From Macrostomum lignano (lineage: Eukaryota): DNA of 64,000 bases. Shown here one piece after another: positions 1 through 64,000 of the stretch (position 1 is the first letter of the stretch; every line of letters starts with the position of its first letter). A program made the position numbers and the translations under genes. Where the stretch lies: positions 1 to 64,000 of the forward strand of contig NIVC01003569.1 in the NCBI GenBank assembly GCA_002269645.1, written 5' to 3'. Under the pieces are notes generated by a model. The model ran no database searches and was not told where the DNA came from. It saw only the letters and a list, made by a program, of their open reading frames with translations.

Positions 1-200
1 AGGCGAGTCGCAATTCTGGTCCAATTCCGCTTGGCCTGTCTGCCTCCGAATGCTTGCAGACGCTTCAAAAGGCCCTTGAGAGTGAAGCCCATCCCAGACG
101 ATGGTGTACAAGTGGTTCGGTCGATTCCGCTCCGGCTGTCTGGAGCTGGACGATGATGAACGTGAAGGCCGTCCAAATTCGTCCATCTCGGACACGACTG
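1..200 (+). mobile_element. Mariner-type transposase N-terminal HTH fragment (degraded)
   Basis: Frameshifted reading ASECLQTLQKALESEAHP then VYKWFGRFRSGCLELDDDEREGRP matches the mariner N-terminal pattern (..WF.RF.SG...LED..RSGRP). No catalytic domain follows. Confidence 0.65.
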
Positions 201-469
201 TGGCTCGAGTAAAAAGTTTGAAGAAATCATTATATCGACTTCTAGGAAAAAACCTTTCACCTCCAGTTTCGTACAAGCAGCTTCAGCTGTGCCACTTGGA
301 AACAAAAAATGTTACTGGAAACCAGTCGTGAATATGTCTTTGTAAAGCTTCTTTTTTATTTAAAACATTTCAACACAAATCTCGTTGGATTTCGCGTCTG
401 CATTTAAAGGCCTTGCCATGAATTAAAGTCAGCGTGACTTTCATCAGTGTACTAAGTATGTACTTCCGC

Positions 470-832
470 TTTCCATCCGGATGTTCTCCCGGATTTTCGT
501 CCGGATCACGTGAATCTCTCTTTGCCCGGTTTTCGTCCGCTTTTTGATCCGGGTAGTCATCCGGTTTACTCGTCTGATGCAGTCGTCCGGTTTTGTCCGG
601 AAAATAACCCGCCATGTGGTCCGGTTAATTCTGGATGAACTTCCGGACAAGTTTTCGGATGACAGTCCGGATTTCAACCGGACCAATCGGTTTTTTTCCA
701 GACATTTTGGTCCGATTTTAAACTTTTCCTCCGGTTTTTTCCGGACGAATCAAATGGGAAAAATACATTACAACCCCGGATGACACCCGGACGTGTATAC
801 GGACAAACTGCCGGACCACTTATCCAGGCGGG
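470..832. repeat. CCGG-rich MITE-like segment
   Basis: Very dense CCGG/TCCGGA motifs. CCCGCCATGTGGTCCGG at 608 is an imperfect inverted match to CCGGACCACTTATCCAGGCGGG ending at 832, and TAA flanks both sides (605-607, 833-835). Confidence 0.35.
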
Positions 833-886
833 TAAAAAAGCACACGCTAAAATCAGAGCACAAAACACAAACAAATTAACTCAAGA

Positions 887-1403
887 CATATTTGGTAGTC
901 AGTCCCTGGGGGAGGCATTTGGCGTCCCAGGTCCCCTCTCCTACGCCGATTCGGCGCGACCTGGACTTAGCAAGCCAACCCTCGGACCGATTGCCTACTC
1001 GAACCGAGCTGCCGCCGCTGCCGCTGCCGCCCCGCAAGCGTTGACCAATCCTCCGGCCAACCAGGAGACCTCAACGTTCTCAGCCAATCTGTCTTCGCTG
1101 ACTGCAGCCGTGCCTGAATCTGCCTCTCAGTCTGCACCCAATCAAGAAGCTGACGCCGCCCCATCTGCCAATCATTCAAGTGAGAGGGGCCTGATCTCCC
1201 GGATGGGGGTGCTCGAGGTGGTACTTCGGGCCCTCACCCGACTCATGGGTGCCAACCCGGGACAGATGCTTACCGAATGGGAAGCGGGGCAACTCGCTAT
1301 CCAGGCGGTAACTGAAGTTCTGGCGGCGCTCAGGGGTCGAGGGAGGCCTGTTTCTGGGGCAGGAGACACCGAAGCCGCGCAAGCGAGCGGAGGTGGAACC
1401 TGA
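887..1403 (+). pseudogene. Probable LINE ORF1 C-terminal fragment
   Basis: Open frame ending at TGA 1403, about 100 bp before the APE domain. Ala/Pro/Ser-rich linker followed by a helical tail (LEVVLRALTRLMG...). Assigned by position only. Confidence 0.4.
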
Positions 1404-1499
1404 ACCCGTATATCAAATTGTTAAGCGTAAATCTGTCCGTTAACATTCAAAACTCCCCTTAATTTTTCTCAAACTAATGGGCACGCTGATCAGTCTGCT

Positions 1500-2277
1500 G
1501 TGCGGGATTCACTAAACATAGGGCACCTTAATTGCAATGGATTAAGCAACAAATTTTATGAGATTTCTTCCTGGGTCAGCAAGCAAGACCTAGACATAGG
1601 AATGTTCTCTGAAACCTGCCTAAAGGAAAACAATATATTCTACTTACCTGATTATGCCACACTCCGGCTTGATGTTCCCAACTGTAGAAGAGGACTTGCA
1701 GTTGTCTATAAAAATCATTTAGAAATTATGAATGTTGAAAAAATTTTCGACAACTGCAACCACGAACTTATCAGTTTTGAAGTTCATCTTAAAAATAACA
1801 AACTTAAACAGCTTAATGTGGTCCTCTTCTACAGGAACCCAACCCCAACACGGCTTAACACCCAACTTCTTGACCATCTATTCTCTAAACCCTCGACCTT
1901 AGTTATCGGGGACTTTAACTGCAACCACCCAGCCCTTGGGGTGACTCCCAATTCAACTATCCAGGCAAGCAGCTGTTTGATTGGCTTGATTCTCATCCAA
2001 ACCCACCAACCATACTTAACGATTATGAGAACTGTACCAGAGTTAGCTACCGTAGCGGCTCAGTCCTTAGGAACGTGCTTGATTTAGGAATTTGTTCCCC
2101 GGAGCTTATTAAACATACCAGCAATGTTATTGTGGGAGAAGATCTAGATAGCGACCACCTTCCCATTATCATTAAAATTTATTTAGATCCTAACTGTAAG
2201 TTGAGCGAAAAACCCTCTAAAAGCTTTTGGAACACTGACTGGGAAACCTTTAGAGGGACCCTTCAGGATAAACTTAG
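1500..2277 (+). pseudogene. LINE apurinic-like endonuclease (APE/EEP) domain, frameshifted
   Basis: Motifs LNCNGL, FSETCL, GLAVVY, VVLFYRNP, VIGDFNCNHP, then LDLGICS and DLDSDHLPII in a shifted frame. Confidence 0.9.
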
Positions 2278-2566
2278 TGTGGTGTCTCAACAGACTAACA
2301 CAGGAAAACACGAGTACGTGGCAGGTAAGACTTTTTTGCCGGGAAAAAGGTATGAGCTCCACTTAGGGCAACCCGCGCTTATATTTGATATTTAACAGTA
2401 AATTGTTACACGATCGATAAATTTAACCGCCAAAATGTCACGTGATTAAAAATACGTTTCACAATACAATATACGAATAATTTATTAACTGCACTACTTA
2501 AAGTAGAGTAGTAAGAAAAAGTAAGAAAAGGTTAGTTAGACGAACGGCCCTTTTACGGGCTCCTAG

Positions 2567-4546
2567 TCACGACACAACATTTTCCCCCCTCCCGAGAGCA
2601 CGGACATCACAGTCCCGCTTGGTACCGCTCCGGAGGTCGTCGGGCCCTGGCCGAGCGCCTTGGTCGGACTGCGCCGGGAAGCCCCGCCGGCTGCGCCGTC
2701 GCCGCCGCATCGCTGTCACCGCAGAGTTCGCCATGCACCAGCGGGTCGAGCTCGGCGTCCTGGTCGCCGTAGGCCCTAGCGCTTGTGGGACCAACGCCTG
2801 TTGATTCCAGGTCGTGCCGTCGCTCAGCCGGTACGCGGCGCCGGCCTTGGTCATGATCTGTAGCGGGCCGGACAGTCTCGTGGCCAGCTTGCCCTTCTTG
2901 ATGGGCCGCCGCACTCGGACCCAATCGCCTGGTCGGAGGTCGCTGACTCGCGCCCGGCGGCGTAGGTCCGTGTAGCGCTTGGTCCGCTGTTGCCGGTCGT
3001 AGATGGTCTCGCGCAGTCGCCATCCTTCGTCCGTCTCATTGATGTCTTTGGGCGGCGCCAGGGCAGTCAGCATCGTCCGCATCGATCGCCCTAGCATGAG
3101 CTCGGCGGGGCTCCTGCCCGTCAGGCTGTGCGGCGTGCTCCGGTAGACCTCCAGGAACTGGGTGATGGCGTCGGACAGCGGCGTGCAGTCCTCCTTGGCC
3201 GCTCGAATGCTGCCAGCCACTTCCAGTTTGTCGAGCTCGGCCTCCACCAGCTGCTGCTCGATGACGGGCTTGTGCACGGCTCCGCTGCAGCAGCCGATCT
3301 GCTCGCTAAGGGCCGCTGGAAACTGCCTCTCCAGCTGCTCCACGACGCTGTTCACCTCGCTGACGTCCTCGGAGAGGCTCACATGGAAACCGAGCTTATC
3401 CATGAGGTCTCGGCCTGCGATGTTGTCGCCGTGCTTCGCGATGTAGAATAGGTGTTGCAGCGACCGGTTGTTGTGCTTAACGGGGACCACCGCTTGGCCC
3501 ACGAGATCGATCAGCTTGCCGCCGTATGCGCGCAGCTTCATCGTTGTCGGCTGAGGTAGCACCTCGGTCAGGAGCGCGGCCGTGTCGGCGTTCAACAGTG
3601 ACACCTTGGCGCCGCAGTCGATCAGAGTATTGACCGGCACCTCTGCTTGTCCGAACCGCAGCTGCGCACGGATCTCACCGTCTCCCTGCACGGCGTATAT
3701 AGTGACCGCCTCGTCCGGGCCGTCCTGAGCCTGGCCGGTCACTTGGAGCGCCTTGCTCCGGCAGCAACGGCTGAAATGGTTCATTTTGCCGCAGCTGTTG
3801 CAGGACTGCCCCTTCGCTGGGCAGTTGCCGTCGCCGTGACTGCGTCCGCAGCGAGAGCAGGCCTTGGCGGCGGGTCGACTTTGCTGGCCTTTCTTAGCTG
3901 GCTCCGCCGCGCCGCTCCACTTCGCCTTTGGCTTCTGCGCCTGCCGGACCGCGTGCACGGGCTCCGTCTCCATCAGAGCCTGACAGCCCTTTGACGCCTT
4001 CTCGATGGTGACGGCGATGGCGAGGGCCCTCTCCAGCGTGAGAGTAGCCGCGTCTTCCGTCAGCAGTCGCTCTCGGATGCGAGCGCTGCCAGTCTTCTCT
4101 GCCAGTTGGTCTCTGATGAGCTGGTCTCGGAGATTTCCGTACTCGCAGGGCTCGGCCAGCTCCCTGAGCGCGGCCACGAAGGACTCTGCGTCTTCGCCGG
4201 GCAGCTGGTGTCGTTGGCGGAATCGGAAGCGAGCCACCATCACGTTGGGCTTCTCTCCGAAGATCCCGCCCGTCCAGCTTTGCCTTCGCCTCCTTGAAGG
4301 AATCTCCCTCCGTGAGTGCTTGTCTCGCCTTGGCAATGCGCTGGCCTTCGAATCCGAGCAGGTGGAGCAGCAGATTCCTCTTTGTGGGTTCCGCCTCGGA
4401 TTGCCCCTCCGCTCCCGAAACTGGGATGCCGTGTAGAAGAATTCGAACGCGTCCAGCCATCTTGGCCACGGGACTGCCGGTTGGCCGCTCACGGGAAGAA
4501 AAGGCGCTGGTGCTGGAAGGCTGGGTCCGCTCATCCTCGTCGCCAA
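2567..4546 (-). CDS. Gag-protease fused in frame to integrase C-terminus (RT, RNase H and integrase core deleted)
   Basis: Mag-type Gag (ARFRFRQRHQ..RDQL), twin knuckles (CSRCGRSH; CNSCGKMNHFSRCC), protease LIDCGAKVSLL, then directly YRSTPHSLTGRSPAELMLGR. The Gag N-terminus has a short stretch (KRNLLLHLLG) in another frame, implying compensating frameshifts. Confidence 0.85.
   Translation of the reverse strand: MATRMSGPSLPAPAPFLPVSGQPAVPWPRWLDAFEFFYTASQFRERRGNPRRNPQRGICCSTCSDSKASALPRRDKHSRREIPSRRRRQSWTGGIFGEKPNVMVARFRFRQRHQLPGEDAESFVAALRELAEPCEYGNLRDQLIRDQLAEKTGSARIRERLLTEDAATLTLERALAIAVTIEKASKGCQALMETEPVHAVRQAQKPKAKWSGAAEPAKKGQQSRPAAKACSRCGRSHGDGNCPAKGQSCNSCGKMNHFSRCCRSKALQVTGQAQDGPDEAVTIYAVQGDGEIRAQLRFGQAEVPVNTLIDCGAKVSLLNADTAALLTEVLPQPTTMKLRAYGGKLIDLVGQAVVPVKHNNRSLQHLFYIAKHGDNIAGRDLMDKLGFHVSLSEDVSEVNSVVEQLERQFPAALSEQIGCCSGAVHKPVIEQQLVEAELDKLEVAGSIRAAKEDCTPLSDAITQFLEVYRSTPHSLTGRSPAELMLGRSMRTMLTALAPPKDINETDEGWRLRETIYDRQQRTKRYTDLRRRARVSDLRPGDWVRVRRPIKKGKLATRLSGPLQIMTKAGAAYRLSDGTTWNQQALVPQALGPTATRTPSSTRWCMANSAVTAMRRRRRSRRGFPAQSDQGARPGPDDLRSGTKRDCDVRALGRGENVVS
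4532..4545 (-). promoter_or_regulatory. Primer-binding site, tRNA-Ser(GCU)-type
   Basis: Plus-strand CATCCTCGTCGCCA next to the 5' LTR equals the known 3' end of animal tRNA-Ser(GCU) including CCA. Confidence 0.75.
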
Positions 4547-5204
4547 TGTGGTGTCTCAACAGACTAACACAGGAAAACACGAGTACGTGGCAGGTAAGAC
4601 TTTTTTTGCCGGGAAAAAGGTATGAGCTCCACTTAGGGCAACCCGCGCTTATATTTGATATTTAACAGTAAATTGTTACACGATCGATAAATTTAACCGC
4701 CAAAATGTCACGTGATTAAAAATACGTTTCACAATACAATATACGAATAATTTATTAACTGCACTACTTAAAGTAGAGTAGTAAGAAAAAGTAAGAAAAG
4801 GTTAGTTAGACGAACGGCCCTTTTACGGGCTCCTAGTCACGACACAACACTTAGCAACCAACAGCTTCTCAGTTGTAGATTCTCCACACCTGAGGACCTA
4901 GATAAAGCGGTTGATCTGCTAAATCAGTGCATTCATGACACCATTGAGGATGTTGTACCCAACCGGGACCCTAGGGAGCAGCTTCCCCCAGATATTATTA
5001 ACAAAATTAAGCATAGGAGGAAAATTAGAAAATTATTCAAAAAACTAGAATAGACGACTTCAGAGTTCAAGCCAATCAAGCAGCTAAAGAAATACGAAAT
5101 GCCATACGTATGCATAGATATAGGAAATTCGAAGATCTATGCCACAAAATTGCTAAAACTAGTTACAAAAAAAACCCAAAAAATTTTGGATTGACATCAA
5201 AAAG

Positions 5205-6806
5205 ATGACAGGAGAAAGGTCCAAAATGATCAACTATCCCCTTCTAGTCTACAAGGATTCGCATGCCGAGACTGAGGCAGAAAAAGCTTCACTCTTCAGC
5301 GACTTTCTAAAAGATCAAATGCAATCTCACCCCAACCAAGACTCGCTTATCTACGAAAAAGTCAGCAAGTACAAAGATCATGAGATCTTCAAACCCCATA
5401 AAAATATAATCGCGGCACTTTCATACCATAAAGAGCACGCGAACCCGATTGATCCAGATAAAGAAGATATCGAAAGCGATATCCTAAACATTACTGACCA
5501 GGACGTGCTCTGGGAGAGCAGAAAACTTAGGTCAGGAGGAGCTCCCGGTCCGGATAGAATTCCTAACATGGTTTTGAAATATGGTCTCAGCCCGGACTCC
5601 ATCAGAGTGCTCGCAAAAATTTACAACTCTAGTTTTCTCATAGGATACTTCCCTAAACAATGGAAAAAGGCCATCATCAAGATGATCCCTAAACCAAACA
5701 AATCCAAAAATCTCGTGGAAAGCTATAGACCCATCAGCCTAACCTCCTGTGTTGGTAAACTTTACGAGAAGATTCTAGCTAAAAACCTTAGAATTATCTT
5801 AGAAAACCTAGGAATTATTAATGAGGAACAATGTGCCTACAGATTCGATCACTGCACATATGACAATATAGTAAGACTCACCGACGATGTGCTGAAAATG
5901 CTTCAGTTGAGGCAGTACACGTTGGGGGTCTTCTTTGATGTCAAAGGAGCCTTCGATGGAGTCTGGCTGGACTACCTTAAATATAAAATCTGGAAAAGTA
6001 AAATCCCGCACAACATGACACGAATTATAGTTGGAGGAGCCCGGGGCGAGGTCTTTCAGCCAACGGCGGGTGTCCCGCAGGGTGGGGTGCTCTCGCCCCT
6101 GCTCTTTATCATCTTCGCTAGCTCTATACCCAAGCCCACTGACAGCAAGGTCCGCTTTAGTCAGTTCGCTGACGACTTAGCAGTATGGGCCTCTGCCAGA
6201 AAATCCACTATGTCCGCTAAAAGGCTTAACTCATACTTCATTGTCCTCAAAAAGTGGCTTGACAATTTGGGCATAGTCATCAATCCCTCCAAAAGTAAAG
6301 CCATTTCCTTTTTCAAAGCTAATGGGAACAAAACAGGTCCAGACGATCCTCCAATTAAACTTGGACAAGACAAAATCAAGTACTATGATTCCGTCACCTT
6401 CCTAGGGATGGTTCTTGACAAACAGCTTAACTTTAGGGCCCATATCGACAAGGTAGCTTGGTCTTCGACTGCCAAAATGGCTGCGCTAGCTAGGATGGCT
6501 AAGAACTCCAGGATTTCGCAACTGGCTCTTCGCCTCATCTATAGATCTTACATTGAGAGCACAATGACTTACGGCGCTCCAGTGCTCATCAATCTACTGG
6601 CATCCCTTGTCAACAAGTTACAAATTCTGCAAAATAAGGCTCTTCGCCTCTCTATAGATGCTCCGCCTTATACTAAAATCACATACTTACACCAGGTCAC
6701 CAAGATGCCTATGGTTAAGGATCGACTCCTCAATCTTGCTAAAAAATGGTACAAAAAAGCCCTGGAGAGTGAAATCCATGGGTTCAAAAATGACACCAAA
6801 GAATAG
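5205..6806 (+). CDS. LINE reverse transcriptase (with small internal deletion)
   Basis: PGPDRIPN, YRPISLTSCVGK, FFDVKGAFDGVW, GVPQGGVLSPLLF, QFADD. A segment normally found before GVPQG appears to be missing. No RNase H. Confidence 0.93.
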   Translation: MTGERSKMINYPLLVYKDSHAETEAEKASLFSDFLKDQMQSHPNQDSLIYEKVSKYKDHEIFKPHKNIIAALSYHKEHANPIDPDKEDIESDILNITDQDVLWESRKLRSGGAPGPDRIPNMVLKYGLSPDSIRVLAKIYNSSFLIGYFPKQWKKAIIKMIPKPNKSKNLVESYRPISLTSCVGKLYEKILAKNLRIILENLGIINEEQCAYRFDHCTYDNIVRLTDDVLKMLQLRQYTLGVFFDVKGAFDGVWLDYLKYKIWKSKIPHNMTRIIVGGARGEVFQPTAGVPQGGVLSPLLFIIFASSIPKPTDSKVRFSQFADDLAVWASARKSTMSAKRLNSYFIVLKKWLDNLGIVINPSKSKAISFFKANGNKTGPDDPPIKLGQDKIKYYDSVTFLGMVLDKQLNFRAHIDKVAWSSTAKMAALARMAKNSRISQLALRLIYRSYIESTMTYGAPVLINLLASLVNKLQILQNKALRLSIDAPPYTKITYLHQVTKMPMVKDRLLNLAKKWYKKALESEIHGFKNDTKE

Positions 6807-7794
6807 GCCAGACCTGGGTTCAGGGTCCCCTTTACTACTAAACTCAGACAGATTACGCAAATGTGATTCAATTTATAACTCGAGCGCCTCTGTCCGGGGT
6901 CGGGAATACTTACGATTCTATGTAATGCTGTGCTAATTACTTGACATTCAAAGTACAGTACCAATCACACTCTGTTTTAACGTTTACACCCTCTCACAGT
7001 ATTATCTTTTATACTTCTCTAACATGTTTTACATTATTCACCCAAAATGCTGTTTATTGTGGGGCCAGGTCCACTACTTATAATTATCACTAAGAAAGGA
7101 TATCTGAATGCTGAACTTACCAGTTGGGCTTGCTTTGTTGGGATGCTGTTGCGTCCGGTTTGCCGATTAACAAAATTTGCAAAACCCTCACCTGTGGGTA
7201 GGGACCTCTCTACTTACGGTATTCTCCAAGTCCTCCCAGGGAATCCTTCGTTTTCGTAAGGTTAACTAACATAGGCAGGTTCCTATATCATAGCCGTGTC
7301 TAGCTACTCTCAATAGTAGTGAAGAAGCTGGCCTCCATTTTTAAACCAAAACACTCAAAACATTACTGCTTTGTGATTCATTGTACATATTTACACCCCA
7401 ATATTTGTTTTAGTTTTATCAATCATATTTATTTATATTTATTTGTTTTACTCAATACTTCAACCATTTGCTTTAAATTGACTCTATATTGATTAATTGT
7501 ACTCTATTATTTGTTTTAAGTTTTTAAATGGCATTATTGTATTATTTATTAGAAAATATTTGTTTTATTTCTCCAACAAAATACTAAATGTATCGCTCAA
7601 ACTGGAAACTAAAACAAATTAGTTGCGTAAGAGCCCTCCCCAGGGCTGATGCGCAGGGCCCCTTGATAGCCCCAACTTACCAAATGAAAAAAATGAAATG
7701 AAAATAAAACAACCTTCTCTGCTTGTTTGGCAATCGCTTTTGTGAGAAACTTTTAGTAATTGAAGTTCAACCTTAAAATTTATTTACTGTATAA

Positions 7795-7997
7795 GGAAAC
7801 TTGAGGTCGTGGAGACCAAGAACTAGGGATCCTAATAGGGAAACTTGAGGTCGTGGAGACCAGAACTAGGGATCAGGTTAGGAAACTTGAGGTTGTGGAG
7901 ACCAGAACTAGGGATCTGGTTAGGAAACTTGAGGTCGTGGAGACCCAAGATTAAGGATCTGAATAGGAAACTTGAGGTCGTGGAGACCCAAGAATAG
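7795..7997. repeat. ~42-bp tandem repeat, ~5 copies
   Basis: Unit GGAAACTTGAGGTCGTGGAGACC(C)AGAACTAGGGATC.. repeated head to tail. Confidence 0.9.
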
Positions 7998-8469
7998 AAA
8001 CCGGAGTAGGGAGATCGAGATCGTACAGATCCTAAGAAAACCGTACAGGCTTATAATAGACATTAGGTGTTGAGGGATTAGGCATTAGGGGAATAGATTG
8101 GCTACTGCTGGACACCCTTGATCCTCGGAAAACGCTAGACTTTCGAACTGAATTAGGGAATTAGACAGTGTCTTACCGCTCGGGCACTACACGCTATTAC
8201 AAGGGTTCTAGGAAACCGTGTGAAATTAGAAATCTCTAGGAAAGAGTCATAGAGTAGGGCTGCCAACGCTACTCAAAGTAGATATATTAGTGACAATTTA
8301 TAGGATAGAGAAGTTAGAACTAAAGAACTGCAGCAACTTGGTGAGATAATTTCAGTAGGAACCATAAGGGCTAGCACAATACTGTAGTAAGTTAGAGTGC
8401 ATAGATCTGTACTACAGAAGAAAGATACTAAACATTAAATAAGTTACATATACAATGAACACGCGCACC

Positions 8470-9691
8470 TTTATTCCTTCTCCAAAGTCCAAGACAATTT
8501 CGTATACATCCCGGAAGGATTCGTGCGAAACCGGTAGTTGCATAAAAACTCGCCTGTTGTTTCCCCTTTGGTCAGAAGAGCCGCCAACCGCGCCTGATGG
8601 ACACGGAGCACCCAGAGGTTGAAACTCAGTATCGCTCTGCTTAGCATTCGTGTACCAGTCAGTCAAAGTCGTAACCTCGGTGTCGTCCGAGTTGAGCCGA
8701 ACTTCAGAGCAAGTACATCCAAGTACAACAGCGCCGGCGTACTCCTGTACTTTTGCTCGTCGTATCGACAAAATGTCGCCGACACTCCAATTGACAGCTT
8801 GATCGGAGGACGACCCCCAAAACGTGCAGGAGACAGAACGACAGGACTGGTCAACAAGAGTCACTTTAGCTACGTTTATTCGCTTCCCAGCCTTCGTCAT
8901 GACTTTCTCGGACTGCTGCAGTGTGTCGATTGCTCCAAGGACATCAACATTTCTAATAAAAGGCAATGAAGAGGGGACAATTTGAAAAGTATTTTAAAAC
9001 CTTAAAACGCTTTTTGAAGTTCATTTGAATCCTACCTACATCAATGGTCGAATGAATATAATGGACTGCTAGACTAGCCAACATAAAGGGATGAAGGCAT
9101 AGATTGGATTGCTAATCTAGTCAAAATAATTTATAAAAGCCGAACATACACTACAGTGCTACACGATTGCATATACAATTCACATTGTCTATACTATTAT
9201 GTCTATTGTACATATAATAATATTGTATACTGTCTGTCTATACAATACATACAAGTAGACAGATACAATGCAACTCACCCTTGCAGGCGTACGTTTTGAA
9301 GGTCGCTTATTTCAGTATAGTTACACGCCCGTTCAATAACAGTCGGAACTTCATTGCTTCGATATATTGATCCCTTGGAGTCAACTGAAAGAGATACCTC
9401 CATAGGATTGTTCGTTCAGTTGTACCAGTATCTCGGATCCGAAGTCTTTACCATACCGCCGGCTACGCGAACAGCATCGGAAGTATTACAAACTTTCTCT
9501 CATCTGACTGACTCTCATCTCAGCCGAGTCGTCCACCAAGACGAATGAAAAAACTTCGCCACGAACATCGTTCTTCATGTAGGACCTGGTCTCCTTCAAC
9601 TCGGTCACAAGGCCAGTAACCGCTGTATTCATGTAGCCCAGTTCAGGCCGGAGATTTTAATCCTAATCTTCTTGGTGATTGTAGACGCCAT
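8470..9691 (-). pseudogene. RPA70-like ssDNA-binding protein (two OB folds, DBD-A/B), two exons, disrupted
   Basis: Exon 1 9691-9279 (ATG; GEVFSFVLVDDSAEMRV; GGMVKTSDPRY; NYTEISDLQN) carries frameshifts and a stop. GT donor at 9278, AG acceptor before 8952. Exon 2 reads NVDVLG..VTLVDQSCRSVSCTFWG..ILSIRRAKVQEY..LTDWY, matching RPA1 DBD-B. Confidence 0.8.
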
Positions 9692-10494
9692 TGTTGCTAA
9701 GTTGTTCAGTTTTAACAAAGTATAAACAAAACTTAGAAAATAGAAAGAGCTTCTAAAAATTTTGCAGTGCAAAATACTTCAGTAGAAATAGCAGGTTAAA
9801 AATCACAATTTGCAATAAATTTTGACTTAAAAAGTCAAGCCGACACCCCAATCACCAGCAGTCAACCCACGCCACTAAACAGCCAATCAGAATGCAGATA
9901 CCCCTCCCTCCCCTGTCTGCAATCTCTTCGCTTCCAGACTAAATCGGCTGGGTGAGTGGGCTCTGGACCTTGTGGCGTGATCTCGCGACGCTAATTGAAC
10001 TCCCACGGCCAACCCCTCTCAACGTTATCTGCGACTTATCGTTTTTCACACTCATGAAAAGCAGCACAAACTTTCTTAGTCATTTATCCAGTTATCTGAA
10101 CTTGTCTGTGTTTACTCCATTTTCATTTTGAAAGTTTTGTGTAGCCAATGTTTGGCTTGGAGCTTAACTGACAACACTCCAAGGGCTAGTACGCACTGTT
10201 GATATTGGCTGGCGTTTGTTCATCAGAAATCCCCACAAGTTATGATTGAGGATTTTTACATAATTCGGATTTCTTGGAGTAGAAACAGAATAGGGAAAGT
10301 AGCCTTGGGTATAGATCTAGACCACATGTAACACTAAGTGTGAGCGAGCTGGCTACCTCGTGAGTTGAGCTGCGCAACTCATGGAAATTGTACTGAAAAT
10401 AATTAAGTGTTAAAGGCGGCTTTGTTTTATTTGAGCATGTTTAGTTGACTGCTATGAGAAACTAATTGAATCAGTTTGAACCGAGTCTCTCTTC

Positions 10495-10568
10495 TATATA
10501 ACTTCTTCTATGTAACTGAATCTCTATATAACTGAGTCTCTATATAACTGAGTCCCTATAGACTTAGG
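10495..10568 (-). repeat. Inverted copy of the 16-bp minisatellite module
   Basis: TAACTGAGTCTCTATATA..GACTTAGG is the reverse complement of CCTAAGTCTATAGAGACTC.. at ~11068. Confidence 0.75.
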
Positions 10569-11067
10569 TATGGAGCCAATGACAACATTGAGGATTAAAG
10601 CTTGAGTGGGGTATAAATGATCAAAAAAGTAAAATAGGTTAAAGTAAAGACTAAAAGGCGAAAGTAAACACTCAAATACAGACGCCGAGGTTAGGGTTTA
10701 TTTTTGCACCTTTGAGGCTTGTACAATAAATATGCTTTGATTTAGGATTATGAAAATGAACATCTCTAATTCCCACGTGCTGAGTACCATCCCCATTCTG
10801 CATTCTACGTGGCCACCACATCCATAATTCCCACTTGTTGAGTTGAGTGCAATTGCTCATCTGCTCCCCACAGAGCCACCAGAAATAACTACAAAATACA
10901 ACCACATTGCGCAATGCTTACAGCTCTTTTGTGCGGCTTAAGTAAACCCCACTTTTGCCGAAATGATGAGTAGATATTATTCAGCGTTTTTTTAATATAA
11001 CAACAAACCAGAAGCAGGGGACGGCAACTAATAGGAGAGCTTTCCAAAGAATTCTACAAAGTTTATT

Positions 11068-11258
11068 CCTAAGTCTATAGAGACTCAATTAAATAGAGAC
11101 TCAGTTATATAGAGACTCAGTTATATAGAGACTCAGTTATATAGAGACTCAGTTATATAGAGACTCAGTTATATAGAGACTCAGTTATATAGAGACTCAG
11201 TTATATAGAGACTCAGTTATATAGAGACTCAGTTATATAGAGACTGTTATATAGAGAC
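11068..11258 (+). repeat. 16-bp minisatellite (TTATATAGAGACTCAG)n, ~10 copies
   Basis: Directly visible tandem units. A diverged copy with the same upstream flank lies at ~15650-15812. Confidence 0.92.
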
Positions 11259-12005
11259 TCTGTTGATTTTTGAGCGGGTTGAGATCAAGCTAGTCATCAT
11301 ATGTACACAGGTGTTAAGAGTCGCCGGGGCCGAAACTCTTGCTTCAGCTCCGTTGCCAAGCGGCGCGGCCTGCTCACTGGTGGGCGCGGCTGCTGCAGAC
11401 CGGTATATATATATATATATACTCGCAGAAAACTCAAGACCTCTGCACTCAGTCATAGTCACTCGGAACATTCTTTATTCCCAGACATTCCCAGACTAAA
11501 AAACAAAGCATGCGCGGCTATTTTCTGCTGTACATTTTCATCTCTAGCGTCTTCACCGAGTATAGGTAAGTATTTATTATATACTTCTTTAATTTTTGTT
11601 AAAAGAGGCATTAGTACAAAATTGTATATTATCAGAAGAGACTGTATTGGATCTTATTCCTTCTTTTTATAATTAACCTAGCCTAGAAGAGGAAGCATTT
11701 CTATTTTTAAAAAATTATGTGACATGTTCTGCGTTCTTATTCGTGTTTAACTTTACGAATATGACAGGTCACGACCCTCTATTTCGTGTGAACTTAACGA
11801 CTAAACGTAACGGCCAAATGCATTTCGAGCTTGATGCCAACATTTATGTTCTGATTGCCGAAGTAGCTTTCTGGGCTATTATCAAGATATTTATGTTGGT
11901 AATAAGAAGAATTTTGAGCAAGGAAAGAAGAGGACGCATGCAGAGCCCAGCAGCCGCAGATTTTTTTACGTTGAATGTGGTGAACTACATTTATAATTTC
12001 TTCAA

Positions 12006-12994
12006 CTAGACTTTTTATTCACTTCGTTCCTTAATAAGTATGCCGAGGGAGTGTCAAGCCAACACTCCCTGGCCGCGCGTCAGCCGTTTTAAAGATTGGC
12101 TCTTGCGCCTGTATATTTTTAAATAGTAGGTTTGCAGATGTACATAGACTTAATGCTTAGGTTAGACTGTATTTTTAGTAGACTTTTTATTCACTACTTA
12201 TGCGGACGGTTTTCTACATTCTTGTTTTATAATTCATGTTTTAAACTTGATTTTCATGTTGCATGTTTTATGCCTTCAGGCTCGACAATTCTCCAGTTTT
12301 TGTATTTTTTTGTTTTGAAATTTTGCTTCTTATGTAAATAATGTAATGTAAAATGTAATGTAATGTAAATAATGTAATGTAAATAATTGCTTCCTATCAT
12401 GTAAAACAGATAGATAAGTTTCATGTGTGAGATAAAGGAAGGTAAAGGCAACAACACGTGGCAACAATAAATCTTATTCAATTCAATAAGTCGGAACAGG
12501 TTGGCCACGGATACAATCAATATTCGACCAAATCCTGGTGATGACATTGATCAGTCTTTTACTTGACTTGTTGTTTCAAAGAGAATTGGAAATTTATTGT
12601 TATGGAGCTCAATTTTCTGTATTTAGTTTGAGCCGCTCTAACGGCCTCAAATACCGTTCTCAGGGCCTCAAATACCGTTCTCAGGGTTATGAAGCTCACT
12701 TTTCTGTTTTTAGTTTCAGCCGCTCTAACGGCCTCAAAAACCGTACTCAGGGCCTTAAATACCGTTCTCAAGGCTTCAAAAACCGTTCCCAGGGTTATGG
12801 AGCTCACTTTTCTGTTTTTAGTTTCAGCCGCTCTAACGGCCTTAAGTACCGTTCTCAGGGCCTCAAAATCCGTTCTCAGGGTTATAGAGCTCACTTTTCT
12901 GTTTTTAGTTTCAGCCGCTCTAACGGCCTCAAAAACAGTACTCAGGGCCTCAAATACCGTTCTCGTGGCCTCTAGATAGATATATGGATATATG

Positions 12995-13032
<38 letters not shown>
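12006..13032 (-). mobile_element. Putative non-autonomous Helitron
   Basis: On the minus strand: A|TC start at 13032 into (TCTA)n, an internal complex minisatellite, a 9-bp stem hairpin (12046-12070), and a CTAG|T end at 12006. Hairpin-to-CTAG spacing (~36 nt) is longer than canonical. Confidence 0.5.
12600..12970. repeat. Hierarchical minisatellite (~87-108-bp units built from 21-bp subunits)
   Basis: Four GAGCTCACTTTTCTGTTTTTAGTTTCAGCCGCTCTAAC blocks separated by 2-3 GGCCTCAAA(T/A)ACCGTTCTCAG subunits. Confidence 0.9.

Positions 13033-13033
<1 letters not shown>
12976..13033. repeat. (GATA)n microsatellite
   Basis: Direct reading. Confidence 0.9.
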
Positions 13034-13229
13034 GGCAGAAACCACCAGAAAATTCTGATTAAGGATGAGGGCCGGTTTGAAGATGGGGCTTTTATGGGGC
13101 TTTGCACATCTTTGAGAGGTGCCTCGCACGCTTGTAAATGGGCTTCACACCTTTATAGGAGGGGAATCGCACGCTTATAAGAGGAGAATCGCACGCTTTT
13201 AAGAGGGTTTTTGCACACTTTTGTGAGGG

Positions 13230-13540
13230 GCCTCGTTGTTGATCAGGAATCCCCACAAATAATGATTGAGGATAAAACAGAATTTCGCGACAAATGCCTC
13301 AAAATAAACTTTTGAATATTGCCTCCTCATGTGACCGAAGTGCCGCCTTGATTATCTGAAGATCTGTAGTCTGTATTATAATTAATCAAATACCCCTTTT
13401 TGGCTTTAAAATATGAATTTTTTCTATATTAATTATAATTTAGGGGCAAACACGCAAACTCACCTACTGACCACAGTAGCATGCTAAGGGTATGCCAAGG
13501 ACCCGATTTTTTATGCAAGAACAAAAAATCATAGATGCCC
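13230..13540 (+). repeat. Dispersed repeat module, homologous to 15870-16030 and 10215-10250
   Basis: TCTGAAGAT..TATAATT.AGGG.CAAA.ACGCAA..TCACCTACTGAC..GACCCGATTTTT is shared with 15870-16030. ATCAG.AATCCCCACAA..ATGATTGAGGA is shared with ~10220. Confidence 0.7.
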
Positions 13541-16500
13541 ATAGATTTGAGCAGCAACATAGGAGAGTTACACTACAAGTTAGCGACATTCTGGACGCCA
13601 CAGGCTTACATATTGACCTGGATTTTAATGGGGATCGCTTCTGCGTCTATTTCAGAGTACGGGAAATCAAATCGCATTGAGATCCATCAAAATTAAGTGG
13701 CATCCCGAAATCAATTCTGTCAGTGGTACCCCCGTCAAAATGACAAGCCTTGACAGGCAATGTAATGCTGTCATGCTTTCTACAAACAGTAAAATTTTCA
13801 CCCTTGTAAATACAATTAGAAAATAGATTAGGTTTAGATTTACTTTATAACAGACAAACAAACGTACCGACCATTTTTGTTTCTATTTGCAAAGCAGAAA
13901 CCCCTCCCCCCCAGATAGATAGATAGCTGGAGAACGGAGACAGGTCGCGCAGCAACAGAAACCTGCCAAACTCCGGCATGCAACCCGAATCCCTGTCGCT
14001 CCATCAACCGGAGCCACCTAGGCTGGCCGAGAGGCGACCGCGAATTCCCGCTCGAAAACCGCTCGCTAGGAAACCACTTGGCAACGGACAGCAGCTGTCT
14101 CCGGCTGCAGCCATCGGCCTCTCCGTATAAGAGTTAGAAATCTGAAGTTTTGCTCTCAGAAAGAAGATAGATAGAAATTTATGAAAAGTCCAGACGCAGT
14201 GAAGGGCGAGGCAGAAAAGCACAATGGAACCTTTAGTTAGTAAGAGAACAGCAAATAGAAACAGCTCTAAGATAATTACACAGCTGTCAATCAAATTGAA
14301 TCTCGAATCCAATTAAGCCCCTTCCCATTCCAGTCAGCCACGACACCCCGCCGCAGGAACCATGCCGATTAAACTGGCTGAGAGAAGTGGCCCAGCTTAG
14401 AGAACAACGCGGCACGCGGCATCTTCTGGCGCACCCTGAGGGAGAAAAGTGAGGCCCACCTACAGACTCCTATCCAATCTGAAGTGGCCCAAGAGGGCGA
14501 GATCAACCCCAAGCTGCCTGACAACCGAGAGAAACAAAGGACTGTTTAATCATCAATGGACAGAGTCAAGAGACGGAAAACTAAGTACTTTTCTATAATC
14601 TTTCTATCCTAAATTTTATCCAACTCAACACATAGATTTGCGAAAGCCCGAATAATCTCTAACCCTCACACTTAGCAACCTGCAACCTACTAGAACTAAC
14701 TAAATTCATGTACAACTAGGGGTCTGTGTCCCAGATTGTTATTGCTCAACCCCCCCGCCGTTGCTAACAACGCGAAGACACCCCACCGGCGGCGGGGGAG
14801 GCCAAAAATGCTAATTGGTATAAATAGACGCTCATCTCAAACTGGAGCGGCGCTTCGTTTTTTTCTGCGCAGTTTTTGATCTCGAATTGCTCCATTGAAT
14901 CAGTCTCTGGATTATCCAGTTGGCACAAATCCAAGTCTTCAATATAATTATTTGTCTTAATTGTCGCGCAGATCAAATCCGAGAGAGACTCAAACTCAGC
15001 TTAGATACTAGCAGATCCCGTCAGTTTATACGGTTTTCTCTTACGGCCTGATCGGAGAAATTAGAGCTGTACGAACCTTAGACCGCTAGACATCTATCTT
15101 AAGAAAGTGAGAGCACAAACTCAAAGGCCCCAGTGAACAACGCGTATATTCCGGCCTCACCGGTCTCAACCTTTGAAGTCGAGCTTTCGAATCGGATCGA
15201 AAATCCCGGAGCTGGCCTCAGCAACAGCCGCAGGCGCACCTGTGGAGTCTCAACTCGACTGATTCTAAAAATAGCACAAACCGGCCAACAATGAGTGCCT
15301 AGCTGATCTGCATGCCCAGTGGGGGGTTCGAATTCTTCCCCTTTTTTGTTAGCTCTACTATTGATACATTTCAGCTGCATGCAGGTGTGAAGGCGTAAAA
15401 CATTATGTTGCGGCTTGTTAACTTTCGGCTTGTTTTCGATATGTAAAAGAAATGCACTGAAATCGTAAATAGATCCTCTCTAAATGTTAATTAACTCACT
15501 AGACATCATAAGAACATTATATATTTGTAAAATACAAGGCTGATGAAGACTCGACTACCCGTGAGGCTTATAGGAACGGTTTTTTAGGCTCCAAAAACGG
15601 TTTTTGAGGCCGTGAAAACACTTATAATTGGCCAGTGATCCTTACAATTCAACAAGCCAGGAGCGGGGGCGGCAATCAATAGGAGAGCTTCACTAAGGAT
15701 TCTGTAATTTCATTTGTAAGTAGATACAGATTCAGTTGTATAGAGATTCAATTACATAGAATAAGTTATATAGAGACTTAGTTATATAGAGACACAGTTA
15801 TATAGACTCAGTTAATAGTTATTCCAAATAATCAAATTTAATCCCTAATTATTTTTTAAAAATGTATTCTAATCTGAAGATACGTATTCTGTATTATAAT
15901 TTATCAAATACCCCTTTTTTCGATTTAAAATATTACTTTTCGTAAATTAATTATAATTTAGGGCAAAACACGCAATTTCACCTACTGACATTAGTAGCAT
16001 GCCGTGGATATGCAACGGACCCGATTTTTTATTGCAAGAGCGAAAAATGCAGAAAATATTTCAAGACTTTTACTAATCCCTAATCAAATAAAATTAAGCC
16101 TTGCGGTCACTAAAGTTCTCAGCCAAGCCCATAATCCCAAGTGTTGAGGGAATAATTACGCTTTACCTGGCTCCGCTGCCCTGACGCTCCAGGTGAATCA
16201 TTGGGCGCGATTAATGCCTTGAAATAAACTTTTTATAACGTGTAGCGCCAGTAGCAAAACTATAAATAAATAAACATTTTCTTGCTTCAAAAAGCTCTAG
16301 CTCCCTCCCCCAAGCCTTGCGCGCACTGCCATCGTCCCGGTCGGTCTGAGTTCTGTACGAAAACGCTTCAAATCTACTGTACGAAAACTTTATTTTCTAT
16401 TTCGTTTAAATTTTAATTTTCTTCTCATTTCCTTGGCCCATAGAATGTCTTAGGGACTAAATTCTTTAGCTAGTTTGCTGTCCCAGTCTCGCCTGCCCTG

Positions 16501-17192
16501 AGACTCCCTCTCCCCTTCTTTTTCTCTCTTTATTTTCGGGCTCTTTAGCACTTAGGGTTCCTCTTTAAGGGTTGGGTCTAGGACGCGCTGTCCTGTTAGC
16601 TAGCTAGTTATTTTTCAGTTATTTAGCTCTTTTTGTAAAATTTAGGACGCGCTTCCTTGGGGAAACCCCTGCCCAAATTTTTCTTAATTAGTTTATTTTA
16701 GATCGTTTTTGCAAGTTTCTCTTGCTGTTCGCTTTTGCAGTATTTTTTAAACAACTTTAAAATTTAATTAATTCATTTTCGATCTGATTTCTTTAATTTA
16801 AGATTAATTCTCATTCTGCCTACTTTTCGTTAAATACTTAGTTACAGGTTTTTCGCTATTCTTCACTCTTTATATCTAAAAATTTAACTCGATTTATATT
16901 AATTTATTTACAATTTCGCCGGGTTTCTTTCACTTTCTTTTCTTTCAATCGAGACAGTGCGTGTGAGGCTTGTGGACGTATTTAACTGCTCTGACAACTG
17001 CTTTGAACTGCCACTATCTACCAATTCATTTGAACTGCTCCATTTATTAACTGTTTTACATTTTTATATTGAACTGCCCTAGTTTTACAAGTTCTGCATT
17101 CCGTTTTACATTGCTGAACTGACTCATAGTTTTACTTTGACTCTCTACCTCTAATAGCATTATATTAATTAGTAAACTTACTCAGCATTGTC

Positions 17193-18242
17193 ATGAGCAC
17201 AATTAAAGAAGAAATGGAAGTCACTGACAACGGAAAGAGGCCAGCTCGAGACACTTCGTCGCCGGTGGTCGCTTCAACCAAAAAGCCCAATACTCGAGCC
17301 TCAGCAGGACCTGAAGACAGCAGAGCTACACCGGCAAGAAGAACATTCTTGCCTGAATCCTCTCCAAGGTCTGCAGATGGCCGCTCTGCTGGCAAGCAGC
17401 CTCAAACAGCGTATCCTGACCTGAAATATGATGCGACTGATATGGCACTCCTTAGCATTCCTAGGCCAAACAGAAGCAACGAGAAAACAGTTAACTTACT
17501 GCAAAATTGCAACATTACCTATGCACCCAATGCTCTAAACGGCTCCGAGACAGCTCTCTACAAGGCAATAATGAAAGAAATTGCACCTAGCGCATTCCAC
17601 CACTGCACTAACGGAAAACCTGAGGCCTGTCAAATCGCATGGTTCGGGCCCAGTTACTGCTACGGAGGTACTAGAATCGAAGCTAATGACAACTGGCACC
17701 CTATCATAGCTCGTCTTGTGACTTGGCTGCATTTAGAATTCAGGCTGCCACTTTTCAACTCATGTTTAATAAACTTTTACAAGGACGGCACTATTGGAAT
17801 ACCTTGGCATTCTGACGATGAAACAGAGCTCGGCGAAGACCCGGTAATTGCCTCTCTATCTCTAGGAGCCGCTCGTGACTTCCAGGTTCGCTCCAAATCA
17901 TCACCGGCGAACATCATGTACTCACAAAAGCTTGGCAATGGCAGCCTCCTGGTAATGAGTGGTGCCACCCAGCGCCTTCTGCAGCACTCAGTGCCAAGGG
18001 ATCCAAATTGCAAAGAGATGAGGATAAATCTTACGTTCCGCCTTACCAAGGACAATAGAATTTCTGCCGCTGACGACGCTCTGCCGCCCAACCCGTGCGT
18101 CAGGTTCACCCAAAACGCGATATCCATCACTTGTGACCTAGACGATGAGGACTGTCAAACGCAGGGCAGAAGAGGAGGCAGTCAATCTGGAGAGAGTCAG
18201 GCAAAACTCTGCAAGCAAAAGCAACCAGGACCAAGTGGATAG
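17193..18242 (+). CDS. AlkB-family 2OG-Fe(II) dioxygenase (ALKBH2/3-like) with low-complexity N-terminus, intronless
   Basis: FNSCLINFYKDG..IPWHSDDETELG..IASLSLGAARDF..LGNGSLLVM..LQHSVP..RINLTFR. The HxD, H and RxxxxxR ligands are all present. A frameshift near 18150 leads into a Q/N/S-rich tail. Confidence 0.9.
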   Translation: MSTIKEEMEVTDNGKRPARDTSSPVVASTKKPNTRASAGPEDSRATPARRTFLPESSPRSADGRSAGKQPQTAYPDLKYDATDMALLSIPRPNRSNEKTVNLLQNCNITYAPNALNGSETALYKAIMKEIAPSAFHHCTNGKPEACQIAWFGPSYCYGGTRIEANDNWHPIIARLVTWLHLEFRLPLFNSCLINFYKDGTIGIPWHSDDETELGEDPVIASLSLGAARDFQVRSKSSPANIMYSQKLGNGSLLVMSGATQRLLQHSVPRDPNCKEMRINLTFRLTKDNRISAADDALPPNPCVRFTQNAISITCDLDDEDCQTQGRRGGSQSGESQAKLCKQKQPGPSG

Positions 18243-18389
18243 GAAGTCACGCAGTCAAGATCAAACAGCAAAGCAACCAGGCAAACAGGACATCAAGCAA
18301 CAGCCAAGCAATCAGGACACGAGGCACCAACTAGATCTGCAGCCAACAGGCAACATGAGCAACCAGCAACAAAGTCAAAATCAGCAATG

Positions 18390-18565
18390 TGGGCCGGCGG
18401 CCAGTGCGGCCAGCCAGGCTAAAAAAAGAAAATACCAGTAACCCGGCGGCCAGTACAGCCGACCAGGCAGAAGTAAAAACCAGTAAACCGGCGGTCAGTA
18501 TAGCCAACCAGGATACTAACTCTGAAAACAATAGACCGGCGGCAAGTACAGCCGACCAGGACACC
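18390..18565 (+). repeat. ~48-bp coding repeats (PAASTADQ-like), 4 copies
   Basis: CCGGCGGCCAGTACAGCCGACCAGG variants at ~18392, 18442, 18487 and 18535. Confidence 0.75.
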
Positions 18566-18629
18566 TCAAATCAGCCAAGCAATCAACACACTGAATCAAC
18601 TCAACAGAAGAATCACAGGAAAATAGCAC

Positions 18630-18922
18630 CATCCGAAAGGCTCTGCCTGATAATCGGGAGTCGGAATCCAGTCGTAGTGCAGCAGCTACTATCGAAAGAA
18701 AGTCTCGACCGAAGCAACTAGCAAAGCGGGAACTACTAAGGACGCTGTACGAGTGTGTGTGACCTACGAAAGCATCGTTTGCAACAGGATGTGGATTGGG
18801 GAGCTGAAGAAAAAGAAATTGGAACTTGAAATAAAACTGCTGAACGGGAACCAAACAAATGTGCGTGAACGAGATATTTTGAAATTATGTGACACGTTCG
18901 TGAAAGAAGCATCAAAAACCTA
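18630..18922 (+). pseudogene. C-terminal coiled-coil of Harbinger Myb/SANT-like partner protein (frameshifted)
   Basis: RELLRTLYE..DLRKHRLQQ..ELKKKKLELEIKLL..TFVKEASKT*. It converges on the transposase as expected for Harbinger. The Myb domain itself is absent. Confidence 0.55.
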
Positions 18923-18991
18923 AATTGACATATTTTACTAACTTAAACGGTTTATCTGTTTGTTGTTGTTTGATTGTTCTTATTCAAATCC

Positions 18992-20013
18992 TTAGGCATT
19001 AGCTGCAGAAATAAAGTTCAGGAGTCGACTGCGTGGATCGTTGCCTTGCAATGGATCGCCCTCATTGGCGATTGGTTCGTACATAAATTCTTCCGTGGGT
19101 TGCAATTCTTCATGCCGATTGTTAGAGGCCACAATGTAATTCTGCAGTAGTGTACAGCACTTAATGATCTCACATGCGTAGACAGGGTCAACTCGCAACT
19201 GTGTAGATAGGCAGGCAAAGCGCTGCTTTAGAACGCCTAAGTAGCACTCGACTAGTCGTCTCGTTTTTGCATGAACAATGTTAAACTGATTCTACGATTG
19301 GGGTGATAAGCCACTGCTTTAGACTGTATCCGCTATCTCCCAATATTAATGCATTGGGAAATGGTCTCCAGCCTCCTTCAAAGGCGTCGCTCATCGTGCT
19401 GTTGTTCAATACACGTTTGTCATTGAGTCTCCCAGGCCAACGCGCAGACACAAAATGCCTGAAGCTGAGGGCCAGCCACTACCATGCAATTTATAGAGTG
19501 GTTACCGTGTCTGTCAACGAACTGATCTTCATCAGTAACGGGAGCTCGGGTCTTGATCAGCGTACCATCGACACAGCCAGCAACGCATGGCATGCCACCG
19601 ACTCTGTAGAAATCTTGTGCTATCTGTGCTCGCTTCTGATTGCATTCCGGCCAACGGACCAGCTCGTCGAATAGTCTGTTATTCAATGCAGTAACGACGC
19701 GCCGGACAGTACGACATAGGGTGGCCTTTGAGACGCCATGCGCGTCTCCAACAGCATGATAGAAACTTCCGCATGCGAGGAATCGGAGCGAACTCAGTAA
19801 TTGCTCTCGTACAGTCAACGATCCTTGTCGGACAGTTGCGTGGGTCAAGGGAGGTCCAATAATTTCCAACAAATCTTCAACTTGATCAGATGAAAGCCGG
19901 AATTTCTTCACGAAATCTATGCAATGGGGCTGAAAGTTGATTCGTTCTTTGAAGATCCGCACTGCATAAGCTTCATTGAGAAGAGCATCTTCTTCTTTAC
20001 TGTCGCTAAACAT
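18992..20013 (-). pseudogene. Harbinger (HARBI1-like) DDE transposase, frameshifted
   Basis: FRLS..LLSSLRFLACGSFYHAVGDAHGVSKATLCR..CVDGTLIK..FVDRHGNHSINCMVVAG, then the C-terminal ACEIIKCCTLLQNY. Confidence 0.9.
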
Positions 20014-20291
20014 GCTTTATCCAAGTATTCTATACTATATAAGTTCTAGTTCATCCAAGTAGACTGTTGACATAAGCTTAGGCCACTTGTAGACTTGTCA
20101 TTGACAAGTGGGACCCTTCGATAGTGCTCAAGCTAAATCTGTGTTGTCTATGGCCAAAATAACGGCAAAAACGGCTTGACAAATTGTCACTTATCACTTA
20201 TCACTTGTTAAATTGTCATCCCTCCTCATGAAACGCTATAATTGTGAAATTTTACACTTGTCCCTTGTAAATTGTCAACTTGTCACTTGTA

Positions 20292-21921
20292 CACCATTTT
20301 ACCCTCGATTTTGAACAAGGAGAACTTCGAAACTGACAAACTCCTCTTCAATATTGACACTCTATGGTCGGGCACTCAAAATCTACAATCAATATTGACA
20401 GATCAAGCTTCATTTTTGACAAACTCTGGTTCAATTTTGACAATGCACGTTTAGTCAACTTCTCCTGGGAGAATTCGGTAACAAAGTAATCCAATGAAAG
20501 CCTGAACGGGGCTGAAGTGAGCTGTGCAAAATCAGCTTATTCTGACTTTGCTTTTTGGATCTACAAGTATTGATAAAATTTATTTTTCTCTATCCTTTAC
20601 ACATATAGACTAAAATAGCCTGACTGGTTGGGCTGCAAAGTCTGATTCTATTTTGACAGAGTTGCTTCAAAACTGACACTCTATGGTTTGTGTACCTAAA
20701 AAGTCCGCTTCATTTTTGACAACTCCGAATTAATATTGAACAGTTAACAATCGATTTTGACTAAGACATTTTAAAAAATAGATTTTGACAATTTTTACTA
20801 AGATTTCTCTCTTGAGGGGGGGTACTTGCTATTTGAGAGAGGGGTACTGGCTGCATGGATCTACGAGTACATGTATGGGAATCTTTCTATCCAGGGATGC
20901 TTGCTAGAGTCCCTGCTCTCTCAAGGGACTCTAGCAAAAGGCCGGTCATTTAACATCCAAAGACAGCAAGCATCCACCCAGACAGCAAGCATCCACCCAG
21001 ATAGCAAGCATACACCCAGATAGCAAGCATACACCCAGATAGCAAGCATCCACCCAGATAGCAAGCATTCACCCAGATAGCAAGCATCCACCCAGATAGC
21101 AAGCATCCACCCAGATAGCAAGCATTCACCCAGATGCAAGCATCCACCCAGATAGCAAGCATCCACCCAGATAGCAAGCATTCACCCAGATGCAAGCATC
21201 CACCCAGATAGCAAGCGTGCACCCAGATACCAAGCATCCCCCAGATATAGCAAGCATCTTGCAGATAGCAAGCATCATCCAGGTAGCAAACATCCACCCA
21301 GATAGCAAGCATCCCTGGATATAAAGATTCCCATACATGTACTCGTAGATCCATGCAGCCAGTACCCCCTCTCTCAAATAGCAAGTACCCCCCCCCCTCA
21401 AGAGAGAAATCTTAGTAAAAATTGTCAAAATCTATTTTTTAAAATGTCTTAGTCAAAATCGATTGTTAACTGTTCAATATTGATTCGGAGTTGTCAAAAA
21501 TGAAGCGGACTTTTTAGGTACACAAACCATAGAGTGTCAGTTTTGAAGCAACTCTGTCAAAATAGAATCGGACTTTGCAGCCCAACCAGTCAGGCTATTT
21601 TAGTCTATATGTGTAAAGGATAGAGAAAAATAAATTTTATCAATACTTGTAGATCCAAAAAGCAAAGTCAGAATAAGCTGATTTTGCACAGCTCACTTCA
21701 GCCCCGTTCAGGCTTTCATTGGATTACTTTGTTACCGAATTCTCCCAGGAGAAGTTGACTAAACGTGCATTGTCAAAATTGAACCAGAGTTTGTCAAAAA
21801 TGAAGCTTGATCTGTCAATATTGATTGTAGATTTTGAGTGCCCGACCATAGAGTGTCAATATTGAAGAGGAGTTTGTCAGTTTCGAAGTTCTCCTTGTTC
21901 AAAATCGAGGGTAAAATGGTG
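20292..21921. mobile_element. Foldback-type non-autonomous DNA transposon with ~615-bp near-perfect TIRs and TA TSD
   Basis: Arms 20292-20906 and 21303-21921 are reverse complements with very few mismatches. Ends CACC..GGTG are flanked by TA (20290-91, 21922-23). No ORF. Confidence 0.85.
20960..21310. repeat. ~20-bp tandem repeat (CACCCAGATAGCAAGCATC) in the foldback spacer
   Basis: About 17 head-to-tail units are visible. Confidence 0.9.
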
Positions 21922-22097
21922 TACTTGCTTCATGAAATCGGCCCCTGATAAAGAGAGTATAAAGAGAGCTGTTTTAAAGAGAGCTGATAGTATGTCCCTT
22001 GCATTGAAATGTCTATGGCCCTTCCTACGTTTTTGGGTGTCGTAGAATGACTGCGAAATATTTTGTGCAAAAGCTTTAACCCTCAACAAACAGCGTG

Positions 22098-22469
22098 ATA
22101 ATGCCATCAATCAATGTAAACTGCGTCATCTGCGATGCGGAAATGCGTAAAGACAACCTGGCACGCCATGCTAGAAGTCAACAACCAGATCATCGCGTCG
22201 AAGATATCTTATGGTTTGCGACCTTCGAGCGATCAGTTAATTCTGGTCACCACATGTGCTGTGTGTGTAGAGAGGCGTGCGTGCAGCTCCGCTCGCACTA
22301 CAGAAGCCACCACCGGAGCTCAATGAGCATAAGGGAAAGCCCATAAAGGGCGAGGATCATCAAGTGCAGGCACGTGAGTACGCACGAGCCTATCTAGCTG
22401 TGGCCCGCACAAAGATTATTAATGGCCGACCACTGCCACCGCATCTTGATCGTGGCACCAAGCCAAGAC

Positions 22470-22501
<32 letters not shown>

Positions 22502-22758
22502 CGCTACAACCGGCCGAAACAGCAACAGGCCCAGTCTACCGTGTTGTGCTGCAGCCAAGAGACACATTGCTTAAGCCAGCAGGGTGGATCCATGCAGTCT
22601 ACACCCCCGAGGACTCAGTGGGATTTGGCGGCAACTTCCTAAGCGTCTATGGCTCGATTACGCACATTGCCGTGACTCAATCAAAGAAGAGGATCAAAGT
22701 CGCAGAGCAGTTTCGATTTCCGAATTTAAAATTTATCCTATGGCACTTTTCTGATTAG
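22098..22758 (+). pseudogene. C2H2-like zinc fingers plus KDM2/KDM7-type JmjC C-terminal fragment, disrupted
   Basis: CVICDAEMRKDNLARH and CCVCREACVQLRSHYRSHH, a (CAG)10 run, then YRVVLQPRDTLLKPAGWIHAVYTPEDSVGFGGNFL..FRFP, matching the JHDM1/PHF8 motif GWIHAV.TP.D...FGGNFL. Stops and frameshifts lie upstream. Confidence 0.8.
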
Positions 22759-22844
22759 CTTATTAATACTGAAAATTTAGAAAAAATGAAACTTACTTTT
22801 ATTCGATTTCGAATCATTAGCAGGAAACCTATCGAAATGGAGGA

Positions 22845-22862
22845 TTAGGGTTAGGGTTAGGG
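22845..22862 (+). repeat. (TTAGGG)3 telomeric run at the 5' junction of the Penelope element
   Basis: TTAGGGTTAGGGTTAGGG directly precedes the C-rich element. Confidence 0.9.
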
Positions 22863-25088
22863 CAAGAAATCCTGCCGGCCGAAGTCCGGTCCTCGCCGCT
22901 GCCCGACCTATGTGACCCGGAGACGGCCACATGGGAACGCGCGGCCAAGGTTCGGGTGACTGTCCTGGCCCTCGGCGCCTCTACCTGGTCAGACGAGAGC
23001 AGCCTGGACGACCACCTGTGCCGGGCCAATGCGATGCTGCCCCCGACCGAGGACTCATCCTGCTGCTCGTCGGGACGACTGAGGACCAGCTGGCGGAGAC
23101 CAAGTCTAAAGTCTCCCTACCTGTCTACCGGCGCTGGGTAAGTGCGGCCGTTCCCTCTGTCCCTAATATCCCCCCGCTCTTGTTCCTCTCATTAGGACTC
23201 ACTGGACAAACCTCGCTGCCAGGAGGGCCCCATAGGGCTCAACCAGAATTTGCTCGTTCTCCATCCCACCTTTTCACCTGACCCCCCGACCCTCTCTCTC
23301 TCCTTCAGAAGGGGCTAAATTTCGTCCCCACAAACAACAAAATCTTTCTCCCTAGACTTCACCAAGACACCATCGAGTTCACCCGCCGTCTTCAATGGGC
23401 TGAAAAAATCTCATCGCCCGAGCTCGGGCGCCCTCTCACCCCTCTGTGGTCCCTCTGCCAGATCCCCCCCCCCGCCCAGCCATTTCCCAAGCTACCCTGG
23501 ACTTCTGCGAGGAACTCCTTGAGGAGGCCGCGGAACGATCCGCCCTCAAGGCTCTCAGGGATGACCCCTCCATCATTATCAGGAACGCCGACAAAGGCGG
23601 CGCCATCGTAATCTCCCACACCAGGGATTACACCTTTGAAATCCTTTCTCAGCTTGGGGATAGGAATTTCTATTCCCCATCGCGGGCCCCATCTTTCCTG
23701 AGACCAAGGATCGCATCCAGGCCATTCTGTACATCTCAAACTCCAGGGGTATCTGTCAGCTAGACAGCATTCCTTCCTCTCCCCTCCGGATAACCCCGCC
23801 CCAGACACTTCTACACCCTCCCGAAGATCCACAAGGATCCCGCTTCTTGGCTCCTCCCTTCTCGGCTACCCAAGGGGCGCCCCATCGTCAGTGGCTGCTC
23901 CTCCGAATCCATTGGGGCTGAGAAGCTTAATTTTAGCTCATCGATCACTTCCTCAAACCTTTGGCCCAGGCCCAACCTTCCTTCATTAGGGACTCCATTC
24001 ACTTCAAGGCGCTCCTTGAAAATCTCCCAGTCTCCCCTTCCACTCTCCTGGCTACCATGGACGTGGCCTCCCTGTACACCATGATTGACACCTCTGATGG
24101 CCTCCGCGCCATCAAACACTTCTTTCAAACCAACCCTGACCCTCTCAGACCAGACTCTGACATCCTCCGCCTCCTCCAAATCTGCCTCGACCGCAACGAT
24201 TTCTGCTTTCGGGTCTCTGGTTCCTCCAATCAAAGGGCACTGCCATGGGCAAAATCTTCGCCCCCAACTATACCTGCCTTTTCATGAGCCACTGGGAACA
24301 AGCGGCGCTCAACACCGCCCTGTCCCACTCCATCTCCCCGGGCACCTTCCTCCGCTACATCGACGACATCTTCGTCACCCTGGATGGGCCCTCCTCCACG
24401 GCTCAGAAATTCCTGGACATCCTAAATGCCCAGGACCCCAACATCCAACTTTCTCTCACCGTCTCTTCTTCCTCCGTTGACTTCCTGGATCTCTCAGTCA
24501 AGATCTCGGACTCCTCGCTCCACACTTCTATCTACTCAAAACCCACTAGCTCACTTCTCCTGCTTCACATGGCTTCGGCTCACCCCAAACACACCTTCAA
24601 GGGGGTTCTCAAATCCAGATCTACGGGCTGCATGCCTCTGCGATTCCTACTCTGATTTTTCCTCTTTCTGCCGCACCCTCTGCCGCTCCCTCCACTCTGT
24701 CGGATACTCCTTCTCCTTCTTCAGCAACACCAAGGCCTCCGTCCTGGCCCAACTTGGCTGGCCTCAAACCATCCCACGTCCCATCCTCATCCCAAAAGGA
24801 TTCCAATCCTGCAACTCTGCCCGCTGCAGAACCTGCCCCCACGCCATCCCCAGGATCTCTTTTCAGGGCCCCTCCCCTGCCTCTGCTTTTCTCATCTCCC
24901 AATCTCTCTCCTGCGCCTCTTCCCACCTCATCTACGGCATTTCCTGCCTCCGCTGTCTTCCCTCCTCCAACCTCTACGTGGGCTGTACTACCAATACCCT
25001 GAGAGACCGTCTGAACGGCTACCGCTCGGACATTAGACTCAACAAGGACAAACCCAGAATTTTGTCCTATTGTTTTATTAGTAAATAA
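22863..25088 (+). mobile_element. Penelope-like retroelement (Neptune-like), RT plus GIY-YIG endonuclease, frameshifted and 3'-truncated
   Basis: LLQKGLNFVPT; IIIRNADKGGAIVI; YTLPKIHK; GRPIVSG; TMDVASLYT; GTAMGKIFAPNY; FLRYIDDIF; IYSKPT; Zn-finger-like CNSARCRTCPH; LIYGISCLRC..LYVGCTTNTLRDRL. Confidence 0.92.
23138..23195 (+). other. Candidate 58-nt spliceosomal intron inside the Penelope element
   Basis: GTAAGT donor, CCCTAAT branch-point-like motif (23161), polypyrimidine tract and TAG acceptor. Removal joins the upstream frame (..VYRRW) to DSLDKPRC..NLLVLHPTFSP at phase 0. Confidence 0.55.
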
Positions 25089-25202
25089 GCCCAGAATTAA
25101 AATGAGAATTCGATTCCTAGTCCACTCCCTAAGAATTCTTTTCATTTTACAGGATTCGTCCCTTGCTTATTGGCCACCCCGAGGGGGGCGCTAGATTGCT
25201 AG

Positions 25203-25512
25203 TGACGCTTCTATGATTGTTTACATGACGCTTCTATGATTGTTTACATGACGCTTCTATGATTGTTTACATGACGCTTCTACGATTTTTTACATGACGC
25301 TTCTATGATTGTGTTACATGACGCTTCTATGATTGTTTACATGACGCTTCTATGATTGTTTACATGACGCTTCTATGATTGTTTACATGACGTTTCTATG
25401 ATTTTTTACATGACGCTTTTATGATTTTTACATGACGCTTCTATGATTGTTTACATGACGCTTCTATGATTGTTTACATGACGCTTCTATGATTTTTTAG
25501 CATGACGCTTCT
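25203..25512. repeat. 23-bp satellite (TGACGCTTCTATGATTGTTTACA)n running into the gap
   Basis: About 13 copies with few variants. Confidence 0.95.
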
Positions 25513-25751
25513 NNNNNNNNNNNNNNNNNNNNNNNNNNNNNNNNNNNNNNNNNNNNNNNNNNNNNNNNNNNNNNNNNNNNNNNNNNNNNNNNNNNNNNNN
25601 NNNNNNNNNNNNNNNNNNNNNNNNNNNNNNNNNNNNNNNNNNNNNNNNNNNNNNNNNNNNNNNNNNNNNNNNNNNNNNNNNNNNNNNNNNNNNNNNNNNN
25701 NNNNNNNNNNNNNNNNNNNNNNNNNNNNNNNNNNNNNNNNNNNNNNNNNNN
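25513..25751. other. Assembly gap (239 N)
   Basis: Run of N. Confidence 1.
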
Positions 25752-28700
25752 AACCCTAACCCTAACCCAACCCTAACCCTAACCCTAACCTAACCCTAAC
25801 CCTAACCCTAACCCTAACCCTAACCCTAACCCTAACCCTAACCCTAACCCTAACCCTAACCCTAACCCTAACCCTAACCCTAACCCTAACCCTAACCCTA
25901 ACCTAACCCTAACCCTTAACCCTAACCTAACCCTACCTAACCTAACCCTAACCCTAACCCTAACCCTAACCCTAACCCTAACCCTAACCCTAACCCTAAC
26001 CCTAACCTAACCCTAACCCTAACCCTAACCCTAACCCTAACCCTAACCCTAACCCTAACCCTAACCCTAACCCTAACCCTAACCCTAACCCTAACCCTAA
26101 CCCTAACCCTAACCCTAACCCTAACCCTAACCCTAACCCTAACCCTAACCTAACCTAACCCTAACCCTAACCCTAACCCTAACCCTAACCCTAACCCTAA
26201 CCCTAACCCTAACCCTAACCCTAACCCTAACCCTAACCCTAACCCTAACCCTAACCCTAACCTAACCCTAACCCTAACCCTAACCCTAACCCTAACCCTA
26301 ACCCTAACCCTAACCCTAACCCTAACCCTAACCCTAACCCTAACCCTAACCCTAACCCTAACCCTAACCCTAACCCTAACCCTAACCCTAACCCTAACCC
26401 TAACCCTAACCCTAACCCTAACCCTAACCCTAACCCTAACCCTAACCCTAACCCTAACCCTAACCCTAACCCTAACCCTAACCCTAACCCTAACCCTAAC
26501 CCTAACCCTAACCCTAACCCTAACCCTAACCCTAACCTAACCCTAACCCTAACCCTAACCCTAACCCTAACCCTAACCCTAACCCTAACCCTAACCCTAA
26601 CCCTAACCCTAACCCTAACCCTAACCCTAACCCTAACCCTAACCCTAACCCTAACCCTAACCCTAACCCTAACCCTAACCCTAACCCTAACCCTAACCCT
26701 AACCCTAACCCTAACCCTAACCCTAACCCTAACCCTAACCCTAACCCTAACCCTAACCCTAACCCTAACCCTAACCCTAACCCTAACCCTAACCCTAACC
26801 CTAACCCTAACCCTAACCCTAACCCTAACCCTAACCCTAACCCTAACCCTAACCCTAACCCTAACCCTAACCCTAACCCTAACCCTAACCCTAACCCTAA
26901 CCCTAACCCTAACCCTAACCCTAACCCTAACCCTAACCCTAACCCTAACCTAACCCTAACCCTAACCCTAACCCTAACCCTAACCCTAACCCTAACCCTA
27001 ACCCTAACCCTAACCCTAACCCTAACCCTAACCTAACCCTAACCCTAACCCTAACCCTAACCCTAACCCTAACCCTAACCCTAACCCTAACCCTAACCCT
27101 AACCCTAACCCTAACCCTAACCCTAACCCTAACCCTAACCCTAACCCTAACCCTAACCCTAACCCTAACCCTAACCCTAACCCTAACCCTAACCCTAACC
27201 CTAACCCTAACCCTAACCCTAACCCTAACCTAACCCTAACCCTAACCCTAACCCTAACCCTAACCCTAACCCTAACCCTAACCCTAACCCTAACCCTAAC
27301 CCTAACCCTAACCCTAACCCTAACCCTAACCCTAACCCTAACCCTAACCCTAACCCTAACCTAACCCTAACCCTAACCCTAACCCTAACCCTAACCTAAC
27401 CCTAACCCTAACCCTAACCCTAACCCTAACCCTAACCCTAACCCTAACCCTAACCCTAACCCTAACCCTAACCCTAACCCTAACCCTAACCCTAACCCTA
27501 ACCCTAACCCTAACCCTAACCCTAACCCTAACCCTAACCCTAACCCTAACCCTAACCCTAACCCTAACCCTAACCCTAACCCTAACCCTAACCTAACCCT
27601 AACCCTAACCCTAACCCTAACCCTAACCCTAACCCTAACCCTAACCCTAACCCTAACCCTAACCCTAACCCTAACCCTAACCCTAACCCTAACCCTAACC
27701 CTAACCCTAACCCTAACCCTAACCCTAACCCTAACCCTAACCCTAACCCTAACCCTAACCCTAACCCTAACCCTAACCCTAACCCTAACCCTAACCCTAA
27801 CCCTAACCTAACCCTAACCCTAACCCTAACCCTAACCCTAACCCTAACCCTAACCCTAACCCTAACCCTAACCCTAACCCTAACCCTAACCCTAACCCTA
27901 ACCCTAACCCTAACCCTAACCCTAACCCTAACCCTAACCCTAACCCTAACCCTAACCCTAACCCTAACCCTAACCCTAACCCTAACCCTAACCCTAACCC
28001 TAACCCTAACCCTAACCCTAACCCTAACCCTAACCCTAACCCTAACCCTAACCCTAACCCTAACCCTAACCCTAACCCTAACCCTAACCCTAACCCTAAC
28101 CCTAACCCTAACCCTAACCCTAACCCTAACCCTAACCCTAACCCTAACCCTAACCCTAACCCTAACCTAACCCTAACCCTAACCCTAACCCTAACCCTAA
28201 CCCTAACCCTAACCCTAACCCTAACCCTAACCCTAACCCTAACCCTAACCCTAACCCTAACCCTAACCCTAACCCTAACCCTAACCCTAACCCTAACCCT
28301 AACCCTAACCCTAACCCTAACCCTAACCCTAACCCTAACCCTAACCCTAACCCTAACCCTAACCCTAACCCTAACCCTAACCCTAACCCTAACCCTAACC
28401 CTAACCCTAACCCTAACCCTAACCCTAACCCTAACCCTAACCTAACCCTAACCCTAACCCTAACCTAACCCTAACCCTAACCCTAACCCTAACCCTAACC
28501 CTAACCCTAACCCTAACCCTAACCCTAACCCTAACCCTAACCCTAACCCTAACCCTAACCCTAACCCTAACCCTAACCCTAACCCTAACCCTAACCCTAA
28601 CCCTAACCCTAACCCTAACCCTAACCCTAACCCTAACCCTAACCCTAACCCTAACCCTAACCCTAACCCTAACCCTAACCCTAACCCTAACCCTAACCCT

Positions 28701-31700
28701 AACCCTAACCCTAACCCTAACCTAACCCTAACCCTAACCCTAACCCTAACCCTAACCCTAACCCTAACCCTAACCCTAACCCTAACCCTAACCCTAACCC
28801 TAACCCTAACCCTAACCCTAACCCTAACCCTAACCCTAACCCTAACCCTAACCCTAACCCTAACCCTAACCCTAACCCTAACCCTAACCCTAACCCTAAC
28901 CCTAACCCTAACCCTAACCCTAACCCTAACCCTAACCCTAACCTAACCCTAACCCTAACCCTAACCCTAACCCTAACCCTAACCCTAACCCTAACCCTAA
29001 CCCTAACCCTAACCCTAACCCTAACCCTAACCCTAACCCTAACCCTAACCCTAACCCTAACCCTAACCCTAACCCTAACCCTAACCCTAACCCTAACCCT
29101 AACCCTAACCCTAACCCTAACCCTAACCCTAACCCTAACCCTAACCCTAACCCTAACCCTAACCCTAACCCTAACCCTAACCCTAACCCTAACCCTAACC
29201 CTAACCCTAACCCTAACCCTAACCTAACCCTAACCCTAACCCTAACCCTAACCCTAACCCTAACCCTAACCCTAACCCTAACCCTAACCCTAACCCTAAC
29301 CCTAACCCTAACCCTAACCCTAACCCTAACCCTAACCCTAACCCTAACCCTAACCCTAACCCTAACCCTAACCCTAACCTAACCCTAACCCTAACCCTAA
29401 CCCTAACCCTAACCCTAACCCTAACCCTAACCCTAACCCTAACCCTAACCCTAACCCTAACCCTAACCCTAACCCTAACCCTAACCCTAACCCTAACCCT
29501 AACCCTAACCCTAACCCTAACCCTAACCCTAACCCTAACCCTAACCCTAACCCTAACCCTAACCCTAACCCTAACCCTAACCCTAACCCTAACCCTAACC
29601 CTAACCCTAACCCTAACCCTAACCCTAACCCTAACCCTAACCCTAACCCTAACCCTAACCCTAACCCTAACCCTAACCCTAACCCTAACCTAACCCTAAC
29701 CCTAACCCTAACCCTAACCCTAACCCTAACCCTAACCCTAACCCTAACCCTAACCCTAACCCTAACCCTAACCCTAACCCTAACCCTAACCCTAACCCTA
29801 ACCCTAACCCTAACCCTAACCCTAACCCTAACCCTAACCCTAACCCTAACCCTAACCCTAACCCTAACCCTAACCCTAACCCTAACCCTAACCCTAACCC
29901 TAACCCTAACCCTAACCCTAACCCTAACCCTAACCCTAACCCTAACCCTAACCCTAACCCTAACCCTAACCCTAACCCTAACCCTAACCCTAACCCTAAC
30001 CCTAACCCTAACCCTAACCCTAACCCTAACCCTAACCCTAACCCTAACCCTAACCCTAACCCTAACCCTAACCCTAACCCTAACCCTAACCCTAACCCTA
30101 ACCCTAACCCTAACCCTAACCCTAACCCTAACCCTAACCCTAACCCTAACCCTAACCCTAACCCTAACCCTAACCCTAACCCTAACCCTAACCCTAACCC
30201 TAACCCTAACCCTAACCCTAACCCTAACCCTAACCCTAACCCTAACCCTAACCCTAACCCTAACCCTAACCCTAACCCTAACCCTAACCCTAACCCTAAC
30301 CCTAACCCTAACCCTAACCCTAACCCTAACCCTAACCCTAACCCTAACCTAACCCTAACCCTAACCCTAACCCTAACCCTAACCCTAACCCTAACCCTAA
30401 CCCTAACCCTAACCCTAACCCTAACCCTAACCCTAACCCTAACCCTAACCCTAACCCTAACCCTAACCCTAACCCTAACCCTAACCCTAACCCTAACCCT
30501 AACCCTAACCCTAACCCTAACCCTAACCCTAACCCTAACCCTAACCCTAACCCTAACCCTAACCCTAACCCTAACCCTAACCCTAACCCTAACCCTAACC
30601 CTAACCCTAACCCTAACCCTAACCCTAACCCTAACCCTAACCCTAACCCTAACCCTAACCCTAACCCTAACCCTAACCCTAACCCTAACCCTAACCCTAA
30701 CCCTAACCCTAACCCTAACCCTAACCCTAACCCTAACCCTAACCCTAACCCTAACCCTAACCCTAACCCTAACCCTAACCCTAACCCTAACCCTAACCCT
30801 AACCCTAACCCTAACCCTAACCCTAACCCTAACCCTAACCCTAACCCTAACCCTAACCCTAACCCTAACCCTAACCCTAACCCTAACCCTAACCCTAACC
30901 CTAACCCTAACCCTAACCCTAACCCTAACCCTAACCCTAACCCTAACCCTAACCCTAACCCTAACCCTAACCCTAACCCTAACCCTAACCCTAACCCTAA
31001 CCCTAACCCTAACCCTAACCCTAACCCTAACCCTAACCCTAACCCTAACCCTAACCCTAACCCTAACCCTAACCCTAACCCTAACCCTAACCCTAACCCT
31101 AACCCTAACCCTAACCCTAACCCTAACCCTAACCCTAACCCTAACCCTAACCCTAACCCTAACCCTAACCCTAACCCTAACCCTAACCCTAACCCTAACC
31201 CTAACCCTAACCCTAACCCTAACCCTAACCCTAACCCTAACCCTAACCCTAACCCTAACCCTAACCCTAACCCTAACCCTAACCCTAACCCTAACCCTAA
31301 CCCTAACCCTAACCCTAACCCTAACCCTAACCCTAACCCTAACCCTAACCCTAACCCTAACCCTAACCCTAACCCTAACCCTAACCCTAACCCTAACCCT
31401 AACCCTAACCCTAACCCTAACCTAACCCTAACCCTAACCCTAACCCTAACCCTAACCCTAACCCTAACCCTAACCCTAACCCTAACCCTAACCCTAACCC
31501 TAACCCTAACCCTAACCCTAACCCTAACCCTAACCCTAACCCTAACCCTAACCCTAACCCTAACCCTAACCCTAACCCTAACCCTAACCCTAACCCTAAC
31601 CCTAACCCTAACCCTAACCCTAACCCTAACCCTAACCCTAACCCTAACCCTAACCCTAACCCTAACCCTAACCCTAACCCTAACCCTAACCCTAACCCTA

Positions 31701-33547
31701 ACCCTAACCCTAACCCTAACCCTAACCCTAACCCTAACCCTAACCCTAACCCTAACCCTAACCCTAACCCTAACCCTAACCCTAACCCTAACCCTAACCC
31801 TAACCCTAACCCTAACCCTAACCCTAACCCTAACCCTAACCCTAACCCTAACCCTAACCCTAACCCTAACCCTAACCCTAACCCTAACCCTAACCCTAAC
31901 CCTAACCCTAACCCTAACCCTAACCCTAACCCTAACCCTAACCCTAACCCTAACCCTAACCCTAACCCTAACCCTAACCCTAACCCTAACCCTAACCCTA
32001 ACCCTAACCCTAACCCTAACCCTAACCCTAACCCTAACCCTAACCCTAACCCTAACCCTAACCCTAACCCTAACCCTAACCCTAACCCTAACCCTAACCC
32101 TAACCCTAACCCTAACCCTAACCCTAACCCTAACCCTAACCCTAACCCTAACCCTAACCCTAACCCTAACCCTAACCCTAACCCTAACCCTAACCCTAAC
32201 CCTAACCCTAACCCTAACCCTAACCCTAACCCTAACCCTAACCCTAACCCTAACCCTAACCCTAACCCTAACCCTAACCCTAACCCTAACCCTAACCCTA
32301 ACCCTAACCCTAACCCTAACCCTAACCCTAACCCTAACCCTAACCCTAACCCTAACCCTAACCCTAACCCTAACCCTAACCCTAACCCTAACCCTAACCC
32401 TAACCCTAACCCTAACCCTAACCCTAACCCTAACCCTAACCCTAACCCTAACCCTAACCCTAACCCTAACCCTAACCCTAACCCTAACCCTAACCCTAAC
32501 CCTAACCCTAACCCTAACCCTAACCCTAACCCTAACCCTAACCCTAACCCTAACCCTAACCCTAACCCTAACCCTAACCCTAACCCTAACCCTAACCCTA
32601 ACCCTAACCCTAACCCTAACCCTAACCCTAACCCTAACCCTAACCCTAACCCTAACCCTAACCCTAACCCTAACCCTAACCCTAACCCTAACCCTAACCC
32701 TAACCCTAACCCTAACCCTAACCCTAACCCTAACCCTAACCCTAACCCTAACCCTAACCCTAACCCTAACCCTAACCCTAACCCTAACCCTAACCCTAAC
32801 CCTAACCCTAACCCTAACCCTAACCCTAACCCTAACCCTAACCCTAACCCTAACCCTAACCCTAACCCTAACCCTAACCCTAACCCTAACCCTAACCCTA
32901 ACCCTAACCCTAACCCTAACCCTAACCCTAACCCTAACCCTAACCCTAACCCTAACCCTAACCCTAACCCTAACCCTAACCCTAACCCTAACCCTAACCC
33001 TAACCCTAACCCTAACCCTAACCCTAACCCTAACCCTAACCCTAACCCTAACCCTAACCCTAACCCTAACCCTAACCCTAACCCTAACCCTAACCCTAAC
33101 CCTAACCCTAACCCTAACCCTAACCCTAACCCTAACCCTAACCCTAACCCTAACCCTAACCCTAACCCTAACCCTAACCCTAACCCTAACCCTAACCCTA
33201 ACCCTAACCCTAACCCTAACCCTAACCCTAACCCTAACCCTAACCCTAACCCTAACCCTAACCCTAACCCTAACCCTAACCCTAACCCTAACCCTAACCC
33301 TAACCCTAACCCTAACCCTAACCCTAACCCTAACCCTAACCCTAACCCTAACCCTAACCCTAACCCTAACCCTAACCCTAACCCTAACCCTAACCCTAAC
33401 CCTAACCCTAACCCTAACCCTAACCCTAACCCTAACCCTAACCCTAACCCTAACCCTAACCCTAACCCTAACCCTAACCCTAACCCTAACCCTAACCCTA
33501 ACCCTAACCCTAACCCTAACCCTAACCCTAACCCTAACCCTAACCCT
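25752..33547 (+). repeat. Telomeric (CCCTAA)n array, ~7.8 kb
   Basis: About 1300 units of the canonical metazoan TTAGGG repeat, C-rich on the plus strand (left-arm orientation). Confidence 0.99.
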
Positions 33548-34161
33548 TTTAGTCCCTACCCCAAATTTCATTGTCTCCAATTTCCAATTCTTAAATCCCT
33601 CTCTCTCCCTCTCCTATCTCACCAATGCACACACCCTTTAGCCCCTCTAATTCCCTCTCCCCGCCGCATACCACGTGCGCCCATCCTCGCCCTGTATTTC
33701 CTCTTACTCTCGCTAATTCCCACCCCCAGTTTTTCCTTCTTGAGTCCCTGCCTCCACTGCGCCACACTCTCACTGGCACGTCGCTCCTATCTCTCTCATA
33801 CTTTCTCTCTCCGGCTCCCATTCCATCCATTCTTTCTCTCTCCCACCCTCTCCCCCAGCCACTCACGACCCCCAATTTTTCTCCTCTGCGTTCTCATTTG
33901 CTCCTTGTACCCCACGCGCGCTCCCATTCGCTGTAACCTCCCCTCAGATTTTATATTTATTAAATATACCAGACTCAACTTAGATGTCTCTACTAACTAG
34001 CTCCTGATGAAGGTTAATCTTAACCGAAACGCGTCGAGCACCAAATCCATTTCTAGCTTCTGTCTTTTAGCCTTCCTTATTTTAAGTGGTTCAGCGGCCG
34101 ACTGGTCTGACGGATCAGTAACCCTTGTTCTAACCCTAACCCTAACCCTAACCCTAACCCT
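33548..34161 (+). mobile_element. 5'-truncated Penelope-type 3' end/pseudo-LTR with hammerhead ribozyme and (CCCTAA)5 tail
   Basis: C/T-rich tract with the same strand bias as the PLE at 22863-25088, a canonical HHR at 34000-34039, and a terminal TAACCCTTGTTCTAACCC(TAACCC)n. Confidence 0.75.
34000..34039 (+). ncRNA. Minimal type I hammerhead ribozyme
   Basis: Stem I GCTC/GAGC, CTGATGA core (34004-34010), stem II GGTTA/TAACC, GAAA, short palindromic stem III AC-GC-GT, and GTC cleavage triplet ending at 34035. Confidence 0.88.
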
Positions 34162-34502
34162 GATTATTTCGAAGATGCTATGGGTGGATGTCAGTGGATT
34201 ATGTCAGTGTCAGTGAGCATAACAGGTGTTGGTGGACATTTGTTATGCTCTGATTCTGTCAGGGATACTATGGATGGATTTAATGGGATTATGGAGGACG
34301 TTTTGTGAGCGAGTGCGACCCCCCTTTTTTCCGATTCTGTCAGGGATAATATGGATGGATTTAATGGGATTATGTTCCAAGTTTTCGGAGCAAGGGCGAG
34401 CCCCCTTTTTTCTGATTCTGTTGGGGATAATATGGATGGATTTAATGGGATTATGGAGGACGTGAAAAAATTTGTCCCAGAAGCCCCCTCATGCATTCTA
34501 CT
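34162..34502 (-). mobile_element. Polinton/Maverick TIR stub (outer ~340 bp of one end)
   Basis: Reverse complement of 62797-63115, including the terminus (..CCCCCTCATGCATTCTACT) and the GATTCTGTCAGGGATAATATGGATGGATTTAATGGG repeats. Confidence 0.75.
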
Positions 34503-34621
34503 GCGTCGAGCACCAAATCCCTTTTTAGCTACTGTCTTTTTAGCCTTCCTTATTTTAAGTGTTCAGCGGCCGACTGGTCTGACGGATCAGTAACCCTTGT
34601 CCTAACCCTAACCCTAACCCT
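34503..34621 (+). mobile_element. Second pseudo-LTR 3' end (ribozyme interrupted) with (CCCTAA)3 tail
   Basis: Near-copy of 34031-34150, starting at GCGTCGAGCACC in the middle of HHR stem III and ending in CCTAACCCTAACCCTAACCC. Confidence 0.85.
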
Positions 34622-34709
34622 TGGCGAGACCTAGCTGGTCTTGAGAGTTGGTCTTGAGATGTGAATGTTTTATGATTTTTTAAAAGAGGGTAGTTTTGCA
34701 TTTTCCCCT

Positions 34710-35075
34710 TATTGCACTGTGACAGCTGATTTTATATGTAAGGGCATTGTGTATGAATATGTTATAGTGACGTTAATCTAAGAGGATTTAGGTTGTTTTA
34801 TGGAAGGGGCTGGCTGACTGGTTTTTCCCCCTTATATAGTTAGATAAACAGGTGTAGGTATTGCATTGTGATAGCTGATTTTAGATTTAAGCGCATTAGG
34901 TTTAAATAGATTTTAGATGTTGATCTAAGGGGGATTAGGTTGTTTTATGGAAGGGGGTGGTTGACTAGTTTTTCCTGTTAGATCAGCGGCTGTTGGTATT
35001 GCATGGTGATGGTTGATTTTAGATGTAAGTGCATTGTGTATGAATAGATCTTAGTAGATGTTGATCTAAGGGGGA
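34710..35075. repeat. Diverged ~150-bp tandem repeat, ~3 copies
   Basis: TTGCA.TGTGA.AGCTGATTTTA.ATGTAAG.GCATT..GATCTAAG.GG..AGGTTGTTTTATGGAAGGGG recurs at ~34712, 34861 and 34998. Confidence 0.75.
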
Positions 35076-36111
35076 AAGGCTATATTTTTTGACAATCGGC
35101 AGGAGGAGTTCCACTCGTTTGAATATAATAATCTACCGTTAATTGCACTGACGCTGGTCACGATTTGATAAAGATTTGCGTTCAGTGTACACTTGCTTCA
35201 GTCTATAGTGTCTGAGAGCTAACCCTATCTGCCATAGCCAGCCCGGGGTCGTTTAGCCCGTGAGTTTCTTGCCTAAACAGTGCGCAATCAACAAATGCAC
35301 GGGTACATTGCCTAGCTATCTTGCGAGCCGAAACACGCGGACTGCCCCACGCACTCTATTGTGGCAGTTTACTGTTGGATGCTTGGGGCAGGGGTGTCTG
35401 CAGTTTACAATAAGTCGGAGTGGTTGGTTGTCTATTTGAGGAATGAGTGTGCAAGTTAAAGATGAAACTGAGGTATGCAGCCAGAAAGACTGCTTGCTTA
35501 GCTCGCATCTAGTGTCCTCATTGAGTTCTGAACCGTTGCTAGCATATCCGGGAGGAAATACAGCTGCTACTGCTATAACCAAGGTATTTATAAATTTCAA
35601 TATATGAGTGTAACAATTTGCAAGATTACATTTTCTTACTACATGTAGTAGGATTACTATTACTATTAAAAGTCCTGGGGACTTTTTGAGTTGATAGTGT
35701 AGATACTCGTAGATGTGGTCTTAGCGATCTAAGGCTGCAAATGGATCCGAATCTCGCTATTTCGGCATTTCGCACTGTCGAGATCGCTACGAGCTACATG
35801 TACGCACATGTATGATCTTTTCATTTAACATTTGATCTTTTGGAATTTATTGTAATGCTTGCACTATACAGCTCGTAGTTCACGTACATGTACGAGCTAT
35901 GCTGAAGATATCCTCGATCATTTCTACAAAACATTGCTCCTTGCAACCAGTTGTGTTCCTAAAAACATGCAAAACACGATTCGATTAAAACAGTGCACGT
36001 GATGTATACCCTTGTGATTTCCAAATTAGAAAGGCAAATAATAATGCACTTGTGGAGACAAACCCCTTTAAGTGTTAACAACGCCTCGCATAATTTTTTT
36101 CAGATTTTGAA

Positions 36112-37383
36112 ATGGCCGATGAGAACGAGTACGAGACTGATTGTGTAATTGTCCGGACTGAGAACATTGCTCTGCAGGACCATAGGCCTCCTTCAGACTG
36201 TGGTGCCAGAAAACAGCCAGATTGTCATGAGAATGTTGGTGCACAGACAGAGGGGAAAACTGAGAGGCAGCAAGTAGGCCCCACAATAGCTCCGGAATTG
36301 GAAAAGTGCAGCGACACCATCGTAGTGACCAGGCAACACCTAGAGGCGATGAGGCGTTACTACATGGCAGTAAAGAGTGCCTACTTTAATTACAGCACTC
36401 TTGATGCTGATTCGGCCCTAGTGTTACAAAAGTTGTTTGAACAGACTCCAGAAGTTCTCAGCACATCAAACAAACAGGGCTACAGTCCTATTGAGTCGGC
36501 ACTATCACAGAAAAAGTGGACAGCAGCCACGCACCTGCTGGATTTGGCCGCTCGCAAGAATCCCAGGGCCTTGCAGCATCGCACAGCCACTGGGGATGAT
36601 GCCCTGATGCTGGCGGTGACTGGCGGGGGAGAGAACGTCGTGGAAAAACTCATCAACCTGGGTTGCGGCAGTTTTGCTTGCATGCACTACAATGCGAGCG
36701 GTAGAAATGTACTACACATGTGCGCCCTCGGTTCCAGTGACACAATCCTTCATAAGATCCTTGCTTCGCTAAGCGATCTGCTGAAAAGTCAGCAGCTTGC
36801 GCCAAAATGCGTCACTGCGGCTCTGTGCACCAGCGACTGCGACGGTTGCACGCCGCTACATTACATGGCCCGCGAAAATCGAGTCAGCATGCAGAAGGCT
36901 GTGCACCAGTTCGCCCAGCAAAACCTCCTGCGGTTCGATTGGGATGTCCGCCAAACCACTGGCGACCGCCTGACGCCCCTTGCGATGGCCGCCAGAGTAA
37001 ATGCGGTGGACGCCTGCCGCTTTCTGCTGCAGCAAGGCCTGGTCGGCATCGACCTGAATGATCACATTGACCTGTGGCTTCAGGTGACGCTCAGTGACTC
37101 AGCCAGATCCTTGCTTGGCAGGCATTGCAAGCTGCTGGAACCAATTAATGACCTGCCACCAGAGAACCTTCAAAAATTGCAGGATGGACTGCAGCAGAAA
37201 GGACTTACAGACGAGTTCTTATTGCAATTGCGGACTCACTGGCCTGACCTGCCCCAGCTTCCAACCGTAAGCACCGTGTTGCTTGTGAGTCAGAACTACT
37301 GCAGCTCTTGTCGTCTGGTGGCCTGGGACATACTGAAGAGCCTGGGCGCTGCTGATCTTGCCGAGTTATTGGAGGGGCGATGA
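36112..37383 (+). CDS. Intronless ankyrin-repeat protein with C-terminal death-domain-like region (423 aa)
   Basis: Ankyrin-like units GYSPIESAL, GDDALMLAV, GRNVLHMCA, GCTPLHYMA, LTPLAMAA. The C-terminal W..PTVSTVL..LKSLGAADLAELL pattern resembles death-domain helices 5-6. Confidence 0.75.
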   Translation: MADENEYETDCVIVRTENIALQDHRPPSDCGARKQPDCHENVGAQTEGKTERQQVGPTIAPELEKCSDTIVVTRQHLEAMRRYYMAVKSAYFNYSTLDADSALVLQKLFEQTPEVLSTSNKQGYSPIESALSQKKWTAATHLLDLAARKNPRALQHRTATGDDALMLAVTGGGENVVEKLINLGCGSFACMHYNASGRNVLHMCALGSSDTILHKILASLSDLLKSQQLAPKCVTAALCTSDCDGCTPLHYMARENRVSMQKAVHQFAQQNLLRFDWDVRQTTGDRLTPLAMAARVNAVDACRFLLQQGLVGIDLNDHIDLWLQVTLSDSARSLLGRHCKLLEPINDLPPENLQKLQDGLQQKGLTDEFLLQLRTHWPDLPQLPTVSTVLLVSQNYCSSCRLVAWDILKSLGAADLAELLEGR

Positions 37384-39670
37384 ACATCCGTTTGCGAATT
37401 CGATAATTGACTGAATTGATGATTGAACTGTCTGTAAAAGTTTTGAAGTTATGCGTGTGAAAACCCCAAGTTCTATTAATATTTTAACGTTTCTTTAATC
37501 AACATTAATTAAAAATTAATTAAGCAAATTTTTTATTTAGAATTTGAACTAACTTATCAATTTACTTGTGTTTTATTCGGCGCATGCACACGAGTGTGGT
37601 TGTCGACCGTGGGCATGTTTTCCAGCTTGTATGCACAAAAACCACAGAAATTTGTTATTGTCTCAATGCGAGCAAGCTTCAGTAAAGTAATAAACTTGGA
37701 TTGATTTCAGACAAAATTCACTGTCATGCAGTGCAATAAACAGTTTTTTAACACCAGTTAAAAATCAATGCAACAATAGATGTCAGCTTTTTTCGTACAG
37801 CCGACTTAGTATAGGCAATTAAGCAAAGCTGCCTTTGCTGCCGGTCGTTCATGGACCTCTGGAAGCACTGACGGGAGCCTATAAATCCCTTAAGTCCCTT
37901 AATCAATCACAGATTAATAAATTAGAAAGACACAACATGGCGCAAATCATGAATACTTTTGAGGGCTGATTATTTAAAACAGTCCCGCACAGCAATCCGA
38001 CGTTCCCGAGGTCTATATCGAGGTCGTCACGTCAATGACAAATAGGCTCGTATGTGCTTTTACATTACATCGACGTGTATAACGACGTCATACGTCAGCT
38101 GAACGTCGGCGTAATGTAAAAGGTGCATGTTTTTCATCGACATCGAGAGACGTCGAGAACATCGGCCTACATGTACGAGTATCTTGGCTATAGATGTGCA
38201 TTAATTTGTAGAATGCGCAAATTAGTAAAATATATTAATATTGTAATTTTAAACTTTACAACTTTACAAAGCCGAGGCCAGCTACGGACTCTAGCTAGAC
38301 GGACACTCTCGAATTAGTAAGTTGACGCAGTGCATCCTGGCCTGCTGAGACCCCGATTCGCGCCCTCTCTCGTAGCAACTAAATGTCAGCGCATTTTTGT
38401 TCTTTTCTACGGCGTCGAAATTAATACTCAGCTCTAAAAGGCTTTGGTACGAGTAGTGTATCTTGCTGTATGATTAACATATGATTCTTCGTTGCTCCAG
38501 TGGAGAAGACTTCGTCAGCGCAATTCGACATTTATGTTCCACGTGGAGTAACGTGTACAATCTGCGCTTTCCTTCTAAACCAATTAAGGGACGCTTCTTG
38601 CTGTGCTTGTGTCTCTCAGGAAGAAGGAATCCATCTCTAATTCATCAAATTATTCGTGGCTCGCTGGGAAGCTCCAGACCTCTGGCACTGAGACCCCGGT
38701 TCGTCATACATGGCTGCTTGTTTCCTTTGGTCTTCCTTGGCGCATTTTCGATCCGCTCCGATCGTCGCCAGACGCCAGTTGATGTTTTAAATAAGGAATT
38801 TTTTATAGATAAGTGTCCAAGTACATGTAATATAGCTGGAGAAGTACATGTAGATGCTCCCGGCTGGGCCAGTTCTTTCAGCAGAGAGGGGCTAATATGG
38901 TATATGCCATACATTAGTACATGTACGTCAGTAAGCCACGTACGTACAGTACGTTGCAATACATAACATGTAAGTATATGAACATTATGAAATGCATAGA
39001 ATGCCGTCATATTTGCGAAGGGTGGCCGCCAATATTTGTTCTAATGTAGCCTATAAGAATTCCTGTTCCCACACGTATGCTCTTCAGAGTTTTAAATAAA
39101 AAGGACAGACAGTAGTGTAGAGGCGCTCGCTTTACTCTTTTCTCTCACCCGCCTCTGCGGGCCCAAAGGAGCGATGGCCATTGCCTCGGCTGGGCTGTAG
39201 AACTTCAGCAGCCTACTGGGCCCCGAAATACCGTGCTTTGAATGTTCAATCTTTGCTATCCGACGTGAGCAGAAGGTGCAGGCAGGACGCAAAATCCTAC
39301 CTGTTACAAAGATACATGTACATGCGCGTACAATTTCGTATGATACCTTATTTGTTTTTTTTCAAAAATTACATGAATGCCGCGCGTTTCTCGCAAGGGG
39401 CGTTTATATAAGTGGTCCAGAAGCTCAATTTTCAAAAGGAAATTTCTGCAAGAAAATAAAGCGGAACTTAAATTGCCGTTTGAATAATAATAATCACGAA
39501 ATATTACAAGAAAAGAATTCCATTTGCGAAATCACCTTTTATTTCTATTACTCCTTTTACTTTTACTCTTGTAAATGTCGAAAAATCGTTCTTTTATATA
39601 CAAGTAGCTACAAGGAAATGAAATTTAGTTACAATTCTATAATGTAATTTGTCTACACTAGGCCACTCTC

Positions 39671-39903
<233 letters not shown>

Positions 39904-41645
39904 CCGGCATGACGTTCAGACTCTAACCAAATTGATTTGTCTCAACATACTATAACAAACCGTATAAAACATTTCTCCATTAATTTTTTATTTACCTCTG
40001 AGGCATATTTCTTCTGACAAAAGTAAATAAGTATTTTGTCACTAGAGTCTTAAGACCTATTTCAACGAATTATACATTTTGTGTTTCCTGCTGCTATCCA
40101 CTAATATTCAAGTATTCATAAAGGAAAAATTTAAGAGGTAGATTATGCGATTCTACACGATTCAGTACGCGATTTGCAGAGATTGCCCTTTTAGTGTAGG
40201 CAAATCACAAAAATTGTGTTCACTGTAGCTAGGCCTCTGACTATTAGTATATAAGTACATTATATATATATATATATGCTCGTATAGTATAGTGACAGTC
40301 GCAGCTAGAATTTTTAGGTGGGGTCACCCGACCCAGTTGTAATAAAAATAGCTGCATGTAATAATAATAAAATGATGCGAAATAAAAAACTACATTTCGA
40401 GCCTGTACTGTGCCCCTTGGCTACACCACCTATGATATAGTTAATGATCTTTGGTCTACTTTTCTTTAACTGTTGATGAAATTATTGTATTGGATTTGAA
40501 TCAGTGCAAATGAATTCATATATACTATATGTCTGAGTTTGAAAGAATGAATAGCCTTATCAATCCATTAACATTAGTAACTCGTATTTGAATTATTTAA
40601 ATTATAAAAACTAGATCCAGTTTTAATAGAATTATTCAAAACTTTGTTCCTATAAGGTTTGTTTAGGGTACTAAGCTCAAATTCAAGCTTCATTTCTATG
40701 TAGCATAGGGAACCACCAGCACCAGTGCATGGGAATATAAATAACTACTAAGATACTATACATTGATTAGGATATAATATTAGATATTATTATCGAATAA
40801 CTATTTATTCTTCATTACTAATAGTTAATAAGTTAATAATATACATACAGACAACTCATTTTTAGTATACAGGATGATTCATCTATTGATGATAAATACA
40901 TAGTAAAATTTGTATACTATGTATAGTAATAGTAATATTTGTATATTATATGTGCTATAATAATACAAGAGCCTCAAAGGTGTATATAAAATGCAATGAA
41001 TGCCCCAGTTTGTATTATAACCTATTTTATAACCATAATACATATAACCATATAATTTCCTCTCTATAATTATTTATTTGCTCCATCTATAATTAGTGAC
41101 ATTTAAGTTAGAAATTATAGATATTTTTATACTTACTATATTTTTGTATCTATTTGGTATTTATTTTTTAATTAATTTCCTATTACTTACTGGTATTGAT
41201 TTCAATTTTAAAGATTATTTAAATGGATAAAAATATTTACTTTTCTAAAATGAAAAACAATTTTCTTTGTACTGAGGTTAGGCCTATTCTTTTATTGAGT
41301 TAAATTTGCAGCTTTGCTTATAAGCTTAAATTTTTATTCATATAATCCTGTTCTCGTTATTGTCTATTATAATTGTTTTCATAATTGTTTTTACAATTCT
41401 AGTTTTATAACCAATATCAATTTTATCAATTTTATAACCAATTGCCAGATCTATTTAGCAAAAAATAAATTTTCAGTACTCAAAAATGATAGTATATAAG
41501 TATAAATCTGCTTAAAAAAATTTTTCTGTGTGAATCATTTCATATAAATGTTGGTAAAAAAGTTTCTATATTGTTGGTACATAATTTTTTTAAATGCATG
41601 TTACCATGTTTTCTCTATTAATAGTTTGATTGATTGGCAGAAGTT

Positions 41646-44600
41646 ATGTTGAAGTGTTTTGAAAAAATACTAACATTCATTGGTCTGAAAAGACCTATGT
41701 ATGAAGAGTTCAGAACTATCTATGTCAACCACAAGCAGCTACAATCAAAGGATCAGTTTCATGAGGAAAAATATTCTTCTAACCATGTTGTTACTTCCCG
41801 TTACACAGCACTCAACTTTTTGATAAAAAATCTACTGGAACAGTTCAGCCGCGTTGCTAACTTTTATTTTCTGATTATTTCTGTTGTTCAGCTTGGCATT
41901 GATTCACCAGTTAGCCCCGCATCTTCATTTTTGCCTCTGGTCTGCGTTATGGGCGCCACAGCCATCAAGCAGGCATATGAAGACATCTTGCGACACAGGG
42001 CAGATGACAAAGTTAATAATGCGCTTGTTAAAGTCATTAGAGATGAAGCTTTGGTTGACGTGAAGGCTTTTCAAATCCGAGTTGGAGATGTCGTTCGAAT
42101 TCACAAAGATGAAAGTTTTCCTTGCGATCTTGTACTGCTTTCATCATCAGAAGATAGTGGTAAGTTTTCTGACTTAAAAAATAAGCAAAACGCTAGATAA
42201 AGTATGCTCGTACGTTGCCTTATACAAGCTACATATAGCTACTGTATTTACCCATACTAGCTCGTATCTAAAACATTAGTCGGTGAATTTGAAAATAAAC
42301 TAAAACGGATAGAGATAGGATAATATTTATTAAGTATTTTTCATTTTTTAGCGACCAAAAACAAAAAAGCATACTTTTCTCATACGAGTATTTTGTCACG
42401 CTTCACTTTTTAGGGGAATGCAACATAACGACGGCCAATTTGGACGGAGAGACAAATCTAAAAACAGTATACTCTGTTGAACCAACCAAACCAATGCGAT
42501 CTGCCTCCAGCATCTGTAAAAGCCTTCGTGCTCGAATCACATGCGAACAGCCAACCACCGACCTGTACAAATTTAAGGGTAACATGGTTGTCAGGCACAA
42601 GTCTAGACCATATGATAAGGTGACACTAAGTGTGAAAAATTTGCTACTTCGAGGCGCAGTGCTGCGGAACACAGAATACGCCATTGGAGTGGCAGTTTAC
42701 ACTGGACAGGAAACCAAAATGCAGCTTAATTCCCAGCACGTTCGACCAAAGAAATCTGTAATTGAGCGGCGACTTGACAAATTCCTTCTGTTTTTTATGA
42801 TAGCCCTGCTGATTGAGTCAATATTTTGCACTGCGATGAAATGGGGATACGCCACTTTGGACGGCACTGTCACAGGGGCATGGTACGTTTCTGCTGAAAC
42901 CGCAACGCCCTGGAGAGTTATCCAAGATTTATTGGGCTTCATAGTTTTGTTTAACTACTTGATTCCGATCTCACTGTATGTGACAATTGAGCTACAAAAG
43001 TTTATCGGCTCTATTTTCTTCGGGTTTGACTTGGATATGTACTTTGAAGACCCCGAAACTGGAGAAAAACTCCGTGCAAAGGCGAACACATCTGATCTGA
43101 ATGAAGAACTGGGTCAAGTGCAGTATCTATTCTCAGATAAGACTGGAACATTGACAGAAAATAAAATGACATTCAGGAAATGCTCCATAGGCAAGCGCAC
43201 GTTCTGCGATGACAACGGTGAATTATGGGAGACAGAAGGCTGTGGTGGGCGCAAGCTGAGTCGTCGAGAGACTCTGGATGGTCAAGAACTTTTGTTTTTT
43301 ACAATTCTAGCGCTTTGCCACACTATACGAGTAGAGCGGCCCAAGTCTTTTGACAGGGACTCGGCGGCATTAGCTCCGAATGATCGCAGGTACACGGCGT
43401 CCGAAGCGGAAGTCTACACGTACCAGGCAAGTTCGCCGGATGAGAAAGCATTCGCGGAAGCAGCTCGAAACTATGGAGTAATATTTCATGGCACTGAAAG
43501 TGGTGTCAGCATCCTTAGCGTGACTAGTGACGGCGAAGAGGTTATTCATCGGTATCGAATTCTGCATGTACTTGAGTTCGATTCGGATCGCAAGTGCATG
43601 TCTGTTATACTGCAGCGGTCCAATGGGACCTACTGGTTACTGACTAAAGGAGCTGAGAGCTCTATGCTAGAGAAGTGCTCGACTGGAGATCGGGACTCAG
43701 TTGTGCAATACTCTGGTGAATTGGCCCTTGAAGGCCTTCGAGTTTTGGTCATAGCTCACAAAGAGCTAACGGAAGAGGAGTATCGTCAGATGAGTTTACA
43801 GTTGCTCAGTGCGGAGCAAGACGTTGCCAACAGAGAAGAAAGACTAATTGAAGCGTATAAGTGAGTAATATCAGATGAAATGTATTGCGATTTATTCTTA
43901 AGCTCATTTGTTCTTTTGTCAAAACGCTCAACTTCTATTATAAAACTATTTCTGCAAGTTCTCTACTTAAACTTTAAAACATCTATCCTATCTTATCAGG
44001 TCAGTGGAGTGCAATCTTGAAGCTGTGGGCTTGACTGCCATAGAAGATGAACTACAGTCTGGTGTGTGCGAGACCATTACCGCTCTACGTGACGCAGGTA
44101 TTCAAGTTTGGGTGCTCACTGGAGACAAGCGTGAGACAGCGGAAAACATAAGCTTATCTGCCGGGCACTTTACCGAGTCAATGCAACGCATCCGCATCAT
44201 CGACCAGCAGTCAGCTGAGGGATGCCGTGAGAGTTTGCGTTGTGGCCTTGAAGAGATTGAAACAGGTGGCTCCCCACTTTCAGTTCAATATTGTGTTGTA
44301 GTTGATGGCCAATCATTACAGTTTCTTGTGGCCAACGAGTATTCTGAACTAAAGGACTCATTCCTTGAACTCTGTCGCAGAACTTCCGCAGTCTTGTGCT
44401 GCCGCTGCACTCCATTGCAAAAAGCAAGAGTTGTTTCCATGGTTAGAAATGGAATAAAGCCAGAGCCAACCACTTGTGCCATCGGTGACGGCGCGAACGA
44501 TGTTTCTATGATTCGCGAGGCTCATGTTGGCATTGGAATCTTCGGCAAGGAAGGCCGTGCTGCCGCTCTTAATTCGGACTATTGCTTTGCTAAGTTTAGA

Positions 44601-45419
44601 TTTTCTCGCAACGCTCTCCTGTTCCACGGACATCTCTACTATGTCCGTCTTGCAGTTCTTGTCTTGTTTTTCTTCTACAAGAATGTTGCCTTTATTACTG
44701 CGGAGCTCTACTACGCGTTTTTCTCAGCTTTTACCGCTCAGTCAGTTTACGACACATTGTTCCTGACCATCTACAATATGACTATGACGGCACTACCCGT
44801 GCTGCTATATGGGCTTTTTGAGCAACATTTACCGCGACACCGGCTAGAGTCAGAGCCAAGCCTGTATAGGAACATCGCGCAGAACAGAAAACTTTGGTGG
44901 AGAGAACTGGGCGGCTGGTGCACAATTGGTCTGTGGCATTCCGTTTGTTGTTTTTTCGGAGTTGCTGCCGTGTTCTTAGTTAATGATTGGGTCGGCACCA
45001 ATGGATTCGTTTTTGACGTTTACGCTTTTGGAACTGTAGTAGTGTATTGTGTGCTAGCCTGCGTTACAGCACGAATTCTAATTGTGACATTCAGTTTTAA
45101 TGTGCCTGCTCTAATCGGCTTGCTGGTAACAGCTATTGGATTCGTCCTAGTTTTGTGCATCTACAGTGTATCAACCGTGACCCTTCTGTCAAACCATCTC
45201 ACCTTTTTATGGGCTTATTTTGATATAAGCCTTCAACCAATTTCCTGGCTTCTGCTTCTGTGTGTCTCAGTGCTGGCTCTGACCCCCGACATCATATTGC
45301 GTAGCATGCAAGACATTCGCACTGACCGGTTGCTTAGGAGGCGTGGAACTGCTGGAGAGCTACCGGTACGTTTCAAAAATATTTTATCTAGTCGTTTGTT
45401 TTACCTTTGTGGCAACTGA
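41646..45419 (+). CDS. ATP11: P4-type ATPase phospholipid flippase, ATP11-like; exons 41646-42159, 42414-43860, 44000-45419
   Basis: RTIYV N-terminus, YTALNF..EQFSRVANFYF, LDGETNLK, IPISLYVTIE, SDKTGTLTENKM, ASSPDEKA, TGDKRETA, IGDGANDVSMI. GT-AG introns with consistent phases give 1126 aa. A further donor at 45366 could add a 3' exon. Confidence 0.95.
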
Positions 45420-45869
45420 CATCATTGCTTGGGGACTGCTTAAGAAATAATATACACTCATCAAAATGTTACAATTTCCACCCCAAAACTAGTGGTCAAC
45501 TTTTCTCAGATCTTAGCCCTCAAGTGACGCAATTCACACCATGCCCGCGGTTGTCGTCTTAACTGTTGGTGATGCAGGCCCTAGCCAGGGAAGCCTCTTT
45601 GTTCGCTTCGCTCACCAGGAAGCGACACTCACATGGCCCCTCCCCACCTCCTCTACAAGTTTAGTCTCGTTTTGGGAACTTGGGAAGCAAAGAATTTTTG
45701 TCCTTCGTTTACTGTACACTGAATACTCATATCTTTTCTATGTTATGCCTATATCTTCTCGTGCAGGATATCATTTAGGCAGCAAAAAACAACTGATATC
45801 AACTCACTCTGAGCAATTCTCTGATTTTCTAAACTCTAATTTTTTAATCGAACATTTGCATAATACATC

Positions 45870-47128
45870 ATGGGATACAAGTGCTGTGTTCCAGCTTGTG
45901 TTACTAATTTGCCTCGATATAAGAAGGACCCGACTGTTTCCATCCACAAGTTTCCTTCTATCAAGAATCTGGATCTGCTGAACAAGTGGATCGCTACAAT
46001 TCCTCGACAATGAACTGAGGCCGAGCTGTGTAAGCTGCGGTCTGACCCAAGTCACAACTATCGGGTTTGCTCTATTGCTACTGCTAAGCTGAAAAACCGG
46101 CGTCTGACAGATGATGCTGTGCCGTGCATCTTCCCGAATGTTGCATCCTACTTGAGCAAGGCCGTCCTGGAAGAGAGGCAAACCGCGGTTTGTACATCGG
46201 CTGAGAGCCGTCGAGAGAACGACATTCAGCGTTGCGAGGTAGAAGCAGAGGAGCTTCTACAAAAGGATGTGATTTCTGACTTCCACGCTATTGGGTCATA
46301 CGATCTACCAGATCGTAAGGTGCTCTCTAAGGTGCTTTTTCAAGGTGATCTCTGAATCGAGTGTAACCTTTTTTACAACTAGAATGTCCGGTGCCGGCAA
46401 CTTGGAGATCGCCACATTGCTGAATGTTGGCCAAGAGCTGCTGTTTGAGGTCACAGTTGGTGGTGATAAGCAAGCCTCTTTTGCTGGAGATCTGGTAGCT
46501 GATGGCAGTCTTAAAACCTTTGCCCAACTTGAAAACATCCTAGCTAGGCTAAAAAATGTCCGTTTGGAAGATTGCCGGCATGGCTATAAGGAGCACCTCT
46601 TACTAGCTCAGGAGGCAGTCACGAAAGCTATCACCGACTTGTCAGCTAAGATTGAAGTCAAGAGTGATCAAGAGCTGGATACATCCATTGAGGAGGCTGC
46701 TTTTGCTAAACTGAATTTTCTTGTCGAGCAGCTAAGCTTTTCGAGTTTGAAGAAGGGGAAGCTAACATACTCCAGCGAGCTACTTGCTTTTTCATACCTT
46801 TTTCATACCTGTTGCAGCACCACAGCCCATCAGCGTACAATTTCATTCAGAAATCCAACACAGTCAACCTCCCAAGTGTTAGGCATCTGCAGAGGCTTTC
46901 TTCCGGGTTGAGCAATGACCCTGACATCAAGGCTACCGAAGATTATCTCAAGCTAAAATTTTACAGCCTGTCTGAGTCTGAGAGGGTAGTGCTTCTTGAA
47001 ATCGACGAAATTTATTCGTCGAAGCGAATGGAATTCAGTGGAGGCAAGGTATTTGGCACTGACTCAGAAACCGATGAGCTTGCCAAACTGTGTGCGCTTT
47101 TTCGATCAAGTCGCTGCATGGAGACTTC
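45870..47128 (+). pseudogene. THAP domain and N-terminal P-type transposase
   Basis: MGYKCCVPAC..IHKFP..W..IPR..RVCS..DAVPCIF, then SPSAY..NLPSVRHL..LEIDEIY. Contains stops and frameshifts. Confidence 0.85.
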
Positions 47129-50100
47129 TGTGAATTGGCTGTCTTATACCGATTTGAACTATACTGCTTTGTGCGCTTGGCTGCTCAATTTTAGCTTACC
47201 ATTGTAGACCCTCCCCCTCCACTGAACTGATCGATTTCTATTTATGCGTACAGTACTTCTTCGCAATGTACATCGTTCGTCCTAACTACATGTACTCAGT
47301 TCTATAATACAATATAAAGGACCAACGCGTCAGTTTAGAAACGCTGTCTACAACTTGCGGCTCAAGCCAATTCAATCGCTTCGTCTCAATCTCAATTCAT
47401 CACAATGGCGACGAGGACTTTTGGCCAAATTCCAGAACTTTCTGCTGAATCAGACCTTGAAATCTACGCTGAGCGCATGAACCAATATTTCATATGCAAC
47501 AAAGTTGAGACTGCCGAGGCCAAGCGTGCTATCTTTCTTACTGCCATTGGTGAGAAGTACTACAAATTGCTTCGCGACTTGTGTCAGCCACAGAAACTGA
47601 CTCAAAAATCCTACGAAGAGCTGCAGGACATACTAAAGAAGCATTGCTCGCCTGAACCTTCGGAGATCGCCGCACGTTTCAAATATCAGCAACGTCTTCA
47701 GCAAGATGGTGAATCTTTCGCTAACTTCTTGGCAGGACTAAAAAACGCTGCAAACCATTGCAAGTTTGGCGAATCCTTCAGGAGCGACTTCGAGATCAGT
47801 TTTTGTTCGGAATGAGAAGCGACAATTTCCGCTCTAAGCTACTTGAGAGTTCGGATCATTCGTACGCTGGGCTGATCAAACTGGCCTTGGACCTCGAAGC
47901 TGCTCACAAATCTTCAAGCGAGATGGCGCACACTTCAGCAACCAATCGAGTCAGCGCGAATCCATCAGTGGCACGCCCGAGAGCACAGTACATCAGCCAA
48001 CACTCTGGTCCCGCTGGATCAGCATCCAAGCCAGGTACCTGCGACAGCTGTGGAGGTCCACATTCGCGTCAGACCTGTAAATTCCGTAATTCGAAATGCC
48101 ATGCTTGCGGGAAGGTTGGCCACATTAAGAAGGTTTGCAGGTCAGCAAAATCTGTGAAACTCCTAGAGGAGAATGAAACCGGGTCTCAGTACGACGAAGA
48201 AAACTACGAGGAAGAGCCAATATTTCATGTCTCAATGACTTCCAAGTCCCCGATTCTGGTGCCTCTGCAAATCGAGGAAGTGCAATCTCATTTTGAGCTG
48301 GACACAGGATCTGCTGTAAGTCTCGTTCCTAAGGCATTCTATGATAGCCATTTGTCTCATCTGCGACTGCATCCGTCCAAGACGACTCTGCGAACCTACA
48401 CGGACCAGGAGTTCTCTCCGATCGGAGAAGTAACAGTGAAGGTCACTTACGAAGGGCAGGTAGCTTCTCTGCCGCTACTCGTGGTGTCTGAAGGCAGCGC
48501 TCGACTCCTGGGACGCAACTGGCTAACCGTCATCCGCCTAGATTGGCCTCGCTTGACAGCACCTGTCAACTCGTTGATCGCAGCACCTAACGATATGGCT
48601 ACTGAGCTGGTCCGTCAGTTTCCGGATGTCTTCGCCGAGGGTCTCGGTAAGTATCGCCTCAGTGAAGTCGACCTTCATTTACAAGAAAATGCTACGCCAA
48701 GGTTTTACAAGGCGCGACCGATTCCCTATGCTCTGCGTGAGACCGTCGATTTAGAGCTTCAGCGCATGGAATCAGAAGGGGTCATCACTCCAATAGCGAC
48801 CTCTCGATGGGCTGCCCCGATTGTGCCAGTAGTAAAGAAGGACGGTTCTGTACGAATCTGCGGAGATTACAAGTGCACATTCAACCAGGTCGCAAAGCAA
48901 GAGCACTACCCTCTGCCGAGGATCGAAGATTTATTTGCGAGACTGGGTGGCAGCCACAAATGGAGCAAACTCGACCTGGCAAAGGCATTTCTGCAGCTCC
49001 CAATATCAGAAGACAGCAAACAGTACCTCGTTATCAACACTCAACGTGGACTGTTCAAGGTGAACCGCCTGCCATTCGGTATCTGCTCGGCCAGTGCAAT
49101 TTTTCAACGCATCTTTGACAGTCTGCTCGGGCATCTCAACGGCGTCCAGGTTTATCAGGACGACATCCTGGTTACCGGGTCTTCACTGGCGGCTCACAAA
49201 GAAAATCTGCTGCAAGTCCTGCACAAGCTTCAAGAGGCCGGACTGCGTCTCAACGTCGCCAAGTGTGCTTTCTTCCAAGACTCCATCGACTATTTGGGCC
49301 ACCGAATTGACCAACACGGGCTGCGGCCGCTCGAGAGCAAGGTCGACGCCGTTCAGAACGCGCCGGCTCCGAAAGACGTATCTCAGCTGCGATCCTATTT
49401 GGGAATGCTGACGCATTACGCCAAGTTTCTTCCCAACCTGGCATCAGTCGTGGCGCCGCTTAATCAGCTCTTGTCGAAGGGAGTCAGCTGGCTTTGGGGC
49501 GACCGCGAGAATGAAGCCTTCCAAGCATCGAAGCGAATGCTGCTCGAATCAAAAGCTCTGATGCACTTTGATCCAAATCTGCCGATTCGTCTCGAGTGCG
49601 ACGCTTCCGCGTACGGCATTGGCGTGGTTCTCAGTCACCGGGTGGGCGGTCAGGATCACGCGATCGCATTTGCTAGCAAGTCGTTGACTTCAGCCCAGCG
49701 AAACTATTCTCAGCTGGATAAAGAGGCACTAGCCATAATCTACGGTGTCCAACGCTTCCACCAATTCCTCTATGGGCGGCACTTTACGATTGTCACTGAC
49801 CATCAGCCTCTGCTGGGACTGCTGGGCCCAGACAAAGAGATTCCGACACGTGCGGCTGCCAGGATGCAGCGATGGGCCATCCGTCTATCTGGATACCGGT
49901 ACGCCATGGAGTTCAGGCCCACCCAGAAGCACAGCAATTGCGACTCTCTTTCCCGGTTGCCTCAAAAAGGAAACTTTATTGAAGAAGAGGCGGTGCACTC
50001 GCTCACGCTCGAGGAGGACTCTTCCATTGCTGTGACTGCGGCTTTGGTCGCCAAAGCAACTCTGGCTGACCCTATACTGTCCAAGCTGCTTCGCCTTCTG

Positions 50101-51966
50101 CAATCCGGAGAGCGACTATCCGGCAAAGAATTTCCAGAGTTCGCTCATCAGCAAAACGAGATGACCATCGAAGCCGGCTGCTTACTCTGGGGGACTCGCG
50201 TTATAATCCCGGAGGCCCTGCGCAAGCCCGTCCTACAGGAACTCCATTTGGCTCACACCGGTGCCAGTCGCATGAAAGCCCTGGCACGCAGTTTTGTTTG
50301 GTGGCCAGGGCTGGACAAGGACTTGGAGCAGTTGGCTAGAACATGCGAAACCTGCAAGGCTCACCAGTCTGATCCAGCCAAAGCTCCGGTGCATCCTTGG
50401 ATATTTTCCAGCGAACCTTGGAGCAGAATTCACTTGGACTTTGCTGGTCCTGTTAATGGGCGAGTCTACCTGGTCATCATGGACGCTCACAGCAAATGAC
50501 CCGAGGTTCGTCTAGTCAAGGATACTTCAGCAGAAACCACCATCGCACATCTCTGTGAAATCTTCAGCCGTCTGGGCCTACCAAGAATTATTGTCTCCGA
50601 CAACGGGCCTCAGTTCATTTCCAGGGAATTCGCAAGCTTTACACGCAGCAACGGCATTCGGCATGTCACGTCAGCGCCTTACCATCCTGCTACGAACGGT
50701 CAAGCTGAAAGATTTGTACAAACACTGAAGCTGCACATCAGGAAATCCGGTCACTCCGCCGCTGCTTTGCAACGCTTTCTCTTCGCCTACAGGGTAACGC
50801 CGCATTCGACTACAGGCACCTCTCCCAGCGAACTGCTTCTGGGACGTCGGCTGCGCTCCAGACTGGACCTTCTGCGGCCATCTCTAGTAGACCAAGTGCG
50901 CGATAGGCAAGAGGCTGCCGCTGAGTCCCAGCGCCGCACCCGGTTCTTCGGGATCGGCGAAAATGTTCGAGTGAAAGGATTCGGCAAGGAATCCGGCTGG
51001 CTGCCTGGAGTGGTCGTCGCGGCGTCGCAACGGAACTACGATGTTCGAGTTGGCACCAGCATCGTCCGGCGGCACGTTGACCAGATGCTGCCTGATTCGG
51101 CGCAGCCTCCGCCATCCGCCGCTGACTCTCAGCACCTCGGCACCAGCATCTCGACTCCATCGTCGGCGCCTCCGGCTCTAGATGTTCTGAGCCCCGCGGC
51201 TGTCTCCGAGCCCGCTATCCAGCCACCATCGGAGGAAAGAGCCGCGGTCCCCGCAGGCCCGGCAGACAAGGCGGCAGCCGCGGACGCGGACGTACCTGAC
51301 CAGTTGCCAGAGGGTGCGACCCGCCGATACCCGCCTCGAATTCGGTCATGTCCAGAGCGACTTCAAGTGGGGGTGTGATGGGTGACTGTGCGGGAGCTGA
51401 CAATGATCTTGAACTGACTTTTCGCAAATTCTCCTGTCTCTCAGGTAACCCATTATTACGTATGTTTCTCCAATACAAATTATTGATTCACTACTAATTC
51501 TAGTTTTCGACAATGCAATATTTCGCTATTTTGTTCGACACAATTTTATTTCCTTACTTTTCATCGGCTCAGCAGTTGTGTTTGCTAATTCGATTGTTTT
51601 CCAATACTAAAATACTACATGTACGCTATCGTCGATTCGCTTTTCGTAAAAATTCATCTCATTGATCCCACTTCCCCTTGGGGAGGGAAGTGTGAATTGG
51701 CTGTCTTATACCGATTTGAACTATACTGCTTTGTGCGCTTGGCTGCTCAATTTTAGCTTACCATTTTAGACCCTCCCCCTCCACTGAACTGATCGATTTC
51801 TATTTATGCGTACAGTACTTCTTCGCAATGTACATCGTTCGTCCTAACTACATGTACTCAGTTCTATAATACAATATAAAGGACCAACGCGTCAGTTTAG
51901 AAACGCTGTCTACAACTTGCGGCTCAAGCCAATTCAATCGCTTCGTCTCAATCTCAATTCATCGCA
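47129..51966 (+). mobile_element. Near-complete Ty3/Gypsy (Mag-clade) LTR retrotransposon
   Basis: 276-bp LTRs 47129-47404 and 51691-51966 with 2 visible mismatches. TSD ACTTC (47124-28, 51967-71). PBS TGGCGACGAGGA at 47406, PPT GGGGAGGGAAG at 51680. Confidence 0.97.
47405..51378 (+). pseudogene. gag-pol polyprotein (Gag, PR, RT, RNase H, IN) with one frameshift and one premature stop
   Basis: Knuckles CDSCGGPH/CHACGKVGH; LDTGSAVS; YQDDILV; CDASAYGIG; HHCC-type LHLAHTG..CETC; HLDFAGP. Frameshift near 47770, TGA at 50497 in SK*PEV. Confidence 0.95.
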
Positions 51967-51971
51967 ACTTC

Positions 51972-53553
51972 CAGGAAGTAATTTCTCTTATTCCAAAAAG
52001 TAGGCATAGTGCTCCGGACTTGCAAAATCACCTCACTGACTGCCTTGCTCTGCTTGATCGGGTTCACCTGAAGCCAGTGTTGTGCATTGTTGACAACAAT
52101 GCAGTGAATAGGAGCCTCTTTCAAGGTCTTCTATGCAAAGACAAGCTGCAATCATCAATTCCAAATCCGTTGTCTGGCGAGCCGCTGTTCCTTCTCTTCG
52201 ACCCTGTACACAACTTTAAGAACATCTTGAACAATTGGATTTCGCGCCAGGTGTTTCAATTTCCGGACTTCACCGATCCCCAGAAAATCTAAACAGCAGA
52301 TTTTCGCGATTTGCACAAACTTCATGAACAAGAACTTGGGCCACCAGCTCGGATCGCCTTTCAACTGAATACAAGGTCCTTGAATCCAACGAACCTGGAG
52401 AAGACTAATGTTCAGCACGCAGCCAGCATCGATCTTCAGCGAGTCTACTGTAGAAGCAGCAAAGTTCTACAATTTTTCCTCTGACTTGGTAGCTTTCCTA
52501 GCGCTCATTCTTAACATGTGGACGATCTGGAATGTCAAGACCACTAGGAAAGCGAAGGAAAAGCGGCTTCCCGACGCCGCTCTTCTGGTGCCAAACGATC
52601 ACCGCCTCGACAAGCTGCGCCAGTTTGCCGCTTTCTTCCAACGTTGGGAGGATTCGAAGTTTCCCGGCTTGACTGCTCCCACTTTCCTTGCTGTTAAATC
52701 CTGCTGTCTCAATCTTGCTGATCTTTCCGAGCACCTTTTCTCTAGGTATTTATTTCCCTCTGTTTTGACAGGTAGGATAGTCAGTGACTGGATCGAGCGG
52801 CGCTTTGGTCGCTACCGCCAGTTTCACGGAGACAACTATTTTGTTTCTGTCCGGCAGATCCTTCAAGCCGAGAAGAAAATTCGCGTTTTCAGCCTGCTTC
52901 AGTTTCATGGCCTTGGACTGAAAGATTTAAAAATTCTTGACCAGGCGAGTTCATTCGAGTTTTTTAATCCACTCTTATCCGTGAAGCTTCCAGTTCTCCA
53001 GCATCTTGACGCCGCTCTTACATCTAGTGACAGAAACATTTGTTCCTATCTTGGTGGCTACGTGTCTAAAGCTCTATGCGGCCAGCTGAAGTGCACTGAC
53101 TGCAAGAATCTTCTACTTACTAACGATTACTTGGAGTTTATTGCCCAAGAAGACTGTGCTGACGACTTTGCCCTGATTCAAATGCGTGACCGAGGCGGTC
53201 TGAAGTGCCCCAGCAAATTCGTATTTTTTCTTTTGAAGGCATCCTACTTCATGTTTGGACATCTGCGAGATAATGGTCTGTTAATTGCTGATCTTCTCAC
53301 CTCTGGTAATTTAGTTCAAAATATTGTTGAGCTCTGCCAGGACTACGTGAGTGAATCCACTGATTTTACGACCCTTTCAAGCCGGACTTGCAGTTGTAGA
53401 AAGGCAGCTGCTACTCTTTCTTCGCGGATCTTAATTCCTGCAGTCCGGATTTATCTAAAGAATTCTGTCAATGAGACAAACGATGAGAAGGCGAAGAACC
53501 AGAAGGCGACGAATCGTAAGGCGTCCAAGCTTTCCAGCAAGAGTTCGAGTTAG
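51972..53553 (+). pseudogene. C-terminal part of the P-type transposase
   Basis: FQEVISLIP resumes ..SLHGD across the insertion; IVDNNAVNR; FDPVHNFKNILNNW; SDWIERRFGRYRQFHGDNYFVSVRQ; YLGGYV..C..C. Confidence 0.88.
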
Positions 53554-55149
53554 CTGTTTAATATGCGTTTTAACGAGGGAAGCTCAGATTTTAAGCCAAG
53601 ATTTTTCCTTTTGTGTGTAATATTTAATGACGATTTTTAGTTTTTTTTCAGTTTCATTTATTTGTTGTATACTTTGTAATCGCAGCTTTTTATTTTCCAA
53701 ATAAACACGTATCAATTTATACACTTTTTTATACTGAGTGCACTGAAATAAGTGGGCTCTCGGGTAGTCTGGGGAAGAAAAACGAGACCCAACTTCAACT
53801 TGTATAGGCACGATTTCAGTGTCGCTTCCTGGTGAGCGAAGCGAGCAGAAGGCTTCCCTGCCCTAGCTTAGGCTAGTAAGGATCGAGAGAGTACATGGCT
53901 AGATTTGTTGAGGTTGGTTGGTTGGATTGGTAATTGGTAATGACTAGATTGGTATTAGAGTAAAAGCTGCCACTTGTTGACTACTGGTTTCGGAGTGGAA
54001 ACTTTAACATGTTACTGAGCGTAACAACTTTGGGCCAGCAATTGACTTTATGTAATTCAACTGAAAAGTACGAGTCTAATAGCAATGGGTTTTAACATGA
54101 TAAATGTTTTAATATTATTATTTGTGTTATGTGTTATTTTTTATGATGATTTTGAGGTATTTGAGTTCAGATCTGCGCGATGACGCTCGGTAAAGTAGAA
54201 TTTCACGGCCAGTTAGCTGTGCATTAGATTTAGATGTGCTTCTGTATCCATCTTAAACTACGCGATCGATTTAACAGGACGCTGGGGCCTCCGAATTTCA
54301 CTACTCCGCGGATGTCCAGCAGGGAACATTCGTCAACAATGGTTTTGTAAGTTCAGAAATTCCTGTTGACTTTACATGCGCTATTTTATGATGCTTCATG
54401 CGTTTAGGGACATTGTGAGCAGTTCGTGTCATGTATTGAAGTTTATACAGGTACCCTGCTTACCCTCATTTAACTTGCTGCCATGTGCAATTTGCATCAT
54501 TGCAAGTACTTTTTCCCGCCTGTTGTGTGTGGCTTGTGTACTAATATCGCTATTCTATTGACTCCGTAGTTTCGTGTACTTCAGTGTACGAGCTACACTG
54601 TTCACACCCCTTCTATTTGTGTTCTAGACGCTAATCGGCTTGTTTACCCAATGTCTGGGTCTAAGAGTTTTCGTAGCTTGCAACTATTATAACATGACTT
54701 GGCTTATATATTTCATAACACCGCCTTCGCAAAGAACTGAAAAACTAAAACTCAAAAGAAAAAAATTATAGTTACTACGCGTTTTGGTCCACCTAAAATC
54801 CCACCTAAAAGCTCGGGGCAATTTTTCCGGTTTAATGGCTACCCAAAAAGCATTATAGGCATGATTATCAATTCGTTTGAAACTCAAAAATTACCCGGAA
54901 TCCTGATAAAAAGATCAAAAGAGACTAGTGGGGCAGAGAGTAGCACAGACAAAGAGACATCTAGCTAGTCTTTGCGCGGACGCGTTCGCAGAACAACCGA
55001 GAAGGGCAAGTCATAGCGGACTGGGGGCTGAGTCCAATGGCCTGCAAGTCAGTGGTTCTGATAAAGCACTGATTACTCTGCCACTCCTTGGTGTTGCGTC
55101 TCGTCTATTTAGTTCAAGAATTGCTTTAAAAGGCTCTTCTCAGAGCTTT

Positions 55150-55490
55150 TGAAAGCCACATCACAGTGGTCTTACGGGCCGAAAACTTCGGGTCATTATG
55201 TGTGCAAGTTGAAGTCGGTTGTTTCTCGTGATCTGAATGCTTGTGTCGTTTATAAATTTTGCTGCTCTGGTGATCAAAGCGTTTACTACGTGGATAATAC
55301 CAAAAGACTAAGACACATGCCATACCAGGGCCAGAGAACAACTGGCTAAAAAACTCTGCAATCAATGACCACTTACTTACTTGGATCCAAAGACTGCTGT
55401 GATAGTGAGCCTATTCAGCTGTTTTATCGTTGCAATTCCGACTTTAAGCTTAGGATCTTAGAGGCTATACACATTTGGGTCATTTAATGA
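55150..55490 (+). pseudogene. Degraded Penelope (Poseidon-like) GIY-YIG endonuclease fragment
   Basis: KLKSVVSRDLNACVVYKFCCSG..YV..T.R, later CNSDFKLRILEAIHI. Confidence 0.65.
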
Positions 55491-58239
55491 GGGTGCTCCA
55501 CTTCTGGCCTAGGACTGTCCCTGATTTGTTTGACCGCCTTATCAACCACCCTTATACATGTATATTCAGCATCATCGAAAAATCGCCATTACAGAAGATT
55601 CCGTCTGTGGTCGCCACTTTTGCGAGTGAAGCAACTTAGCTTTGTATATGCCGCGGTAGACTTGAGTTGAGGAATAAAGTGGGGGAGCAGTGTGCGAGAG
55701 TTGGACGGATTAAAGCTACCCCGATCAGTTTTCTCGTATCTTTTATTTCAGAATAGTACAAGAGAAATCATGCTCACTGGCGCATAGAGTGGCGACTTTT
55801 CAATGTTGCTGAGATTATGTATTTGTTGGGACAATTATTTTACTTTTAATAATAATAATTTATTTTTCCATAATAATGTACTTTTTAAAACCCTTATGTA
55901 CTCTACGCTTGTTTTCAATTTATTTTCTTACCCTACGTACACAGTACTTGAAGTAGAAGGCAGACCGAAACGTGTTGCAATAATAAATGTTAATTTGAGC
56001 TTTTGTTTATTTCACTGGTTAAGCGAATTCAATTCCTAAGAAGTAAAACTTAGAACTAGAAAACTTAATCACTGACACTAACACATGATGGCGCCTCCCA
56101 TTCATCAAGTATTACGAGTAATAAGGGGTCCTCATGATACTGTTATGTAGGAGAGTCAGGCACACGAAGTTCGGTAGCACGGGCTTTTGAGACCCGCTGG
56201 CGCGGGTTCAGTTCTGCGCCATTTAGCAAAAATCCATATTTTCCTTGTTTTGAACGTCGTAGTTGTCTGTCAGGCTGATTATGAATAAGACAGGCGTAGC
56301 AGTCATTTTTATGCTCAGGATCAGTGAAGCGTTGTTTTTCACCGATGACTGAACTTTGCGAAATCGTGTAGTTCACGGAGGAGTCATTGGATATTTCGAA
56401 TGCTTCTGAATGAAGCTTGCTGTCATTTTCAAAATGTTTAAAAAGTTTATGAAATTTTTTTGCTTGGCTGCCGTTCTCGACTCGGGCGCACCAAAAGTCG
56501 CTTCCCTTGTCTAACAGAGAAATTAAAAAGCTGCTGCCATTGTTTTTTCACAGCAATAACCAATATTACGACCTAGTATTTTATCTCAAAACTGCTTATG
56601 CTAAGCAGAAGCAAATAAATCAGTAATAACTGTTCACCACCACAACTGATAGGAGAGAGCAGACCGCACCGAGCCGGACAGCCACTCTGGTCCGCATTGC
56701 TCCCAAGCAGCTGGCAGCTCCAATAGTGTGCAGTTCTCCAGCAAGCACACATTCCACACAAATGAGGCGTTCGAGCAGCAGGATCGAGTCTAAGATAAAG
56801 TGAAGTGATTTGCAAAAATTGATTGCTGGTAGTGGCTTACTCTTCGTATTTTTTTACTTGCTTCTTTTTAATATTTGAGTGCAAGGTCTGGGAAGTGTCA
56901 GTCAGCCTTCGTTTTTACATCGTCCTTGAACTACAAGGGAACGCGTCCGTGCAGGTCTCCGTGCAGAACTCTAGCAAACCGCGACACTCAGAATGCCCTT
57001 CCATGACAGTTGCACTTTTGATAGTCGCACAAATGTGGCAATTATCCCTGACACTGGTTTTTGCCTCTTAATTTTTATTAGCAGCTTGTACTTTTGTTAG
57101 TTTGGTACATGCAGACACAAGTTTTTTATACCGTAATTTTGTGGTAAAAATGCTGCTCGATCAGTGCTTTTTACGCACTGACCCACACAAATTTGGGGAG
57201 TCGAAACGCAGTGGCTGGAGAGCAGATAGTCCGGAATAATGAGGAAGTAGCTAGCTCGTAATTAAGTTTAATTGGCTTGATTTAGACTTTACACACTGCT
57301 GGAAATGCTTCTGCTTGTAAAAATATTTTTCACAAGTGTATATATGTAACATGAAAACTGAAAAATCGCTCATTGCTAAATGTACAGTGTATGGCGATTG
57401 GCAAGTAAAAACATCTAGGAAATGTAAAGTAGTAAGAAGTATGTAAGAACTAAACATCTCAGAGAAGTGTCAGCTCTCTAGCCACTTCTGGATAAAAAAT
57501 GACAGGGATTATTGGAAGTTTAGGGATCATTAAGAGTTCATATTTTTATTGATACTTATTTATCTGTACGTACAAGTGAGCACTTGATCAAATTTTGAGA
57601 TGCGATAAATGCTCGGGCTCTCGAAGCTAATGTGGTCGCACTTGCACAATCTAAAATATACGCTATAATCCGTCAGTTTCTATTGTCTAAAAATTTTTAT
57701 TTTGCCTGTCTTTTTATCAGACCAATTTTGATTTTTAATTGCGCGCACATTCCTTGTAATCTCAGCTGCGGTTACGCTCTACCTTTTCACTGGCTGTTGG
57801 TTTTTAAATTTTGTGTCCGAGCCTTTTAAGCTTTTTAAGCACTTACTACACAATATTGCTTCCTTTTTGTTAGCTGAGCTCGAAATCCATTTGCTTGTAT
57901 TTTAAGATTTTTTGAGTGGTGAATACTTTCGGTTGGACTTTGATGCACTGTAATAGTAATGACGACTAGTAATAACAACAAGAAGTTATTCATGATTTAA
58001 ATAAGTATCCTAAACAGTTTCATTTTAAAAAGATCTTTGAAACACATTGTAACTTGCTTTAGAAGAAAATAGAAATTTCACGATACAAGGAATACAATTT
58101 CAAGTGCCATAAAGCTCAAAGACTAGATGTACGCTCGTACACTCGTACGCTGGCTCTCTTGTACTCGCCTTTCTTGTCCGTGCTGACGGCGAACATGCTT
58201 TGCTGGGCGGATTTGTCGCAGTCGACACCCTGAACCTTC

Positions 58240-58597
58240 TTCTAAGCTGAGTGCGGTGCCGTGGTCCTGCTCTTGCACACGCTGGCGAAGTGGTTGAGCT
58301 TCTCGCACTTCTGACATGCTTTGCCACGGGCAGCGAAGCGCGGGTCGCTGCCTGTGCGGTGGCCCGGCTTACCGCAGTGCAAACAGCTGGGCTCCTGCAA
58401 TGGTCGCGCTGCCTGGCCTCTGGGGCCAATCGGAACTCTCTTGGCGTTGATCTTTCTGATGCTGTCGTCAGTTGCATTCTTACCGGTCAAGGACTTTTCA
58501 CCTGGGCGGCAATCTGAATTGCTCCATCCAGGGTGAGCTCTTGCTCTAGCAGGAGGCGTTTACGCACCTTCGCTTATGAAGTGCCGAAGATCAGTTC
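58240..58597 (-). pseudogene. Mag-type Gag fragment with twin zinc knuckles
   Basis: VRKRLLLEQELTLDGAIQIA; CLHCGKPGH; ARGKACQKCEKLNHFASVC. Confidence 0.75.
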
Positions 58598-58860
58598 TGT
58601 AATGACTTAAGAACGAAGTCTTGATTAGCTATTGCACTGGGAAGTGGCTCCCGAGTGACAGACAGAAATAAGAGATGTGAGCCCGGACCGTGGCGTCCGG
58701 TTTGACTATATATTTGGGGGCTCCTGGGCCCCAACATAGAAAGGCGTGCTGTGGCACGAAACATACTCCTACGAATGGTACGAATGGTGGGAGTGGGCAG
58801 AAGGGGAGACTCCGATGAGTCAGTGAGGGGAACTAACAGGGTGCAAAATAACATTATTCA
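58598..58860. repeat. Solo-LTR-like segment
   Basis: TG..CA ends. Begins TGTAATGACT like the LTR at 62533 and separates two Mag coding fragments. Confidence 0.45.
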
Positions 58861-59290
58861 GTGGGAGCGGTAGACCCTGGCCAGGCTGTGGCCGCGATCT
58901 CGGTAGCGGCAGCGGGAGCGGCAGGCAGGTGCGCCGGTGTCTCGGAGCCGAAGGCTGGCAGCGATAGCAGCTGATCCGTGTGCCGCCGCATAAGAGTGCC
59001 GTCTGCGCTCACTCGCCAGACTCGACGGTGCCCTCTTGCTAACGGTTGCTAGTGGTGCAATCTCGCAACAGCACTCGGTCTCCAGGTCGGAACATCCTGG
59101 CCTGCCTGGGCGACTGTTGAAGCGCTGACTCCTGCTGCTGGTGCCGGTTGCTGACGAGTGAGGGCGTTAGCAGATCAAGCCGGGATCGAAGTCGGCGCCC
59201 GAAGAACAGCTGGCTGGGAGCCGATACCGTGGATGAATGCGGCGTATTGCGATAGTGTAGTGCATACGCCCTTGTAGGTTGGCAGGGCGC
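58861..59290 (-). pseudogene. Mag-type integrase C-terminal fragment
   Basis: YRNTPHSST..PSQLFFGRRLRSRLDLL..FRPGDRVLLR..RRHTDQL. Confidence 0.75.
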
Positions 59291-60143
59291 GTTGCACTTT
59301 GGGGCTGGCTAGGGGAAGTTGGCGGGCGTGGCAGGGTCTGGCCGCCGGCCGGGCTTTGCGCGTGCCCCTCTCCAGCCGTGCCCCTGCCCCGGGCTCAGGG
59401 CTGGTTGGCTGCGGCCGGGCCAGCTTTGGCGCGGGTGCGGCCCCTCCCCCCCCCCTAGGCGGGGTTTTGATTGGCTGGCCGGCGCGGCCAGTCTATTTTT
59501 TGGGTAGTTTGTTTGTTTTGGTGGGCTTAGCCGGTGGGGCCGTCTGCCCCACGGTTTGGGGTATTTATGGTGCGACTCTGGGTTTGCCCACGCCCTGTGT
59601 GCTTTTTGTGTTTTGGTGTGCTCCGAGAGTGCAAGCGCGAGACTTGACGCAAAAAACAGCAACATTAGCTACTTCGATAAAAGAAACACAAAAGCCTAAT
59701 CGAGAAGAAGTCAAACTGCGCTTGAGACCTACGAGCAAATCAATAAAACGTACGAACGGCAATTTGGCCATTGGTAAGCCGCCTGCTGCTTGAGTTCATT
59801 CTTTTCTGGGGAGCTTGTTAGGCTGCAGGGAGTTCTTGCCAGAGCGTCATAACGCCGGGAGAGCATATAGCGTATTGTAGTACTACCGGCTACTCTATAT
59901 AGTGTGTACAACCTACAGTATCGAGACTAGAAGCACTCGAGAGTGTCACCACACCTCGAGCCGCAGCGTGAACTCTGAGTGTCATGTCACAACACCAGAG
60001 GGATCGAACTATTATCGCAGAGCGTCGTCACGCCTGCTCGTATCCATAAAAGTACAGACAGAGCGTCACTACGCCTGTATATTACGCATAATATATATTG
60101 TATTCGGGACTGGGCACCCAAACCGACCCGGGTTACAACAAAT

Positions 60144-60161
60144 TGGCGCCCGAACAGGGAC
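60144..60161 (+). promoter_or_regulatory. Primer-binding site, tRNA-Lys(UUU)
   Basis: TGGCGCCCGAACAGGGAC is the full 18-nt complement of the tRNA-Lys3 3' end. Confidence 0.9.
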
Positions 60162-60199
60162 CCTGTCGTCCCTCTGAGTAGAAGTCTGATAGACCGTGA

Positions 60200-60492
60200 T
60201 AGATTGTCAGCGACTGCAAGCTATTATCAGCGATTGTCAGCGGCTGCAAGTGATTATCAGCGATTTTCAGCGACTGCAAGCGATTGTCAGCAACTGTACG
60301 CGATTGTCAACGGTTGTAAGCGATTGTCAGCGTTTGTCAGCGACTGCAAGCGATTGTCAGCAACTGTACGCGATTGTCAGCAACTGTACGCGATTGTCAA
60401 CGGTTGTAAGCGATTGTCAGCGACGGTTAGCGATTGTCAGTGATTGTCAGCGACTGTAAGCGATTTTCAGCGATCGTCAGCGATTTTCAGCG
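60200..60492. repeat. GCGATTGTCAGCGACTG-type short tandem repeats in the Gypsy leader
   Basis: Imperfect 10-20-bp units between the PBS and gag. Confidence 0.85.
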
Positions 60493-62532
60493 ATGGACGG
60501 CGAAGCGATGGACGTTCGAGTGTCCGATTCGGTGAGAGAGAGGCTCTTCCTACAGCAGCCAGCGGATCTGACGGATGCAATCCGGACAGTTAGGCAACTG
60601 GAGGCAGCGCAGAAAGCGTCAGCATCGCAACATAAACCTAAGCCAAGAGGTGGACTGAATGTGTTCTCAACCGCCCAAGAACATCCGGGAGCCGAAGAGG
60701 TGCGGCAGCTGAGGGCGAAAATGGAGAGGATGGAAGAGACGATCCGCCAGTTGCAGCAGGGCCCCGTCAATGCAGCCGGTCCCCAAAGAGCCGCCGAACC
60801 AACCGGTACAGGCCCACACCAGGACACAGTCGCGTGTCTATCACAAGGCCCTCCACAGGCATCTGGCGCCACCGGAGGCTCGGCTCCGAAAAGGGTCACC
60901 TGTTTTCGGTGCGGGAAAACCGGGCATCTCTCGTTTAATTGCAAGCAGCAGGAAAAAGCCAACAGGAACTCACGTCCTGGAGGCCACTGAGTTCCTGCAA
61001 TCATCCTGCCTCCACCAGCAGCACCCAGCATCATCAGCAACTCATCGACAGCACCCAGCATCATCAGCAACTCATCGACAGCACCATGCATCATCAGCAA
61101 CTCGTGCCCGGCAACAAGGATCATCAACCTGGCGCTAGTATCAAGCATCACGAAGTCCCCAGCGCCAGCCTCAACAACCCTAGCATCAAAGGCCGCCATC
61201 AAGCTAATGTCATTTTCACCGGTCACTCTCAGCATGGCATTCAGTTGGGCTCGTCGGCCCTTTATGTGACAGCAACGGTGTCCGGCAGGAAGCTCAATGC
61301 GCTCATTGATTCAGGAGCTTCGTGTACAATCATGTCAGAAGAGGCCTTTGAAAGACTACCGAAACGAGAGATCGAAGTCCTTTCGAAGCTAGACGGCGGT
61401 ATCAGCATGGCGAACGGCGCTACGGTCGAGGTCCTAGGCACAGCTTTACTCTCATTAAGAATCGCGGGCGAGACAATCCCTACGGTCGTGGCGGTCGTCT
61501 CGGGAATCAAGTATCAGCTGGTGATAGGCTCCGACTTCTTCAGGCAGAATAACTGCATTATTGATTACAAGAAGGCAGTCATAAAAAATCAACGAAAGGG
61601 CGATCCCGTTCCGGTGGCAAGAAGAGCATCCAACGACATGTCGGATTTTTGCAGATCGTTATAGCACGCTTCCCCCGGCCATCAGGTTATCTTGCCTGGG
61701 AAACTCGACCGGAGATGGAAGAAGAACAGAGGATGTGTCGGCTTGACAGAAAATTTTGCGGGAAGCACCCTTACTTCTGGACAACGCCTGGTGAAGCCTG
61801 TAGGTGCCTACAGAAGTAGGACGCGTACCAGTCTGCTTGATGAATCTTACAGACGAGCCTGTGAAGCTGAAAAAGGGCAGTGTGCTAGGTTGGTACTTCC
61901 CGCTGGACCCCACGGAGCCACTGAACAACTTAAAGATCCACTTAATGGAGCCTACAGAGAAGACCGACTAGCAAGACGAAAACGACGGAGATGAGATCGA
62001 ACTCATTCCAAACGAGTATGGTACCTTTGGCCTCTCTCCCGAGGAGGACAAGGAATTTAAAAACTTGGTTAGCAATTTCAAGGACGTGTTCGTTACATCA
62101 CAGTCACCGTGCCGGAAGACAAGCGTCGTCGAACACGAGATCGAGACTGGAGCGTCTCGACCGATCAAAATCCCGCCAAGACGATTGCCACCGCATCTCG
62201 CGGAGGAGGTGAATCGTCAGATTGACGGACTGCTCAAAGACGGACAAATCGAAGAAGCGCAGTCACCTTGGTGTTCGCCGCTCGTCTGTGTGAGGAAGAA
62301 AACCGGGGAAATCAGACTTTGCGTGGACTATAGAAAGCTGAATGAAGTGACGGTGAAAGACGCGGTCCCGATGCCTCGAGTCGATGATGCCCTGGAGGCT
62401 CTTCACGGGCGAAGATTTTCTCCACCATGGACTTGCATAGTGGCTTCTGGCAGGTGAGCGTCAAAGAAGCCGATCGAGGGAAGACTGCATTCGCTGTACC
62501 AAATAGAGGCCAGTTCAAATGGAGGTCATGCC

Positions 62533-62796
62533 TGTAATGACTCAGAAGTCAGTCTCAATTTTGCAGTGCGAAAACGCTTGGCCCTCCAAGTAGGGCGAGA
62601 GCGCCGATATATATTTTTTGGCTTTAGGTCTCGACCAATCACGTGCGGCCGCGTAGGCATAACAGGCATAAAAAGGGGGGAGGAAAGCCAGGGGTACAGT
62701 GTACACAAACTAAGTACAGTGCGTGAGCACCCCACACTGCTAGGCACCCCGTCTAAACAAGCGAGTGCAGGGCTGCGGCATGACAATGCCGTTCGG
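62533..62796 (+). mobile_element. LTR-like segment inserted into the Gypsy RT and itself cut by the Polinton
   Basis: Starts TGTAATGACT exactly where the RT breaks; contains CCAAT (~62635) and TATA-like ATAAAA (~62669). Confidence 0.55.
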
Positions 62797-63225
62797 AGTA
62801 GAATGCATGAGGGGGCTTTTGGGACAAATTTTTAACGTCCTCCATAATCCCTTTAAATCCATCCATATTATCCCCGACAGAATCAGAAAAAAGGCGGGGG
62901 TCGCACTTGCTCCGAAAACTTCGGAAATAATCCCATTAAATCCATCCATATTATCCCTGAATCAGAAAAAAAGAGGGTCGCACTTGCACCGAAAACTTCG
63001 AACATAATCCTCCTAAATCCATCCATTTTATCCCTGACAGAATCAAAGCATAGCAGGTGTCCTACATAATCCACTGACATCCACCCACAGTATCTTCGAA
63101 ACAACCAGAAAATAATCTACATTCTTCTCCCCACATTCAATTCGCAACGCGAAACCAGATCCCTAAGACTTTAAATCATTAGCGCAGGGTCCTTACCCTT
63201 TGAAAAATCTAAATTTTCTCTAAAA

Positions 63226-63465
63226 ATGCTTCCAATCGTCTCTCCAGGTTCTTATTACAAAGCGCACGAGCCTAATTACAAGAGTAAGTACCAATGCAAA
63301 CTAGAATGCAGCGAGTACATGAGAAAATATTGGCCCGGTGTTGATATCAATGTCCCTAATATTAATCAAGCTCTCCGAAGTCACTGGTTTCTTAAGTATG
63401 GAGTAACCTACGTAAAAGATTACGACAGCTACAATAACTCTGCAGCAATCATTAAGCAATTGTGA
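63226..63465 (+). CDS. Small unknown ORF (79 aa) inside the Polinton end
   Basis: ATG-initiated, Tyr/Lys-rich ORF converging on the capsid-like gene. No recognised motif. Confidence 0.4.
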   Translation: MLPIVSPGSYYKAHEPNYKSKYQCKLECSEYMRKYWPGVDINVPNINQALRSHWFLKYGVTYVKDYDSYNNSAAIIKQL

Positions 63466-63477
63466 TTTTTTCTCACA

Positions 63478-64000
63478 TTCTCTCAATGATCAACGTCAAT
63501 ACAAACTCTTCACCGTTGAAATCAACGCCAACACCATCTTCAGTCTCAAACTGTAGCACAATCTCGTGAATCTCCTTATTACTCAATGCAACTCTTTTCA
63601 CTGGATTTGGTTTCTCTACCAGCATCTGTCCTCCAGCTACAGAGTTAGAGATGTTGTAAAAATATTCGTTCGCTTTCCCTTAAATACCCAATCAAGACTG
63701 AGATTATACTTCTGATTAGAATATTCAAACCCTTTACAATGTCTGCAATATTGGGTGCTAAGAACAAACCGCTTACACTTTCCCGGGCCATGCTAACGAC
63801 CCCCGATGATTTTGGCGCTTGAGTGGCGGTCCGCGCCGGGGATTCTACCTTATAAACTTTCTTCTCGAATCCCAATTCCATATACCAAGTGTCATCTTTA
63901 AACTCAACCTCCGCATCTTTGTGAACTTGCATGACCACTCTCATTACAGTGAGATCATAGGTTAGTTTGACAGGGAACAGTTTCTTCTCTGGCTTACTCG
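63478..64000 (-). pseudogene. Polinton minor capsid (penton-like) protein C-terminal part, frameshifted
   Basis: After a frameshift: GGQMLVEKPNPVKRVALSNKEIHEIVLQFETEDGVGVDFNGEEFVLTLIIER, matching the PG..I.E.P....I..I.I...D..G..IDF.GE.....L.I pattern of Polinton minor capsid proteins. Confidence 0.7.

Follow-up and report, generated by a model that had tools for sequence, protein, structure and literature searches.

A telomere-tailed Penelope-like family with a GIY-YIG domain and truncated copies at a chromosome end of Macrostomum lignano

Penelope-like elements (PLEs) that lack an endonuclease carry a hammerhead ribozyme followed by reverse-complement telomeric repeats, and their 5'-truncated copies are capped by the telomere, as described in the available text of three papers (PMC8557442, PMC6431247, PMC3846280). 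In these texts, as far as available, the telomeric tail is described only for endonuclease-less PLEs; the combination of ribozyme and tail is said to be confined to endonuclease-less terminal PLEs (PMC6431247), and endonuclease-bearing PLEs are presented as interstitial (PMC8557442). A stretch of 64,000 nt from contig NIVC01003569.1 of Macrostomum lignano (the window) raises the question whether this division always holds. Two 3' ends of the telomere-tailed kind are stacked beside a long (CCCTAA)n array, and a fragment encoding a reverse transcriptase (RT) and a GIY-YIG domain lies on the other side of that array (Table 1).

The chromosome end and its stacked insertions

The preliminary description, made from the letters of the window alone, had read the region next to the array as a truncated C-rich tract, a hammerhead and a tail of five CCCTAA units, with the same 3' end recurring behind a Polinton stub. 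The sequence is as described. The C/T-rich tract of copy 1 overlaps the telomere by 4 nt (CCCT) at its truncation point, and copy 2 retains only the last 3' strand of the hammerhead and abuts the intact Polinton terminus.

Table 1. Coordinates of the features discussed, counted from the first letter of the window
Feature	Position	Strand	Remarks
Inverted (TTAGGG)3 stub at the 5' junction of the RT-GIY-YIG piece	22845..22862	+	Added de novo; missing from 5 empty-site homologs
Truncated, frameshifted RT + GIY-YIG piece, interstitial locus	22862..25055	+	92.8% identical to C538; 58-nt GT..AG likely retained intron
Assembly gap of 239 N	25513..25751	.	Directly left of the telomere array
Telomere array (CCCTAA)n	25752..33547	+	7.8 kb, about 1304 units; caps copy 1; homolog C3378 telomeric on the same side
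Copy 1, 5'-truncated PLE 3' UTR	33544..34161	+	Identity 95% with the copy in C2492 and 84% with C538 (581 nt)
Minimal type I hammerhead, predicted	34000..34039	+	Predicted cut after 34035
Hairpin of 8 bp, predicted	34101..34119	+	Tail follows after about 10 nt; hairpin also present in copy 2 (34573-34591)
Tail 1, 5.3 CCCTAA units	34130..34161	+	At break inside Polinton TIR, 2-nt overlap
Stub, outer 343 nt of Polinton terminal inverted repeat (TIR)	34160..34502	-	Intact terminus 34502, broken at 34160
Copy 2, last ~120 nt of an independent insertion	34503..34621	+	Cut in ribozyme stem III by the Polinton
Tail 2, about 3.5 CCCTAA units	34601..34621	+	3' end of copy 2

The stub is assigned to a Polinton-type TIR by its sequence. 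A search of the genome gave 639 first-look candidates, 40 of which were scored, and its terminus coincides with the end of 10 of 11 other Polinton TIR copies. In contig C298 an inverted pair of such TIRs, 16.5 kb apart, frames PolB2, rve, Pox_A32 and double-jelly-roll matches (Pfam matches on 4 of the 12 ORFs scanned). Polintons produce a 6-bp target-site duplication upon insertion; the other end of the present insertion is lost. No telomeric repeat is found at the break position in six intact Polinton TIR copies. The stub is intact at one end and broken at the other; thus the Polinton cut copy 2 when it inserted, and copy 1 became attached to the break inside the Polinton. The two copies differ at 5 positions in about 99 nt, which marks them as separate insertions of different sub-variants; copy 2 shows only 2 differences from two interstitial copies. 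Of the two successive terminal retrotranspositions that had been suggested, the separateness of the insertions is borne out, while a terminal, telomerase-capped state of copy 2, which was cut by the Polinton, finds no support.

Telomere repeats have been added inside Polinton sequence at three places, in C543 near 416159 (L131), at window 34160 and in C3397 near 13442, two of them in the TIR and one internal; in C543 a truncated TIR directly borders the 12.5 kb telomere. Polintons may be break-prone or break-making. Two more Polinton TIR pieces lie in this subtelomere (window 62797-63108 and C3569 64191-64350), with Polinton ORF fragments beyond.

That the right half of the window is a true chromosome end, as had been supposed, is corroborated by the homologous contig C3378, which is about 98.7% identical to window 35080-54931. 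It starts with a telomere array extending up to base 8371 (2917-3999 not read), joined at window 35080 with a 3-nt overlap. Therefore one end was healed at two places in two homologs, in C3378 1.5 kb further in than in the window. As to the left half, its three homologs (C1522, C695 and C1600) continue into non-telomeric DNA, and the 12.5 kb telomere array of C543 likewise ends at an N gap (428646-428901). For these reasons the join of the two halves at the 239-N gap is probably a scaffolding misjoin, and the nearness of the RT-GIY-YIG piece to the telomere probably a product of it. Both in the window and at C543:428646-428901, a gap of about 250 N stands between a telomere array and the DNA to which it is joined. 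The join in the window places PLE ORF and 3' UTR in transcript order, and one may speculate about a transcript-guided scaffolder.

It is very improbable that the stack itself is an assembly artefact or a subtelomeric duplication instead of the product of retrotransposition. An N gap does adjoin the array, the genome contains duplicated loci, and contigs of sequencing runs X1-X3 differ from the window at three bases in the ribozyme (none at an invariant core position). Against this, flanks and truncation points differ between copies, copies 1 and 2 represent different sub-variants, C3378 confirms the end, and contigs from two studies (runs X2 and X3) span the join of copy 2 to its flank (34564-34760, 0 differences).

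Long telomere arrays abut this PLE family in 2 of the 6 cases examined, or 1 of 5 when the window, which had been chosen for it, is left aside; the arrays at C139, C3378, C543 and C1288 have no abutting copy. Several other features of the region were observed. At window 36094-37383, 42299-45419 and 47129-51967 there are an ankyrin-repeat gene and a P4-ATPase gene, both less than 12 kb from the telomere, and a Gypsy-type element (LTRs of 277 nt) that C3378 lacks. Another element, 1.6 kb long (window 20289-21924), has perfect inverted arms of 534 nt and an internal repeat of 19 nt; neither C695 nor C1600 contains it.

Structure and relatives of the parent family

The hammerhead predicted in copy 1 consists of stem I, the CUGAUGA core (34004-34010), one unpaired A, stem II (34012-34025), GAAA, a 2-bp palindromic stem III and GUC (34033-34035). 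With its conserved core, short helix I, unpaired base before helix II and palindromic helix III it corresponds to the minimal hammerhead (min-HHR) of PLEs as described in the available text of PMC4209133, and we regard it as a candidate ribozyme of this type. The full descriptor matched once in the non-telomeric part of the window and in none of 200 Markov-1 resamples, and 98.1% of the hammerhead cells pair in seven distinct copies, without significant covariation (76 of 500 shuffles). An Rfam search of the window returned no hammerhead, neither at the gathering threshold nor at E ≤ 10, the MFE fold of the region is not a hammerhead, and the hammerheads of C538 and C1688 have core changes. Between ribozyme and tail lie about 100 nt and the hairpin, whose 22-mer is exact in all nine genomic matches beside a tail; the hairpin is invariant and shows no covariation, so its pairing is a prediction from the fold. 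In contig C1288 an inverted pair of hammerheads from another family (near 9994 on the minus and 12855 on the plus strand) lies 2-5 kb from an 8.1 kb telomere.

Extension of the copies in the 5' direction led to RT and GIY-YIG motifs in C538, a near-full-length copy in which ORF, ribozyme and tail occur in one stretch. The order is AlkB, a likely intron, RT, a Zn-finger linker, GIY-YIG, a degenerate CCCTAA tract directly after the end of the ORF and, after a 1.1 kb UTR, ribozyme, hairpin and CCCTAA tail. C1688 provides a second link of ORF and ribozyme, with other flanks. The linkage in C538 supports the PLE identity proposed earlier, and also bears out the suggestion that the parent is the GIY-YIG family seen at 22863-25088, since C538 shares 92.8% identity with window 22862-25055 over 2265 nt and has the same hammerhead and tail. 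The preliminary description had overlooked the AlkB domain, the internal telomere-like tract, the insertions into interstitial tracts and the inverted TTAGGG stubs. Contigs of two runs from one study, RNA or DNA, contain a variant that is about 93-94% alike across the RT-endonuclease region and ends short of the ribozyme. A 21-nt repeat unit at window 12633-12962 resembles the sequence after the internal telomere-like tract (83-90% over 48 nt).

The N-terminal domain of C538 matches the AlkB family (PF13532, E 3.6e-26), with ALKBH3 as best solved match (E 2.1e-20), and is predicted to be an m1A/m3C-type demethylase of the element's RNA or cDNA. The RT matches RVT_1 with E 1.2e-6, just under the curated cut-off, and is followed by a C-x4-C-x2-C linker. 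In the GIY-YIG domain the IYG..YVG motif, Arg and Glu align with PF01541-positive homologs at 55-58% identity, and a CxxC inside the motif together with conserved downstream His residues provides the CCHH pattern. By this structure, RT followed by a C-terminal GIY-YIG, the family is an endonuclease-containing PLE. The endonuclease region of C538 is split by frameshifts and its pieces gave no direct match to Pfam GIY-YIG, and for this reason endonuclease activity is at most predicted; no uninterrupted ORF occurs in the assembly, every assembled endonuclease region or ORF being broken.

A GT..AG segment of 56-58 nt is present in four contigs (two loci), with a GTGAG variant in C1688; the 57-nt segment of C538 would join the reading frames if spliced, and no spliced joint was seen in the run contigs examined. 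Direct pseudo-LTR pairs were not seen; all copies lack the true 5' end, and the inverted pieces are only (TTAGGG)3-7 stubs (two loci). The GC skew of the ORF (-0.41, against -0.07 to -0.15 in three other families) fits a telomeric life; G4 motifs are not enriched on the cDNA strand (1 versus 0, 0 and 0).

Two candidates were discarded. The AlkB ORF at window 17169-18242 is not the 5' part of the 22862 piece, having no DNA match to C538, and a 'CAAG' likeness of the 22845 stub to the 3' end of the element proved to be the element's own truncated 5' junction. Further AlkB-family ORFs (positions: window 17169-18242, L136:4615-5865, L134:1314-3524) precede a LINE-like ORF in C1167 and make up ORF1 in the (CT)n PLE family, so that several retroelement types in this genome carry AlkB.

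The latter, sister family is 51% identical and has an AlkB ORF and a hammerhead. None of its 29 loci contains a telomeric run of even two units, and 22 of its 23 3' ends have a pyrimidine tail of the (CT)n type. Two more PLE families, each represented by one copy, end in (ATCT)n and (CT)n. As these three related families end in (CT)n or (ATCT)n, the telomere-tailed family likely derives from a Neptune-like PLE with a microsatellite tail, which then changed to the telomere repeat. The overlap of ORF1 and ORF2 in the sister family contains, shortly ahead of the ORF1 stop, the heptamer TTTAAAC (L067 near 1065, L070 near 1075, on the strand of the element). This is a likely site of -1 frameshifting, at the place of the likely intron in the telomere-tailed family.

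In a midpoint-rooted tree of 115 RT cores, the telomere-tailed family forms a clade (support 0.985) with the (CT)n sister family and five database proteins (P0001-P0005) that are 54-63% identical to it. The tree included no named Neptune, Nematis, Coprina or Athena references, and the placement of the family with Neptune/Nematis is by structural features. An AlkB-RT-endonuclease fusion was not found among four longer homologs, and a search from the AlkB side gave one unrelated match, both being weak tests.

Insertion sites and proposed mechanism

Searches of the genome gave at least 10 matches to the 3' region, at least 9 exact matches to the 22-mer beside the tail, at least 5 to the RT-endonuclease DNA and at least 2 strong ones to the AlkB part. 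The homologs collapse to eight events at seven loci, i.e. a low-copy family in 764 Mb: copy 1; copy 2; C2492; C538; C1688; C1432/C363; C3397/C2415/C3282; and window 22862-25055 with C1522, C695 and C1600. Three events are at chromosome ends, two lie in pre-existing interstitial CCCTAA tracts, two have inverted TTAGGG stubs and one is plain. A CCCTAA tail of about 3-7 units followed by unrelated DNA is present on all six events with a 3' end (9 of 9 genomic 3' ends). The preliminary description had proposed to count copies at ends, and had named mostly interstitial copies without tails as an observation against it; five of the eight events are indeed interstitial, yet every event with a 3' end has the tail. 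The GIY-YIG parent that it had suggested holds, and the family is not confined to ends.

The C2492 copy abuts 4.2 kb of TTAGGG repeats reaching the end of the contig, joined exactly at its internal tract, and like copy 1 it is a 5'-truncated end capped by telomeric repeats. The two differ in flank and truncation point and so are separate retrotranspositions. Empty sites could be read for four of the six 3' junctions. In three (C2492, copy 1 and C3397) the empty site has no telomeric tract and the overlap is 2-4 nt; to judge from these comparisons, the tails were added de novo. In the fourth, the 3' junction of C538 is inside the CCCTAA tract of a common host repeat, a tract present in six of seven copies compared. 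The 5' junction of C1688 lies inside a CCCTAA tract of a second host repeat. The inverted stubs, (TTAGGG)7 in C3397 and (TTAGGG)3-6 in the left piece of the window, are absent from the empty sites. No target-site duplication is readable at either interstitial-tract insertion, the other junction being lost in each, and no empty site was found for C1432/C363 or for copy 2. The possibility that C3397 is an end-to-end chromosome fusion was rejected, as both its flanks are colinear pieces of one Polinton. Short CCCTAA tracts are common in the genome (1540 pattern matches); many among the 100 matches listed of these belong to at least two abundant host repeats with an internal (CCCTAA)4-5 tract (L142-L147, L148, L151, L155, L158).

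We consider it fairly probable that this is a low-copy, GIY-YIG-bearing PLE whose RNA likely ends in CCCUAA and likely primes reverse transcription on any TTAGGG-like DNA 3' end. On the simplest reading the RNA, like that of the relatives, would end in a simple repeat that serves target-primed reverse transcription, the repeat having changed to CCCUAA. Where an end is uncapped or has just broken, the tail would anneal through 2-4 nt, the RT would copy the RNA outward as the G-rich strand, and after an early stop telomerase would cap the new end from a seed, either a chance CCCT (copy 1) or the internal tract of the element (C2492). For internal insertion the endonuclease would probably nick the G-rich strand of interstitial TTAGGG tracts, comparable to the apparent action of the relatives at (AG)n in the same genome; at two-sided breaks the other end would also gain TTAGGG repeats before joining. 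Applied to the window, copy 2 would have attached at 34621, a Polinton would have inserted into it, a break would have occurred inside the Polinton TIR, and copy 1 would have attached there and been capped by telomerase. Priming, nicking, capping and the order of events are inferred from the junctions. Several observations count against this mechanism: the assembled ORFs are all broken, neither interstitial-tract insertion has a readable target-site duplication, five of the eight events are interstitial, only a minority of the long arrays examined abut the family, short CCCTAA tracts are common in the genome, G4 motifs are not enriched, and the covariation of the hammerhead is not significant. 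Moreover, the RT of a Poseidon PLE starts internally in vitro without homology, with ribozyme cleavage dispensable, according to the available text of PMC11167929.

The same junctions could be read in other ways. The endonuclease may be vestigial or unused, all insertions having occurred in Athena fashion on free ends, with the interstitial copies representing healed breaks that were later rejoined or fused. Three of the four testable tails are indeed at non-telomeric breaks with 2-4 nt overlap, no target-site duplication is seen, every assembled endonuclease is broken, and tracts of three or more TTAGGG units promote breaks in a fungus, as stated in the available text of PMC7367193. We nevertheless regard this reading as unlikely, given that the endonuclease motifs are conserved with homologs at 55-58% identity, that the flanks of C3397 are colinear parts of one Polinton, and that the 5' junction of C1688 keeps the left half of the host repeat and the tract in register, as for internal insertion.

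Somewhat more doubtful is the converse possibility that the element makes ends, integrating at arbitrary breaks; if no second joint forms, the G-rich cDNA or the internal tract would be healed by telomerase, at the cost of the distal arm. The exact joining of the C2492 telomere at the internal tract, the empty sites devoid of telomeric repeats and the G-rich cDNA would agree with it. Two independent copies 470 nt apart at one end, in a family of eight events in 764 Mb, argue against it, and random loss of an arm would rarely be viable. Moreover, the same end was healed without the element in C3378, so the end in the window would already have been unstable.

Returning to tail priming as the preferred mechanism, the inverted stubs invite one further idea, which must be considered a long shot: the PLE RT would act as a primitive telomerase, using the stretch from hairpin to tail as a bounded template, copying to the base of the hairpin, slipping back and adding TTAGGG. 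Both stubs would agree with it. The final six bases of the C3397 flank, GGACAA, are complementary to the RNA immediately before the tail, and the sequence added to them follows on in register; the final four at window 22845, AGGA, pair likewise, for the AATCC variant. The chances of these pairings are about 4^-6 and 4^-4, respectively, as post hoc values that take no account of the choice among variants and registers. The insert of C3397 has the variant that would give a different third base, which counts against this reading, and the stubs are more simply explained by host telomerase or tail priming. If it were true, an endonuclease-bearing PLE capable of repeat addition would be a living intermediate between Neptune, Coprina/Athena and telomerase.

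Comparison with known systems and significance

The geometry likened to that of Athena in the preliminary description is supported by hammerhead and tail on 9 of 9 genomic 3' ends and by the capped truncations of copy 1 and C2492. Athena, Coprina and Terminons share hammerhead, telomere-complementary 3' repeats, telomere-capped 5' truncation and polarity with the new family, as far as their available descriptions go. Unlike them, it has a C-terminal GIY-YIG in the RT ORF and an AlkB domain, separates ribozyme and tail by about 100 nt and a hairpin, and enters interstitial tracts; their lack of an endonuclease and their confinement to ends do not extend to it, as only three of eight events are at ends. 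Athena is the only PLE among the telomeric retroelements listed in the available text of PMC10088271.

With Neptune/Nematis, for which the available text of PMC8557442 defines a CX2-5CxxC linker, the family has in common the RT, this linker, GIY-YIG with CCHH, a minimal hammerhead, a likely retained intron, an inverted piece at the 5' junction and simple-repeat targets. It differs by its telomere-repeat tail, by copies under telomeres, by the N-terminal AlkB and in that no pseudo-LTR pair was seen. Neither telomeres nor AlkB are mentioned in the available text of a paper on fish Neptune (PMC12602865).

MoTeR, SART/TRAS, Tx1_Acar and GilM/GilT are also endonuclease-bearing retroelements with telomere-like terminal sequence (PMC7367193 and PMC10088271, available text), and in the former source truncated copies healed by telomerase on 1-4 nt seeds and internal relics are described as well. 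MoTeR can be seen as a functional analogue (PMC7367193, in the part available). These elements are of LINE type, their endonucleases belong to the REL or AP kind, and their insertions lie inside telomere arrays; the new family is a GIY-YIG-bearing PLE, and its terminal copies are attached immediately to break points in non-telomeric DNA. An AlkB-family 2OG-Fe(II) oxygenase is also carried by orchid Ty3/Gypsy retrotransposons (available text of PMC9289625); those are LTR elements with an ALKBH5-like m6A demethylase, whereas the PLE AlkB is closest to ALKBH3/2 among solved structures.

Our literature search, covering part of the field, found no endonuclease-bearing telomere-tailed PLE and no AlkB-bearing PLE. 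Within this scope the family is a new combination of GIY-YIG, predicted ribozyme and telomere-complementary tail, features assigned to separate PLE groups in the available literature. A second feature for which that search gave no precedent is AlkB, carried here by two PLE families. By means of its tail the family likely inserts both at broken chromosome ends and within internal telomere-like repeats. What chiefly sets its close relatives in this genome apart is the simple repeat at the end of their RNA, and this would offer a simple way for microsatellite targeting to turn into telomere attachment, the endonuclease being lost later. The RTs of PLEs are the sister group of telomerase, and so a PLE that heals TTAGGG ends beside host telomerase would bear on the origins of telomerase.
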